This document shows positions 1 through 64,000 of a DNA stretch of 64,000 nucleotides, piece by piece. This DNA is from Candidatus Zhuqueibacterota bacterium (GTDB taxonomy: Bacteria; Zhuqueibacterota; Zhuqueibacteria; Thermofontimicrobiales; Thermofontimicrobiaceae), in assembly GCA_049322915.1 (NCBI GenBank), contig JBMOPW010000007.1, forward strand, positions 340,246-404,245, given 5' to 3'. Below the pieces are notes generated by a model. That model saw nothing but the letters and a program-made list of their open reading frames with translations. It had not been told where the DNA came from and ran no database searches. Both the position numbers and the translations under genes were made by a program. Numbering within the stretch: position 1 is the first letter of the stretch; the number at the start of each line of letters is the position of its first letter.

Positions 1-634
1 TGCCGCAGGAATGATCGGCTATCACAGCATGCGAGAGATTTTAACGCCGCACCACAGTCCGGAATGGTTCACGCTGCCCGTGTTGATTGGCGTTGTCATC
101 ACAAAAGAGCTGCTATCCCGGCGCATCCAGTCAGTAGCCGGCCAGTTGGACAGTCGCGCCCTTGAGGGAGACGCCTGGCATCATCGCTCCGACGCGCTGA
201 CGTCCGGCGCTGCCGCAATTGGCATTGCCATTGCGCTGATCGGTGGGCCCGGTCTGTCCATGGCCGATGACTGGGCTGCGCTCCTGGCCTGCACGATTAT
301 TGTCATAAACGGATCGAGAATCATTTCACGCTCACTGCACGATACCATGGATGGCAGCATCGATCCTGCCTTTGCTGAGTCCATCCGCGCCCAGGCCGTC
401 AGCATTGAGCGCGTGGCCAGGGCTGAAAAATGTCTGGTTCGGAAGAGCGGAACGAGATATTTCGTGGAGCTGCATATTCAGGTGGATGGTGGACTCTCCG
501 TGGCCACAGGTCATGAGATCGGTCACCGGGTGAAAGCCCATCTGCTGAAGTATTTTCCCAAATTACAGGACGTCGTTATTCATCTGGAACCCAGCGAGGT
601 TCACATCGATCCGGGGAGTGACAGCGATGCGTGA
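1..634 (+). CDS. Cation diffusion facilitator (CDF/FieF-like) transporter, 5'-truncated by the window edge
   Basis: DAWHHRSDALTS metal-site motif and C-terminal ZT dimerisation domain (VRKSG...VELHIQVDG...GHEIGH...VVIHLEP). The frame is open back to the window start. Confidence 0.9.
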   Translation, partial: AAGMIGYHSMREILTPHHSPEWFTLPVLIGVVITKELLSRRIQSVAGQLDSRALEGDAWHHRSDALTSGAAAIGIAIALIGGPGLSMADDWAALLACTIIVINGSRIISRSLHDTMDGSIDPAFAESIRAQAVSIERVARAEKCLVRKSGTRYFVELHIQVDGGLSVATGHEIGHRVKAHLLKYFPKLQDVVIHLEPSEVHIDPGSDSDA

Positions 635-795
635 GGCCATGAAGCGAAACGATTGCGGCGCGTCCTGCCGGAACTGACGCTCGGCCTTCCGCTGCTGCTT
701 TGGGACAGGAACGCCGCCTTTAACTTCCTTAAAATCCAATGCAAGCTTCCATGCGAAATCGCTTCTGAAATGGCTGGCTATTGCTAAAATTATAC

Positions 796-824
796 TTGCA
801 TATAAGTGATAGAATGATTATTAT
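796..824 (+). promoter_or_regulatory. Putative sigma70-type promoter for the kinase/regulator pair
   Basis: TTGCAT-N17-TATTAT about 105 nt upstream of the ATG at 931. Confidence 0.45.
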
Positions 825-930
825 CTTCTGCAGAAAAAAGAATCGCTGGTGAGGTGGAGAGGGTAGCTTTTATCGGTGGTAGCAGAGCGGATTGAGCCAG
901 CGAACCAATCACGCAATTTCGGATGAGCGT

Positions 931-2793
931 ATGAGCAGCCTGCGTTATAAATTAGGAATGGGGTATTTCATCCTTGTCGGCATTATCATTACTACCAGCG
1001 TTTTCTCGATTTATCATTTCTCGAAATTCGGATCGTTGATTGAAAAAATTCTTCGCAGCAATTATAATGGCATCATCGCTGCAGAGGGGATGGTCATTGC
1101 ACTGGAACGGCAGGAACTGGCCTTGCTATCCGAGTTTGTGGGTAATCAGAAAGAATCAAAAAAGGCATTTGATAAAAACCATTTTCAGTTTCTCTACTGG
1201 TACGAACATGCAATCGAAGGGATGGCCCAACCGCTGGAACCGGTGTTTTTAGACAGCATCAAGATTTCCTATAAACTCTATCTTCAATCCACCGATTCTT
1301 TGTACCATTTCATCCAGATGGAACAGGATTTTTCAAAAGCAAAAGCCTACCAATTCGCTGCGGTCAGGCCCATCGTCACTAAACTCAAGCAGCAATGTAT
1401 TAATTTAATGGAAGTCAATCATAACGCCATAGTGCTGTCCAATGCCGAAGCCAAACGGACGTCGCAGGAGGCGATCATCGCTGTCATCGTTGTCTCGATC
1501 ATTGCCATTTCGACCAGTATCTTCACCTGGTACCAATTGACGCGCATCATTCTCAGGCCGCTGGATAAATTGACCAAGACGATTCGCCGCATCGGCCAGG
1601 GTCATCTTCATCATAAAATTGATATTACGACAGACGATGAAATTGGAGAACTTGGACGCGAATTCAACAAAATGACAGAACGGTTGTACGAATATGATAA
1701 AATTAATCTGGCGCAACTGATCACTGAGAAAAAGAAGACGGAAGCGATTGTCGCCAGTATTCCGGAGCCGATGGTCGTCACCAGCGAAGATAACTCCATT
1801 GTCCTGATGAACAACGAAGCCGCGCATATTTTGCATTTGAAAAACGATGAATGGCCGGGTAAAAAAATCAATGACGTGGTTTTGAATGAGCAATTGAAGC
1901 AACTGCTGACGTTCAATCAGAATCAGATAGATGAAACGGCGATTTCGGAGAACGTTGTTCATGTTCTGGATGGCGAACGAACAAGCTATTATCGGTTATG
2001 CCGGACAAAGATTTTCGACGAGGTGAGCCATGTACAGTGGCTGGTGACCACGCTGCAGGACGTGACCCGTTTCAAACAACTGGATCAGATGAAGACCGAA
2101 TTCATGGCCACGGTCTCCCATGAGTTCAGGACGCCGCTGACGTCCATCAATATGGTGATCGACATTTTGCTGCAGGAGCTTTTGGGCAAGCTCAACCAGC
2201 AGCAGCGCGATTTAATCGCTTCAGCCAAAAACGATTCCGAGCGGCTTTCAAAAATGATGAAAGAATTGTTAGACCTGTCGAAGTTGGAATTGGGCAAATA
2301 TAAAATGAAGATCAGCAGTGTGAACTTCAGAGAGCTCATCGAAACAGCGATCCGTCCGTTGCAGTTGCCGTTTCAGGAAAAGGGGATCGCCCTGGAAATC
2401 TCGGTTGATCCGACACTGCCGGAATTGGCGGTGGATCAGATGCAGATTACATCGGTCATCGTCAATCTTGTGAATAATGCGCTTCGCTACACAGACACCG
2501 GCGGTCGTGTTTCCATCATTGCGTCCCTGGAGGGGGATGACGTGCAAGTGTGCGTGGCCGATAACGGCCGGGGCATTCCCACTGAATCCATAGGCTCCAT
2601 TTTCGATAAATTTGTCCAGGTGAAACAACCCGCGGATTTAACCCCCGGCAGCGTCGGTCTCGGTTTGTCCATCGCCAAAGAACGGGTAAAAATGCACGGC
2701 GGTCAGATCTGGGTCGAGAGCAAAGTGGGTCGGGGCAGCCAATTTTATTTTACGCTTCCCTTGCAACGAAATTCAGAGGATCAATCAGAATGA
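931..2793 (+). CDS. Sensor histidine kinase (periplasmic four-helix sensor, HAMP, PAS, HisKA, HATPase), KinB-like
   Basis: Two TM segments, HAMP (DEIGELGREFNKM), H-box SHEFRTPLTSI, N-box NLVNNALRYT, G-boxes DNGRGI and GLGLSI. ATG at 931 preferred to TTG at 892. Confidence 0.92.
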   Translation: MSSLRYKLGMGYFILVGIIITTSVFSIYHFSKFGSLIEKILRSNYNGIIAAEGMVIALERQELALLSEFVGNQKESKKAFDKNHFQFLYWYEHAIEGMAQPLEPVFLDSIKISYKLYLQSTDSLYHFIQMEQDFSKAKAYQFAAVRPIVTKLKQQCINLMEVNHNAIVLSNAEAKRTSQEAIIAVIVVSIIAISTSIFTWYQLTRIILRPLDKLTKTIRRIGQGHLHHKIDITTDDEIGELGREFNKMTERLYEYDKINLAQLITEKKKTEAIVASIPEPMVVTSEDNSIVLMNNEAAHILHLKNDEWPGKKINDVVLNEQLKQLLTFNQNQIDETAISENVVHVLDGERTSYYRLCRTKIFDEVSHVQWLVTTLQDVTRFKQLDQMKTEFMATVSHEFRTPLTSINMVIDILLQELLGKLNQQQRDLIASAKNDSERLSKMMKELLDLSKLELGKYKMKISSVNFRELIETAIRPLQLPFQEKGIALEISVDPTLPELAVDQMQITSVIVNLVNNALRYTDTGGRVSIIASLEGDDVQVCVADNGRGIPTESIGSIFDKFVQVKQPADLTPGSVGLGLSIAKERVKMHGGQIWVESKVGRGSQFYFTLPLQRNSEDQSE

Positions 2794-4118
2794 CGAGCGA
2801 AAAACCGAAAGTCATAATCGTGGACGATGAGCCCAACATTTTGAGAACCATGAGTATTTGTTTTGATTCGATTGGATTTCAGACCTATTCGTTTTTGAAG
2901 CCGCAGGAAGCGGTGAAGACGCTTCAACAGGAGCGATTCGAATTGGCGTTTGTCGACCTGAAGATGTCGCCGATCAATGGAATGGAAATGCTGGATGAGT
3001 TTAAAAAATATTCGCCGGATACTACAGTGGTCATTATCACCGCCCATGGTTCGATCGACAGCGCCATTGATGCGATAAAAAAAGGCGCATACAATTATCT
3101 GCAAAAGCCTTTTGATTTCAAAGAGCTGCAATTGTTCGCACAGAAGGCGCTGGAATACCATCGTTTGAATAGCGAGGTCAAAGACCTGCGCCGGCAATTG
3201 GCTGCCGGGCAGCATACGACTGAATTTATCACCCGCAATTCCCAGATGAAGGCGATACTGGACCTCGCTGCGCAGATTGCGGATAGCTCCATGAGCGTGC
3301 TTATAGAAGGGGAGAGCGGCACCGGCAAGGAATTGATTGCGCGGTTGATTCACCAGAATAGTCCCCGAGCCGATAAACAGATGATTAAGGTCAATTGCGC
3401 TGCATTGCCCGAAGGCCTGCTGGAGAGTGAGCTGTTTGGCCACATCAAAGGCGCATTTACCGGCGCGATAAAAGATCGGGATGGCCGGTTTAAATTGGCC
3501 GATGGCGGCACAATATTCCTGGATGAGATTGCTGAAATGTCGCTGGCGACACAAGCCAAATTGCTGCGCGTCCTGCAGGATAAAGAATACGAACGGCTGG
3601 GAGAAGACATCTCGCGAAAGGTGGATGTTCGCGTCATTGCAGCGACCAATAAAAATATCGATGAAGCATTGAAAGAAGGCAGCTTTCGTGAAGATTTATT
3701 TTACCGCCTGAACGTGGTTCGTTTTCGACTCCTGCCTTTGCGGGATCGCCTGGAAGATATACCGCTGTTGATTCACTTCTTTCTCGAAAAATATACTCAG
3801 GGTAAAGAGGTTGACATTTCTGCGGAAGCGATGAAGGCGCTCTGCACGTATCGATGGAGCGGCAACGTGCGGGAACTGGAACACGTGATGGAGCGGGCGG
3901 TATTGTTAGCGAAGAATGACATAATCGAATTGATCCATTTGCCGGAAGAAATCAATTCCACTCTGGAACGGCCGCAATCCACTTTTTCGCTGGAAGAGAT
4001 AGAGAAGTCCCATATCAAGCGGGTTCTGCAACATGCCAAAGATTACGATGAAGCTGCGCAAATACTCGGCATCGATCCAGCTACCCTCTGGCGAAAGCGA
4101 AAAAAATACAGCCTGTAA
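2790..4118 (+). CDS. sigma54-dependent response regulator (REC-AAA+-HTH), AlgB/NtrC family
   Basis: REC (VDDE...DLKM...KPF), Walker A GESGTGKE, GAFTGA loop, FLDEI, WSGNVRELE, HTH AAQILGIDPATLWRKRK. Overlaps the kinase stop (ATGA). Confidence 0.95.
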   Translation: MTSEKPKVIIVDDEPNILRTMSICFDSIGFQTYSFLKPQEAVKTLQQERFELAFVDLKMSPINGMEMLDEFKKYSPDTTVVIITAHGSIDSAIDAIKKGAYNYLQKPFDFKELQLFAQKALEYHRLNSEVKDLRRQLAAGQHTTEFITRNSQMKAILDLAAQIADSSMSVLIEGESGTGKELIARLIHQNSPRADKQMIKVNCAALPEGLLESELFGHIKGAFTGAIKDRDGRFKLADGGTIFLDEIAEMSLATQAKLLRVLQDKEYERLGEDISRKVDVRVIAATNKNIDEALKEGSFREDLFYRLNVVRFRLLPLRDRLEDIPLLIHFFLEKYTQGKEVDISAEAMKALCTYRWSGNVRELEHVMERAVLLAKNDIIELIHLPEEINSTLERPQSTFSLEEIEKSHIKRVLQHAKDYDEAAQILGIDPATLWRKRKKYSL

Positions 4119-4300
4119 TTTTACAATTTTTTCATAATCATGAATTTTGCAATTAATGTCATCTAATTATTCTGAAGAGGTTATAAGTTATTTTTCAACC
4201 GAGCGCAAAACCATCTTGCATTTTGCAGTGGCCGATAGTAGATGATTTCGTGACCACCACAATATATAGACAAAACCGGGACAAAATTGCCTAAATTTTG

Positions 4301-4316
4301 TGGCATGACTATTGTA
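4301..4316 (+). promoter_or_regulatory. Putative sigma54 (-24/-12) promoter of the STAS-exbBD-tonB operon
   Basis: TGGCATG-ACTA-TTGTA matches TGGCACG-N4-TTGCW except GT for GC at -12. It lies ~60 nt before the first ATG and directly after a sigma54 activator gene. Confidence 0.6.
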
Positions 4317-4374
4317 ATCAGTGAAGCGCGAGCTAAATAAACGGTGGGGCCTTTAAACAAAAACGAGAAAACCT

Positions 4375-4734
4375 ATGGGACTAAAGATCTTGACCTTAGA
4401 CAATCTTGACATCGCTATTATCGAGCCGCATGGCACGATAACCGGCGGCAACGAGATTGACGAGCTGAAAGTGAAAGCGCGTGATTTGCTCGATCAGGGA
4501 AATAGAAAGCTGATCATCGATCTGGGCAAAATCACGTACATCAACAGTATGGGAATTGGCACTCTGGTCCACATTTACACCTCGTATCAAAATGCCAAAG
4601 GCAAAATTAAACTTTGCAATCTTGGCAAGAGTGTCCAGAACATTTTCGTCATCACCAAGCTTTCAAGTGTCTTTGATGTCTTAGATACTCGCGAAAGCGC
4701 CATTGAGAGTTTTCAAGCAAAGGCTAATAGTTAA
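4375..4734 (+). CDS. STAS-domain anti-sigma-factor antagonist (SpoIIAA/RsbV-like)
   Basis: 119 aa with KLIIDLGKITYINSMGIGTLV and IKLCNL...IFVITKL signatures. Confidence 0.9.
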   Translation: MGLKILTLDNLDIAIIEPHGTITGGNEIDELKVKARDLLDQGNRKLIIDLGKITYINSMGIGTLVHIYTSYQNAKGKIKLCNLGKSVQNIFVITKLSSVFDVLDTRESAIESFQAKANS

Positions 4735-4766
4735 TTAACTTGTTCAAAATTTAGGAGTAACTAACA

Positions 4767-5507
4767 ATGAAACAATCAGTCTTTATCACTGTTCTGCTTG
4801 TTGTAGCAACTGTCATTTCAGTGCTCATCTATATGTATCTGTTACCTGATTTTATTAAAGATGGTGGTCCGCTCGTAGTGGTTTTGATCATTCTCACTAT
4901 CATGGTCGCAACATTCATTTTTGAACGTCTGTTTTCATTGCGTAAAGCGCAAGGCACCGGTTCCCTGGGTGTTTTCTTAAGACAAGTGCAACAGCATATC
5001 AATGATGGCGCCATTGACGAAGCCATCGCTGCCTGCGATAAACAAAGAGGCTCATGCGCCAATATTCTCCGTACCGGACTTGATCGGTATCGCGTTCTGA
5101 AGAGCGAAGGCGATGTAGTCGGTCAGCGTGAAATTCTCGAAAAAGTGCAGCAGTCCATTAACGAATCCATGATGCTGGAAGTACCGCTATTGGAGAAAAA
5201 TCTGGTAGCTTTGTCGACGATTGCTTCCATCGCGACCATGGTCGGTTTGTTAGGTACAACGATCGGAATGATTCGTGCATTTAGAGCTCTAGCCCATTCC
5301 GGCGCCCCGGATGCCGTTCAATTGTCAATTGGTATTTCTGAAGCCCTTATCAATACCGCTGGTGGCCTCATTGCCGCTATCGCCGGTATCGTTGCATATA
5401 ACTTCTTCACTACAAAAGTTGATAACTTCACCTACATGATTGATGAGGCGAGCTATTCCATCGTTCAGTCTCTCACAGTGAATCCGGTTAAGACACGTAA
5501 TCGATAG
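4767..5507 (+). CDS. exbB: MotA/TolQ/ExbB proton channel protein
   Basis: LSTIASIATMVGLLGTTIGMIRAF and GISEALINTAGGL TM motifs; AGGAG RBS. Confidence 0.92.
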   Translation: MKQSVFITVLLVVATVISVLIYMYLLPDFIKDGGPLVVVLIILTIMVATFIFERLFSLRKAQGTGSLGVFLRQVQQHINDGAIDEAIAACDKQRGSCANILRTGLDRYRVLKSEGDVVGQREILEKVQQSINESMMLEVPLLEKNLVALSTIASIATMVGLLGTTIGMIRAFRALAHSGAPDAVQLSIGISEALINTAGGLIAAIAGIVAYNFFTTKVDNFTYMIDEASYSIVQSLTVNPVKTRNR

Positions 5508-5520
5508 ATAGAGGTTCAAT

Positions 5521-5985
5521 ATGGCAAAACCGAAAATGAGGCGGGTTTCGATCCGCATTGATATGACCCCAATGGTGGACGTTGCGTTCTTATTGTTGAC
5601 ATTCTTCATGTTGACGACGCAATTTCGCCCACCGGAAGAAGTGGTTATTGAACTTCCTTCGTCACATTCGGCCTTCAAAGTGCCGGATTCGGATGTGCTG
5701 ATTCTCACGGTGGACAAGGACGGCAACATCTTTGTCGGACTGGATTCCCAGGTTCTCCGCGCCCGCGTGTTTGGCGAAGAGAATAAATACCGCATGGGAA
5801 TTCAGGTGGATAAAAATGATCTGGGCAATATCCTGATCCAGGCGCGTATGGCCAATCCGAAATTACGCACGATCGTCAAAGGGGATAAAAATGCACCTTA
5901 CGGCCCCATTGAAGATGTGATGACGATCTTGCAAAAAGTAAAAATTACTCGTTTCAATTTAGTGACCGATCTTGAAAGGACATAA
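5521..5985 (+). CDS. exbD: ExbD/TolR family protein (copy 1)
   Basis: IDMTPMVDVAFLLLTFFMLTT TM with the essential Asp; C-terminal VKGDKNAPYG. Confidence 0.92.
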   Translation: MAKPKMRRVSIRIDMTPMVDVAFLLLTFFMLTTQFRPPEEVVIELPSSHSAFKVPDSDVLILTVDKDGNIFVGLDSQVLRARVFGEENKYRMGIQVDKNDLGNILIQARMANPKLRTIVKGDKNAPYGPIEDVMTILQKVKITRFNLVTDLERT

Positions 5986-5997
5986 AGGAGAATTAGC

Positions 5998-6507
5998 ATG
6001 GGCGGTCTTAATGCAGGTGACGAATCAAAGAGTCGCTCTAAAAAGACTAGCAAGAAGTTTAAAAAGAAGCCTCGCGTAGGCCTTCGTATCGATATGACGC
6101 CGATGGTGGACGTTGCATTTCTGCTGTTGACTTTCTTCATGTTGACAACGCATTTCGCAAAACGCCAGACCATGGAAATCAACCTTCCTCCGGATGAAAA
6201 GACAACCGTCGAAGTGGCTGAATCGAATTTACTCACATTGCTGGTTGGAAGCGATTTTTCAATTTATTGGAACATGGGCTCCGAAGCGCCACAGAAAATA
6301 GAGTTCAAATCTCTGCGCCCCTTGCTATTGGAGCGATCTCAGAGCAATCCCAAACTCATCACGCTGGTAAAAGTGGATCGGGAAGGAACCTATTCAATGA
6401 TGGTGGATATAATGGATGAACTGAATCTGGCCAACATCACACGATTCAGTTTAGCGCCTATGTTACCAAAAGATAAGGAAACGTTGGCCAAAATTGCTGG
6501 TACCTAA
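5998..6507 (+). CDS. exbD: ExbD/TolR family protein (copy 2)
   Basis: Same TM motif, Lys-rich N-terminus, C-terminal YSMMVDIMDEL. Confidence 0.92.
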   Translation: MGGLNAGDESKSRSKKTSKKFKKKPRVGLRIDMTPMVDVAFLLLTFFMLTTHFAKRQTMEINLPPDEKTTVEVAESNLLTLLVGSDFSIYWNMGSEAPQKIEFKSLRPLLLERSQSNPKLITLVKVDREGTYSMMVDIMDELNLANITRFSLAPMLPKDKETLAKIAGT

Positions 6508-6528
6508 AATACAGAAGGAGAAATAGCA

Positions 6529-7263
6529 ATGGCGGAATATGTGATACCTTCGCCCTTTCAGTATGGCGCCCCAGAGCTTAAGAAAAATTATAAAAAGTAT
6601 TATACGCGTGCACTTGCGATTGCCGTTATTTTGCACATCATTGGAGTTGGCACTTATTGGGGTTCAGTGTACCTGGCAAGAGAAGAGGAACCACAATATC
6701 AGGTTCGCATTATGAAGTATAGTGAACTCGGCCCCCCACCGTCCATCACAGACACACAGGCTGCGCCGGCGATTGCCGTGGCAACCGGTGGCGTGAGACC
6801 GTCGGTGGGTATACCAGTCCCGGTTCCTGATGCTGAAATCAATCCCGAACAGACAATTGCGACACAAGCGGAGATGAGCTCCATCACTGCGCCTCTGCTG
6901 ACGGAGGGCACTGGAGAAGGCGGTGGGGCAACAATGATCGAGCAGGACATCAAAGATATCGTGATTGATGAAGCGCCACCCGATTTTGTGCCCTATGAAA
7001 AAGCACCCATGGTTGTGAAACGCGTCGTCCCGGTCTACCCCGATTTAGCCCGACAGGCTGGATTGGAAGGAACGGTGTGGCTTAAGCTATGGATCGATAA
7101 AGAGGGTAAGGTTAAAAAAGCTGTCATCGTAAAATCCGATGCAGAAATCCTCAATCAGGCAGCAATTGATGCAGCGACACAATGGTTATTTACCCCAGCC
7201 TTGCAGCAGGATAAACCGGTTGCAGTATGGATGGCGGTTCCATTCAAATTCAGTTTAAAATAG
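6529..7263 (+). CDS. tonB: Energy transducer TonB
   Basis: N-terminal YGAPELKKNY, TM with His (AVILH), Pro-rich linker, TonB_C domain (PVYPDLARQAGLEGTV...WLFTPA). Confidence 0.9.
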   Translation: MAEYVIPSPFQYGAPELKKNYKKYYTRALAIAVILHIIGVGTYWGSVYLAREEEPQYQVRIMKYSELGPPPSITDTQAAPAIAVATGGVRPSVGIPVPVPDAEINPEQTIATQAEMSSITAPLLTEGTGEGGGATMIEQDIKDIVIDEAPPDFVPYEKAPMVVKRVVPVYPDLARQAGLEGTVWLKLWIDKEGKVKKAVIVKSDAEILNQAAIDAATQWLFTPALQQDKPVAVWMAVPFKFSLK

Positions 7264-7266
7264 GTT

Positions 7267-7479
7267 ATGAAAAATCTGTCGCTCTCTATGTTGTTGGCAT
7301 ACGGAGTTTCTATCATCGTTGGGGGGAGCGGCATAGCCATTCTTGTAGGCTTTGCCGTCCCACCCTATGTGCCTAAAAAGATACGATTGACATTTGGAAT
7401 TGTGTTGCTTTTATTGGGAATTTACCGATTTGCCATCAGCCGAATAAAAGCAACTCAAACTCGAGGAGATGGAAAGTGA
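7267..7479 (+). CDS. Small two-TM membrane protein, function unknown
   Basis: 70 aa with two hydrophobic segments; starts 3 nt after tonB and overlaps the next start (GTGA). Confidence 0.7.
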   Translation: MKNLSLSMLLAYGVSIIVGGSGIAILVGFAVPPYVPKKIRLTFGIVLLLLGIYRFAISRIKATQTRGDGK

Positions 7480-8390
7480 AGAAGATTTCATTTCTCATCT
7501 TTTTTATTTTTTTTATAGCAGCTTTCATTGCGTGTCAGTCACCGAAAAAAGAGACGCCGACACGCGGCTCATTAGAGATACTGACTTCAGAATCCCATGC
7601 CTCTCTCATGATGAAGGAAGCAGAGGAATTCCAGCGATTATACACAAGCGCAGCGATCACTATTACAGCAACATCGACGCGGGATGCAATTGTCCAGTTG
7701 CTCAATGATAGTGTGGCAACGATTTGCGTCGACCGGCCGCTCAATCCGGAAGAGCAGGCCGTTGTCCAAAAAGCGAACATGAAGCTGTCCACAACAAAAA
7801 TTGCCAAAGATGCCCTGGCAATTTTTGTGAACAAGCAAAATCCAATTCGCCAAATCTCTATTCAAAGTCTTTCAGATATTATCACCGGCCGCGTGCTGGA
7901 CTGGCAACAGGTGCCTGAGTCCCAATGGTCGAATGGTAAAATTCGATTAGCGCTCACGGGTCGCAATTCTGGCTTGTACGAACTTTTGATCCCTCATTTT
8001 TTGAAGCTTTCCACAGAGCCAGCCATCAGCTTTTTAGCTGAAAATCAGAACCAGGTACTCGACTTTGTCATTTCCCATCCCAATGCAATCGGTGTCGCTT
8101 CGGTCCCGGTCGTTCATGACACAACCCGATTCAATAATTCAATCCGGTTGCTCAATGTCGAAGCGACAGATTCCACCAATACGATCACGTATGTGAGATT
8201 GCATCAGGCCAATATCTATCGCGAAACATACCCGTTGAATTACCCAATTTATATGTACTCGACCACCGCTTATGGGAGCCTCGCATCAGGCTTTACGTCG
8301 TTTGTGGCAAGCGCCTCCGGTCAAAAAATTATTCTCAATGCCGGCCTTGTGCCAGCGACTATGCCAGTCAGGTTAGTTCAATTAAAATAG
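7476..8390 (+). CDS. PstS-like (PBP superfamily) substrate-binding lipoprotein
   Basis: Lipobox FIAC; AKDALAIFVNKQNP, YPLNYPIY and SGFTSFVASASGQKII segments typical of the PBP_like_2 fold. Confidence 0.8.
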   Translation: MKKISFLIFFIFFIAAFIACQSPKKETPTRGSLEILTSESHASLMMKEAEEFQRLYTSAAITITATSTRDAIVQLLNDSVATICVDRPLNPEEQAVVQKANMKLSTTKIAKDALAIFVNKQNPIRQISIQSLSDIITGRVLDWQQVPESQWSNGKIRLALTGRNSGLYELLIPHFLKLSTEPAISFLAENQNQVLDFVISHPNAIGVASVPVVHDTTRFNNSIRLLNVEATDSTNTITYVRLHQANIYRETYPLNYPIYMYSTTAYGSLASGFTSFVASASGQKIILNAGLVPATMPVRLVQLK

Positions 8391-8403
8391 GAGATTTCAT
8401 CGC

Positions 8404-10107
8404 ATGAAACTGAAACGAATATTTTTATCATTCATTATTTTTTCTCTGATGATTCCCATGCTCGCTCACGGCCAGACAGCGAAAGGAAAAGAACTTCTCC
8501 AACAGGGCAAGATCGATGAAGCGCTCCAAGAGCTACATAAGGTGATTGTGAAATATCCGAAGAGCGAGGAAGCATGGCTATTGTTGGGCGAAACGTATTT
8601 GAAGGCGGGAAAGACAGATTCCGCATTGATCGCCGGAGAGCGCGTCGTAAAGCTCAATAAAAAGAATGTCCAGGCTTATATATTTCTATCCGATGTAAAT
8701 CTGGCTACAAATAACTACGCCAGCGCATCCAAAGTCCTCGAGACAGGATTGGTGCCTAACAAAAATAATTCAACGCTGTTGACTAAACTTGGCTATACGT
8801 ATTTGGCCGCTGATTCTGCGGATGAGGCGCTGGTCGCATTCTCTAAAGCCAAAGAATATGAACCTGATAATTCGGCGATTCATAATGGCATTGGTGACGC
8901 CTATATGAAGCAGGGCTTCACCGCCATGGCCATTATTTCTTTTGAGAAAGCCCTGGAACTCGATTCAACGAATGCGCCCATTCGGTACAAAATAGCCAAA
9001 GCGTACACCAAAGACCGGCGATACGATAAAGCCGCTCAAACCTATCTGAAGATCGTCCAACTCGATACGACCAATATGGAAGCGCTATTGGAATTGGGGC
9101 AACTCTTTTATTCAGCAAAACAGTATACCAACGCGGCCAGATTCCTGCACCGGTACATCCAACGGGAAGATGAAAGCCAGGAAGTGTTGGAGCATTACAT
9201 GGAATCTGCGTACCTAGGTCGGTTTTATGAGGACGCGCTGAATGCAGCCGAGGCATACTTCAAAATATCTCCGCAGTCGTTGCGTGCGAAGCAGATTATC
9301 GGCCACTCACAATATGAACTCAAGCAATACCAAAATGTCATTAAAACTTACAATGAACTGAGCGCGCAGGATACTCTTGAATTCGAAGAGATACGCCGTT
9401 TGGGAAAAGCATATTTGTACTCAAGCCAGGATTCGCTGGCTGAAAAAACATTGCTTCAGGTGATTGAAAAAGATCCGACGCAGACTGAAATATACGGTGA
9501 TCTGGGCGCAATTTACATGCGCTTGAAAAAATGGGACAAGGCTGCGGCAATGTTCGAGCAGAAGTTTGAGAGAGACTCCACGTCTGTCGCTTCCTACCTC
9601 AATTATGCGTTGTCGAATATGGTGCTTGAGCGCTGGGAGCTGTCCCGAAAGGCGCTCCGCACCGCGTTGAAATTAAAGACAGACTATTTACCAGCTCACA
9701 TGTACCTCGGTAGTGTGCTCATGCAAACAGATTCGCTGGATGCAGCAAAGGAAGAATATAAAAAAGTAATCACCCTGGCTGATACTGCGGTGAGCAAGTA
9801 TAAGAATGAACTTGCTGATGCTCACAAGGGCACAGGAATGGTGTGGCTGCTCAAAGCGGCTCGCATGAACAAAATGATCACCGACGATGATATTGCCGAG
9901 CGTAACCGCAGATTGAATCAGGCATTGGAGTCGTTCAACGTTTCGCTGCGCTTCAAAAATAGTGATGTGGCAACGCATCTTTCTAAGGCACAAACACTTG
10001 CGCTTTTGAATAAGCGCGAAGAAGCCATTGCTGAATACAAAGTTGTGCTCCGGCTCGATCCAAAAAATAAAACCGCACAGGAAGATTTGAAAAAGTTGAC
10101 CCAGTAG
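8404..10107 (+). CDS. Exported multi-TPR protein
   Basis: Signal peptide (AHG-Q) followed by many TPR-like repeats (EAWLLLGETY, AIHNGIGDAY, IYGDLGAIY). Confidence 0.9.
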   Translation: MKLKRIFLSFIIFSLMIPMLAHGQTAKGKELLQQGKIDEALQELHKVIVKYPKSEEAWLLLGETYLKAGKTDSALIAGERVVKLNKKNVQAYIFLSDVNLATNNYASASKVLETGLVPNKNNSTLLTKLGYTYLAADSADEALVAFSKAKEYEPDNSAIHNGIGDAYMKQGFTAMAIISFEKALELDSTNAPIRYKIAKAYTKDRRYDKAAQTYLKIVQLDTTNMEALLELGQLFYSAKQYTNAARFLHRYIQREDESQEVLEHYMESAYLGRFYEDALNAAEAYFKISPQSLRAKQIIGHSQYELKQYQNVIKTYNELSAQDTLEFEEIRRLGKAYLYSSQDSLAEKTLLQVIEKDPTQTEIYGDLGAIYMRLKKWDKAAAMFEQKFERDSTSVASYLNYALSNMVLERWELSRKALRTALKLKTDYLPAHMYLGSVLMQTDSLDAAKEEYKKVITLADTAVSKYKNELADAHKGTGMVWLLKAARMNKMITDDDIAERNRRLNQALESFNVSLRFKNSDVATHLSKAQTLALLNKREEAIAEYKVVLRLDPKNKTAQEDLKKLTQ

Positions 10108-10147
10108 TTGCAGCAGGTTGTTATTTAATCCATTAGGAGGAATCAGT

Positions 10148-11149
10148 ATGAAAATGAGGCAATTATCGTTTATATTTATCGTTGTCGCCCTGTTCTGGGG
10201 ATGCCAAAAATCCCAGCAGGTATCGCTTATTACAGGATGGGAAAAATATAAAGATCCTTACTTCAAAGTCCAATTTGCCCAACCGGTGAATTGGTTTGTC
10301 AATGCCGAAGGTTCGCGCATTCGGCTTTACTCCAGTCCTCAGTCGGTCGATAAATTCATGACACCAACTGCAAAAGGCGTGGAAGGCGTTCAGTTCATCA
10401 TTTCATTTCAACAGATGGAACAGCTCAAAACGTTGGATGAGTATTCCGCAGAGTATCAGAGCGAGTTATCCGCTTCTGGCCTGATGTTGAAAACTGAAAA
10501 GAAATCAGTTGATAATATCGACGCCGCGCTGTTCGAATACACCGAAGTGTACGGTAAAAACGCCAAAGTAACAACCATCGAGACAGTGGCTATTAAAGAT
10601 ACCGTGCTTTACATCATTGGGTACAAAGCGTTCAACGAATTGGCGACTATGTACCGGCCGGCCCTCGACACGCTATTGGCTTCGATTAAGCTGCCCCAGT
10701 CAAAGGAAAAGCCTTTAGATCCTTCGCTGCCATCGGCAGAGTTTACTTCCTTTTCAAATAATTTCTTGAAAATCTCCCACCCGGACAATTTCTCGTCCGC
10801 CGTTATACCATTGAAAGGCGAGACTAAATTTTCTTTGGAACTCAAAGGCTATCGTCAGGATAGCAACATCAGAATCGATATCCTGCCGGCCAAAGGATTA
10901 ACCGTGGAGAAAGTGGTTGAACAGAATATCGCCAAATTCCCCAGAGCTGTGGGCCCCAATGAAACGACAATCAGCGGCCAGAAAGCGCTGTCACTCAACT
11001 ATTCGCCAGCAAAAGAAATTTCCAGCCGCGTCTATTTCACAGTGAAAAACGACCAGGTCTATCGAATCATCATGAACTACTATCAGCCCATGAAAGAAAG
11101 CTTTTTACCGGCATTCGAAAAGACAGTTTCATCCTTGCAAATTCTGTAA
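10148..11149 (+). CDS. Lipoprotein with two PsbP/Mog1-like repeats
   Basis: AGGAGG RBS before ATG 10148; lipobox FWGC; two internal repeats (WEKYKDPYFKVQFAQPVNW and FTSFSNNFLKISHPDNF, each ending ..LASIKL/..VSSLQI). Fold assignment by pattern only. Confidence 0.65.
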   Translation: MKMRQLSFIFIVVALFWGCQKSQQVSLITGWEKYKDPYFKVQFAQPVNWFVNAEGSRIRLYSSPQSVDKFMTPTAKGVEGVQFIISFQQMEQLKTLDEYSAEYQSELSASGLMLKTEKKSVDNIDAALFEYTEVYGKNAKVTTIETVAIKDTVLYIIGYKAFNELATMYRPALDTLLASIKLPQSKEKPLDPSLPSAEFTSFSNNFLKISHPDNFSSAVIPLKGETKFSLELKGYRQDSNIRIDILPAKGLTVEKVVEQNIAKFPRAVGPNETTISGQKALSLNYSPAKEISSRVYFTVKNDQVYRIIMNYYQPMKESFLPAFEKTVSSLQIL

Positions 11150-11608
11150 TGAATTTTTTCTGTAGTTCGACGCATTGCATGTGTTAGAAAGAATTTGTTT
11201 CAAAGAATCACCGATCCAAACCGCGAGCGCTGCTCACGCAGATTCACCAAATCGAAACCGTGGGCAGCAACAACGCATAGCACATGGCCTCTGGCTGCCA
11301 AAACGAATCTGGCGCATGTGTTCAGCGGCTCGCGAATCTTCTTATCTCTGTTCTCATTTTAAAATTTTTGCCGAAACGCCACGGCATTGAAATTGCCGGG
11401 TGAACCGCTGCAGGAAGATGTATTTCTTTTTGTGTACTTCATCGGAATGACCTGCACCCACGGCTGCTCATTGCAGAAGCAGAGTAGGCGTTGAAAATCA
11501 GTCATGCCTGAGTCGGATTTTCTGTCCAGGCATGCTGCGTGACCATGTTTGTACTGTATTAAGCCACCGTTGTTTTAACGTGCAGTTACAATTGACAGGA
11601 GCGACGAA

Positions 11609-12016
11609 GTGGAATTCGATTTTGGAATCATTTTTTTGTTTGTAATTCTGGGTATGGGATTTATTCTGGCGGCCTTGCTTGTCGGGAGGTTCGTTCGACC
11701 CGGTCGTCTGCGCAAGGAGCGAGACGCTACGTATGAATGCGGAGAAGCGCCCATCGGGGAAAGCTGGTATAATTTCAATCCGCGGTTCTACATGTTAGCC
11801 ATTCTCTTTCTCATCTTCGATGTAGAATTGGCGGTGACCTACCCGGTGATTGCTGTGCTGCGCAACTGGGGCGAACGCGGCCTGGGGCTGATCGCATTTC
11901 TTGAAATTTTGCTTTTCGTCGTCATCATCGTTACCGGTCTTGTATTTTTATGGGTTCGGGGCGATCTGGAATGGATAAAAAAGATTGAATTGTTAGGACA
12001 AGAGGAAAAGATATGA
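11609..12016 (+). CDS. nuoA: NADH-quinone oxidoreductase subunit A
   Basis: [32 protein letters not shown] start with AGGAG RBS. Confidence 0.95.
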
Positions 12017-12522
12017 TGAATGAATACGCCTGGGGCGAAGGACTGGCCATACCCACCAAACTGGATTGGCTCATTAACTGGCCTCGAAAGAATTCGCTGT
12101 GGTACCTGCTATTTGCGACTGCCTGCTGCGGAGTGGAACTTATGCAAACCGGCGGCCCTCGCACAGATTTAGATCGCTTTGGAATGGTGTTCCGGGCCTC
12201 GCCGCGACAGGCAGATATTTTGCTGGTCGCCGGAACAATTACTTATAAAATGGCTGATGCGGTGCGGCGTCTTTATGACCAGATGCCGGAACCAAAATAT
12301 GTACTGGCCATGGGCTCGTGCGCCAATTGCGGTGGATTGTTTCAATTGAGCTATTCAGTCGTGAAGGGCGTTGATAAAATTGTCCCGGTGGATATTTATC
12401 TGGCCGGTTGTCCGCCCCGTCCCGAAGCATTGAATGAAGCGCTGATCAGTATTCAAAAGAGAATGGAAAAGGATCACTGGGCGCAGCGCATGAATATAGA
12501 TTCGGAGGCATTGGCTCTATGA
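12013..12522 (+). CDS. nuoB: NADH-quinone oxidoreductase subunit B
   Basis: TACCGVE tandem Cys, [22 protein letters not shown] (N2 cluster ligands). Confidence 0.96.
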
Positions 12523-13061
12523 CTCTCACAGAGGTTCTTCATTCTCTACAAAAACACCTTCCTGATATTACATTGGACCAGCAACAAAGTGAAAAGGGCG
12601 ATTCCTGGATTGTAGCGCCGGCCGAGGAAATTCTTCGTGTGCTGTCCTGCCTGAAAAATGATCTGGGCATCTCCTACTTAGCCTGTCTTTCGGGCGTGGA
12701 TAATGAAAGCGCATTCGGCGTTGTCTATCATCTTCGCTCGCTGAAGGATAAAATTGATGTCACCATCAAGGCGGCGTTGCCAAAGGAAAATCCCGGCATA
12801 GCATCGGTCAGCGGCCTTTTCGCGGTTGCTCAATGGTTCGAGCGGGAAACATTTGATATGCTTGGCATTCAATTTCAAGGTCATCCTGATTTGAGACGCA
12901 TCTTGTTACCAGAAGACTGGGTCGGCTATCCTTTGCGCAAAGATTATCAACCGCCAACCGAATATAATGGCATTCCGGCGGACCGGCCTGATGCGCATGC
13001 ACTGTTTGATAAATTTTATCCGAAACCCAAACCAGCAGATGACCCGTCTCAGGCATCTTAA
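12519..13061 (+). CDS. nuoC: NADH-quinone oxidoreductase subunit C
   Basis: [38 protein letters not shown]. Confidence 0.95.
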
Positions 13062-13103
13062 CGAATTTGAAAAAAGTACGGTAGAAATTTAAGGACGGTT
13101 TAC

Positions 13104-14237
13104 ATGACCAAATTGGCTGTAGAGACTCTGGATAACGGATCAACTATCATTAATATGGGACCCCAACATCCTTCCACGCATGGGGTCATCAATTTCAGAT
13201 TAAAACTCACCGGCGAAATAATCGAGACCATCGATCCCAACGTCGGATTCCTGCATCGCGGACTGGAAAAGATCGCGGAAATGGTTCCGTACACCGGCTA
13301 TATTCCCTACACCGATCGTATCGATTACGTTTCAGCGATGTTCTGCAATCAGGGCTGGTGCATGGCAGTCGAGAAACTGCTGGGACTTGAGGTGCCGCGT
13401 CGGGCGGAATACCTGCGCGCCATCGCCTGCGAATTGAACCGCATCATCAACCATCTGCTTGCGTGCGGAAGCCTTGCCATGGACTGCGGCGCAGTCACTC
13501 CTTTTCTGCACTGCATCCGCGAGCGCGAGCATGTGAACGACCTGATGGAAAAAATCTGCGGCGCCCGACTGACTTATAATTACATGCGCTTCGGCGGTGT
13601 GTCGTGCGATTATGCGCCGGGACTTGATAAAGAGATTCTCACCTTTATCGACCGGTTTGAAAGGTTCCTGCCGGAATTAAATCGCCTGATCACTGACAAT
13701 GAGATCTTTGTGAATCGATTGATACACCTGGGCGTCATCGATGCGGATTCTGCGATAAGTTACAGTCTTGGCGGACCGAATCTGCGCGCGTCCGGGGTGG
13801 ATTTTGACCTGCGCCGCGATTATTCCTACAGCGCCTATCCTGAATTGAAATTCAAAGTGGTCACAGGCAATGGCTATCGGGGTGAAGTTGGCGATTCGTT
13901 CGCCCGGTACATGGTGCGCATCGACGAGATGAGCGAATCGGCAAAGATTGTACGGCAGGCAATCGAGGGTCTGCCCGAAGGAGAAATTCAAGCGAAAGTG
14001 TCGCGAAATCCGTCCATCGCTCCCGGGGAGATTTATAGCGTCGTCGAAAGCAATCGAGGCGAGCTCGGCTATTACGTGGTGAGCAATGGCACAGATCGGG
14101 CCTTCCGCGCCAGAATCCGAACCGGCTCATACACGGCCATGTCGCTGCTCCAGAAATTTGTGCCGGGACTGATGGTCGCAGATCTCGTGGCGTTCTTTGG
14201 CAGCCTGGATGTCGTAGCGCCGGAAGTCGACCGCTAA
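13104..14237 (+). CDS. nuoD: NADH-quinone oxidoreductase subunit D
   Basis: NMGPQHPSTHGV, GFLHRGLEK, DRIDY, C-terminal DVVAPEVDR; no NiFe CxxC pairs. Confidence 0.95.
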   Translation: MTKLAVETLDNGSTIINMGPQHPSTHGVINFRLKLTGEIIETIDPNVGFLHRGLEKIAEMVPYTGYIPYTDRIDYVSAMFCNQGWCMAVEKLLGLEVPRRAEYLRAIACELNRIINHLLACGSLAMDCGAVTPFLHCIREREHVNDLMEKICGARLTYNYMRFGGVSCDYAPGLDKEILTFIDRFERFLPELNRLITDNEIFVNRLIHLGVIDADSAISYSLGGPNLRASGVDFDLRRDYSYSAYPELKFKVVTGNGYRGEVGDSFARYMVRIDEMSESAKIVRQAIEGLPEGEIQAKVSRNPSIAPGEIYSVVESNRGELGYYVVSNGTDRAFRARIRTGSYTAMSLLQKFVPGLMVADLVAFFGSLDVVAPEVDR

Positions 14238-14382
14238 ATCGACTGGCGCCAATGTATCGCGGCTGATTTATTGGCATGCTGGGAATTGTCTCATCGGCAG
14301 GTAGATTCTTCAATTGAACGATCCTTGTACATGAATTACAGATCGCGTCTTTTTCATATAACCATAGAATGAACGAAGCCTT

Positions 14383-15615
14383 ATGAAAGAACTTTTTCTC
14401 TCTCTGTCAGAAAGCTGGAAACTCAACCCTGCTCAAATGACGCTGGTGACGGTGCTGTGGCTACTGGTTGTGAGCATTCTTGTGCTGGTATTCATGGCCC
14501 TATTCGCCGGCATTACTTCCTGGGCGGAGCGCCGCATCGCCGGACGCATGATGTCCCGAATCGGACCCAATCGCGTTGGGCCGGTGGGATTTCTTCAATG
14601 GCTCGCCGATGGTCTGAAATCTTTCCTCAAAGAAGATGTCATACCCGCGGCCTCGGATCGGCTGATGTTCCGCTTTGCGCCGTACGTTGTTTTCACCGGC
14701 GCATTCGGAGCGTTCGCAGCGCTGCCATTTGGGTACGGCATCGCTGCAACGCATATCGATATCGGCATTGTCTATGTCACAGCGATTGCGACGCTGACGG
14801 TGCTGGGAATTATGATGGCCGGCTGGTCGAGCAACAACAAATGGTCGCTCATCGGCGGCATTCGCAGCGCGGCTCAGATTGTCTCCTACGAAATTCCCTC
14901 GGGGTTGGCAGTGATGTCAATCGTTGTTATTGCCGGCTCGTTGAACATGGAAGAGATTATCAAACAGCAGGGGGGATGGCCCTGGCATTGGTTCATCTTC
15001 CACAATCCGTTTACATTTATTGCTTTCTTCATCTTCTTCGCATCGATTCTGGCTGAAGGAAACCGCACGCCGTTCGATCTGCCCGAGGCAGAGAGCGAAC
15101 TGGTTGCCGGTTATCTCACCGAATATTCCGGAATGCGCTTTGTATTTTTCTTCTTTGCCGAATGGGCGAATCTCTGGGTCATGTCCGCGTTGGTCACCAC
15201 GCTATTTTTAGGCGGCTGGCAGATTCCCGGCATCTCTGACCTGGGCGCCATGCTCGCCACGGCGACATTCCCGATCAAAGCGTTATGGGTGCTGTTGAGC
15301 CTGGTTGTGTTCTGCACCAAAACGTTGATCCTGGTCTTTGTCGTCATCTGGATTCGATGGACTTTGCCCCGCTTGCGCGTTGACCAACTGATGGTCATGT
15401 GCTGGAAATATTTTACACCCATCGGTTTTGTGGCGCTGCTCGGATCGGCATTGTTCAGCATTATGCCGCACTCCGGCGCCTGGTTGTATTTCCACTGGGC
15501 TGTAAAAATCGGGTTGACTGCCCTGGGTTTTACCATTGTACTCATGTTGCTCCTGCGATCCGCATACAATCTTCGTAAATCAAAAGATGAGATTGATTTG
15601 AAAATCTGGATCTGA
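14383..15615 (+). CDS. nuoH: NADH-quinone oxidoreductase subunit H
   Basis: ERRIAGRMMSRIGPNRVG, AQIVSYE, NRTPFDLPEAESELVAGY, RWTLPRLRVDQL. Confidence 0.96.
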   Translation: MKELFLSLSESWKLNPAQMTLVTVLWLLVVSILVLVFMALFAGITSWAERRIAGRMMSRIGPNRVGPVGFLQWLADGLKSFLKEDVIPAASDRLMFRFAPYVVFTGAFGAFAALPFGYGIAATHIDIGIVYVTAIATLTVLGIMMAGWSSNNKWSLIGGIRSAAQIVSYEIPSGLAVMSIVVIAGSLNMEEIIKQQGGWPWHWFIFHNPFTFIAFFIFFASILAEGNRTPFDLPEAESELVAGYLTEYSGMRFVFFFFAEWANLWVMSALVTTLFLGGWQIPGISDLGAMLATATFPIKALWVLLSLVVFCTKTLILVFVVIWIRWTLPRLRVDQLMVMCWKYFTPIGFVALLGSALFSIMPHSGAWLYFHWAVKIGLTALGFTIVLMLLLRSAYNLRKSKDEIDLKIWI

Positions 15616-15718
15616 CAATGCGCGAATCCAGCGAGTGCCCGATCGATGCGCTGTACATGTTTAGCTGTGTTCATTTAAGTATTGAATAAAAACAATTCCA
15701 CGTAACTTATCAGGAGTC

Positions 15719-16306
15719 ATGCCTGTGCCGCACGCTGTGGTGAATTATTTTTCGAGTATCAGAAAAACCTTTGTCTCTATATTTGAAGGAATGGCGGTGA
15801 CTTTATCGTATATGGTTCGAAAACCAATGACGATTCAGTACCCGGATCGCATTCCCAAACCTTTACCGGAGACGTTGCCATCTAATTTTCGTGGCGTTCT
15901 TGAAGTGGATATCAGTACTTGTACCGGCTGTTTAGCCTGCATGAAACGATGCCCAATTGACGTGATTCTCATTGTAACAGAACGAGACCCGGAGACGAAA
16001 AAAAACTTTCTGACCCGATTCGAGATTGATGCGAGTAAATGTATGGTCTGTGGGTTATGCACCGAAGTCTGTCCCACAGGCGCCATCCGTCACAGCACCG
16101 AATTCGAAGCGAGTTCCTGGAATATTATGAATCTGGTCTTGTTGTATGTTCAGCCAGGTGAAAAAGTACCGGTCTATAAAATGGTCAAAGATCAACCCGC
16201 TCAGGGATTGCCGCAGAACAAGCCGTTTCAGCATATTCGCAAGGCCTGGGATAGTCCCGCGCCAATCAAGCTGGACTCCGCCCGCGGCAAAGTTCGCTGG
16301 AAGTAA
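15719..16306 (+). CDS. nuoI: NADH-quinone oxidoreductase subunit I (2x[4Fe-4S])
   Basis: TIQYP, CTGCLACMKRCP and CMVCGLCTEVCP. Confidence 0.93.
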   Translation: MPVPHAVVNYFSSIRKTFVSIFEGMAVTLSYMVRKPMTIQYPDRIPKPLPETLPSNFRGVLEVDISTCTGCLACMKRCPIDVILIVTERDPETKKNFLTRFEIDASKCMVCGLCTEVCPTGAIRHSTEFEASSWNIMNLVLLYVQPGEKVPVYKMVKDQPAQGLPQNKPFQHIRKAWDSPAPIKLDSARGKVRWK

Positions 16307-16411
16307 TGAGTGCGGGTCGTTTTGCGAACCGTGTGCCGGACGTGGGGTAATCAACCGGATCGACAAATCAATATTTGCTGAATAATTTATTGAATCGCAG
16401 GAGGTTTCTGA

Positions 16412-16960
16412 ATGACTCAGATCGCGAGTCAGGCGCTTTCGTATGCGGACGTCTTATTTTATATTTTAACCGGCTTCATTTTGATGTGCGCGCTGGTAGT
16501 CGTCTTCTCTAAAAACATCATTCATTCGGCATTTTCGCTGTTGGGGGTCTTCGCCGGAGTGGCCGGTCTGTACGGTTTAATTGTCGCTAATTTTATCATG
16601 GCTGTCCAGTTGCTGGTGTATGTCGGCGGCGTGCTGGTCATTATTTTGTTCGCCATCATGTTGACGCGAGGCATCAAGGACGTCCGTCAATCCAATCCTT
16701 CGACCGGACTGTTAACCGCCAGCATTATTGGCGTCATCGTGGCGGTTTTGCTCGTCGCTGTCGCCGTCACTTTCCCCTGGAAAATTCAAGCGATGACCGA
16801 CGCCACGTCCACAGTCCCACGGATTGGAAATGCACTGCTGGATCAATATCTGATCCCATTCGAAGTGCTGTCCGTGCTGCTGTTGGCCGCTTTGATCGGC
16901 GCTGTGATGTTAGTCCGCAAAGAAATTAAATCTGAAAACTTAACAGAGGAACAGGAATGA
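16412..16960 (+). CDS. nuoJ: NADH-quinone oxidoreductase subunit J
   Basis: QLLVYVGGVLVIILFAIML, YLIPFEVLSVLLLAALIGA. Confidence 0.95.
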   Translation: MTQIASQALSYADVLFYILTGFILMCALVVVFSKNIIHSAFSLLGVFAGVAGLYGLIVANFIMAVQLLVYVGGVLVIILFAIMLTRGIKDVRQSNPSTGLLTASIIGVIVAVLLVAVAVTFPWKIQAMTDATSTVPRIGNALLDQYLIPFEVLSVLLLAALIGAVMLVRKEIKSENLTEEQE

Positions 16961-17271
16961 ATTTGACCCTTAGCTTGCAGCATTATCTTGTCGTGGCGGC
17001 ATTATTGTTCTCGTTAGGGATTGTCTGCGTCCTCTCCCGGCGCAATGCTATTGGTTTGTTGATGGGGGTGGAACTCATTCTTAACTCCGCCAATATCAAT
17101 CTGATCGCTTTCGCCAATTACATCGAAAATGGCATTTCCGGCCAGGTGTTCGCCCTGTTTGTGATTGTGCTGGCTGCGGCGGAAGCGGCCATTGCCATGG
17201 CAATCGTATTGGCTATTTATCGATCTTTTAAAAATATCGATGTCGCACTGACGGTTAACTTGAAGGAGTAA
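16957..17271 (+). CDS. nuoK: NADH-quinone oxidoreductase subunit K
   Basis: RRNAIGLLMGVELILNSANIN, GQVFALFVIVLAAAEAA. Confidence 0.95.
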   Translation: MNLTLSLQHYLVVAALLFSLGIVCVLSRRNAIGLLMGVELILNSANINLIAFANYIENGISGQVFALFVIVLAAAEAAIAMAIVLAIYRSFKNIDVALTVNLKE

Positions 17272-17275
17272 ACTT

Positions 17276-19405
17276 TTGGAACATATTCATGAAGCCCGTT
17301 GGTTATGGTTAGTCCCGGTATTACCGTTGATTGGCGCGTTCATTAACGGCGCGTTTGGATTGAAAATCCATCGCCGCTATGGTGAAAAACCGATTCACAT
17401 CATTGCGGTTCTGATGCCCTCATTATCGTTCATCATTACGGCATTTTATTTTCTGCAATTGCTGCCTCTTCCGGCAGAAGAACGCCAGATGCTGTGTCAG
17501 CTCTATGACTGGATTAAAATTGGCGATTTCAGTGTTCCTTTGGCTTTCTGGCTGGACCAACTCTCCGCAGCAATGACCCTCATGGTCACCTTTGTCGGCA
17601 CGCTCATTCATATCTACAGCATCGGCTACATGCACAAGGATCCGAGCTACTGGCGCTTCTTCGCCTTCATGAATTTGTTCATGTTCTCCATGCTGACCCT
17701 GATCCTCGGCGATAACTTCCTGCTGATGTTCGTCGGATGGGAAGGCGTCGGCCTGTGCTCGTATCTGCTCATCTCGTTCTGGTATCATGACGTGGAAAAA
17801 GCTAAAGCCGGGATGAAAGCGTTCATCACCAATCGCATCGGGGATTTCGGTTTCATCATCGGTATGTTCGCGCTCATCTGGTCGCTCGGCGGCGGCTGGA
17901 GTGACAGTGGTTATTCGTTCCAATTCCCGGATCGTCTGACATTCGTCTTCCGCGAAATTCAGGAACTGGCGCCATTCCTGGTTGACCAGAAAATTTTCGG
18001 CGTTGGCGTGATCACATTCGTCTGTCTGTTCTTCTTCTGGGGCGCCACGGCAAAGAGTGCGCAAATTCCTCTGTACGTCTGGCTGCCCGATGCCATGGCT
18101 GGTCCAACGCCGGTCTCGGCATTGATTCATGCCGCAACAATGGTGACTGCCGGCGTTTACATGGTGGCGCGGTTGAATTTCCTGTTCGCTCTGTCGCCAG
18201 TCGCCATGACAGTGGTCGCCACAGTGGGGGTGGTCACCGCGCTGTTCGCAGCAACAATCGCGTTATTTCAATATGATATTAAAAAAGTATTGGCCTATTC
18301 GACTGTCAGCCAGTTGGGATTCATGTTCCTCGGCGTTGGCGTCGGCGCGTACGGCGTCGGGATTTTTCACCTGCTGACCCATGCGTTCTTCAAAGCATGT
18401 CTCTTCCTCGGCTCAGGCAGCGTCATTCATGCCATGCATCATGTTTATCACAAACTGAATGACCACCACCGTGATCCCCAGGATATGCGAAACATGGGCG
18501 GATTGGCAAAGCATCTGCCGGCCACACGATGGACGTACCTGGCAGCCTGTTTCGCCATCTCCGGATTCCCGCTGATGTCGGGCTTTTTCTCCAAAGACGA
18601 AATTCTCTGGATGGCTTTCGCCAATGCCAATACGTTGATCCCGGGCCAGGTGCTCTGGACCATCGGCGCAATCACCGCAATCCTGACCGCATTTTATATG
18701 TTCCGTTCGTACTTCATGACCTTCACCGGGACATTCCGCAGCGGTAGTGATGCCGAGAAACACCTGCACGAATCGCCCGCCACCATGACGACGGTGCTCA
18801 AAATTCTGGGCGTCCTTTCCATCATTGGCGGGGTGATCGGATTGCCGCATCTGTGGCATCTGCCAAATTTACTGGAAGGCTGGTTGGAGCCGTTGTTCGA
18901 ATCCGCTCATCACCACGTGCACTGGCATCATTATGCTGTTTCAATCGAATGGCTGCTGATGTTGACTTCCATCGTCATCGCGCTGGCCGGCATTTCCCTG
19001 GCTTATAAACTTTATAATGATAATAAATCCACCGTGCCCGCCCGGTTTCTGAAGACCTTTCCGACCTACCATCGGATCGCTTTCAACAAGTATTATGTCG
19101 ATGAATTGTATCAAAAGACCGTCATCAATGGCACTTTGGCATTCTCGAAAGTAAGCGGCTGGTTTGATTCCCACATCATCGATGGGCTGGTCAATTTGAT
19201 GGGCTACATCGCGCGCTTCTTCTCGTGGCTGCATGGCCTCTGCGATACCTACATTGTCGACGGGGCGGTGAATGGCCTGGCCGCTATCAATTCGTTCTTT
19301 GGCCGGAAGCTGCGACGCGTTCAGACTGGTCGAATCAATTCCTATCTGTATGGCTTGATGGGCGGGGGATTGCTGCTCATTTTAGTGCGGTATTTGTTAG
19401 GCTAG
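17276..19405 (+). CDS. nuoL: NADH-quinone oxidoreductase subunit L
   Basis: GWEGVGLCSYLLI, NRIGDFG, KSAQIPLYVWLPDAMAGPTPVSALIHAATMV, HAFFKA; TTG start with AAGGAG RBS. Confidence 0.96.
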   Translation: MEHIHEARWLWLVPVLPLIGAFINGAFGLKIHRRYGEKPIHIIAVLMPSLSFIITAFYFLQLLPLPAEERQMLCQLYDWIKIGDFSVPLAFWLDQLSAAMTLMVTFVGTLIHIYSIGYMHKDPSYWRFFAFMNLFMFSMLTLILGDNFLLMFVGWEGVGLCSYLLISFWYHDVEKAKAGMKAFITNRIGDFGFIIGMFALIWSLGGGWSDSGYSFQFPDRLTFVFREIQELAPFLVDQKIFGVGVITFVCLFFFWGATAKSAQIPLYVWLPDAMAGPTPVSALIHAATMVTAGVYMVARLNFLFALSPVAMTVVATVGVVTALFAATIALFQYDIKKVLAYSTVSQLGFMFLGVGVGAYGVGIFHLLTHAFFKACLFLGSGSVIHAMHHVYHKLNDHHRDPQDMRNMGGLAKHLPATRWTYLAACFAISGFPLMSGFFSKDEILWMAFANANTLIPGQVLWTIGAITAILTAFYMFRSYFMTFTGTFRSGSDAEKHLHESPATMTTVLKILGVLSIIGGVIGLPHLWHLPNLLEGWLEPLFESAHHHVHWHHYAVSIEWLLMLTSIVIALAGISLAYKLYNDNKSTVPARFLKTFPTYHRIAFNKYYVDELYQKTVINGTLAFSKVSGWFDSHIIDGLVNLMGYIARFFSWLHGLCDTYIVDGAVNGLAAINSFFGRKLRRVQTGRINSYLYGLMGGGLLLILVRYLLG

Positions 19406-19576
19406 CGCTCCACATTGAATCCGAAGCATGAGTGAGTTTCAGGAAGGATTCATAAAATAGTCCGGACGGAGCGTGTATGTAAGATGTGACTTCGCGAAGT
19501 GAAATTAAAACGATAATTGAAAAGCAAACCAGAAATCTATAAACGATCATTTCCGTTGTAAATTGGAGCATTTTCT

Positions 19577-21097
19577 ATGACTGAATCAACATTGTTGACC
19601 TGGATTATCTTTATCCCGTTACTTGGAATTCCTGTCATTTTAGCGATGCCTGAAGGACGCAAACAACTCATCCGCTGGATCGCTACGATCGTTTCGGGCA
19701 TTTCATTTCTAGTCGCTGTATATGTACTCTCAATGTTCGACCAATCCAATCCGGGGATGCAGTTCCAGCATCACTTTGTCTGGATTCGTACGTTCAATAT
19801 TGAATATTTTGTCGGTGTGGACGGGCTTTCAATGATGATGATTATCTTGACGGTGTTGATCACATTCATTGCGACGATTGCATCCTGGGGCATCGAAAAA
19901 AATGTCCGCGGTTATTTCTCCCTGTTGATGCTGCTGGAAACGGGTATGTTGGGCACGTTCTGTTCGCTGGATTTCTTCCTGTTCTACATTTTCTGGGAAG
20001 TGATGTTGCTGCCCATGTACTTCCTGATCGGCATCTGGGGCGGCCCGAGAAAAGAATATGCAGCCATTAAGTTCTTCCTGTACACTCTGTTTGGCTCATT
20101 GCTCATGCTGCTGGCTGTCATCGCCCTTTATTATAATTCAAGTCCGACGACCCTGGTCGATGGCACACCGGCAAAACACACCTTCAACATTCTGAAGCTC
20201 ATTGCTGAAAACGATTTCTCCACGGCAGCGCCGCTGCTGGGATTTGAATTCACCAAAATCATCTTCATCGCCCTGTTCATCGGCTTTGCCATCAAAATTC
20301 CCATGGTGCCATTTCATACATGGTTGCCCGATGCACACGTGGAAGCGCCGACGCCAATCTCAGTGATTCTGGCCGGCATTCTGTTGAAAATGGGCGGATA
20401 CGGTATATTGAGGATTAACTACGGCATCCTCCCTGAAGCCACCAAGTGGGCGGCGCCGGCAGTGGCGTTGTTAGGCGGCATCAGCATTGTGTATGCGGCC
20501 TTTGTATGCATGGCGCAGAAAGATCTGAAAAAACTGATCGCTTACTCTTCGGTCAGCCACATGGGATTCGTGCTGTTAGGCATGGCCGCTTTCACGGATC
20601 AGGGCATTTCCGGCGCTGTCATGCAAATGTTCACCCACGGACTGATCAGCCCCATGCTCTTCCTTCTGGCGGGCGTCATTTATGACCGCGCCCATCATCG
20701 CGAAATCGACGGATTCGGCGGACTGGCAGTACAGATGCCCGAATACACCGGCGTGCTGGGATTGGCGTTCATGGCCTCTCTCGGTTTGCCCGGCCTGTGC
20801 GGATTTATCAGCGAAGTCCTGGTTTTCCTGGGCGCCTTCCCGGTCTACCGAACGATCACCATCATCTCCGCGCTGACCGTTGTCATCACTGCGGCGTATT
20901 ATCTCTGGTCGTTGCAACGGATGTTCCTCGGCAAGTTGAATGAAAAATATGCCAATCTGCCGGATTTGACCTGGCGCGAACGAGTGACCCTGTATCCATT
21001 GGGCGCGTTGATTGTAATCCTTGGCGTCTATCCGATTCCTGCATTAAATTTAATCAACAAAACAATGCTAACGATCATTCAAGTTTTTCAAAGTTAA
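19577..21097 (+). CDS. nuoM: NADH-quinone oxidoreductase subunit M
   Basis: FYIFWEVMLLPMY, PFHTWLPDAHVEAPT, LLKMGGYG, AYSSVSHMG. Confidence 0.96.
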   Translation: MTESTLLTWIIFIPLLGIPVILAMPEGRKQLIRWIATIVSGISFLVAVYVLSMFDQSNPGMQFQHHFVWIRTFNIEYFVGVDGLSMMMIILTVLITFIATIASWGIEKNVRGYFSLLMLLETGMLGTFCSLDFFLFYIFWEVMLLPMYFLIGIWGGPRKEYAAIKFFLYTLFGSLLMLLAVIALYYNSSPTTLVDGTPAKHTFNILKLIAENDFSTAAPLLGFEFTKIIFIALFIGFAIKIPMVPFHTWLPDAHVEAPTPISVILAGILLKMGGYGILRINYGILPEATKWAAPAVALLGGISIVYAAFVCMAQKDLKKLIAYSSVSHMGFVLLGMAAFTDQGISGAVMQMFTHGLISPMLFLLAGVIYDRAHHREIDGFGGLAVQMPEYTGVLGLAFMASLGLPGLCGFISEVLVFLGAFPVYRTITIISALTVVITAAYYLWSLQRMFLGKLNEKYANLPDLTWRERVTLYPLGALIVILGVYPIPALNLINKTMLTIIQVFQS

Positions 21098-21105
21098 GGT
21101 GAACA

Positions 21106-22593
21106 ATGCCTATCAATAAATTGCCGTTTGTCTATCCCCAACTGGTATTAACTGCCGGGATACTTGCGATTCTGCTGGTTGGACTATTCAAAACGCACTC
21201 CGAGCGGATGCGAACCGTACTGAGCGTGGTTGGCTTGATTTTCCTCGCGCTAACCGCCATTGTGTGTTTGATGAGCCCGGATTACGGCAGTCTCGGCGAC
21301 ATCTTACAATTTGATTTTTTCACAAAATTTTTCCTCCTTTTTGTCTTGCTTGCCATCACCTTGACCATGCTGGCAGCGTCGCGGTCGAATGAAATTTCTG
21401 CGCGGCGATTCCCTGAGTTCACCGCTCTGCTGTTCACCATTGGCCTGGGCATCTCGTTCATGGCGTCGGCGCAGGATGTGCTCTTCGCCTATTTGGCGAT
21501 GGAAACAGTCAGCCTGTCATCCTACATGCTGACAGGATTTAAACGCACCGACCAGTCATCGCACGAAGCAGCGTTGAAATATGTGATTTTCGGCGGGGTC
21601 GCCTCCGGCGTGATGATTTTTGGAATGTCCCTGCTCTACGGCATGGCTGGCACCACGTCTTTCAGCGGCATTGCGCAGGCTCTGTCATCCATGAATCCGA
21701 CGCTCGCCGACAACTCTATGGGAACACTGGCGATCATCATCGCGCTGGTCATGGTTTTCACCGGATTCTTTTTCAAAATTGCAGCGGTGCCTTTTCATCA
21801 GTGGTGTCCGGATGTGTATCAGGGCGCACCCACGCCGTTCACAGGCTTTCTGAGCGTGGCGCCCAAAGCCGCCGGCTTCGCCCTTATCCTGAGATTTCTG
21901 GCGCTGTTACTGCCCCAGGTCGATGTATCTGTCAAGCAGCTTTTACTGCCCATCATTGGCATCGTCTCTGCGGCAACCATGACGCTGGGAAATTTCACAG
22001 CCATTCACCAATCCAATGTGAAACGTCTGCTGGCCTATTCTTCCATTGCGCATGCCGGGTATCTGCTCATGGGCGTCGTTGTTTTGAACATCGCCGGTTC
22101 GACCGCTATTATGGTATACCTGGTCATCTATCTTTTCATGAATCTCGGCGCATTCACTGTCGTGCAGACAATCGTCGATACGTATGGCAGTGAAGAATTA
22201 TCAGCCTACCGCGGGTTGGGGAGTCGCTCGCCATTCCTGGCCATTGCCATGGGCGTGTTTCTGTTTTCACTGGCAGGCATTCCTCCACTGGCCGGGTTCA
22301 TTGGAAAATTCCTGCTATTTGCAGCCCTCATTCATAATGGTGGATTCTGGTATGTGCTGCTGGCTGTGATCGGCATTTTGAACAGCGTCATCGCGCTCTT
22401 TTACTACGCCATTATTCTGCGGGAAATGTTCCTGCGACCGGCCGAAGCAAATGCACCCGCTGCAACAAAATTGAGCCGGCTAAATTCCGGGCTCATCGCT
22501 GTCATGGGAGCAATGGTGCTGGTGCTGGGTATTTACTGGGAGCCGTTGTTGAATGCAGCGAACAAAGCGGCGACAGTGCTGGGGTTGTTGTAG
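21106..22593 (+). CDS. nuoN: NADH-quinone oxidoreductase subunit N
   Basis: EAALKY, FKIAAVPFHQWCPDVYQGAPTP, KRLLAYSSIAHAGY, SLAGIPPLAGFIGK. Confidence 0.96.
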   Translation: MPINKLPFVYPQLVLTAGILAILLVGLFKTHSERMRTVLSVVGLIFLALTAIVCLMSPDYGSLGDILQFDFFTKFFLLFVLLAITLTMLAASRSNEISARRFPEFTALLFTIGLGISFMASAQDVLFAYLAMETVSLSSYMLTGFKRTDQSSHEAALKYVIFGGVASGVMIFGMSLLYGMAGTTSFSGIAQALSSMNPTLADNSMGTLAIIIALVMVFTGFFFKIAAVPFHQWCPDVYQGAPTPFTGFLSVAPKAAGFALILRFLALLLPQVDVSVKQLLLPIIGIVSAATMTLGNFTAIHQSNVKRLLAYSSIAHAGYLLMGVVVLNIAGSTAIMVYLVIYLFMNLGAFTVVQTIVDTYGSEELSAYRGLGSRSPFLAIAMGVFLFSLAGIPPLAGFIGKFLLFAALIHNGGFWYVLLAVIGILNSVIALFYYAIILREMFLRPAEANAPAATKLSRLNSGLIAVMGAMVLVLGIYWEPLLNAANKAATVLGLL

Positions 22594-22746
22594 TTTTTAA
22601 TGCTTCATGTTCTTGAAAACTCGCTTGACTAACGGAGAGAAGCATGATTTCAGCTTCGATCCATGGAGTTCCGATTGATGAAATGTTGAAAGATGTGATG
22701 AATGGAATAGCGAAAAAGATTGATGTAAATTGATTGATGAACTGTT

Positions 22747-22777
22747 GGCAAGCGAAAACGCGCTTGCCTTTTTTTTT
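22747..22777 (+). terminator. Intrinsic terminator closing the nuo operon
   Basis: GGCAAGCG-aaaacg-CGCTTGCC followed by T9. Confidence 0.8.
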
Positions 22778-22818
22778 ATTTGCCGGCCGATAAAAAGTAT
22801 TTAAATCCAGGAAGTGAA

Positions 22819-23379
22819 ATGACACTACCCACCAAACTATTCGCCTTCGTTATCCTGACGATTATTCTCATCACCATTTCCCGACCTTCGCTTGGCTCGC
22901 CGCGCTCCCATGGCTTCTATCGTTTCTTCGCCTGGGAGTCCATTGTGATCCTGTTTCTGCTCAATGTCAATATCTGGTTCCATCAGCCATTGGCCTGGTA
23001 CCAACTGGTTTCGTGGTTCTTTCTCTTTGCGAGTTTTGTACCGCTGGTGTATGGCGTTCGCACTCTGGTGGGCCGGGGCAAACCGGTTCCGCATCGGGAG
23101 ACGGAACCGCACTTGCTGGCTTTTGAAAAGACGTCCGAATTGGTGACCAGCGGCATTTATCGCTACATCCGACATCCGCTGTACAGTTCGTTGCTGTTGC
23201 TGGTGTGGGGCATTTTCTTCAAATCAATGAACTGGCATGGGTTTGGCATCGCCGCCGCAGCCTCGCTCTTTTTATTCGCCACCGCCCGGGCGGACGAGCA
23301 GGAGTGCATTCGTTATTTCGGCCCGACGTATCAAACTTACATGAAGCAGAGCAAACGATTCATACCGTTTCTGTTTTGA
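22819..23379 (+). CDS. Isoprenylcysteine carboxyl methyltransferase/PEMT family membrane protein
   Basis: LVTSGIYRYIRHPLYSS...DEQECIRYFGPTYQTYMKQSKRFIPF; ATG at 22819. Confidence 0.88.
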   Translation: MTLPTKLFAFVILTIILITISRPSLGSPRSHGFYRFFAWESIVILFLLNVNIWFHQPLAWYQLVSWFFLFASFVPLVYGVRTLVGRGKPVPHRETEPHLLAFEKTSELVTSGIYRYIRHPLYSSLLLLVWGIFFKSMNWHGFGIAAAASLFLFATARADEQECIRYFGPTYQTYMKQSKRFIPFLF

Positions 23380-23559
23380 CAATTGGATAGTGAACGATTG
23401 TGACTGACAGCCCGGTTTGGAGCGATGCGCCTTTATTCAGTTCTTGTTCGACGCATAAAGGCTGCACCGCCAGTCATTCACAAAATTTATATCTTGTCAC
23501 ATGTTTGTTGAATGCATTTCTCTCATGAAAAACTAACGAAGTAAACTTCCAAACAAATC

Positions 23560-23600
23560 ATAGAACGCAGATGACACTGATTACGCGGATTTGCACGGAT
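23560..23600. repeat. Short 9-nt-periodic repeat (half copy of the element at 29351-29481)
   Basis: aacgcagat-gacactgat-tacgcggat-ttgcacggat; shares atagaacgc and ctgattacgcggat with 29351-29372. Confidence 0.6.
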
Positions 23601-23896
23601 AAAAAAATTTTTTAATTTGACGCCCCTGTAAAAAGTCAGAAAAAATTTCGACGCTACAATATATAGACAAGAATATAACATAAAAGAACTATATAATGTG
23701 CTTAAATTGTGTGCGTCGGACATTTTACGAGTTCATCTAATTTAATAAACTGAAAAAATTTTCCTTCAAGTTGATTTCTGATTTTTCAGAAAATCGTGAA
23801 CAAAATTCACGTTTTTCGGGTAGTAAGAATTTAAGGAGATAGAAATGTAATCGAGAGAGTTGTCAGGCATGCAGTATCGCCACAACGACCGAAACC

Positions 23897-25282
23897 CTAC
23901 TCGCCGGATTCATCCAGATTGTTATTCCACAAATATTTTCTCGTCTCGGCCACAATCACACCACTTAATAACAGGAGCGAAATCAAATTGGGAATGGCCA
24001 TCAGGCCGTTGGCAATGTCCGCGAAGGACCAGACCGCGGGCATGGTTGCGACGGAACCCACCATGACCATGACCACCCAGAGCCAGCGATATGGTTGGAT
24101 AATTTTATTGCCGAATAAGTACTCGGCGGCTTTTTCGCCGTAATAGGACCAGCCGAGGATGGTCGAGAAAACAAACGTGAGTAGACCAATCGTGAGGACG
24201 ATCGGGCCGACAACGGGAATGTCGGAGAAGGCGGCTTTGGTGAGCGCTGCGCCGCTATGGCCATCCATCCACGCCTGGGAATTCACCAGCACCAAGCCGG
24301 TCATGGCGCAGACAACAACCGTATCCCAGAACGTGCCAGTCGAGGAGACCAGCGCCTGACGAATCGGATTTTTTGTCTGAGCCGCAGCAGCGACGATTGG
24401 CGCGCTGCCCAGCCCTGATTCATTGGAAAAGAGTCCCCGGGCAATACCGTAGCGGATCGCCTCCCGAACCCCGGCGCCGAGAAATCCGCCAACAGCGGCC
24501 TGGCCGGTGAATGCGCTTTTAAAAATTAATTCCAATGTGTCGGGGAGAGTCTTCGCGCCCATGACTAATAAAATGACGCACCCAACGACGTAGGTTATAG
24601 CCATGAAAGGCACCAGTCCCTCGCACACTCTGGCGATGGATTTTATCCCTCCCAGAATCACAATCGCTGTGAGAATCGTCATCAGCACGCCGGTTATCCA
24701 GGGCGAATACTGAATAATCCATGGAAATTTCTGTGTTATCCAGGTTGAATCTTTGATTGTCGCTGCGACCATGGATGAAATCGAGTTGGCCTGCACCATG
24801 TTGCCGATGCCGAAAGCGGTGACTGCGGTCAGGGCTGCGAAAACAACGCCCAGCCATTTCATTTTCAGTCCCCGTTCCAGAACGTACATCGGTCCGCCGG
24901 CCATTTGACCGGATGGCGTTGTGATCCGATATTTCACTGACAAGACAGCTTCGGAAAACTTGGTTGCAATGCCGAATACGCCGGTCAGCCATGTCCATAA
25001 AACCGCGCCGGGACCACCGGCTGCCAGCGCTGTGGCGACTCCGACGATATTTCCGGTGCCGATGGTTGCCGCCAGCGCCGTGGTCAGCGCGCCGAATTGA
25101 CTGATGTCCCCGGTTCCTTCGGATGTCCGGCGAAAGGACAACTTGATCGCCTTGCCAATGTAGCGCTGAATGAAGCGAAGTCGGAAGGTGAGGAAAAGGT
25201 GCGTTCCAAACAGCAAAACCAACAGTGGGGTGCCCCAGACCCAGTTACTAATTTCGCCTAATAATCTTTCCAGACTCTGCAT
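23897..25282 (-). CDS. Alanine/glycine:cation symporter (AGCS family)
   Basis: ALAATIGTGNIVGVA, GGPGAVLW, GGPMY, RGLFSNESGLGSAPI, GTFWDT. Confidence 0.95.
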   Translation of the reverse strand: MQSLERLLGEISNWVWGTPLLVLLFGTHLFLTFRLRFIQRYIGKAIKLSFRRTSEGTGDISQFGALTTALAATIGTGNIVGVATALAAGGPGAVLWTWLTGVFGIATKFSEAVLSVKYRITTPSGQMAGGPMYVLERGLKMKWLGVVFAALTAVTAFGIGNMVQANSISSMVAATIKDSTWITQKFPWIIQYSPWITGVLMTILTAIVILGGIKSIARVCEGLVPFMAITYVVGCVILLVMGAKTLPDTLELIFKSAFTGQAAVGGFLGAGVREAIRYGIARGLFSNESGLGSAPIVAAAAQTKNPIRQALVSSTGTFWDTVVVCAMTGLVLVNSQAWMDGHSGAALTKAAFSDIPVVGPIVLTIGLLTFVFSTILGWSYYGEKAAEYLFGNKIIQPYRWLWVVMVMVGSVATMPAVWSFADIANGLMAIPNLISLLLLSGVIVAETRKYLWNNNLDESGE

Positions 25283-25330
25283 GGATATTCCTTTCAGTGA
25301 AAGTTCGCCTTGACCTCGGAATTGTCACAA

Positions 25331-25359
25331 ATAATAATTAAATTGGCAACCAAAGTCAA
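25331..25359 (-). promoter_or_regulatory. Putative sigma70-type promoter of the AGCS gene
   Basis: Minus strand TTGACT-N17-TATTAT(TTG). Confidence 0.6.
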
Positions 25360-25486
25360 GTTCATTTTTGGGTTATGGTTGATTGAACTAATGGAATAGG
25401 GAGCAATTCTGAAAAGTTGGTATTGGGGATAGCACATAAGAATAATGAAAACTACTGAAGCAGTTCATTGATAATTTTTTATTTGT

Positions 25487-25512
25487 TAACACCCAGATAA
25501 ATCTGGGTGTTA
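25487..25512. repeat. Perfect 12-bp inverted repeat in the AGCS/lctP divergent region
   Basis: TAACACCCAGAT-aa-ATCTGGGTGTTA. Confidence 0.7.
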
Positions 25513-25564
25513 GTTCAACGTTCCATTGAACGATCACCCCGATTCATCGGTGTGGAATTATTCC

Positions 25565-25593
25565 TTGATTCTTATTAAAAATCTCATTATGTT
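25565..25593 (+). promoter_or_regulatory. Putative sigma70-type promoter of lctP
   Basis: TTGATT-N17-TATGTT 21 nt before the ATG. Confidence 0.5.
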
Positions 25594-25614
25594 TCTGAAA
25601 AAAAAGGAATTTCA

Positions 25615-27312
25615 ATGTCGACCTGGACTCAGATTTACACACCGGTTTTTCATAGTTTGGCTTTATCGGCTCTTGTGGCGGCTGTGCCCGTTGTCGTCTT
25701 ACTGGGATTGCTTGCCTGGTTTCGGGTGAAAGCCCATCTGGCAGCGGTGATCGGTCTGATTAGTTCATTGTTGATCGCCCTGCTCATTTACAGAATGCCT
25801 GCGCCGCTGGCGCTCATGGCCGCTGCGAACGGCGCTGCCTATGGTCTGTTCCCCATCGGCTGGATTGTGTTGAGCGCGATTTTCATCTACGACATCACCG
25901 TGGTGACCGGCAAATTTGAAATTGTCAAAGCGTCGATTGCCCGGCTGGGCGGCGACCGCCGCGTCCAGGTGCTGTTGATCGCTTTCAGCTTTGGCGCTTT
26001 CATCGAAGGGGCGGCTGGCTTTGGTACGCCAGTGGCGATCTCCGCTGCCATGCTGATCGGGCTTGGTTTTAAACCATTGCCGGCGGCAGGACTGGCGCTG
26101 CTTGGCAATACCGCGCCGGTGGCATTCGGCGCGTTGGGGACGCCCATCATTGCGCTGTCCGCAGTCACCGGTTTGCCGGTGGAGACATTGAGCGCCGCAG
26201 TGGGGCGGCAGCTTCCTTTCTTCTCACTGATCGTCCCGTTCTGGTTGGTCTGGGCTATGGCTGGCTTTAAAAAAACACTGGAGGTATTTCCAGCGTGTTT
26301 GACAGCCGGACTGAGCTTCGCTGTGGTGCAATTTCTGGTGAGCAACTATTTCGGCCCCTGGGTGGTGGACATTGCCGGTTCGATGGTATCCATGGCGGCG
26401 ATGATTCTGCTGCTGCAATTCTGGCAACCGCGAACGATCTGGCGTTTCCCTCATGAGAGCGAAGAATCGCGGCACTCCTCACTGAATGCGCCGATTCAAA
26501 CGGCAGCGACATCAGCGACGCAATCGAATCACACGTCGCGGCGGGAAATCTTCATTGCCTGGATGCCGTGGCTGATACTATCGATATTGGTGTTTCTCTG
26601 GGGGTTACCACTCGTGAAAGAACTGCTGAACAGATGGAGCGGCATTTCAATTTTCAAATTTCCGGTGCCGCTGCTTCATCAGGCGGTGTTGCGGACAGCG
26701 CCCGTGGTGCAACACGCCAAAGCCGAGGACGCTGTTTTCACCTTGAACTGGCTGTCCGCCACCGGCACGAGCCTGCTGATCGCCGGCATCGTTTCCGGGT
26801 TGTTGCTGGGGATCAGGCCGCTGGCATTGCTGCGCATTTTCGGGAAGACGCTTCATCGGGTCAGGCTGTCCCTGTTGACTATCGCTGCCATGTTGGCGTT
26901 GAGTTTCACGACGCGGTACGCCGGTCTGGACGCGACGTTAGGCCTGGCGTTCGCCAGCAGCGGGGTGTTATTTCCCTTTTTCTCGCCGCTGCTTGGCTGG
27001 CTGGGCGTCGCTCTCACGGGCAGCGATACATCGTCCAACGTGCTGTTCGGCAATCTGCAACAGATCACGGCGCAGCAGGTGGGCATTTCGCCGGTGCTCG
27101 CCGCATCCGCCAATAGCACCGGCGGCGTGATGGGAAAAATGATCGACGCTCAAAGCATTGTCGTCGCCAGCGTGGCTACAGGCCAGGAGGGCGAAGAAGG
27201 GACCATCCTGCGCTACGTGTTTCTGCACAGCCTCGTCCTGGCAATTCTGGTCGGGATCATGATTTTGCTGCAAGCGTATGTTTTTCCGGGTATCGTCCCG
27301 GTCGTGGAATAA
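25615..27312 (+). CDS. lctP: L-lactate permease
   Basis: [58 protein letters not shown]. Confidence 0.95.
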
Positions 27313-27422
27313 CGGCAGGTGGATTCCCATCGCCGGAGTGAATCGACAATTGGAGATTCCTTTTGCTGGCTCGGAAAGACTACTCGGCCTCCGGGTTCAT
27401 TCCCCGATGAATCCCTGACGGC

Positions 27423-27465
27423 AAAAAAAAAATCCCCTGCTCATGTATTTCCCGGAGCAGGGGAT
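27423..27465 (-). terminator. Intrinsic terminator for the M49 peptidase gene
   Basis: ATCCCCTGCTC...GAGCAGGGGAT stem with A10 on the plus strand (U-tract on minus). Confidence 0.75.
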
Positions 27466-27499
27466 GATTCAATTTTCAACTTCGAATTTCTATTTCATT

Positions 27500-29167
27500 C
27501 TACTGCTCAATCTGATAAATCGGTTTAATATCCACCGGGACATGACCCAATCCGGCCAGCGCCGATGCCATCACGTCCGTCATGGTTCCGTACCGGGAGT
27601 AGAAGTCCTTCGCGCCGGAATAATCGCCCCGGGCCTGAATGGTCAGCAGCGCATTGGCCAGCGATTTGATCGCATCCTTAACCTTGCTTTGATCCACGCT
27701 GAATCGCCTGGTAGCTTCATTGAACTGGAACGCGCCTTTTTCCATGAGGTAATTGAACTGGATCATGTTAGCGCGGCCGTGGGCGGATTCGATACCGAAT
27801 CGCACGGAACGAAACATGCCAGCCAGATAGGTGATGTACAGCGATTTTTCGAGTTCTGCCGGAAAGACGCCGGCGTCGATTAAATACTGCACATTGAAAT
27901 TTCCGCAGACATCGGCTTTCGCTTCTTCCATGGTGGAATAGGTTTCAGCCAGCATTTTATTGACAGTGGTTTTTTCGCCGCTTGGCAGCGTGATGAAACC
28001 CGGCCCAAGACCATGGCTCACTTCGTGCAACAGAATATGGTTGAAATACGCTTCGAACGTCACATCAGCAAGCTGGGCTTCATCGATCACCTGTTCCGCG
28101 ATAGGTTTCAGAATTTTATCGAACTTGGCTTCCTGCACGTTTTTCAGCATGACCTTTTTACTGCCCTTGGCTTCCCGAACGCGTTCGTCATTGGGCAGAT
28201 TGAAAGCCAATGTCTGCACCCCTGCGCGCGTATCGCCTGAAGTGAGAATTTCCTGCACCACTTTGATCGGAGAAGAACTTCCCCGCGTGAAGTTTTTATA
28301 GATATCGTCGTAGGGAAGATTTTTTTCCATGTTATCCAGTTGACTGGTAATGACCATCAGTTTCTGGCTTTCCACCGGATCCGCTACGGTGAGGAACATT
28401 TCAAATGCCGCTTTGTAGCCCAGCAGCGCATCTTCGTAAACCTCGTACGGCCCAATTACGACCTCGATGGGGCTGTCCAAATCCATCCAGTCCATGTCGC
28501 TCTGATAATAATCATTGCTCAAAAACGCCTCGGCGCGACTGGTGAGAAATTTTTTCAGCGATTCATTTTCCGATAGCGCGGCAGCTTGTTTCAGCAGCGT
28601 GGCGCAGGCCTGCAACTTTTCTTTGTAGGCTTCAGAATAGGGTACTGCCACAAGCCCTTTGTCACCGCGGCGAATGACGGTGAAATTGCTTTCGAATGCT
28701 TCTTTATCATGTGGATTATTCTGTAGCCATTGGAGAAATTCATCTTTCGACATGTCTTCAGGGTAGAAATTGGCGCCGTCCGGTTTGGGCAGCGAATCGA
28801 TGAACGGACGGTTTTCAGACAGTCGGTCAAATGGGCCATACATGATGGTAAAAAAATCCAGATAGGGCGCATCAGCCGGGTCATGGGATTTTTTCAGCGA
28901 TGCCAAAAGGGTTTCGTTTTTTGAATAGACCTGACTGAGGAAAATCGCATCGATAAGCTTTGAAGCCTCGACCAACTTGTCCACCACCTGTTGATCTTTT
29001 TCAGAGAGGATGGTTCGATCATAATCGATGTTGACCGGGGCGAACTTCGCCAGTTGAGTTTGAACGTACTGGATGTCTGCTTTTTTTAACTTCATGGGAT
29101 GCTCGCAATTTAAAAGGATGGTGAGAAGAAAGATGCCACTGAAAATTGACCGCAACATTTTGACCAT
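27500..29167 (-). CDS. Peptidase M49 / dipeptidyl peptidase III-like lipoprotein
   Basis: HEVSHGLGP, EEAKAD, IGPYEVYED, AFNLPNDERV; AAGGAG RBS before ATG 29167; lipobox-like LLNC. Confidence 0.88.
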   Translation of the reverse strand: MVKMLRSIFSGIFLLTILLNCEHPMKLKKADIQYVQTQLAKFAPVNIDYDRTILSEKDQQVVDKLVEASKLIDAIFLSQVYSKNETLLASLKKSHDPADAPYLDFFTIMYGPFDRLSENRPFIDSLPKPDGANFYPEDMSKDEFLQWLQNNPHDKEAFESNFTVIRRGDKGLVAVPYSEAYKEKLQACATLLKQAAALSENESLKKFLTSRAEAFLSNDYYQSDMDWMDLDSPIEVVIGPYEVYEDALLGYKAAFEMFLTVADPVESQKLMVITSQLDNMEKNLPYDDIYKNFTRGSSSPIKVVQEILTSGDTRAGVQTLAFNLPNDERVREAKGSKKVMLKNVQEAKFDKILKPIAEQVIDEAQLADVTFEAYFNHILLHEVSHGLGPGFITLPSGEKTTVNKMLAETYSTMEEAKADVCGNFNVQYLIDAGVFPAELEKSLYITYLAGMFRSVRFGIESAHGRANMIQFNYLMEKGAFQFNEATRRFSVDQSKVKDAIKSLANALLTIQARGDYSGAKDFYSRYGTMTDVMASALAGLGHVPVDIKPIYQIEQ

Positions 29168-29272
29168 GGGGGTTCTCCTTGATTGGGTGAAATGGAAAAG
29201 GCACTTTGTTTCAAGTGAAACGCCACGCACAGAATCTGTCTGCGCACCGATAAGCGGTGCCGGGCGCTCATG

Positions 29273-29301
29273 AATATACAATTTTCCCTAATAAAAATCA
29301 A
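29273..29301 (-). promoter_or_regulatory. Putative sigma70-type promoter of the M49 gene
   Basis: Minus strand TTGATT-N17-TATATT. Confidence 0.5.
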
Positions 29302-29350
29302 TGGGTAATATCGGGACTCCTAACCTTGACAAGCCAGAACCAAAAAAGAA

Positions 29351-29481
29351 ATAGAACGCTGATTACGCGGATGATCCTCCTAAAAAATCGGCGGACGTTC
29401 CGCGCTGATCTTCACGGATTCTTAATCAGTGTAAATACACTGCACCTTTTTGGCGGATCATCAGCGTCAATAGTATTCTAT
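29351..29481. repeat. ~130-bp palindromic REP/MITE-like intergenic element
   Basis: Left arm atagaacgctgattacgcggatgatcctcctaaaaa versus reverse complement of right arm atagaatactattgacgctgatgatccgccaaaaa; internal 9-10-nt ...ggat/...tgat periodicity. Confidence 0.65.
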
Positions 29482-29691
29482 CCTGAATTATTCATGAACT
29501 TGCTCAGAATTTGAGTCGACATTCAGATTTTCAATTAGCTAAAGGCTAAGCTATTTTGTAACTCAGTTTATTTACGTTTATTCTAAAAAGAGCACCATTC
29601 AGGTTAGCCAGCCTCCTTTAAAAATACTATGAATAATGCAGGCTTTAAAATTTTCTGCCAAAAAAAAGTTTGAAAAATATTGCATCAGATA

Positions 29692-32133
29692 CTAGTTTGT
29701 TCTGGCAGTCCGTTCGATTTTCTGGATGGAAATTCTCAATCGGCGTTGAATGTCTTCGGGCAGTGAGGCGCTTTGCAGCGATTGCAACGCGTTCAGGGCT
29801 TTTTCTGTCTTGAAAGAGCCGAGAATTGTGATGGCTTTTTTCTTCAAATGCAGGTCATCTTCAGCCAACAGCTCGATCAGGAGTTGCTCCGCCCGGGCAT
29901 TCCCGATGCCGCAATCGTTGAGTAAGGACAGCGCGCTGAAGCGACGATAGGATGATTGGGTGCTGTCCTGCGCAAATCGAACGGCAATGGGCACTGCGCG
30001 TTCGTCTCTGAGCTGTTGCAATGCATGAAACGCAGCCGAGCGAATGGCATCGTCATCAGAGTCCATGTCAATGAATTGCGCGAAAAAGTCGAAGCTCTGT
30101 TCGTCGAAAACATGGCTGAGCGCGTAGATCGCGTTGGCCACGACCGTGTAACTGGAATCCGTTCGGGCAATTTTTCTGAAAAATGGGAGATACTTTTTGT
30201 CATTGAATGTACCCAGCGCCATGACGGCGGCGGCGCGGACTCGGGCATCCGGGTCATGGCAGGCCGCTTCCAGTGCGATTTTCGATGATGGTCGATTGAA
30301 TTCAATGAACAAATAAGCGGCCTCTTTGCGCACCGCCCAAAATGGATCGGAGCCAATGCAGCGCTCCAACGCCTGTGCTGTGGCCGATGTGTCAAATGTC
30401 GCTTCCGGCAAATGCTGCAGGGCGGACAATCGCGCGGCAACGTGGTCGTGATGCTGAAGTTGGTAAATCCATTCCTGCTGCGTTTTGTAGAACGTCACCT
30501 CTTTGAGAATCCGATTGTCGCTGTCAAACAGGACGAGGGTGGGTTTGTTGTTCAATTGAAAAGAAAATGTGTCGCGACGGGAATCCACAAGAATCGTTTG
30601 CTGAAGCCGGCCAGCGCTGTCGGCCAATTCAATTGTCACAGGCATGGTGAACACCAGTGGAACCAGCCCCAGTGAATCCTGCTGGGTTTGTTCGACGAAC
30701 AATTGAAATTGGCCGGTTGAGCCATCCCAGTTGGTTTTAAGGGAAAAAATCGGATGCCCGCCTTTGAAAATCCATTGATCGAAAAACCATTCCAGATCGG
30801 AATGGGCGGTTTGCTCGACGCAGTGTATGAAATCGGCTGTCGTGGCAGTGCCAAAGGCAAACTGGCTCAGGTAGTTTTTCAGGCTGGCGAAAAAGACGGA
30901 ATCGCCCACCACGTACCGCAGCATGTGAAGCACCTGTCCCGCCTTTTGGTATTCGATGGCGTTGAACATTTCTTCCGGATGATGGTAGCTCTCGAAGAAG
31001 ATTGGCTGATGAAATTTGGGATCAGCCATTTCCAGATACAATTTTTGATCTTTGAAGACGGCGTAGTCCGCTTCATCCGGGCTTCCGCTGAACTCTTTGT
31101 ACAAAATTTCCGCGTAGGTCGCAAAGCCCTCGTTCAACCACACGTGCGGCCAGTCGGAACAGGTGACGAGATTGCCAAACCACTGATGCGCTAACTCATG
31201 CGAAACAAGGTCGTCGCTGTCCTGGTCGAGATGCGCACGATCGTCATGGATAGTTTTGTCGTACAGCGATGTGGCGCCGGTATGTTCCATGCCGGCAGCC
31301 TGGTAATTGTGGATGATGATCTGCGCATATTTATTCCACGGGAAGGGATGGCCGAATAGCCGCTCGAAAATCCCGATCATTTTGGGTGTGTTTTCAAAGG
31401 TATTGGCAGCAATGTGTTCCTGGCCCGGGTAGACGTAGTAAAAAAGCGGCAGCGATTTGTAGCGATCTGCAATCTCGACATACTCCCCGGCGACCAGAGA
31501 GATGAGATAGCTGGAATGCGGCTTGTCCTGCAACCAATGATATATCCTCTTTCTGCGATGTGCGTTGTGCCGGGTTGAAACCAGCCGACCATTGGAGAGC
31601 AGAAAAAACGAATCCGGCACTGTGGCCACAATCTCGCTGGTAACCTTATCATCCGGCGCGTCGTAGCAGGGAAACCAGGTGCGCGCTGCGATGGGCTCAG
31701 AGTGGGAGTAAATTTGCACCGGGCAGTCCGGGTCTTCTGCATTGGGCGCATTGAAGTGCAGGCCGCTCGATGGTTGGCAGGTGTAATGGATCGAGATCGT
31801 GATTTTCTCGGAAGTCGAGTACGCCCGGGGCAGCGTAATTTGAAGGACATCCAAATCGGTGGTGAAGGAGAGACTATCCGCTTCATTGAGCAAGATGCTG
31901 AGGATATCCAGTTGCTTCGCGTGTAATTTTATCGTCGTGAGTTTCGATTCAAGCGGTACAATCGTGAGTGTGGCTTTCCCTGAAAGTAATTTCTCCGGCA
32001 GTTGGAAAGTCAGTTGCAGTTTGATGTGCTGCGTGTCGTAATTTCTTTCGAATGAAAAAACAGGATGGACATGGGACAGAACGAAAATGAGGAACAGCAA
32101 AAATTGGAATTGTCGGTGAATTATAATTTTCAT
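29692..32133 (-). CDS. Exported M1 aminopeptidase N with C-terminal HEAT repeats
   Basis: ARTWFPCYDAP, AAGMEH, HELAHQWFG, WLNEGFATY; HEAT-like C-terminus (DPDARVRAAAV); signal peptide. Confidence 0.92.
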   Translation of the reverse strand: MKIIIHRQFQFLLFLIFVLSHVHPVFSFERNYDTQHIKLQLTFQLPEKLLSGKATLTIVPLESKLTTIKLHAKQLDILSILLNEADSLSFTTDLDVLQITLPRAYSTSEKITISIHYTCQPSSGLHFNAPNAEDPDCPVQIYSHSEPIAARTWFPCYDAPDDKVTSEIVATVPDSFFLLSNGRLVSTRHNAHRRKRIYHWLQDKPHSSYLISLVAGEYVEIADRYKSLPLFYYVYPGQEHIAANTFENTPKMIGIFERLFGHPFPWNKYAQIIIHNYQAAGMEHTGATSLYDKTIHDDRAHLDQDSDDLVSHELAHQWFGNLVTCSDWPHVWLNEGFATYAEILYKEFSGSPDEADYAVFKDQKLYLEMADPKFHQPIFFESYHHPEEMFNAIEYQKAGQVLHMLRYVVGDSVFFASLKNYLSQFAFGTATTADFIHCVEQTAHSDLEWFFDQWIFKGGHPIFSLKTNWDGSTGQFQLFVEQTQQDSLGLVPLVFTMPVTIELADSAGRLQQTILVDSRRDTFSFQLNNKPTLVLFDSDNRILKEVTFYKTQQEWIYQLQHHDHVAARLSALQHLPEATFDTSATAQALERCIGSDPFWAVRKEAAYLFIEFNRPSSKIALEAACHDPDARVRAAAVMALGTFNDKKYLPFFRKIARTDSSYTVVANAIYALSHVFDEQSFDFFAQFIDMDSDDDAIRSAAFHALQQLRDERAVPIAVRFAQDSTQSSYRRFSALSLLNDCGIGNARAEQLLIELLAEDDLHLKKKAITILGSFKTEKALNALQSLQSASLPEDIQRRLRISIQKIERTARTN

Positions 32134-32340
32134 TCAAAACCTTAATGCAGATTAGCTGCCAATGCGCCCCCTGCGCCATGGTCGCCGGCAATTCGAGCCA
32201 CAGCAGCGACAGATTAACTGATTGAGTGTGCAGCAAAAAGCGAGTCGCTCTTTGATTTAACTGGAATGGATGCTCACTTTAACGAGCTATGTATGTAATC
32301 GGTTCCTCCTGTATGTGCCAAGAAGGAGAAGGGACAAATA

Positions 32341-32370
32341 AAAAACCAGCATCGCGGTCAGATGCTGGTT
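32341..32370 (-). terminator. Intrinsic terminator after the diguanylate cyclase
   Basis: AACCAGCATC-gcggtca-GATGCTGGTT with an A-tract to its left on the plus strand. Confidence 0.7.
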
Positions 32371-32394
32371 CAGAGTTAAATATCGGTTGACGAA

Positions 32395-33549
32395 TTATTT
32401 TCCGGCAGCCACGGTGCGGGATGTGAGTGGCAAGATGTTGTTGCCATTCAAATTGGGTGAATAGGTAGCGACGCAGTTTCGGCCGTTGGCTTTAGCGCGG
32501 TAGAGCGCGCGGTCAGCGCATTCGAGCAATTCCTGGGAATTGGAAGAATCGTTCGGCAAGGTCGCCAGCCCCAACGAGATGGTCACCTTCCCTTTGGGCT
32601 GATATTCTTCGCGGGGGAATTTGCCCTTTTCAATGGCCAGCCGCAGTTTTTCAGCCACCTGATCCGCCTGACTTTTATCGATTTCCGGGAGAAGAATGAC
32701 AAACTCTTCTCCGCCATAGCGAGCGACGATATCCGCTTTGCGCAGATTGGATTCGAGGGAATTAGCCACTTTTTTCAGCACCTCATCGCCCAGGATGTGA
32801 CCGTTAATGTCGTTATAATTTTTAAAATAATCAATATCGACCATGATGACCGAGAGCGGTCGTTTGTAACGCTTGGCGCGCAGCACTTCCCGTTCGTACC
32901 GCTGATTGAAATACCGTCGGTTATAAAGCCCGGTCAATTCATCCGTGATGGATAATTCGCGCGTATGTCGAAACAAAAATGTCTTATCCAGCACTTTCGC
33001 GATTTCCTTGCTGACCTTCTTGAAGAGAGTGATCTCGTTCTTGGTGAAAGAATCGACGATGCGGCGATGAAGACTTAAAACACCCAGGGGATGTTTTTTC
33101 TTCAGCAGAATGGGTATCACCAGGAATGAACCGGTTTTGGGTTCTCCGTCGAAATAAAGATAATTGTTATCTCTGCTAATATCAGGAACAAGGATCACCT
33201 CCTCGCGCTCGGCGGACTGCCCAAAGATGTTTTCCCCCATTTTGAAAGTTGAATTTTCTTCAAATCCTTCCGGCAGACCAAACGCATGGCGCAAGCTCAT
33301 GGAGCAGAGGCAATCGTCCAGCAGGAAAATACCAAAGTGATCTACATTGAATGTCTTTTGAAATAGCTTTCGAAACGATTTCAGTATTTCATCCAGATCC
33401 ACACTGTTGGCCAGCGTTAAGCTAATCTGGTACAGAGAGTAGAGTTCCAGCAAGCGATCATTCAGACTGTGATTGAGTGCTTCAATTTCAGCGTACTTTT
33501 TTTGTAACCCGGCAAGCTGACTTTTTAAAGCATCATAATTTTCTGCCAT
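32395..33549 (-). CDS. GAF-GGDEF diguanylate cyclase
   Basis: N-terminal coiled coil, GAF domain, TDELTGLYNRR, DIDYFKNYND, I-site RKAD and ARYGGEEF. ATG 33549; TTG 33555 possible. Confidence 0.93.
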   Translation of the reverse strand: MAENYDALKSQLAGLQKKYAEIEALNHSLNDRLLELYSLYQISLTLANSVDLDEILKSFRKLFQKTFNVDHFGIFLLDDCLCSMSLRHAFGLPEGFEENSTFKMGENIFGQSAEREEVILVPDISRDNNYLYFDGEPKTGSFLVIPILLKKKHPLGVLSLHRRIVDSFTKNEITLFKKVSKEIAKVLDKTFLFRHTRELSITDELTGLYNRRYFNQRYEREVLRAKRYKRPLSVIMVDIDYFKNYNDINGHILGDEVLKKVANSLESNLRKADIVARYGGEEFVILLPEIDKSQADQVAEKLRLAIEKGKFPREEYQPKGKVTISLGLATLPNDSSNSQELLECADRALYRAKANGRNCVATYSPNLNGNNILPLTSRTVAAGK

Positions 33550-33662
33550 GACCAAACCTTCTTCATGTTGTTATAATGGCAAATTACGATTGCAATTTCG
33601 CTTGAATTAAAATTGTACAATAGGATTGGCTGAAAAGATATTTTCGAAAGCGTCCCAGATCT

Positions 33663-34226
33663 TCACTGGAGAACTGAAACGGGAGCTGAGCAGACATTTA
33701 AGTAATGCGCTAATTTTCGATACTTGTTCTCTAAATTTTCATGTTGCTGAGCTCTGAAGTAGAAATTATAGAACAGCTCTCGATCCTGATTGTCTAAACA
33801 GATTTTGAGCGAAGCGCTACTTTTTTGACAAAGAAAGGTACTAAGAAGATGAAACTCTTCATTCAGGTCAATGGCGATGTCGTAGCTCATCGAAAATACT
33901 TTTTGCACCAATTCATTTTTCGGAAGCCCGAACATGTTTACATCTTTCTCCGCAACAATTATTGTGCCATATTTCTTCAGGCCGTCGAGTTGTTCAAGAT
34001 AACTATCTCGGACAACAAACTGAAACGAGGCATTGGGAAAATCGGAGGTCAGGTTGACAATGAAATTCCTGGCAATCCGAAACGCTTCTGTATTGTATGG
34101 CATGCAGACTAATATCGTTCGAGCTTCAGCCAGTGTACCAAATATATCGACGACATCGGCATCTTTCCTGAGTCTCTTAGCAAATTTAAGAAAGGGAATA
34201 GCGATTTTTTCCATAAATTTTGACAT
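33663..34226 (-). CDS. Hypothetical protein, DUF6913-like (resembles the N-terminal part of GT9 heptosyltransferases)
   Basis: 187 aa; KDVNMFGLPK...YDIAIDLN...SSASLKIC pattern. Family assigned from memory. Confidence 0.6.
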   Translation of the reverse strand: MSKFMEKIAIPFLKFAKRLRKDADVVDIFGTLAEARTILVCMPYNTEAFRIARNFIVNLTSDFPNASFQFVVRDSYLEQLDGLKKYGTIIVAEKDVNMFGLPKNELVQKVFSMSYDIAIDLNEEFHLLSTFLCQKSSASLKICLDNQDRELFYNFYFRAQQHENLENKYRKLAHYLNVCSAPVSVLQ

Positions 34227-34266
34227 AACGCCTTAACTTTATTATAGAAGGTACGTTGAAGGCTAC

Positions 34267-34295
34267 AATATAACATAATTCCATAAATAAGTCAA
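34267..34295 (-). promoter_or_regulatory. Putative sigma70-type promoter for the DUF6913-like and GGDEF genes
   Basis: Minus strand TTGACT-N17-TATATT with TG extension. Confidence 0.6.
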
Positions 34296-34331
34296 TAGGA
34301 AAATTCATATTAAAAAATGTTTATTATCAAC

Positions 34332-36326
34332 TCACCAGTTCGATTCCAATTGAAAAGTCAAAGTATTTACTGTGTTTGCCATAATTTCATCCAGGCCGGT
34401 GCCGACAGATTCAGTATGCAGATAGTCGGTTGAACTATATTTAAAGCCGAGTTTCAGGTGCGAACCGACCTGGTACTGCACAATTCCATACCAGCGACTG
34501 CCTCGTCCATACAGCATGAAATTCGTCAACATGCCTGGAACATCGCGCTCAAACTGGTACAGCCGACTATCGTAATTATCAGTGTCAAAATAGGTGAGTC
34601 GCATGGATGCGGTCAGGCGCTGCTTGTGGGTGTATGAAAATTCCTGATACAGCAACAGGCCTTCGCTGTCCGGACGTATCGTCAGCACGGTGCGGTTGTA
34701 ACTGCGGTAATTGACTCGGACATGTTCGATCCTGTGGCGCAGCTTCAGGGACGACCAGGGGCTGTAATCTATCTGAAAGCGCAGGTTGAGCTGATTGCGT
34801 GGAAGCACCACCTCACTTTTTGGGCCCGACGAACCGAAGGAGTCCACGACCTCTGCCCCTTGTTTCGCACGTGTTTGAAAAAATAACCAAAGGCCTTTCA
34901 ATGGCTTATAGCCAATGTTCAGGAATAGTCCATTGCCACTTGCCGGCATAGGCGTGTAATAAGTTCGCCAGGGCATTTTGTACTGATCGTATGAGAAGGA
35001 AAATTTGAATAATGATGACGCGTCGTTTGAGACGCCAAAGAATACGCCGCACTCATTTTGAGGATGGTCGCTCTGAACACTGAAACTGTGGCCATGCAGG
35101 CTGTTGAAATCTCGGGAGTAATGTCTGACAACAGTGACAAAATTCATTGCGCTTGTGTGAAGGACCATCCCGGCAAGGGCGCCGTAGCCACGATTCCGGG
35201 AGAAACCGCTTTCGCCGAACAGGTTCATGGAGCCAAACGTCAGATTGAAATCGCTGCCGGCAACGAAATTTTCCTGGCCGGAGAATGCAAAGCGCGACCG
35301 GTACACATCTCCGGAAGCGATTGCCCGATCGAAGCGAGAAATATAACCTGTGAGTCCGAGGTTAAAAGTCGGTGAGGGTGAAATCTTTATCCGTCCGCCG
35401 GCCAGCCGTTCACTCACTTTATCTTGCCTGGCGACCTCTGTGTCAGTGCGGTGATAGCCTGATTCGTAAAAATTTTTTACGGTTCCACCCGGATTGAGCG
35501 TGGCATCTAATTGTTGATCTGAATAAAATATGAAGAACTGGTAAATTTCAAAACATTTTTTCCCGGCGATCCCGCGAAGTGATGCATTTTCGTCCACCAG
35601 CGTGTACTCCTTCAACTCTTGTCCTTTCTTTTTCGTTGAAAAATACGGGGAGTTGGTTTGCCGCTGACCATAGGGATTCCAGAACAGGAGACCATTTGCA
35701 AATTCAAGGCGAAAATTGCCGAGGATGAACATATCCCCGGAATTGCGCGGTTGGTACTTCAGAAAAAACGATGTGAAATCGTCGAAATGCTTTTCTCCCA
35801 CGTCCCGTTCCAGTAGGCCTCCGGCAATGATTTCGCTGCGAAAATCAACGATCAGGCGATTGTAATATTTGAAGGGAGAAGGATAATAGCGACCATCTTC
35901 CAGTCCAACGCTTTCCTGTAATTTGCGATAGGTTCTAGATTTCATCGAGATGCCAAAATCAGTGACAGACAATCTCTCTTTGAACATAACATACCGTTGA
36001 ATCGCCTTGACAGTGGCAGGCGAAATCGTCTTCACGCGAGTCAATTCGTCGATGGAATTGAATTTTCCGTTTTTTTGCCGGAAGCGAATGATCGCTGCGG
36101 CCTGAACCTCGGATATCCACGGAAGAATGGCAATTTGATCGAGCGTTGCGGAGTTAATGTCGATGGGCTTTTGCTCAAGCTCGGAGAGGATTTCCATCAG
36201 TTCGGAATTGTCCGAATAATCTTCCTGGCTCTCGAGTAGTTCCTCGACTTCAGCTTCCTGGGCTATGACAAAGCCGAAAGGGATCATCAGCATCAATATT
36301 ATTTTTAACAGTCGGTCAGTCTTCAT
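34332..36326 (-). CDS. Helix-hairpin-helix (ComEA-like) domain protein with C-terminal outer-membrane beta-barrel-like region
   Basis: Signal peptide; PIDINSATLDQIAILPWI...AIIRFRQKNGKFNSIDELTRV (HhH_3); beta-strand-rich C-terminus ending in W. Confidence 0.8.
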   Translation of the reverse strand: MKTDRLLKIILMLMIPFGFVIAQEAEVEELLESQEDYSDNSELMEILSELEQKPIDINSATLDQIAILPWISEVQAAAIIRFRQKNGKFNSIDELTRVKTISPATVKAIQRYVMFKERLSVTDFGISMKSRTYRKLQESVGLEDGRYYPSPFKYYNRLIVDFRSEIIAGGLLERDVGEKHFDDFTSFFLKYQPRNSGDMFILGNFRLEFANGLLFWNPYGQRQTNSPYFSTKKKGQELKEYTLVDENASLRGIAGKKCFEIYQFFIFYSDQQLDATLNPGGTVKNFYESGYHRTDTEVARQDKVSERLAGGRIKISPSPTFNLGLTGYISRFDRAIASGDVYRSRFAFSGQENFVAGSDFNLTFGSMNLFGESGFSRNRGYGALAGMVLHTSAMNFVTVVRHYSRDFNSLHGHSFSVQSDHPQNECGVFFGVSNDASSLFKFSFSYDQYKMPWRTYYTPMPASGNGLFLNIGYKPLKGLWLFFQTRAKQGAEVVDSFGSSGPKSEVVLPRNQLNLRFQIDYSPWSSLKLRHRIEHVRVNYRSYNRTVLTIRPDSEGLLLYQEFSYTHKQRLTASMRLTYFDTDNYDSRLYQFERDVPGMLTNFMLYGRGSRWYGIVQYQVGSHLKLGFKYSSTDYLHTESVGTGLDEIMANTVNTLTFQLESNW

Positions 36327-36472
36327 TCCGTGCGCCGAGTGGATTGAATTGAAGCATCATTCGTCTCCGGGTAACAGCGATGAGTAGTTGCAAGAAAAGC
36401 TTTGGTGGACATTGTTCAGAAATTGGTCTGATATTTTTACAATGGCCAGTTGCTCTGAAACGATAGCACGAG

Positions 36473-37297
36473 CTATGGCCTCAGTTGAAATTGAATTCCG
36501 AACTGGTGAGTGATCCCCAGATCAGGATGGCTTGTCATGGCATAATCGACCGCGAAATAGGAAAACAACAATCCCAGACCGGCGCTGAAATTATCCGGCT
36601 GTGTGGTCATGCCGGTTCGTAAGGCGAGACGATTGAGAATGCGGTATTCGATGCCAACTCGGAGTTCAGCCGGGAAATCGATGTCCTTGAAAATATCCAT
36701 ATTCAGGATCAGGCCGGTCGCCGGCGAAAGGCTCATCCCTGAGGAGAACGTCTGTGGCAGTTGTTCGTGCGCGGCTCCAATTTGCGCCCGATTCAGATTT
36801 GTGGCAGCGAATCCCCAACGGATGCGTTCGGTGATTTTCGCCAACACGCCCACGTCGAATGCGCAGGAAAAATTTGAACCATAGCCATTTATCTGTAGTT
36901 TCATATACTGAAAATTAATTCCCAGATACAGCTTCTGCCGAAAAGAACGCGACAACGCGATGACGGCTATTTGTTCCTGATACAGTTCATTGCCGAAGCT
37001 GATGAAGCCAATGCCGACCTGAGCGAATTTGGCCGGCACAACCGCGGCCAGGGAGCCAAAGGCAAGTTCCTTCATCCCGAATGGTCGGGAATATAACAGG
37101 TTCAGCGCGGGCTGATTTATTTGCGCCAGTCCGCTGCAATTGATGAAAACTGCGTCCGGAGAGTCAGCGCGCCCTACATAGGCTAATCCCATTCCTCGGG
37201 CGCGCGTACCGTAGCCGTTGATTTCAAAGCTTGCGAAGGAAATTTCGAAGCAGCAAAAGATCAGAATGCCGATGAGGAGCGAATTTGATTTTAGCAT
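36473..37297 (-). CDS. PorV/PorQ-like (FadL-related, UPF0164) outer-membrane beta-barrel
   Basis: Signal peptide, GTRARGMGLAYVGRADSPDAVFINCSGLA plug motif, barrel strands, HPDLGITHQFG C-terminus. Confidence 0.75.
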   Translation of the reverse strand: MLKSNSLLIGILIFCCFEISFASFEINGYGTRARGMGLAYVGRADSPDAVFINCSGLAQINQPALNLLYSRPFGMKELAFGSLAAVVPAKFAQVGIGFISFGNELYQEQIAVIALSRSFRQKLYLGINFQYMKLQINGYGSNFSCAFDVGVLAKITERIRWGFAATNLNRAQIGAAHEQLPQTFSSGMSLSPATGLILNMDIFKDIDFPAELRVGIEYRILNRLALRTGMTTQPDNFSAGLGLLFSYFAVDYAMTSHPDLGITHQFGIQFQLRP

Positions 37298-37316
37298 AAT
37301 CAATTCAATAAATTGC

Positions 37317-37347
37317 TTGACTCTAATTGTCTATTTCGTTACTTTTG
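37317..37347 (+). promoter_or_regulatory. Putative housekeeping promoter of the DUF4835 gene
   Basis: TTGACT-N17-TACTTTTG; the -10 region is also an exact TAnnTTTG Bacteroidota -7 element. Confidence 0.6.
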
Positions 37348-37385
37348 AAAAAACAGGAGCCGAATCCGTGCTGAGGAGAAGGATC

Positions 37386-38252
37386 ATGAAACTATTGAAA
37401 AAGATAATACCTATTATTACACTCTACTTCTTCCTGTCGTTGACCATGTGGGCATTCGAAGGAAACGCGCAGGATGTTAAGGTCAGTTTGGAGCTGGAAC
37501 TGAATGCGCTTCCCGAGGAGAAACGCGAGAAGCTGGTCGACTTCAAACAGGTTCTGGAAGAGTATTGCAACAATTTTACCTGGACCAAAGGCGAATTCAT
37601 CGGTGAAATACCGATCAATTTGAATATTTTGATGCAGGATATCAGTGCCAGCTACGAAGACCGCTACAAATTACAGATCATTATTTCCAATAACAGCGAT
37701 GTTCAATATACCGATAAACGCTGCCGGATGGAGTATCAAAAGGGTGAGGTTCCCGTACACAGCGAGAACAATTGGGATTCGCTCACAAGCTTGATGGATT
37801 TTTTCATCAATATTGTCATTGGCGAAGAGATGGATAAGTTCGATCAATATCTCGGTACGTCCTATTTTGAAAGAGCGAAATTGATTGCAGAACAGGCCCG
37901 TTTTGGAATGGCGCAGTTCAACGAAGGCTGGGACCTGCGCGTTGAAATGATCAGCGATATTCTCAGCGATAATACTTTGAAATATCGTGAGATGAAAAAT
38001 TTCTACTTTTATGGACTCTATTTTTCTCATGAAGATCCAGTCAAAGCACGGACATATTGTAAAGAAGCGATTGATATGATTGAAGAAATTATGCCGACCG
38101 ACAATCCCAAATACAATCGCTGTAAAAACTTTCTCAAAGCCCATCACATCGAAATTGTTGAGTTGTTTAAAGATTCGGGTGATTCGACAATTTTTGAAAA
38201 GATGATACGTTTAGATCCTGAGCACGAACAGATTTACAGACAATTTTTATGA
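37386..38252 (+). CDS. DUF4835 family protein (T9SS-associated PorD-like)
   Basis: Signal peptide; NNFTWT, DSLTSLMDFFINIVIGEEMDKF...GTSYFERA...EGW...R pattern; ATG 37386 after AGGAG. Confidence 0.72.
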   Translation: MKLLKKIIPIITLYFFLSLTMWAFEGNAQDVKVSLELELNALPEEKREKLVDFKQVLEEYCNNFTWTKGEFIGEIPINLNILMQDISASYEDRYKLQIIISNNSDVQYTDKRCRMEYQKGEVPVHSENNWDSLTSLMDFFINIVIGEEMDKFDQYLGTSYFERAKLIAEQARFGMAQFNEGWDLRVEMISDILSDNTLKYREMKNFYFYGLYFSHEDPVKARTYCKEAIDMIEEIMPTDNPKYNRCKNFLKAHHIEIVELFKDSGDSTIFEKMIRLDPEHEQIYRQFL

Positions 38253-38255
38253 TCG

Positions 38256-39491
38256 TCAGTTGCCTGTGGTGAATGTCAAACTGAAATTCTTATCCAGTGA
38301 ATTGCCCCAGGCATCGGTGCAGGTGGTGTCGATAGTGACGGTATATGTCGTGAGCGCCGCCATTTTTGCTGTGCCCGTGTATTGAAATCGGCTCAAATCG
38401 TACCATTGAAAATTTCCTCCTTCCACTGCTGGTGTCAGCCGAAACGCGCGTTCTGTTTTTTCCTGGTTCACAAACGTGTTGAACGAGATTGAGATTGAAG
38501 CGGATCTGTTGACATAGGTTGCGCCATTTTCCGGGTAATTTGTTGAAACTGTCAGAGGTTCAGTTCTGAAAGCAAATGTCTTGACTTCGGTGAGCTGAGA
38601 GCCGAAAACATCGTTCGCCTTGCCATCAATCCTGACGGCGTAGAGCGTATTACTCGCCAGCGGAATATAGGGATAAAAGCTGACCTGTTTCAAGTTGTGC
38701 CAGTGCAGGACGCCATCCACCGCCGGGACGATGGAAAAGTTTTCATCGAATGTCGCACGATCCATATTTGAATTAAAAAAGATATATACGTATGTTGCCG
38801 GAGAAATGAAAGTCGCCTGGTCGGTCGGGCTTGTATTGGTTATTTTTATTCCCTCACTCTTGAAAGAAGCGGATAACTCGAAGGACAGGGTGTCCCCGTA
38901 AATAGTGTTGGCGTCCGTAGTCAATGTTATCTGATAGGTTGTATTGGTGGCGAACTGCTCGTCCGGGTAAAAATAGACTTTGCTTTTTTCGGCGCTATCC
39001 TCCCATCTGAAATATCCTGATACTTCAGGATCGAGGATGAAATTGGCTTCGACTGAAGAGTGCATCATGGGAGTGTTGAATTCGATGGAAATGGGGTAGG
39101 AGACAGGGTGAGACGTGGTTCCGTCTGCTGGATTCAGACCGGCGACCTGTTCGGGAAAGGGTTTTAAATAGACATCCTTAATCGCAGTCGTCCGTTGTGA
39201 ATACACAGAGATTTCATTGATGAACTGGCGGCCAAATCCCTCGGCTGAGAATTCCAGATTGTACACGCCGACCGCGACATTGGTCAGAATGAAATAGCCG
39301 GATGAATCAGTTTGAGTTGTTTGAATCAGCTTCCCCTGAAGCAGATTGACCTGGGCGATAATGCCAGACGGCTTTATCAACCCGGCAATTTTCCCAAAAC
39401 TCTCTTCAATCGAGTAAGGCTGTTCTTCTGTGCACGTGAGTGTGAACAGAAGTAACATAGCCAGGCTAAAGTGCCAGCAATTACGACGCAA
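38256..39491 (-). CDS. Lipoprotein with carboxypeptidase-regulatory-like domain and three Big_5 (SbsA Ig-like) domains
   Basis: TQTDSSGYFILTNVAVGVYNL; repeated P.DG.T.V....ISIEFN..M...SVE..F units. TTG 39491 follows GGAGG (ORF track start 39533); lipobox TLTC. Confidence 0.75.
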   Translation of the reverse strand: MRRNCWHFSLAMLLLFTLTCTEEQPYSIEESFGKIAGLIKPSGIIAQVNLLQGKLIQTTQTDSSGYFILTNVAVGVYNLEFSAEGFGRQFINEISVYSQRTTAIKDVYLKPFPEQVAGLNPADGTTSHPVSYPISIEFNTPMMHSSVEANFILDPEVSGYFRWEDSAEKSKVYFYPDEQFATNTTYQITLTTDANTIYGDTLSFELSASFKSEGIKITNTSPTDQATFISPATYVYIFFNSNMDRATFDENFSIVPAVDGVLHWHNLKQVSFYPYIPLASNTLYAVRIDGKANDVFGSQLTEVKTFAFRTEPLTVSTNYPENGATYVNRSASISISFNTFVNQEKTERAFRLTPAVEGGNFQWYDLSRFQYTGTAKMAALTTYTVTIDTTCTDAWGNSLDKNFSLTFTTGN

Positions 39492-39651
39492 GCTGCCCTC
39501 CCAGTACCTTTTAGTTCTCAATAGAATTAACATGTTAACAATTAAATAAGATTTTTTATCAATGTCAAGCTATTTTTCGTATGTCCGCATCTGGTGGCCA
39601 GTGAAAGGATTCAAATTCACGGGCCGGCGATTAAGGAATTGTAAATTTTGC

Positions 39652-39680
39652 TTGCAATTTTTCTTTAAATATGTTAAACT
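39652..39680 (+). promoter_or_regulatory. Putative sigma70-type promoter ~400 nt upstream of the solute-binding protein
   Basis: TTGCAA-N17-TAAACT with TG extension. Confidence 0.5.
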
Positions 39681-40084
39681 AAAGACTCAATGTTACGAGT
39701 GCAAGAATACCATCAGACGGAAGGAATCGCTATTTCTTTTTGTTGAAAATTGAGCGCACTTTTCCAATTCGATGAGAGATGGAAAGCGGTGGTGCTGAGT
39801 TTAACCGCATCGGATGAACGGGATGAAGGCATAGAGCCAACTCAAAGCGGAGTTGCTCTATAATGTGAGGACGGCTGTCGCGTGGAGTCATTATAGAATA
39901 TCAAAGCATTCTGGCGATCTGCCGTCGAAACAGTACCAATCGCTGATGTCGGTTTTAAGAGCGTTTCTCATCAAGGAATGACTGACTGGATTTTCGATGT
40001 AAAAAGACAAGGTCGGGTGTTGCATTTTCGGGCGCCTGGAATTTGGAAAATTAGAAAATTTATTCAAATGGAGATTTAGAAATT

Positions 40085-41314
40085 TTGGGTAAACAATTCT
40101 TCATAATTTTCGCTCCTCTGTGCAGAAAATCCATGTGGATGCTGATGTTCGTGCTGGTTCATTCCCCTCACCTTGCTTCCCAATCTTTTTCACCAGAAAA
40201 CATATCGAATGTAATTGTCGGTGAAGTCATCGGTAAAGTTGACCCGGTGGACATTGATTCTTTAATTCGAACCGGCTACTATCCATTAATTTCTTCGGAA
40301 TGGCCAATTCCCTACAGGCGTGTGCCCGAGAAATCGAGCATGACGCGCATAGCTTATCAGTTTGAGTATCCCGGCACAAATTTTCAGAATCATCCCAAAG
40401 AAGTAGTGTTCCGTTTTTTTGATTCGGAGCAAAGCCTAATCGCTGCCATCATTACCGACCAGGTTGATTTTGCCTTGACGGAAAGTCGCTTCGCTGCCAT
40501 GGAAGTCGAAAAATCGACCCTCGCCTATCGGATCCATTTTCGTTACAAGCTTCCCAATTACGTGAAGCTGTTGGCCTACAACAATGAGAATCCATTATTA
40601 AAGGATTCAGTTATCCGCAAGGCATTGACGTATGCGATTGATCGAAATTACATTATTGAGCGATTGCTCAATCAAAGCGCCTACAGCGCCGATGGACCAT
40701 TGTCCAAGGAAGCGCAGCTCCATTCGACAAATCTGGATGAGTATGATTATAATCCGCGCAAGGCGCAACAATTGCTGGCCGCTGAGAATTGGGAAGATGT
40801 CAACAACGATGGCATTCTCGAGAAAAATGGGAAGCCGTTCCGGCTTGTGCTCACCTACGAAAAAGGCGCATTGCTGGATGAACAGATCGTTCGGTTGATT
40901 AAAATTGAATGGAGCAAGTTGGGCATCGATGTGACGAGAAATCCGTTGATCAAATCGGAAATAAAACAGGTGATGAAACAGCGCGATTATGATGTCCTGC
41001 TCATGAACTATCAGTTCCATGAAACAATCGAGAGTTTTGAAGATTTTTTTCAAAGCAGCGGACCGAACAATATTTTGAATTATGCGAGCGATCGGGTAGA
41101 CCGCTATTTTCAACGGTATCGGCTTGTTCCGAAGCAATCCCAAAAAGAGATATTTAAAGAAGGCATTCAAATAGAAATTAATAAAGATCACCCGGCCGCG
41201 TTTTTATTCTTTCTATGGCTGGACCATTATTTTGTAAATCGCTCCAAGTTCAGGAATTTCCAGGATTCAAAGGGCAAGTTGCTGCCGTTCACCGATTGGA
41301 TTCTCATAAAGTAA
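40085..41314 (+). CDS. ABC-type family 5 (peptide/nickel) solute-binding-like protein, shortened
   Basis: LKDSVIRKALTYAIDR, YDYNPRKAQQLLAAENWEDVNNDGILEKNGKPF, EWSKLGIDV. Start uncertain (TTG 40085 or a nearby downstream ATG). Confidence 0.8.
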   Translation: MGKQFFIIFAPLCRKSMWMLMFVLVHSPHLASQSFSPENISNVIVGEVIGKVDPVDIDSLIRTGYYPLISSEWPIPYRRVPEKSSMTRIAYQFEYPGTNFQNHPKEVVFRFFDSEQSLIAAIITDQVDFALTESRFAAMEVEKSTLAYRIHFRYKLPNYVKLLAYNNENPLLKDSVIRKALTYAIDRNYIIERLLNQSAYSADGPLSKEAQLHSTNLDEYDYNPRKAQQLLAAENWEDVNNDGILEKNGKPFRLVLTYEKGALLDEQIVRLIKIEWSKLGIDVTRNPLIKSEIKQVMKQRDYDVLLMNYQFHETIESFEDFFQSSGPNNILNYASDRVDRYFQRYRLVPKQSQKEIFKEGIQIEINKDHPAAFLFFLWLDHYFVNRSKFRNFQDSKGKLLPFTDWILIK

Positions 41315-41323
41315 ACATGCTGA

Positions 41324-43099
41324 ATGAAGACTCAACAGCGCATAAAATTAAAACATCGGTTTATTACCAAACTGCTGATATCGCACATTCTGCTCGCATC
41401 CATCCCGATTATCCTCACGGGCATTGTTTTAATTCATACCGCGCAAAACGCTGTTGAAGTGACGGTCAAAGATCAGAACATGAAGCTGGCCCGGCACATT
41501 GCTAAAAACATAACGCTCACCATTGAGAACGCCGAAAACATCTTGAAATACAATGCCGAAAATGTGCTCAGCACGCGGCAGAATAGCCTGGCTCAGGAAA
41601 TTGACATCAATACCATGGTCCATCAATTCCCCATTTTTCGCGCCATCAAATTGTTGAATGATTCGGCCCGTGTCATTATTTCGACGATCATTGCCGACAG
41701 GAATACAGATTATCGCCACGAAGATTTTGTACCACAGGTGCTCGACGATATCGGCTTTAAATCTGAAGTTTACCTCTCAGACGAAATGCTCCCGGTCATG
41801 CAAATTGCTGAACCCACGCGACTATTCAACGGAAAGGATGGCGTACTCCTGGCTGAGGTAAATTTGAAAGACCTGCTTGAACTGGTGGAATACAGCATCA
41901 TCGGCTCGGAGGGCGAGGCATTTGTATTTGGAAAAAGTGGCCAGTACGTGGCTCACTCTGAGCGGAAGAAGGTCTATCTCAAAGAGCGATTCACCGAGGA
42001 GGCGATTCTCCGGGACTTCTTCAATAATTTTAATAATCAGCGCGTGTACAAAAATTCGACCGGTGTGGAAATGGTGGCTGCTTATGTCATCCTTTCCGAA
42101 TTGAGTTGGGGAGTGGTGGTTCAGCAACCCACAAAGGAAGCGTTTGCCGTGGCGCGGAAGATGAGCGGCCAGATTCTTTTGTTTGTGGGCTTCAGCATCC
42201 TGCTGTCATCGCTGATCGCGTTTGTGTATACACGCTGGATTGTCACCCCGGTGAATCAACTGGTTTCAGGCATCGATAAATTTGCAACCGGAGATTTGAA
42301 ATACCGCATCCCCATGCTGGGGACGGATGAGGTGTCCATGCTGGCTGGCCGATTCAATGAAATGGCCGAGAAACTGACTCAATTTCAGGAGAAATTGAAA
42401 CGGACAGAACGTTTGGAAACGCTCAGCAAAATGGCTTCTGTCCTTTCCCATGAAATTAAAAATCCGCTAAATGCTATGGTTGTCAATATGCAGGTGATGG
42501 AACGCGAGTTCAACCGGAGTGAACCGAAAATTTCAAAACTCAGACATTATCTGGGCGTCGTGGCCGGAGAAATTCAGCGCGTTGATGATCTTGTCAATAA
42601 TTTTTTAATGGTCGCGCGTCCCCCTAAATTAGATCGCAAACCGGAAAATATGGATAAAGTGCTCGATGAGATCATCATTTCTCAACAGGCAGAGGCCTTG
42701 CAATCCGGCGTGAGAATCAAACGGCGTTACCAGGGAGCCGATGTGAGCTTGCTCATCGATGTCACGAAAATCAAACAGGTGTTTCTGAATATTCTCTTGA
42801 ACGCGATTCAAGCCATGCCGGGCGGCGGCAATTTGACAATTGAACTTGAAGTCGTTCGTTCCGAGATAAAGGGGATTTACAAAACGTGGATCGTCACCCG
42901 TTTCAAAGATGATGGCAAAGGCATGAAAAAAGAGCACATCGCAAACATTTTTGACTTCTATTACTCGACGAAGCCGGGTGGCTCCGGACTGGGGCTTTCT
43001 ATTGCCCAGCAAATCGTTGAAGAGCATGGGGGACGCATTGAAGTGGAGAGCGAAGAGGGAAAAGGCAGCGTGTTCTCAGTCTTTTTGCCCAAAAGTTAA
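41324..43099 (+). CDS. Sensor histidine kinase (Cache, HAMP, HisKA, HATPase)
   Basis: Two TMs flanking a Cache-like domain (YVAHSE, WGVVVQQP), HAMP, SHEIKNPLN, NILLNAIQAM, GSGLGLSI. Confidence 0.93.
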   Translation: MKTQQRIKLKHRFITKLLISHILLASIPIILTGIVLIHTAQNAVEVTVKDQNMKLARHIAKNITLTIENAENILKYNAENVLSTRQNSLAQEIDINTMVHQFPIFRAIKLLNDSARVIISTIIADRNTDYRHEDFVPQVLDDIGFKSEVYLSDEMLPVMQIAEPTRLFNGKDGVLLAEVNLKDLLELVEYSIIGSEGEAFVFGKSGQYVAHSERKKVYLKERFTEEAILRDFFNNFNNQRVYKNSTGVEMVAAYVILSELSWGVVVQQPTKEAFAVARKMSGQILLFVGFSILLSSLIAFVYTRWIVTPVNQLVSGIDKFATGDLKYRIPMLGTDEVSMLAGRFNEMAEKLTQFQEKLKRTERLETLSKMASVLSHEIKNPLNAMVVNMQVMEREFNRSEPKISKLRHYLGVVAGEIQRVDDLVNNFLMVARPPKLDRKPENMDKVLDEIIISQQAEALQSGVRIKRRYQGADVSLLIDVTKIKQVFLNILLNAIQAMPGGGNLTIELEVVRSEIKGIYKTWIVTRFKDDGKGMKKEHIANIFDFYYSTKPGGSGLGLSIAQQIVEEHGGRIEVESEEGKGSVFSVFLPKS

Positions 43100-43150
43100 A
43101 AAAATTTCATGTGAAAAATTAGAAAAAAAACACTTTTTTAAATCAAGTGC

Positions 43151-43179
43151 TTGACTTCTGGGGATTTATTTGTTATATT
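43151..43179 (+). promoter_or_regulatory. Strong putative sigma70-type promoter ~810 nt upstream of rpsU
   Basis: TTGACT-N17-TATATT with TG extension and AT-rich upstream region. Confidence 0.65.
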
Positions 43180-43185
43180 AAAATT

Positions 43186-43860
43186 CGGATTTAAGAAATG
43201 AGAGGTGGATGTAGCGATTGTATCTGCCTGAAGCTATGGGGTCTGAACCGCTGTTAAAAAGAGATAATTGAAAAAGGCGTCAGGCCAATCCAGGCATAGC
43301 TCGATCAGTGCAAGGTGAATGATTGATAGCATGAGTTCGGTGTAAACCTGTGTATCCAAATGCTTCGGAGACAGAGGCGGTATGCACAGGTTTATTTGTA
43401 GCTTTCCGGTTTTTTGATCGGGACGCCGAGCGGTACGGAGGTGCGGTTGTTGTTTGAAGCTACGCCACGGATCATTTGATTCAATAATCGATTTCGAAGT
43501 CATAACATTGAGGGCGCCCTGCCGACCAGATTTGATATTGCGAAGATTCTATCGGCCTGATACCGTGACCGATTCATTCAATCCCACCTTTATTGGAATT
43601 TCGCGAATATCATTCATCTCCTGGTAAAGTGGAAAATGTCTCGGCCAAAAGTCAGATTTCGAATGAACGTACCGTGTTAAGAAAAGGAGTGTGGCATCCG
43701 AGATTTGAAAGGCGGCGACAACCAACCAAAATTTCGAGCGTGAGTTCTATCAAAGAAGTTGATACAATTACAGCGGATAGCATAAAATAAATCGATTATA
43801 GTCACGACGGGGATCCCGATGAAGGTTATGCATCCGGGTTCCGAAATACCAGCCTGAAAA
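43186..43860 (+). ncRNA. Candidate large structured ncRNA or long leader of rpsU (family unrecognised)
   Basis: No credible ORF; follows a strong promoter; several helices paired by eye (43343-43355/43382-43394, 43398-43405/43456-43463, 43534-43551/43594-43611, 43808-43843). Confidence 0.4.
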
Positions 43861-43995
43861 AGTTAGATTTTTTTCCAAAATATTTTAAATAATTATTTTA
43901 GTTTAGGAACTTTAGCTGAACGCGTGAGTATATAAACAGTCTATTCCAAATTAAAATTTCATAACAATTCACCACGAGAGAAAGGGTATGATTGA

Positions 43996-44184
43996 ATGAT
44001 AAAAGTAGTAATCGGGAGCCATGAGTCTATTGATCGAGCGATAATCCGTTTTAAAAAAAAATGCCAACAAGCGGGTATTCTGCGGGACGTCAAGAAAAAC
44101 AGTTTTTTTCTCAAGCCAAGTGAAAGAAAAAGAATGAAGCACGACAAAGCTGTGCGACGACAGTTGAGATTTCCAGATAGATAA
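43996..44184 (+). CDS. rpsU: 30S ribosomal protein bS21
   Basis: 62 aa; ESIDRAIIRFKKKCQQAGIL...FFLKPSERKR. Confidence 0.93.
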   Translation: MIKVVIGSHESIDRAIIRFKKKCQQAGILRDVKKNSFFLKPSERKRMKHDKAVRRQLRFPDR

Positions 44185-44397
44185 GCTGCATCTGTTGAGA
44201 AAAAAAGGGATGATTGAGCAAATTGGGACCTTCTTTGATAGAGGAAAAATATATTCACTACTTCAGCAACCACACATTCCATCCTATCTTATTCCTGTTA
44301 ATAATTAAGCTCAAATATTTATGTTAACAAAAAATAATTTTCTGTAAGATTTTTGAATAGTGTGTATTAAATAAAGAATGAATTTGTTGGATATGGT

Positions 44398-45255
44398 ATG
44401 GCAAAGAAGAAAAAAGTAGTAGGACCACGAACGAAACAATCTATCGAAAAGTACTTGGAAGAAATTGGAGGTTTCTCTCCATTACGACCTGAAGAAGAAA
44501 TCGATCTCGCACGTAGCATTCGTAAGGGAAATGAAGAAGCTTTGGACAAATTGGTCAAAGCGAATTTGCGGTTTGTCATTAGTGTTGCCAAAGAGTATCA
44601 GGGCCAGGGATTACCTTTGCAGGATCTCATCAGTGAAGGGAATTTGGGCCTGATCAAAGCAGCGCAACGGTTTGATGAAACGCGAGGATTCAAATTTATT
44701 TCATACGCGGTCTGGTGGATTCGGCAGTCCATTTTACAGGCATTGGCTGAACAATCGCGCGTCGTCCGTCTGCCATTGAATCGAGTGGGTGCAATCAACA
44801 AAATCGGACGGGCGCTGGAATCCCTTGAAAAGACATTTGGCCGCGAGCCAAGCATGGATGAAGTGGCTACAAAGATGGAAATGAGTGTGTACGAAGTCGC
44901 TGATGTCGTTAAAACCTCGGCGCGCCATCTCTCACTGGATGAACCATTCAAAGAAGAGGATGGCAATAGCCTTCTGGACGTCATTGAGAGCGATCGCTAT
45001 GCACCGCCCGATAATACATTAATGAGAGAATCTCTTCAGGTAGAAATTGATAAAGTACTTTCGACGCTCAAGCCGAGAGAAGCTGAAATCATCAAACTTT
45101 ACTTTGGGCTGGAGGGGGATAGGCCGTTGACGCTTGAAGAAATTGGTGAACATTTTAAATTAACCCGCGAAAGGGTTCGACAGATCAAAGAAAAAGCGTT
45201 GCGCAGACTCCGACATAGATCCCGATTAGAGCCACTCAGAAAATATCTTGGCTGA
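44398..45255 (+). CDS. rpoD: RNA polymerase sigma factor, RpoD/SigA family, short form without region 1.1
   Basis: ANLRFVISVAKEYQ, DLISEGNLGL, FDETRGFKFISYAVWWIRQSILQALAEQSR, TLEEIG...LTRERVRQIKEKA; 285 aa. Confidence 0.93.
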   Translation: MAKKKKVVGPRTKQSIEKYLEEIGGFSPLRPEEEIDLARSIRKGNEEALDKLVKANLRFVISVAKEYQGQGLPLQDLISEGNLGLIKAAQRFDETRGFKFISYAVWWIRQSILQALAEQSRVVRLPLNRVGAINKIGRALESLEKTFGREPSMDEVATKMEMSVYEVADVVKTSARHLSLDEPFKEEDGNSLLDVIESDRYAPPDNTLMRESLQVEIDKVLSTLKPREAEIIKLYFGLEGDRPLTLEEIGEHFKLTRERVRQIKEKALRRLRHRSRLEPLRKYLG

Positions 45256-45278
45256 CAAAAATTTCATTGTACAAATTT

Positions 45279-45315
45279 AACAGCCCTCCCTGGTTATCCG
45301 GTGAGGGCTGTTTTA
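45279..45315 (+). terminator. Intrinsic terminator after rpoD
   Basis: AACAGCCCTC...GAGGGCTGTT followed by a T-rich tail. Confidence 0.7.
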
Positions 45316-45522
45316 ATTTAGTCGGCTAATATAAATTTTACAGAACTCATTCTCGATTTTCAAGTTTAAAATAGTGCATGAGACAGGTTCGGCAGGTGCA
45401 TTTGCCGACTGAAACTCGATCAGTCTGCATGCGATTACTCCCTGGATGATGCATCATTTGGTGACCACGTTGCGGATTGGGGAGAAGTACTTCGTCTTGT
45501 TCACAAAACCTGGAGCCACATA

Positions 45523-48500
45523 TTGTATCGATTCTTTAACATGAGCCATGTGCCTGCTCTGTGTTTCCTGATCGTTGGAGTCTTTGCACTACCTGTTTCC
45601 GCCAGTGATGTCCAGACGCTCTCATCGTCTCATGAAGAAATCATATTTGAATTCCGGCCGCAAGGGTGGAGCACTGATCAGAAAATCGTGAACGGATCAG
45701 CGTATTTTCATCTCCGGTTTGATAATAGCTCTTGTGATACAAAACCGGGCGAACCACTTCTGCCCGAACGCGTCCTGCTATTTGCCGTACCACCCAATGC
45801 CTCGGTAACCATGGACGTGGTGGCAGCCGAATCCGGCGAGCAACTCAGGGGCAAACCATTGCCAACGCCAGCCTATCCCCGTGACGGTCTGGGAAAATTG
45901 GTCTATTCAGAAAATGAAGAGTTCTATCGCAAAGCAGCCGCGTTTCCCGAAGAACTGGTGAGTGTGTCCCCGGTTGCGTCGCTTCGGTACCAGCACGTTG
46001 TCATCGTTCGAATCTCTCCGGTTCAGTTCTTTCCTGACAAAGGATATATTCAGTTGTACCAGCGCATCGTTGTTCGGCTGCGATTTAATGGCGGGGAGAA
46101 TGTCACAAACTCCTCCCATTCAATCGGGACTGATGCTTTTTATTCCAACCTATTCGTCAATCCCGAACAGGCCCACGCCTGGCGGCTATTGAAACGACCA
46201 GTCCATTCGGTGAAAAAATCAAGTCGTCCCGGAGACTGTTCCCGGTGGATCAAAATTTTTATTCGGGATGAAGGCATGTACAAACTCACCGGCGCGGATC
46301 TGGAGAATGCCGGCATTGTGCTCAGTCAAATTCAACCGGGCGATCTGCAGCTATTCAACAACGGCGGAGTTCAAACGCCTGTCTCGTTGAGGGATGCGCG
46401 CCCTGACAGCTTAATGGAGAATGCAATCTTTGTTTCTGATGGGAATGACGGGCGATTCGACGATAATGATTACGTGTACTTCTATGGCAAATCGGTCAAT
46501 AACTGGAAATGGGACGCATCCCGAAAAAAGTATGTTCACTATCTGCATCGGCATACGAATGAAAATGTGTACTGGCTGACCTGGCAGGGTTCGCAGGCTG
46601 GCAAGAGAATGGTGCAGTTGGATCAGGGGCAATCTCCGGATGCGATCCCTGTGACTGGATTTCTCGATTACATCTATGTCGAACATGAATATAAAAATTT
46701 ATTGAATTCCGGAGTGCATTGGCTGGGCAATTATTTCAGCAATTCCATGCTGCAACGTAACTACCAGTTAAATCTGGAGGGAGCGATTCCTTCTCAGAAG
46801 GCATGGCTGCGCGTCCAGCTTGTGGGGGTTTCCCAGGGGAAGCAATCATTTCAGCTCTACATGAATGAAAATTTTATCGGCAAAGTGCCTGAGTTTTATG
46901 CCAGCAGCGGACAGACCATCAGCATGCGTGCCAAAGAATATAGCGCCGCAGTGAATGCCGGCGTGCTGGACGGATATAACACCCTGACTGTGGAATATAC
47001 TCCTTACACGGAAACCGCCCTGGCCTACATGGACTGGATCGAGCTTTCTTTCTCCCGCAGATTGAAGGCTCAAAATGATGAACTTTATTTTTATAGTCCG
47101 GATTCAATCGGGACCTTTTCATATCACATGGCTGGATTCTCAACGGATGAGGTGGAAGTCTTCGACGTCACCCGATTCAACGACGTTGCGAGAATAACAG
47201 GATTGGCCAGGCAGGATGACCAATTGGCATTTGTCGACACAACGCTCTCGGCAGTACCAAAGCGGTTCATTGCCCTCAGCCGTGAGAAATTCAAATCGCC
47301 GGAAAAAATCGAGCGCGAGATGGGCTCATGGCTGAGGAATCCGGCGAATGGCGCTGATTTCATCATCATCGCCCATGATGATTTTTTTGACGCTGCGTTA
47401 GGGTTGAAGAGCCTGAGGGAGAATTGCGACACTCTGAATACAGAAGTCGTTAAGATTTCGGACATCTATGACGAATTTTCCTGGGGGCTGCCGGATGCAG
47501 TGGCCATTCGGGATTTCATTCACTACGCCTATTTCAATTGGGCCATTCGCCCGGACTATATCCTCCTGTTCGGCGATGGCGATTACGACTATAAAAATAT
47601 CATTTCACCGAACGATCCCAACCGGATTCCGCCTTTTGAGACGGATGACTGGAATGAGGGATCCAGTCGGCCGCGAGACGATTGGTTTGTCTGCGTGGAT
47701 GGCAATGATAATCTGTTGGATTTAGCCATCGGCAGAATTCCGGTACAGAATCCGGATGAAGCGTACAAAGTTGTTGAGAAGATCGTCAACTATGAAACAC
47801 ATCCGGCAGTGGGGGATTGGTGCAACTCGATCACCATGGTCGCTGACGATGAATTCGAAAGCGCCGGCGATTACGACAGCATTGACCATATCCCTGACGC
47901 AGAAGCCATTGCGGAGCACTATATCCCTGAGTCGTATCAGGTGTCGAAAATTTATCTGACTGAGTATCCTGCAGTTCGCGATGCAGCGACATCCGGCATT
48001 CGTAAACCGGCTGCACAACAGGCGCTCATCGAGCAGGTGAATCGGGGAAATTTGATTGTGAATTTTATCGGTCATGGCAATGAACGCGTCTGGGCGCACG
48101 AGAACGTGCTCAATATTTCCGATGACCTTCCCCGCATAGCCAATGGACAGAAGCAGGCTTTTTGGATCGCTGCCACCTGTGATTTCGGGCGTTTCGACAA
48201 CCCGGCGCTGCAATGCTTTGCCGAGCAATTGGTGACCCTCAGCGGTCGCGGAGCCATCGCGGTGTTCAGCGCCAGCCGGCTGGCAAATCCGGACGCCAAT
48301 GTCAATTTGAACAAGTTAGTCTACAACCACCTTTTCAAAGCGCCCTATTCGAGCGTCCGTCTCGGCGATGTCGTGGCTGCGGCGAAAAACGCGAGCGGGA
48401 ATAATGAGAACGACCAATTTTACCACCTGTTGGGCGATCCGACACTTCGGTTGATGAGACCATCGTGCCTGGCTCATCTCACAGAGATTGCACCGGATTC

Positions 48501-49506
48501 GATCAAAGCGCTCTGCACCATGAAAATTTCCGGTGATGTTGCGTTGCTGAATCAGCCTGCCGATGAACTGAATGGCACTATTTTGCTGAAAGCCTTTGAT
48601 TCGGAAAAAGACCGCGTGTATACCATTCAGGGCTCACGGCAATATCATTATAAATTGCCTGGCAGCACTATCTTCAGGGGAGAGGTGTCCGTTGCGCGCA
48701 ACCAGTATAGCTCGCAGTTCATCATTCCCAAGGATATCACCTACGGTGGAACAGAAGGCCGGGTGAGTGTGTTTTATTATGACGAGGCCAGATTCGGCGC
48801 CGGGTATCGCGATGGACTCCCGGTCGGCGGTACGGAAATGAATTTCACCGATACCGAGGGGCCGCACATTCAGATTCAGGTCGAAGGCCAAAATTTCATG
48901 GACGGCGGATTCATGGAGCCGAATGCCATGCTGAAAATTATTGTGGCCGATGAAAAAAGCGGCGTGAACATCGTCGGCGATATCGGCCACAAAATCACCC
49001 TTACTTTCGACAATGATGAGCATACCAGGATTGATGTGACCGAATATTTTCAGTACGATGTGAATAGCTATCTTTCGGGAACCATCCGCTATTCCCTGGT
49101 AAGTATGGACCAGGGTAAGCATCTCATGTGCATTAAGGCATGGGACAATTTCAATAACTCCGCCACCTGCGAGGCTGAGTTCACTGTCGTGGCTACGGAT
49201 GAACTGGTGCTGCGCGATGTATTGAATTATCCCAATCCATTTTCGACGCACACTGTATTTACGTTCTGGGTCAATCAGCCGTGCCAAGCGCAGATAAAAA
49301 TTTTCACCATCGCCGGTCGTCTGGTGCGGGCGCTGGAAAATGTATTTGCCGAAACCGGTTTCAATCAAATTAGCTGGGATGGCCGCGACGCGGATGGCGA
49401 TTTATTGGCCAATGGCATTTATCTTTATAAATTAGAAACAACGCATCAGCAGGGAAGCCAGTCCCTTTCAGCGACGAAAATTGATCGGTGCGTGGTTCTG
49501 CGCTGA
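45523..49506 (+). CDS. porU: Type IX secretion sortase PorU-like C25 peptidase (paralogue 1)
   Basis: Signal peptide, C25 propeptide-like N-terminus, LLFGDGDYDYKN, AIGRIPV, catalytic NFIGHG and ATCDFG, LLGDP, AWDNFNNS, CTD VLNYPNPF...WDGRD...ANGIYLY. Confidence 0.88.
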   Translation: MYRFFNMSHVPALCFLIVGVFALPVSASDVQTLSSSHEEIIFEFRPQGWSTDQKIVNGSAYFHLRFDNSSCDTKPGEPLLPERVLLFAVPPNASVTMDVVAAESGEQLRGKPLPTPAYPRDGLGKLVYSENEEFYRKAAAFPEELVSVSPVASLRYQHVVIVRISPVQFFPDKGYIQLYQRIVVRLRFNGGENVTNSSHSIGTDAFYSNLFVNPEQAHAWRLLKRPVHSVKKSSRPGDCSRWIKIFIRDEGMYKLTGADLENAGIVLSQIQPGDLQLFNNGGVQTPVSLRDARPDSLMENAIFVSDGNDGRFDDNDYVYFYGKSVNNWKWDASRKKYVHYLHRHTNENVYWLTWQGSQAGKRMVQLDQGQSPDAIPVTGFLDYIYVEHEYKNLLNSGVHWLGNYFSNSMLQRNYQLNLEGAIPSQKAWLRVQLVGVSQGKQSFQLYMNENFIGKVPEFYASSGQTISMRAKEYSAAVNAGVLDGYNTLTVEYTPYTETALAYMDWIELSFSRRLKAQNDELYFYSPDSIGTFSYHMAGFSTDEVEVFDVTRFNDVARITGLARQDDQLAFVDTTLSAVPKRFIALSREKFKSPEKIEREMGSWLRNPANGADFIIIAHDDFFDAALGLKSLRENCDTLNTEVVKISDIYDEFSWGLPDAVAIRDFIHYAYFNWAIRPDYILLFGDGDYDYKNIISPNDPNRIPPFETDDWNEGSSRPRDDWFVCVDGNDNLLDLAIGRIPVQNPDEAYKVVEKIVNYETHPAVGDWCNSITMVADDEFESAGDYDSIDHIPDAEAIAEHYIPESYQVSKIYLTEYPAVRDAATSGIRKPAAQQALIEQVNRGNLIVNFIGHGNERVWAHENVLNISDDLPRIANGQKQAFWIAATCDFGRFDNPALQCFAEQLVTLSGRGAIAVFSASRLANPDANVNLNKLVYNHLFKAPYSSVRLGDVVAAAKNASGNNENDQFYHLLGDPTLRLMRPSCLAHLTEIAPDSIKALCTMKISGDVALLNQPADELNGTILLKAFDSEKDRVYTIQGSRQYHYKLPGSTIFRGEVSVARNQYSSQFIIPKDITYGGTEGRVSVFYYDEARFGAGYRDGLPVGGTEMNFTDTEGPHIQIQVEGQNFMDGGFMEPNAMLKIIVADEKSGVNIVGDIGHKITLTFDNDEHTRIDVTEYFQYDVNSYLSGTIRYSLVSMDQGKHLMCIKAWDNFNNSATCEAEFTVVATDELVLRDVLNYPNPFSTHTVFTFWVNQPCQAQIKIFTIAGRLVRALENVFAETGFNQISWDGRDADGDLLANGIYLYKLETTHQQGSQSLSATKIDRCVVLR

Positions 49507-49761
49507 AGCGGAATTGATTTCGTTCCATAAAAATTAATTCATCTTACGAATCATAAGACTCGGAAACGAATACTCGAAGCATGTTTGGGTTTAAGCTTTT
49601 CGCCGCAGGAAGCAGTCGAGAAATTTGAAGAGATAAAGGAATTCGTGCGTTGCGATGCGTGGAGGCCGCTGCCCCGGACTGAAAGACATCGCTCACGAAA
49701 GTCTGGCTACAAGCCCCGGTATTTTCTGAGTATACCATACAGTTATTATGGAGTTGAATGA

Positions 49762-52700
49762 ATGAAAATTAACTCGTCAATCAGGTGGTTTTTCATTGTC
49801 AGCCTTCTGGTATCATTGCAGGTAGGAAACCTTGCGGCAGCGCTGGCGCACGATGGATTGGAAGTCATTTCTTCGGATGACCAGGGAGTAACGCTGCGAT
49901 ACACCCCGCGCGTGGAGCGGATTGATACCGTTCGTGTGAACAATGAAACCTATTTAAAAATATATGTCGCTCAGGCGTCGCTGTTCGGCGATGCCGGTCA
50001 ACCCATGGTCTCCAAACGGCTGATCAAAGTCGGCGTGCCGTTGCAATCGGAACCCACGGCGCAGACGCTGCAAGCGGAATTTGAGACGATTTCGGGCCGG
50101 TTGCTGCCCGCGCCAACGATTGAAAAAAATGGTGTTTTTCTACATGAGCCGGATCGCGATGCCTATAGCGCAGCGACCGATTTTCCCCTGGATGTTATCG
50201 AATTGATGCCGCCCGGATTCATTCGGGACCAGCGCGTGGCGGAGATTCAGGTTCACCCCATTCAGGCGGTGGGCGCGAAGAACCAGATTAAAATTTATAA
50301 AAGCATCGTTATCCGTATGGATTTCAATGGCAGCGGGGGACAGTCTGGCGTCTCGAAGCAGTCATTGCCGGACGAAGAATTCTTTCGCGGGGTGGTTGTC
50401 AATTTCGACCAATCGGAAAAATGGCAGAAGCCGCGCCCCCAAAAATCAGTGCGGAAGGCGTCAGGGTTACAGATGGGCGAAGCGTTGAAAATTACCATCC
50501 GTGAAGAAGGCCTGTACAAGATAACCGGCAAAGACCTGCAATCGGCTGGCGTGGATATCAGCGCGATCAACTCCGGCTCGTTGCGCCTTTTCAATAACGG
50601 CGGTAGGGAACTCTCCCAAAGCATTACCGCGCAGCGCCCCGATTCGCTCACGGAGATGGCTATCCGCGTATTCGACGGCGGCGATGGTGCATTCAATACA
50701 TCGGATTATCTCGTGTTTTACGGTCAATCCGTGAACGGCTGGGAGCCATTGAGCGAAACGAGTCCCTACTATAAGCATTACATTCATCATTACACTGAAG
50801 ACAATATCTATTTTTTAACCTGGGACGGAACACGTGCCGGCAGGCGAATGGCGAGCCGCATCTCGCAATCAGATCCGATGTTGACGCCAACGACGTATAC
50901 GTTGGGCATTTACTACAAAGAAGATGAAATCAACAATTATCTCGATTCCGGCACCTATTGGTTTGGCCGGCTGATGGCTGGCAACAGCGATGAGCAGGGT
51001 TACAGCGCCTACCTGCCCCATGCGCGAACCAGTCAGAATTCCATGTTTTTTCGATTTCAGTTTCACACCCTCACCTATAACATCCATCAATTCAATGTGC
51101 TGCTCAATGACCAACTGGTGGACATCATCACCGTCAACGGCACCAGGCTCTATACCGAAACGGTTTCTAAAATTCTGTCCCTTTCGGCGTCAGGCTACAA
51201 CAGTCTGAAAATTCAATATCACGGCGACACATCGGAAAGTCAGGCGTATATCGACTGGTTCGAAATTCAGTATCAGACCGGGTTCGTGGCCGAAGACAAT
51301 GCCCTGTTGTTTCATCAGGTCGATGATGGCGCATCAAAATACCGAATCACCAATTTCACCAGCAACCTGATTGAAGTGTACGACGTGACCGATGCCGGCG
51401 ATGTTCAGTACATTTCCAATCCCGAAATCGCTTCCGGGACAGTGACGTTTGTGGATGATGCCGTCGGATTCCCGCGACGCCGGTTTTGGGCGACAACGAC
51501 CAGCGCCTATGCCACTCCTGAAAGTTTTGAGCGCATTCAATTCGCCAATTTGCGGGCGCAACTGGCCGGCGCTGAATTCATCATCATCGCCCACGATGAT
51601 TTCTACGACGCAGCAATGATGCTGAAATCGCATCGGGAAAACACGGACAGCATTTCCACCTCGGTTGTCCGCATCGCCGATATTTATAATGAATTCTCCG
51701 GAGGGCTGCTGGACCCTGTAGCCATTCGGGATTTCATCAAATTTGCATTTGACAATTGGGTCATTGCACCGAAATATGTCTTGCTGTTTGGAGACGGCGA
51801 TTTTGATTATAAAAATATCAAAAGCGATCTCGATAAAAACTGGATCCCGCCGTTCGAGACATCGGAGTTGAACGAGAATTCCAGCCGAGCCATGGATGAA
51901 TGGTTCATTTTAGTGAGCGGCGATGATGCGGATGGCGATCTGGCCATTGGCCGATTCCCGGTGCAAACCGCTGATGAGGCGCGGTTCGTGGTGGAAAAAA
52001 TTATTCAGTATGAAACCGAATCTGTGCTGAAGACGGAAGGTGACGTGCTGCTCGAAGATTGGCGGAATGTCATCACAATGGTCGGGGACGACGAATACCA
52101 CGATCCCGGCAGCCAGAACGAGACCATGCATACTCGCGATGCTGAATACATCATGGAAAATGCCATTCCGAACTATTTTAATAAAGTAAAAATTTACCTG
52201 ATCGAATACCCCGCCATTCAGAATCCGGCTATTTCAGGCTACATGAAACCCGCAGCGACAGACGCGTTGCTGAAGCGGATCAATGATGGCACGCTCATTT
52301 TAAATTTTGTCGGCCACGGCGCGCCGTCGATTTGGGCGGATGAGCGCGTGCTGCTCGAGAGTCGCGATCTGGATAAAATTTTGAATTACGACAAAGCCCC
52401 GTTCTGGGTGGCTGCGACATGCGATTTTGGCCGGTTCGATGATCCCATGGAGCAGGGCATGGCTGAAAAACTCTTCGTCGCTCAGCGGCGTGGAGGAATT
52501 GCATTCCTGACTTCCTCGCGCCTGGCGTACGCTACAGATAACACGGCCTTGAATCGACAATTTTTCAATCAGCTTTTTAACGGTGAAACCCCCTCCGCGC
52601 GGCTGGGTGTTGCGCTGATACAGGCCAAGATAAATAACTACAGCACCACCAACGACCAGAAGTATAATCTCTATGGCGATCCCACCATGCGATTGAAAGG

Positions 52701-53796
52701 ACCAGCCAATCGGGCGCGAATTGCTACTGTTCGACCGGACTCGCTCAAGGCTCTGAGTGAAATTAATATTTCCGGGGAAGTGATTCAGAATTCAGGCCTC
52801 ACCAGTCCATTCAATGGCAAGGCCGTCCTGAAGGTTTTCGATTCAAAAAAGAATATGATCTACACAACAAAGTACGGCTCGCAGATTCGCTACGCGGCGC
52901 CGGGGCGAATTTTGTTCCGAGGATTGATTCCGATTCAACAGGGCGATTTTGATGCAACGTGCATCATTCCCAAAGATATTACCTACGGCGGAGAGATGGG
53001 CAGAATCAGCCTATATTTTGCCGATGAAAATAATGAAGGCGTCACATCGAAAGATTCGCTCTACGTGGGCGGAACGTCGATTCTGCAGGATGGGGAAGGG
53101 CCCATTATCAAGATTGGTTTTGTGGGACAGAATTTTGCAGATGGCAATTTGATTTCATCCGATGCGGTCTTGCAGGTGGACATTGCCGATAGCATCAGCG
53201 GGGTGAATATTGCCGGCGACATTGGACACGATATCACCCTGACAATCGATGACCAGGAAACCGATAAAATTGTTCTGACAGATTTATTCAATTATTACGA
53301 GGGAAATTTTAAGGCTGGGAAAATCCTGTACGATTTTTCCACGTATAATTCGACCGCGGCGGAAGGGACCAGTTCGGAAGAGTCAGCCAGCGGTTTAACG
53401 CCGGGGGATCATCGAATTACTATCAAGGCCTGGGATAATTTCAATAACTCCGCCATCGCCACGTGCTTTGTCTCGGTTGTCTTCAGCGACGAATTGAAGC
53501 TGAAAAATGTGCTCAACTTTCCCAATCCGTTTCGCTCTTCCACCACATTCACCTTCGTGGTGAATTTACCCTGCCGGGCGAAAATCAAGATTTTCACCAT
53601 TGACGGACAGCTGATCCAAACAGTGGAACATTTGACCGGCGCGGCTGGACTGAACCAGGTTTACTGGGATGGCAGAGATCGGGATAACGACGTGCTGGCC
53701 AATGGCGTTTATCTTTATCAGGTGACTGTTACAACGACCGAGGCTGGCAAATCGATGCAGGATGAATTCATCGGAAAGCTTGTCATCATGAGATAA
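49762..53796 (+). CDS. porU: Type IX secretion sortase PorU-like C25 peptidase (paralogue 2)
   Basis: Same architecture; NFVGHG and ATCDFG catalytic motifs; CTD VLNFPNPF...WDGRD...IGKLVIMR. Confidence 0.88.
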   Translation: MKINSSIRWFFIVSLLVSLQVGNLAAALAHDGLEVISSDDQGVTLRYTPRVERIDTVRVNNETYLKIYVAQASLFGDAGQPMVSKRLIKVGVPLQSEPTAQTLQAEFETISGRLLPAPTIEKNGVFLHEPDRDAYSAATDFPLDVIELMPPGFIRDQRVAEIQVHPIQAVGAKNQIKIYKSIVIRMDFNGSGGQSGVSKQSLPDEEFFRGVVVNFDQSEKWQKPRPQKSVRKASGLQMGEALKITIREEGLYKITGKDLQSAGVDISAINSGSLRLFNNGGRELSQSITAQRPDSLTEMAIRVFDGGDGAFNTSDYLVFYGQSVNGWEPLSETSPYYKHYIHHYTEDNIYFLTWDGTRAGRRMASRISQSDPMLTPTTYTLGIYYKEDEINNYLDSGTYWFGRLMAGNSDEQGYSAYLPHARTSQNSMFFRFQFHTLTYNIHQFNVLLNDQLVDIITVNGTRLYTETVSKILSLSASGYNSLKIQYHGDTSESQAYIDWFEIQYQTGFVAEDNALLFHQVDDGASKYRITNFTSNLIEVYDVTDAGDVQYISNPEIASGTVTFVDDAVGFPRRRFWATTTSAYATPESFERIQFANLRAQLAGAEFIIIAHDDFYDAAMMLKSHRENTDSISTSVVRIADIYNEFSGGLLDPVAIRDFIKFAFDNWVIAPKYVLLFGDGDFDYKNIKSDLDKNWIPPFETSELNENSSRAMDEWFILVSGDDADGDLAIGRFPVQTADEARFVVEKIIQYETESVLKTEGDVLLEDWRNVITMVGDDEYHDPGSQNETMHTRDAEYIMENAIPNYFNKVKIYLIEYPAIQNPAISGYMKPAATDALLKRINDGTLILNFVGHGAPSIWADERVLLESRDLDKILNYDKAPFWVAATCDFGRFDDPMEQGMAEKLFVAQRRGGIAFLTSSRLAYATDNTALNRQFFNQLFNGETPSARLGVALIQAKINNYSTTNDQKYNLYGDPTMRLKGPANRARIATVRPDSLKALSEINISGEVIQNSGLTSPFNGKAVLKVFDSKKNMIYTTKYGSQIRYAAPGRILFRGLIPIQQGDFDATCIIPKDITYGGEMGRISLYFADENNEGVTSKDSLYVGGTSILQDGEGPIIKIGFVGQNFADGNLISSDAVLQVDIADSISGVNIAGDIGHDITLTIDDQETDKIVLTDLFNYYEGNFKAGKILYDFSTYNSTAAEGTSSEESASGLTPGDHRITIKAWDNFNNSAIATCFVSVVFSDELKLKNVLNFPNPFRSSTTFTFVVNLPCRAKIKIFTIDGQLIQTVEHLTGAAGLNQVYWDGRDRDNDVLANGVYLYQVTVTTTEAGKSMQDEFIGKLVIMR

Positions 53797-53827
53797 TAAA
53801 AAAGGGTTCTCCGGGCGGAGAACCCTA
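53797..53827 (-). terminator. Intrinsic terminator with its U-tract on the minus strand (may also end the porU2 transcript)
   Basis: AGGGTTCTCC-gggc-GGAGAACCCT with A6 immediately left on the plus strand. Confidence 0.8.
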
Positions 53828-53952
53828 AATCATATTGCGGAACAGCTAATTCGGGTCAAATGCGCTGTTTAGGTTGGATTTTTTTAAGCTCGGCACCTCC
53901 TGTAATTAATGGTATTACATTTAAATGCCAAAGGATCCACAACGAGATGACA
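53797..53952 (-). ncRNA. Candidate sigma54-dependent small RNA (~155 nt)
   Basis: Bounded by a consensus -24/-12 promoter and an intrinsic terminator; two internal stem-loops; no ORF with a properly spaced start. Confidence 0.6.
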
Positions 53953-53963
53953 CAGAGGCAACC

Positions 53964-53979
53964 GCAAAATACATGCCAG
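53964..53979 (-). promoter_or_regulatory. sigma54 promoter of the candidate sRNA
   Basis: Minus strand CTGGCATG-TATT-TTGC (GG-N10-GC). Confidence 0.7.
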
Positions 53980-54134
53980 TGCCTGATAAAAAATGAGCGA
54001 GTGGTGACAAAGCCATAATCTTCAAGTTTTCAGAAACATGGGAATGATAATTCACCGGGAAAAATTGTCGCATCGTCAGAGAATTTTCCTTTAAATTGTT
54101 TCAACGCAGAACATTGTCTTATCGTGATACATCT

Positions 54135-55568
54135 ATGAACGATCAACCGAATCAAATCAGACGAAACGATATTATTGAATTGGACATCGAGTCCCTGGCA
54201 TTCAAGGGCAAAGGAGTAGCGCATCTGGATGGATTTACTATATTTGTTGAGAGAGGAATACCGCGCCAAAAAGTGAAAGCCCGGGTGGTCAAGAAAAAAT
54301 CCAATTATGCCGAGGCCTACGCTTTTGAGGTGGTCAATCATTCGCCGCTGGAAGTTGCACCGCGATGCCGTTATTTCGGGTCCTGCGGCGGCTGTCTGTT
54401 GCAGAATCTGAATTATGGCGAGCAATTGATTCAGAAGCGGCAGCAGGTGAAAGAACTGCTGGAGCACATCGGCGGATTCCAAAATGTGGAGATTCTGCCC
54501 ACGATGCCCTCGCCGGATACCTATTTCTACCGCAACAAAATGGAGTTTACCTTTTCCAATTTCCGCTGGCTGCTCCCGGATGAAATAGACGCAGGGCTGA
54601 TGGTTGACCGGGATTTTGCGCTTGGCTTGCACGTTCCAAACTCATTCACCAAAGTGATCGATATCAAAGAATGCTTTCTGCTTTCCGAAAGGAGCAATAT
54701 TGTTTTCGAGGCGATTCGGAAATTTGCTGCGGCGAGTTCTTTCGCGCCGTACACCACCAAAGACCATTCCGGTTTCTGGCGCTTTGTGGTGATCCGCGAA
54801 TCCAAAACGTTGGGACAGATGATGGTGAATCTTGTGACCGCGCAGGACGCCAAAGGTGAGGGAAAGGTGCAGGAACTGAGCCGCTTGCTGATCGAGCAGT
54901 TTCCTTTTATCACTACATGCGTTCATAATGTCAGCCGAAAGAAAGCCCAGATTGCGTTTGGCGACCATGAAAATACCCTCTTCGGTCCGGGCTACATCGA
55001 AGAAGTGTTAGCGCAGACGCGATATCGCATTTCAGCCAACTCGTTTTTTCAGACCAACACCTTGCAAGCGGAGGCCATGTACCGGCTCATTCGGGAGTGG
55101 GGCGCTTTCGAAAAAAATGATATTGTATACGATTTATATTCCGGCGCCGGGGGAATTGCCCTTTTCATTGCGCCGCTTGTCGGGCGTGTGGTCGGATTCG
55201 AACTGGTGCAGCAAGCCATCGCAGACGCCGAAGTCAATTGCCGGCTCAATGCTATAGACAACTGCAATTTTGTTGAAGGCGATCTCAAAGATCAAATCGC
55301 CAATCCGCCTGAAATCATAGAAAAATGTGGTCAGCCGTCGATTGTGATTATCGATCCGCCTCGATCCGGCTTGCATCCAAAACTGCCGGAGCGGATTCTT
55401 CAGCTTCGGCCGGAGCGCATTCTGTACGTCTCCTGCGACCCTTCCACACTGGCGCGGGATTTGAAACTGCTCTGCGCATCAGACTTCTCACCTGTGAAGG
55501 TGCAGCCAGTAGACATGTTCCCCAATACGGCTCACTGCGAGACTGTCGTACTGCTTGAAAAGAAGTGA
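54135..55568 (+). CDS. rlmD: 23S rRNA (uracil-C5)-methyltransferase RlmD/TrmA family
   Basis: TRAM domain, CRYFGSCGGC, YRNKMEF, SFFQTN, DLYSGAGGI, IDPPRSG, YVSCDPSTLARD, VDMFPNTAHCE. Confidence 0.93.
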   Translation: MNDQPNQIRRNDIIELDIESLAFKGKGVAHLDGFTIFVERGIPRQKVKARVVKKKSNYAEAYAFEVVNHSPLEVAPRCRYFGSCGGCLLQNLNYGEQLIQKRQQVKELLEHIGGFQNVEILPTMPSPDTYFYRNKMEFTFSNFRWLLPDEIDAGLMVDRDFALGLHVPNSFTKVIDIKECFLLSERSNIVFEAIRKFAAASSFAPYTTKDHSGFWRFVVIRESKTLGQMMVNLVTAQDAKGEGKVQELSRLLIEQFPFITTCVHNVSRKKAQIAFGDHENTLFGPGYIEEVLAQTRYRISANSFFQTNTLQAEAMYRLIREWGAFEKNDIVYDLYSGAGGIALFIAPLVGRVVGFELVQQAIADAEVNCRLNAIDNCNFVEGDLKDQIANPPEIIEKCGQPSIVIIDPPRSGLHPKLPERILQLRPERILYVSCDPSTLARDLKLLCASDFSPVKVQPVDMFPNTAHCETVVLLEKK

Positions 55569-55666
55569 TCCGGGTACGACCCTGAATTTTCCGAAGCGCT
55601 CTATGAGGAGTTTGATTTTCGGACAGAAGCAGCGGCGGCGATTTCCCTTTTGCGATTTCAAACACG

Positions 55667-55700
55667 AAAAGAAAAACCCCGATCACTCGGGGTTTGGTTT
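55667..55700. terminator. Probable bidirectional terminator between rlmD and lon
   Basis: AAACCCCGA-tcac-TCGGGGTTT flanked by A-rich and T-rich tracts. Confidence 0.65.
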
Positions 55701-55782
55701 CCAACCGTTCAATATCTGGTCAGCATTCTTGCAGCATTGGTGCGTAAAATCAATCCGTTCAGTGCTGCGCACAATCTCTGAT

Positions 55783-58170
55783 TTAGGGCGCCACGTTCAA
55801 TTTCTGCTGTTGAGTTCGTTTCTCAAATGCCAAATCCAGCACATCGCTCATCTTTTCTAAAAAATGAAATTTCATTTCTCGACGAATTTGTTCGGGTATT
55901 TCAATCAAATCTTTCTCGTTTTGAGCGGGCAGAAACACGGTTCTGATCCCGGCCCGATGCGCTGCGAGCACCTTTTCTTTGATCCCGCCAACAGGCAGTA
56001 CCGAGCCTCTCAGGGTAATTTCGCCGGTCATCGCCACGTCGCTGCGGACGTATTGCCCGGTCAATAGTGAAAGCAACGATGAGAACAGCGTAATCCCCGC
56101 TGACGGCCCATCTTTGGGGATGGCGCCAGCCGGGATGTGAATGTGAATATCGTATTTTTCATGGAAATCCTTCTCGACATTCAGTTCATCCGCTTTGGAG
56201 CGAATGTACGACAAGGCCGCCTGAGCAGATTCCTTCATCACATCGCCCAATTGACCGGTCAGACTGAGTTGTCCTTTGCCGCGCATTTTTGTGGATTCGA
56301 AGAACAGAATATCACCGCCAACCGGCGTCCACGCCAGGCCGATGGCAATGCCGGTTTCATTGATCCGCTCAGCCGATTCCTGGAAGAATTTTTTCGGTCC
56401 CAGATATTCGGTCAGTTTTTTCTCGGTGATGCGAGTCTTCTTTGCATGACTTATGTTCTTTGACATCGCCACATCCTTGGCAACACCGCGGCAGACTCCG
56501 GCAATTTGCCGCTCCAGATTTCGCACCCCGGCTTCCCGTGTGTACGAGTTGATCATCAGTTTGATAGACGACTCCGGGATAGTAATCAGTTTATTAGTCA
56601 ATCCGTGTTCGGTAATTTGCTTGGGAACCAGAAAATTCCGCGCAATTTGAACTTTATCCTCTTCCACGTAGCTGGGAATTTCGATGATTTCCATGCGATC
56701 TTTGAGCGCCGGCGGAATCGGCTCTGACATGTTGGCAGTGGCGATGAACAGCACTTTGGACAGGTCAAACGCTACTTCCAGATAATGATCGCTGAATGAG
56801 AAATTCTGCTCCGGGTCCAGTACCTCCAGCAGCGCGGATGATGGATCCCCGCGGAAGTCGTGTCCCAATTTATCGATTTCATCCAGCATGAAGACCGGAT
56901 TGTTAGATCCCGCCTTTTTGATACCCTGAATGATACGGCCGGGAAGCGCTCCGATATACGTCCGACGATGGCCGCGCATTTCTGCCTCGTCATGAATCCC
57001 GCCCAGCGACATGCGAACGAAATTTCGCCCCATGGCTTCGGCGATGGAGCGGCCCAGCGAGGTTTTGCCGACGCCAGGAGGGCCGACGAAACAGAGGATC
57101 GGCCCTTTCATATCCGGCTTCAATTTGCGTACAGCCAGATATTCCAGAATTCGCTTTTTGACCTTCTCCAGATTATAATGGTCGGCGTCCAATTTCTTCT
57201 GAACACGTTTGATATCAAGGTTGTCTTTTGTCGAAATCGACCAGGGCAGTTCCATCAACCAGTCCAGGTACGTCCGGGATACAGTGTACTCGGCTGACGA
57301 AGGATGCATTTGCGCTAACCGATCCAGTTCCTTCTCCGCGACCTTTTGGGCCTCTTTCGGCATTTTGGCCTTCTTGATTTTCTGTTTCAGTTCATGTATT
57401 TCTGATGTGTCAGAATCATCGCCCAGTTCCTTTTGAATCGTCTTCAACTGCTCGCGCAGATACAATTCCCGTTGCGTCTTCCCAATTTTTGTCTGAATAT
57501 CGGACTGAATTTTCTCGCCCAGTTCCAGCGTTTGCAGCTTCTTATTAATGAGCAGATTGGCCTTATTCAATCGCTCCATAACGTTAAGCGTGCTGAGAAC
57601 ATCCTGCTTGTCCTTGATGGCGACACTGGAAAATGCAATGATCATATCCGCCAACATCCCGGGTTCCTTGATATTGGAAACCATGACCAGTTGTTCATAC
57701 GTAATCTCAGTCGATAATTCGACCATGCGTTTGAAAATTTTTCGCAGGTTGGTTGTCAGCGCCTCAACCTGAGCCGTGTCTTCAATGACCTGTTCATTGA
57801 TTGGCTCGAAAATAGCTTTGAAGAAGGGAGCTTCCTGGGTGAACGTGATCAGTTTGATGCGATACAATCCCTGAATCAAAATGGTTTTGCTCCCGTCCGG
57901 CATATCGATGGTGCGGTGAATTTTGGCGGCAGTGCCGATGAAATAGAGATCTTCAGTGGTTGGATTTTCAATGGTTGATTTTTTCTGGGCCAGAATTGCA
58001 ATGATGTCATCATCCTTGCCTGTTTCTCCGACCAGCTTGAGCGATTTTTCACGGGCTACTGTAATCGGTAAAAGCTGTTGAGGAAAAAGGACTTCATTTC
58101 GAAGCGGTATCACCGGCAGCACCGTGGGTATTCTTGAAAAGAATTCTCGTTTAAATTCACTCATTGTCAT
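55783..58170 (-). CDS. lon: ATP-dependent protease La (LonA)
   Basis: LON_substr_bdg N-terminus, Walker [23 protein letters not shown], catalytic PKDGPSAG and GGIKEK. Confidence 0.97.
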
Positions 58171-58369
58171 TTTCCTGTATTTATGGTGAAAGAATCCCGC
58201 AGCATGAATCGCGTGAGACTCCGATAATCGTGATTTAAAAGTCGATCATTAAACAGTGTCGATTCAGTCAATTGCTTTTAGCACATCCCGACATCAGTCC
58301 AGTGAGTTGTTAATCTCCAATTCCACCTTCCAGGGTCGGGTTCATCTGATTTTACAAAAGTGTCTGTAC

Positions 58370-58384
58370 GCAAAATATATGCCA
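58370..58384 (-). promoter_or_regulatory. sigma54 promoter upstream of lon
   Basis: Minus strand TGGCATA-TATT-TTGC (GG-N10-GC), ~200 nt before the start codon. Confidence 0.7.
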
Positions 58385-58732
58385 CATTAATTTCTATCGG
58401 CATAACTGATTAAAAACAAAAACAATAAGCCTGTCACGATGGTTCGGTCAGCGATTTTTTTTTGCATGATTGTCCTATGAACAAGTAATCGTTGCGTCAG
58501 AATGGCATGATTTTCCTGTCATCATAGCCCTGCCGTCTCCGAAGGTGTGCGACTAAAATTCCGTGTCATGCTGAACGTAATCCTGTTAATCGCCCTGACT
58601 GGAGAGTTACATCTGTCTGAGGCGGGATATTCTCGAAATCGTGATTGGGGCGAATTCGAAAATTAATGAGAAATATCTTGTATTTTAGTTTTAACTGCTA
58701 TATATTTTATGTTCAAAAGAGGGCTATGAAAA

Positions 58733-59194
58733 ATGAGGCGTTTCCACATTTTTATCTTGCTTGTTGTTTCACTGGCAGGGATGACCTGTCAGGCAAACAT
58801 TTCTACAGATTCAGAGAAGCGCGCTGTCGCCGCTTTGGTTGATGCGTATACAGCCGCCTTTGATGCGAAGGACTTTCAAAAATTTTCCGGATATTGTTCG
58901 GATGAAATGAAATTTTTCACACTCGATGGTCAGATTTTCGACCGCGAAACCATGGTTCCATTTTTAGATCGAATGATGTCCCGCTGGCAGCATTTAAAGA
59001 CGTCGATTGATGGTCTTGAAATCAATGCCAGTTCGAGGTATGGTTGGGCGCGATACCAACAAATCATTCGCTTCTCCATAGCCGGGCAGGAAGGCGCAAT
59101 GCATAATTTGATCTCCGTGGGCCTTGTTAAAGAAAATGACTCCTGGAGGATCAGCCATTTTCACATGTCGACAAGCTACATCAAAAATCAATGA
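58733..59194 (+). CDS. SnoaL-like/NTF2-fold (DUF4440-like) putative lipoprotein
   Basis: Signal with GMTC; YTAAFDAKDF...WRISHFHMS C-terminal signature. Confidence 0.8.
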   Translation: MRRFHIFILLVVSLAGMTCQANISTDSEKRAVAALVDAYTAAFDAKDFQKFSGYCSDEMKFFTLDGQIFDRETMVPFLDRMMSRWQHLKTSIDGLEINASSRYGWARYQQIIRFSIAGQEGAMHNLISVGLVKENDSWRISHFHMSTSYIKNQ

Positions 59195-59300
59195 GTCGAG
59201 CCTCCGATGCGATGCGTTGTAAGCCGCAAGCTCAGCAGCGTTCGCAGAAAGCGAGCCTGGCTATTCGCTGGAATTCATGGCGCGCGAACTTTTTTTTATC

Positions 59301-59329
59301 TTGACCAAAGATATTTTTTTTTGTACATT
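59301..59329 (+). promoter_or_regulatory. Putative sigma70-type promoter of the fumarase gene
   Basis: TTGACC-N17-TACATT(GC) with TG extension. Confidence 0.55.
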
Positions 59330-59402
59330 GCAACGCAGCACTAACCCACCCATGTTATCCTTTCGGTATATACCTTTTTTCCAACAACCAACAGGAGGTT
59401 AA

Positions 59403-60917
59403 ATGAATAAAGAAAAATTTACTGAAAGTATCCTTGAATTAATCCGACGAACTTCGGCGTATCTTCCTCCCGATGTCGAACAGGTCATTGCGTTGAGCCG
59501 AAAATTGGAGAAGCCCGGTTCCAAGGCGGATTTTGCGCTGGACCTGGTGATGCAGAATATTGGATTGGCCAAGCGACGTTCGTTGCCCATCTGTCAGGAT
59601 ACTGGCTTACTGACTTTCTATGTAAAATGCCCGTTGGGATTCAATCAGATAAAATTGCATGAAGCAATTGAAGAAGCCGTGTTGGTGGCGACGAAAAAAG
59701 GTTATCTCCGGCAAAACTCAGTCGATAGTTTGACCGGGAAAAATTCCGGAACGAATCTGGGACCGGGCAGCCCGGTCATCAAATTTACGCAGAGCGAAGA
59801 CGATGATCTGGATATTCGCCTGATTCAAAAGGGTGGCGGCTGCGAAAATATGTCGACGCAGTATAAATTGCCGGCTGAATTTCAGGGGAAAAAATTTGGA
59901 CGCGACCTGGAGGGGGTGAGAGCGTGCATTCTGGACGCTGTGTACCAGGCCCAGGGCAAGGGCTGCAGCCCGGGATTTTTGGGCGTGTGCATTGGCGGCG
60001 ATCGGGCGAGTGGCTACGACTGGGCGAAACATCAACTGCTGCGAACCATCGACGACGTCAATCCCATGCCGGAGCTGGCTGAGCTGGAAAGTCGCATCAT
60101 GAAAGAAGCCAATGATCTGCAAGTGGGCCCCATGGGATTTGGCGGAAAACTAACCATTGGCTGCTGCAAAATCGGGCTGCGGAATCGCCTCCCGGCATCG
60201 TTTTTTGTCTCCATTGCCTACATGTGCTGGGCCTATCGCCGGCGCGGATTTATTCTGGATCAGAACGGTGATGTCAGGGAATGGCTCTACCAGACCGAAG
60301 GCGAATTTGACAAACCAGTCGACTTCCCTGAGACATTCGAGATTCCCAAAGCGACCGTGAAAGTCCTGAACACGCCGGCCAGTGAAGCGGATATCCGCGC
60401 GCTGAAGGTTGGGGATATTGTGATTATCAACGGTACGATGTTCACCGGGCGGGATGCGGTTCATAAATATCTGCACGAAGGCGGTGAACTGGATGTCATT
60501 AAAAACGGGATTATCTATCACTGCGGGCCGGTCATTTTGAAGGAGCAGGGCGAATACAAGACTATGGCTGCTGGCCCGACGACCTCAATCCGGGAGGAGC
60601 CCTATCAGGGCGATATCATTCAAAAATTTGGCGTCAAAGCAGTCATCGGGAAAGGCGGCATGGGCGCGAAAACATTAGCTGCCTGCGAGAAGCATGGCGC
60701 AGTGTATTTACATGCCATCGGCGGAGCGGCCCAGATCTATGCCCAGTGCGTCAAGAAAATTCCCCATGTGTATCTGGAACAATTTGGCAGTCCCGAAGCG
60801 GTGTGGGAATTCCAGGTGGAAGGCTTTCCGGCTGTCGTCACAATGGATTCGCACGGAAATTCGTTGCACAAAGACATCGACCAGGTATCCCTCGCCAGGT
60901 TGAAAGAAAAACTGTAA
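59403..60917 (+). CDS. Class I (Fe-S) fumarate hydratase, fused alpha/beta
   Basis: LPICQDTG, KGGGCEN, GKGCSPG, TGRDAVH, AGPTTSIREEPY, GKGGMG, VTMDSHG; AGGAGG RBS. Confidence 0.93.
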   Translation: MNKEKFTESILELIRRTSAYLPPDVEQVIALSRKLEKPGSKADFALDLVMQNIGLAKRRSLPICQDTGLLTFYVKCPLGFNQIKLHEAIEEAVLVATKKGYLRQNSVDSLTGKNSGTNLGPGSPVIKFTQSEDDDLDIRLIQKGGGCENMSTQYKLPAEFQGKKFGRDLEGVRACILDAVYQAQGKGCSPGFLGVCIGGDRASGYDWAKHQLLRTIDDVNPMPELAELESRIMKEANDLQVGPMGFGGKLTIGCCKIGLRNRLPASFFVSIAYMCWAYRRRGFILDQNGDVREWLYQTEGEFDKPVDFPETFEIPKATVKVLNTPASEADIRALKVGDIVIINGTMFTGRDAVHKYLHEGGELDVIKNGIIYHCGPVILKEQGEYKTMAAGPTTSIREEPYQGDIIQKFGVKAVIGKGGMGAKTLAACEKHGAVYLHAIGGAAQIYAQCVKKIPHVYLEQFGSPEAVWEFQVEGFPAVVTMDSHGNSLHKDIDQVSLARLKEKL

Positions 60918-61736
60918 TTATTCAGGTGACCATGCTGACGCATGGCGCTGGTTTAAAATTGTACCAACTCCACGATTTACCGTGGTGTTCAAAAATCAAC
61001 CGGCCAGCTAACCAGCTGCTTCAGCGGCTTGTGGAATACGTGTGCTGGGAAGTTATAAAAAATCTATATCACATTTTAATACACCTGTCGCGCCGGATAT
61101 GTATCCAGCGCAGGCAACGGCCGGGACGTTCGGGATGAATATCCCAAACGATCAGTTGGCATCTTCGTGACATGGCGGTTTTGTAGCAAGAACACATGCC
61201 TGAATAGTAACGAAAAATTATAACACCCGGACTGACGGAGTGAGCGGTGCAATTCAGGCGCAGCTCACCGTCGGGACGATGGATGCCGATTCAATTCACG
61301 CTGTCCGCACGATCTTTCGACGAGGATTGCCGAAGGAGGAGTCAGTCCCTCTTTGCGGCTGTCCCTGGAAAGTAGCAGAATAGTCGTGGGCAGATGTTCA
61401 TTGCAAGAACTGACCAGGTTGGATGACGCAATACATCCAACCTGTAAATTATCTCAAGAACGACACCTGGAAATAAGAGGAGGAGAGCCTAAGCCACGTC
61501 ATTTGATTGATACCTGAAATTGAAAATTGGGTTCAGCGACACATTGCTCCGGATAGATTTTGTCGATTGATGGCGTCAATGTGTTCCGGGCGTGTGAGTG
61601 ACTTGCATCAGTTCGGTTCGCTCCAAAGAAAGGGTCAGTTGGAGTGGAACGCAGCGAGTCGATTTACCCGCTCTGGTGAATTGAGCCCAGATTTCAGAAA
61701 TTCAGGTAAAAGGAAATATCCATTCGGAGGGAAAGT

Positions 61737-62201
61737 ATGGTACAGATTGGGGATATCGCGCCTGATTTTTCATTGCCCAATCAGAACAACGCGATCATCC
61801 GTTTGTCTGACTTCTCAGGAAAAAAGGTTGTTATCTATTTCTATCTCAATGATGATACTCCAGGATGCACTAAAGAAGCTTGTTCGTTCCGAGATCGATA
61901 TCATGACTTTCAAAAAAAGGAGACTGAGATTCTTGGCATCAGTTGCGATTTGCCGAATTCTCACAGATCGTTCATTGAAAAATACAATCTGCCATTTCAA
62001 CTTTTAAGCGACAGCGATACGCGGATTGCCACCCGTTGGGGGGTATATGGTGAAAAGAACGTTTACGGCCGCAAATTTATGGGCATTCACCGAACGACAT
62101 TTATCCTCGACAGGCAGGGCAGGGTGGCTCACATCTTCACCAAGGTCTCGCCGTCCACCCATGCGCGCGAAGTTTTAGAGAAACTGGATTCGATTCAATA
62201 G
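61737..62201 (+). CDS. bcp: Thioredoxin-dependent thiol peroxidase (BCP/PrxQ)
   Basis: APDFSL, YFY..DDTPGCTKEAC.FRD, KYNLPFQLLSD, RTTFILD; GGAGG RBS. Confidence 0.92.
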   Translation: MVQIGDIAPDFSLPNQNNAIIRLSDFSGKKVVIYFYLNDDTPGCTKEACSFRDRYHDFQKKETEILGISCDLPNSHRSFIEKYNLPFQLLSDSDTRIATRWGVYGEKNVYGRKFMGIHRTTFILDRQGRVAHIFTKVSPSTHAREVLEKLDSIQ

Positions 62202-62320
62202 AGAAAACGATCCGGGTTCTTTTGCGGAGTGACGGGCCGGTAGTATTCTGGTTCCGATTCATGGGCCATTGCATTGCGTAAATTTTCTCATTAGAAAACA
62301 CGAGTGGAGGTTTTTTCACC

Positions 62321-62998
62321 ATGGATATTAAAATTATGGTCATTGAAGACGATCCCGATATTAGTGAAATTCTGGAATACAATCTCCAGCAGGAGGGCTA
62401 TGATGTAATTGTCTGCAATGACGGCGAAAAGGCGCTCGAACAGATTCAGAAAAATCCGCCGACAATGATTCTGCTGGATTTGATGCTCCCCGGCAAAAAC
62501 GGTCTGGAGATTGCCCGCGCAGTGCGCAAGGACGATCGAACGACCAATCTGCCGATCATCATGATTACAGCCCGCTCCGAAGAGATGGACGTGTTGCAGG
62601 GTTTGGAACTGGGCGCCGACGATTATATCACCAAGCCATTCCGTCCCAAAGAAGTCATTGCGCGCGTGAAAGCGCTACTGCGACGCCATCATCGCGATGA
62701 AGATAAAATCTACCAGTTGGGCAAGCTGACCGTCAATTTTTCCAAACACCAGGTGTCGGCTGGCGACAAAGTGCTGGACTTAACGCCCAAGGAATTCCTG
62801 CTGTTGAAAGCGTTGATCCAGGCCAATGGCCGCGTCCTTTCGAGGGACCAGTTGCTGGATCAGGTGTGGGGATATGATTATTACGGGGACCCGCGCACCG
62901 TGGATGTGCATATTCGCCGGCTGCGGAAGAAGCTGGATTTTTGGGCCAATGTGGTCGAGACGGTGAAGGGATTCGGCTATCGCATCAAACTGGCATGA
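62321..62998 (+). CDS. OmpR/PhoB-family response regulator (PhoB/PhoP-like)
   Basis: IEDD...LDLMLPG...[10 protein letters not shown]; winged helix LTPKEF...[11 protein letters not shown]...ETVKGFGY. Confidence 0.93.
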
Positions 62999-63293
62999 CC
63001 CGGTTTCATCGAAACAATGGGGATGCGTCTGCCTCTGGCGGTCAGTTGGGGCGCTTCCTTCGGCATGTGCGAACCTGCTTTAAAAGCAGTCGTCTGATAA
63101 ACCTGGTCATTGCGACTCCCAAAACCGATTAGATCCGCGAAGTAACCACCGCTGCGACTTTTCCTGTCAATTAAATGCAATGTAGCTGAGCCGACCACTG
63201 TCCTGAGGCATGCTGAAAATGCCACCTGACAAACTCTCACTTCAGAATTGATTCGTGAAATACCGTTCATTACGCTCTGGAAAAAACAAAGCT

Positions 63294-64000
63294 ATGTTCA
63301 AAAAGTATCGATTGAATTTCGTCTACGTTGTGCTCATTGTCTCGACAATCGCCTTTGTCATTTTTGATATTACGCTGTACGTGAGCCTGAAGGAATATCT
63401 GTACCTGCAGACGTTCAATGAAATGCGGATGAAAACCAGCCTGGCAGTTAAATTGCTGGAACAGAAACGGATCAATCTGCAACCATCCAATATTCATGAA
63501 TTGAAGGATTTAGCCTCACAGTTAGAACATATCGCCAATTCCAGAGTGACCATTATCGATTCCACCGGTCGCGTGCTCATTGATTCCGACGTTCCTGATG
63601 AACACGTGCCGCTCATGGACAATCATATCAAGCGTCCGGAAGTGCAGGACGCCATTAATTCCGGCTGGGGCCAGAGTTACCGGGACAGCGACACCATCCG
63701 GCGCAAATTATTTTACACCGCATTCACCATTCGTAATGAAGGCCGAATCATCGGATTTCTTCGGTTGGCTTACTATGCCCAGAAATTCGAAGAGTCGCTC
63801 AATAAAATCATCGTCCTGATGATCGCGGCAAACGTTTTTGGATTGGTCACGCTGTTTGTGGGAGCATTCTATCTGGGCACGCTGGTGACATTGCCCATTC
63901 TGAAAATTGTTCGGACTGCAAAAACCATTGCGGCAGGGGATTTGAATCGGTCATTTCCCACCCATCGAAAGGACGAGATCGGCACGCTGGCCGAGATTTT
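63294..64000 (+). CDS. PhoR-like sensor histidine kinase, 3'-truncated by the window edge (absent from the ORF track)
   Basis: Translated by hand: MFKKYRLNFVYVVLIVSTIAFVIF...RVTIIDSTGRVLIDSD...MDNHIKRPEVQDA (sCache-like), second TM, HAMP start (DEIGTLAEI). Confidence 0.85.
   Translation, partial: MFKKYRLNFVYVVLIVSTIAFVIFDITLYVSLKEYLYLQTFNEMRMKTSLAVKLLEQKRINLQPSNIHELKDLASQLEHIANSRVTIIDSTGRVLIDSDVPDEHVPLMDNHIKRPEVQDAINSGWGQSYRDSDTIRRKLFYTAFTIRNEGRIIGFLRLAYYAQKFEESLNKIIVLMIAANVFGLVTLFVGAFYLGTLVTLPILKIVRTAKTIAAGDLNRSFPTHRKDEIGTLAEI

Follow-up and report, generated by a model that had tools for sequence, protein, structure and literature searches.

A candidate sigma-54-type small RNA gene with a conserved core in the porU–rlmD intergenic gap of a KSB1-like bacterium

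Does the intergenic DNA between a PorU-like gene and rlmD carry an RNA gene of its own, or does it belong to its protein-coding neighbours? The gap (53797-54134; 338 bp, about 340 bp) lies in a 64-kb stretch of bacterial DNA, referred to here as the window, whose positions are used throughout. On its left, a plus-strand gene (49762-53796) encodes a PorU-like C25 peptidase of 1344 aa with a Peptidase_C25 domain (E = 9.1e-89), a C25 propeptide and an FlgD_ig domain. On its right, also on the plus strand, an RlmD-type methyltransferase is encoded at approximately 54135-55568, the start being placed near 54135 from a 477-aa database twin; the rlmD start codon lacks a Shine-Dalgarno (SD) sequence. 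The next gene is lon, identified with Pfam on the minus strand (55783-58170), and the rlmD-lon junction has one hairpin between the two convergent genes. The preliminary description of this DNA had proposed that the gap holds a complete sigma-54-dependent transcription unit for a small RNA, read from the minus strand, in a bacterium of an FCB lineage. The lineage agrees with our analysis: the nearest named homologues of the RlmD protein come from candidate division KSB1, the closest sharing 87% identity, and the organism is KSB1-like.

The window encodes an NtrC-type response regulator (ORF 2790-4118; Sigma54_activat, E = 1.7e-71); its sequence includes GAFTGA at residue 221 and a Walker A-like motif. 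Because this activator carries GAFTGA, the host very probably uses sigma-54, as judged from its sequence. A histidine kinase is also encoded in the window. The regulator is the sole activator gene seen there and lies about 50 kb from the RNA locus, which no activator gene adjoins. Genes for RpoN, Hfq and CsrA were absent from the scanned ORFs of the 64-kb window, a stretch too short to judge the genome by, and the window holds no tRNA or tmRNA gene.

The gap begins with an intrinsic terminator on the minus strand (53797-53826), composed of a hairpin (53826-53803) of 10 pairs, six of them G-C, with a 4-nt loop, and a T6 tract (53802-53797; tail TTTTTTATTAT). The 10-bp stem and U6 facing the minus strand, as described previously, are present, and no protein gene ends on that strand. 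The hairpin begins 7 nt past the stop codon of the PorU-like gene, and the plus strand 3' of it reads TAAATCATATT, with no T-tract. Four scans of the window yielded 88 terminator-like sites, compared with approximately 72.5 expected from shuffled sequence; six of the 88 are stronger, with 8 or more pairs, of which 5 or more are G-C. Just 3' of nuoN (22747, plus strand), of a GGDEF gene (32371, minus strand) and of lon (55695, minus strand), such a terminator lies on the same strand as the gene, while two strong sites with interrupted T-tails fall within ORFs (18336 and 60223). The sixth is the hairpin of the RNA locus, the best in 40-60 kb. The canonical terminators of this host face the transcript that they end; that of the RNA locus faces a strand on which no gene ends. 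Between 53830 and rlmD, no plus-strand terminator was found.

At the other end of the putative transcript, the minus strand carries a sigma-54-type -24/-12 promoter candidate, C-TGGCAT-GTATT-TTGC (53964-53979), which agrees with the consensus at nine of ten positions. The wider sigma-54 consensus reads TGGCAC-N5-TTGC. Sigma-54 promoters have been described as consisting of -24/-12 elements, GG-N10-TGC, at a fixed spacing (PMC8657755). In TGGCATGTATTTTGC, at 53978-53964 on the minus strand, GG and GC stand in exact GG-N10-GC register. The near-consensus promoter of the preliminary description is therefore found on the minus strand where it had been placed, and taking the C of GC as -12 puts +1 near 53952/53953, a start inferred from the promoter register alone.

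How far this match exceeds chance depends on the pattern counted. With up to one mismatch, the promoter pattern occurs at six sites in the whole window, a number equalled or exceeded in 47 of 100 shuffles and close to the expectation of 5.47. The narrower pattern TGGCAY-N5-TTGC occurs three times in the window, once within an ORF (220, plus strand) and twice in intergenic DNA, both times on the minus strand. For roughly 10.06 kb of intergenic DNA, 0.029 occurrences would be expected, and the probability of two or more was 0.00055 over 20,000 shuffles, a generous value because Y was admitted post hoc, with the sites already known. Loci from other genomes, 840 kb in all, contained this pattern just five times. 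A sister site, TGGCATATATTTTGCG (58369-58384, minus strand), lies about 200 nt 5' of the lon ATG and is identical to the RNA promoter candidate at 15 of 16 positions, an agreement that takes in the unconstrained spacer as well. The lon leader has no excess structure (z +0.39). Sigma-54 activators usually recognize an inverted repeat 80-150 bp upstream of the promoter. We found no inverted repeat in 53960-54140 that could serve as an enhancer, and no motif common to the RNA and lon promoter regions beyond the 16-mer core; such scans could overlook the binding site of the activator concerned. A Bacteroidetes-type promoter (TAnnTTTG) was also considered for the T-rich -12 region and was rejected, being absent at the locus and occurring three times in intergenic DNA against 6.7 expected.

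The RNA predicted from the inferred start to the end of the U-tract is about 156 nt long (53797-53953, minus strand). Its minimum free energy (MFE) of -50.6 kcal/mol corresponds to z -5.7, with none of 200 shuffles folding as well, compared with z -2.0 for the whole region folded as plus strand. The strand difference persists once the terminator is removed: the body gives z -2.7 on the minus strand (2/300 shuffles as good) and z +0.44 on the plus strand (201/300). The MFE structure contains 49 pairs, eight of them G-U, in a three-way arrangement. Helix P1 (nt 10-17 with nt 112-119) closes it and is followed by stem-loop P2 with its apical hairpin P2b (53889-53932; nt 21-30/55-64 and nt 34-39/47-52, respectively), an A/C-rich linker (nt 65-84, 53869-53888) and stem-loop P3 (nt 85-111, 53842-53868), all on the minus strand. 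P3 comprises two stacked 5-bp helices with pair probabilities of 0.83-1.0. The linker is unpaired with a probability of about 0.99, which, in this folding model, makes it a candidate seed or protein-binding stretch. The stems that had previously been paired by eye are partly recovered: the inner stems, stem-loop 2 and the terminator recur in the MFE structure, whereas the UGGAU/AUCCA helix has a probability of approximately 0, and the complete structure drawn at that time reaches -40.5 kcal/mol against -50.6 for the MFE.

AGGAGG is present on the minus strand at 53896-53901 (CCTCCT on the plus strand). Its sole close start codon is an overlapping GUG at zero spacing, in line with the earlier observation that no start codon stands at SD spacing. 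The same hexamer had been suggested to bind a GGA-recognizing protein. RNAs of the CsrB/RsmZ type display numerous GGA motifs in accessible positions, either hairpin loops or single-stranded stretches. The predicted RNA has three, two fully paired and one half within a 2-nt bulge; because none of the three lies in a hairpin loop, the structure argues against a CsrA-type sponge, and the suggestion is weak.

Evidence of conservation came from an exhaustive search of a protein library with the plus-strand ORF frame that crosses the RNA body (53860-54015). One library entry, P0122 (57 aa), aligned without gaps to translated 53800-53949, with 36 of 50 residues identical. A second match, P0121 (1639 aa), proved to be a low-complexity repeat without an aligned stretch and was set aside. 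The identical stretch ENPKSYCGTANSGQMRCLGWIFLSSAPP spans the ATG of the window's ORF and enters the terminator hairpin, while the C-terminal parts of the two frames differ and their stop positions lie 20 codons apart. Because identity straddles the ATG into the hairpin while the C-termini and stops diverge, P0122 is best regarded as a relative's copy of a non-coding locus, translated by a gene caller, and as no conserved protein.

The distribution of substitutions between the window and this single relative is strongly uneven, counted as the minimum of forced changes per codon, in which synonymous changes are invisible. RNA nt 1-51 (53902-53952) require at least 18 substitutions in 51 positions, with at least five in the first six transcribed nucleotides; nt 52-135 (53818-53901) require none in 84; and nt 136-153 (53800-53817) require three in 18. 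A run of 28 unchanged codons, given 15 changed among 51, was obtained in none of 1,000,000 permutations. AGGAGG stands at the 5' edge of this core, and the two Pro codons covering it are kept in the relative, so that at least NGGNGG is retained; the A/C-rich linker lies within the core. The terminator is retained as well: two of the three forced changes fall in its 4-nt loop and one at the outermost pair, the nine inner pairs require no change, and beside the hairpin a Lys-Lys-Lys run persists, which means A-rich DNA on the plus strand and hence a U-tract on the minus. The last position that P0122 covers corresponds to 53953-53955, so that it stops short of the promoter. Conservation in relatives, on which the preliminary description had made its proposal depend, is thus seen for the core in one relative. 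Because P0122 appears to be a relative's copy of the locus with no forced change in the core, we consider with high confidence that the porU-rlmD gap contains a conserved non-coding element.

Conservation of the fold is partial. With the relative's nucleotide sequence inferred parsimoniously from the P0122 codons, 37 of the 49 MFE pairs are unchanged, two are altered and still pairable (2-124, and 36-50, where U-A becomes U-G), and 10 are broken. Three of the broken pairs belong to the outer 5' helix, two to P1 (10-119 and 14-115), one to P2 (24-61), three to P2b and one, the outermost, to the terminator; for 24-61 and 127-150, one partner is at a third codon position and is invisible in P0122. 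Among these 10 pairs, no two-sided compensation is visible in the one inferred relative. P3 shows no forced change and P2 keeps nine of its 10 pairs, 24-61 being altered on the 5' side. P2b, in contrast, has three of six pairs broken and contains the U-A to U-G change. When the stems are checked for conservation, then, P3, most of P2 and the inner terminator hold, whereas P2b and parts of the closing helix do not. Because these pairs are broken in the inferred relative, the single-sequence model of the 5' third, P1 and P2b is not supported. The window and the relative differ in the 5' third, apical hairpin included; the conserved part, as read from P0122, consists of AGGAGG, the 3' arm of P2, the linker, P3 and the terminator.

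We then compared the element with known RNA families and with other genomes. Across the whole window, no Rfam 15 family reached its gathering score, and a permissive search of 53600-54300 (E<=10) returned one unrelated match (E = 9.7) inside rlmD; the check that could have removed the element's novelty thus matched it to no known family. Relatives were sought by a profile search of genome contigs with an alignment of 50 KSB1-like RlmD proteins. Among the matches listed, the best RlmD locus reached 54% identity, and the close KSB1 relatives, with RlmD proteins of 64-87% identity, were absent. At the two closest loci (L001 and L002), rlmD is closely preceded by another gene and the porU-rlmD gap is absent. 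Against the 80 listed loci, from other FCB bacteria and Desulfobacterota, blastn with the intergenic region gave a best match of 30 nt (E = 0.019) and nhmmer gave none. A single-sequence covariance model run on the window and these loci recovered the element itself (198 bits) and two further matches at E = 1.8 and 5.1. These loci are distant and without porU-rlmD synteny, so their blank carries no weight on conservation of the RNA. No second copy of the RNA was found in the window, and no similar sequence in plasmid and phage collections.

Taken together, the element is probably a minus-strand RNA with its own terminator. Whether it is also an independent gene, predicted to be driven by sigma-54 from the minus strand and to encode a non-coding RNA of about 150 nt, we judge to be evenly balanced. 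The complete transcription unit originally proposed is, from its sequence, a reasonable model, in which the promoter-like site, the terminator, the sister site, the activator and the conserved core all find a place, and from which the enhancer-like repeat is missing. A real minus-strand small RNA could instead arise from another promoter or from processing of a longer transcript, with TGGCAT-N5-TTGC fortuitous or serving otherwise. That the conserved block begins 51 nt past the predicted start, behind a stretch so variable (at least 18/51), would fit such an origin, as would the lack of an enhancer-like element upstream and the chance frequency of the promoter pattern across the whole window; a weak sigma-70-like site is even available at 54071-54044 on the minus strand. 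This site, however, matches at just 9 of 12 positions, and shuffles yield 2.3 such sites in the same region, while no sigma-70-like site scored in 53953-53902 and TAnnTTTG offers no substitute, being neither enriched in intergenic DNA nor present at the locus. Set beside the agreement of the two 16-mers, which extends through the spacer, this makes another promoter unlikely in our view. A role on the plus strand, in which the block would be the 3' UTR of the PorU-like gene or a long rlmD leader, CCTCCT would resemble an anti-SD sequence and the hairpin would terminate the PorU-like gene bidirectionally, gains from the fact that conservation is silent on strand. The plus-strand core does end in the anti-SD-like CCTCCT, the hairpin follows the PorU-like stop codon closely, rlmD must be transcribed from a promoter or by read-through, the plus strand having no terminator ahead of it from 53830 onwards, and a single hairpin between convergent genes is also seen at the rlmD-lon junction. 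Yet it is the minus strand that has the T6, the plus strand continuing with TAAATCATATT; the body folds no better than shuffles on the plus strand; and an rlmD start without an SD leaves nothing for an anti-SD to mask. Pair 36-50 of the relative, U-G on the minus strand, would be A-C on the plus strand, although it is a lone pair in a helix otherwise disrupted. We regard a plus-strand role as rather unlikely.

Two readings dispense with a structured RNA gene altogether. In one, the hairpin terminates or stabilizes the PorU-like mRNA, the promoter match arises by chance, and the block functions as DNA, for example as the site of an rlmD regulator, or is a product of patchy recombination. The relative is one sequence, seen just as a translated ORF, and its 5' structure is not conserved, which speaks for this reading; but 84 contiguous nucleotides without a forced change far exceed the length of a protein-binding site, the terminator varies in its loop and not in its stem, and both the orientation of the T-tract and the excess of folding are specific to the minus strand. 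We therefore hold it to be improbable. In the other, the plus-strand ORF at 53860-54018 (52 aa) would be a real small protein gene, as the 36 of 50 residues shared between P0122 and the translated frame might at first suggest. In the window, however, the 14 codons preceding the ATG, which run across the hairpin and include no start codon, show equal identity, and the C-terminal parts and stop positions differ from those of P0122. Furthermore, no SD precedes the ATG, neither small ORF of the gap matches Pfam, and word-based protein searches with both came back empty. A small protein gene is accordingly very improbable.

If the sigma-54-driven RNA gene is real, its expression can be sketched as follows. 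Sigma-54 RNA polymerase would bind the -24/-12 elements at 53978-53964 and start near 53952, initiating just when an enhancer-binding ATPase is active. Transcription would halt at the hairpin and U-tract (53826-53797), as the sequence predicts and its conservation in one relative supports. The functional core would be the conserved 3' two-thirds of the RNA, namely AGGAGG, the 3' arm of P2, the linker of about 20 nt, P3 and the terminator. The RNA would most likely act in trans, base-pairing through the unpaired, conserved A/C-rich linker, with the U-tail of the terminator and the A-tract as possible sites for a chaperone. In the folding model, the linker combines accessibility with conservation in one relative, as a seed would. 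A scan of 42 start regions of the window for targets gave a best run of 8 nt, which 250 of 500 shuffles reached; for duplex energies, 43 of 100 shuffles were as good, although these came from unrestricted duplex folding and are not meaningful.

CrcZ is about 400 nt long, against about 156 nt for the predicted KSB1 RNA; Qrr1-5 of Vibrio, controlled by sigma-54 and LuxO, are Hfq-dependent base-pairing RNAs of about 100 nt; and GlmY of enterobacteria, controlled by sigma-54 and GlrR, acts as a decoy for RapZ. Transcription of CrcZ and CrcY is reported to depend on RpoN promoters, and the two RNAs to sequester Hfq/Crc (PMC8657755). The CbrB-activated CrcZ/CrcY/CrcX RNAs of Pseudomonas and Azotobacter resemble the KSB1 candidate in being stand-alone RNA genes with a -24/-12 promoter, their own terminator and A-rich unpaired stretches. 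The KSB1 RNA differs in having a single A7 tract instead of several A-rich motifs, in lacking an Rfam match and an adjoining activator gene, and in its phylum. With Qrr1-5 (cf. PMC3730234) it would share its general layout, in which a sigma-54 promoter precedes a short structured body whose conserved seed is unpaired and a terminator with a U-tail ends the RNA, whereas an Rfam Qrr match, paralogues in the window and a luxO-like neighbour are all absent. GlmY (cf. PMC7073468) is likewise a small RNA of the sigma-54 type and illustrates protein binding instead of base-pairing, which would be an alternative mode for the KSB1 RNA; here, too, an Rfam match is absent, and we saw no GlmZ-like homologue or RapZ context. 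NrsZ of Pseudomonas aeruginosa (PMC4253122) and CJnc230 of Campylobacter jejuni (PMC11187230) are described as small RNAs under NtrC/RpoN or RpoN control; they come from other phyla and have no sequence or model similarity to the KSB1 RNA. In Proteobacteria and Campylobacterota, small RNAs controlled by RpoN are an established class, with GlnZ, Qrr and GlmY among them, and the kind is widespread. Our literature searches, with most subscription journals outside their coverage, found no work linking KSB1 with sigma-54, and a query combining sigma54-dependent, small RNA and Bacteroidetes returned only unrelated work.

Because no known RpoN-dependent small RNA matches by Rfam model, the element is a candidate for a new RNA family of a known kind; because that kind is well known in Proteobacteria, the gain would be one of breadth, not of principle. 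A bolder reading, which we offer tentatively and think somewhat doubtful, is that it is the founding member of a new family and the first regulatory RNA candidate for KSB1, switched on by a sigma-54 enhancer-binding protein within a small regulon to which Lon also belongs, and acting through a conserved, unpaired A/C-rich seed beside an SD-like AGGAGG. To our knowledge, regulatory RNAs are almost unknown beyond cultured model phyla. An RNA gene defined from promoter to terminator, and conserved in its core, would make post-transcriptional control in an uncultured FCB-related lineage accessible to study, concretely by providing a covariance model, a probe and a reporter construct. A promoter type in common with lon would, in addition, be a hint that a stress or proteostasis response is under sigma-54 control.

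The region upstream of lon (55783–58170, minus strand) spans positions 58171–58384 on the same strand and contains a sigma-54-type site, TGGCATATATTTTGCG, located approximately 200 nt 5′ of the lon ATG. Its sequence is almost the same as that of the promoter-like site of the small-RNA candidate. Sigma-54 control of the Lon protease, if true, would be out of the ordinary. The predicted structure of the lon leader (~188 nt) did not rise above background (z +0.39). In addition, we observed a weaker sigma-54-like site, TGGCAGCTAATCTGC (32147–32161, minus strand), which matches the consensus at 8 of the 10 specified positions, keeps its GG and GC in register, and sits just 5′ of the M1 peptidase start (32133). 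This spacing is too short for a usual leader, and TGGCAGCTAATCTGC is possibly a chance match.

An NtrC-type sigma-54 activator carrying the GAFTGA loop motif is encoded at 892–4731 (plus strand), together with a histidine kinase (HAMP-PAS-HisKA) and a STAS-domain protein. This group lies directly 5′ of an ExbB-ExbD-ExbD-TonB cluster (4767–7263), and scanning the gaps of the activator/ExbB-TonB region returned zero sigma-54-type sites with at least 8/10 matches. The window also encodes a sigma-70-family factor, positioned 3′ of rpsU (S21; both within 43996–45255, plus strand), which is short (285 aa) and has regions 1.2, 2, 3 and 4. In the intergenic DNA of the window, TAnnTTTG (the −7 motif of the Bacteroidetes type) showed no enrichment (3 occurrences vs 6.7 expected). 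Within the ~900 bp at 43100–43995, none of the five small ORFs tested matched Pfam, and an Rfam scan at the gathering score detected nothing.

Pfam analysis identified two PorU-like C25 peptidase paralogues in tandem on the plus strand, the first of 1327 aa (45523–49506) and the second of 1344 aa (49762–53796). In addition to a C25 propeptide, both carry a FlgD_ig domain at the C-terminus; in paralogue 1, Por_Secre_tail also matched weakly (E = 0.00076), falling short of the Pfam cut-off.

The complex I operon (11609–22593, plus strand) consists of nuoA, B, C, D, H, I, J, K, L, M and N. Because nuoE, F and G are all absent from the interval between nuoD (13104–14237, plus strand) and nuoH (14383–15615, plus strand), the complex is of the 11-subunit type. 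A strong terminator at 22747–22768 closes the operon. The terminator scan also revealed a terminator-like hairpin of 8 pairs followed by T7 at 26275–26296 (minus strand), which sits antisense within the lactate permease ORF (25615–27312, plus strand).
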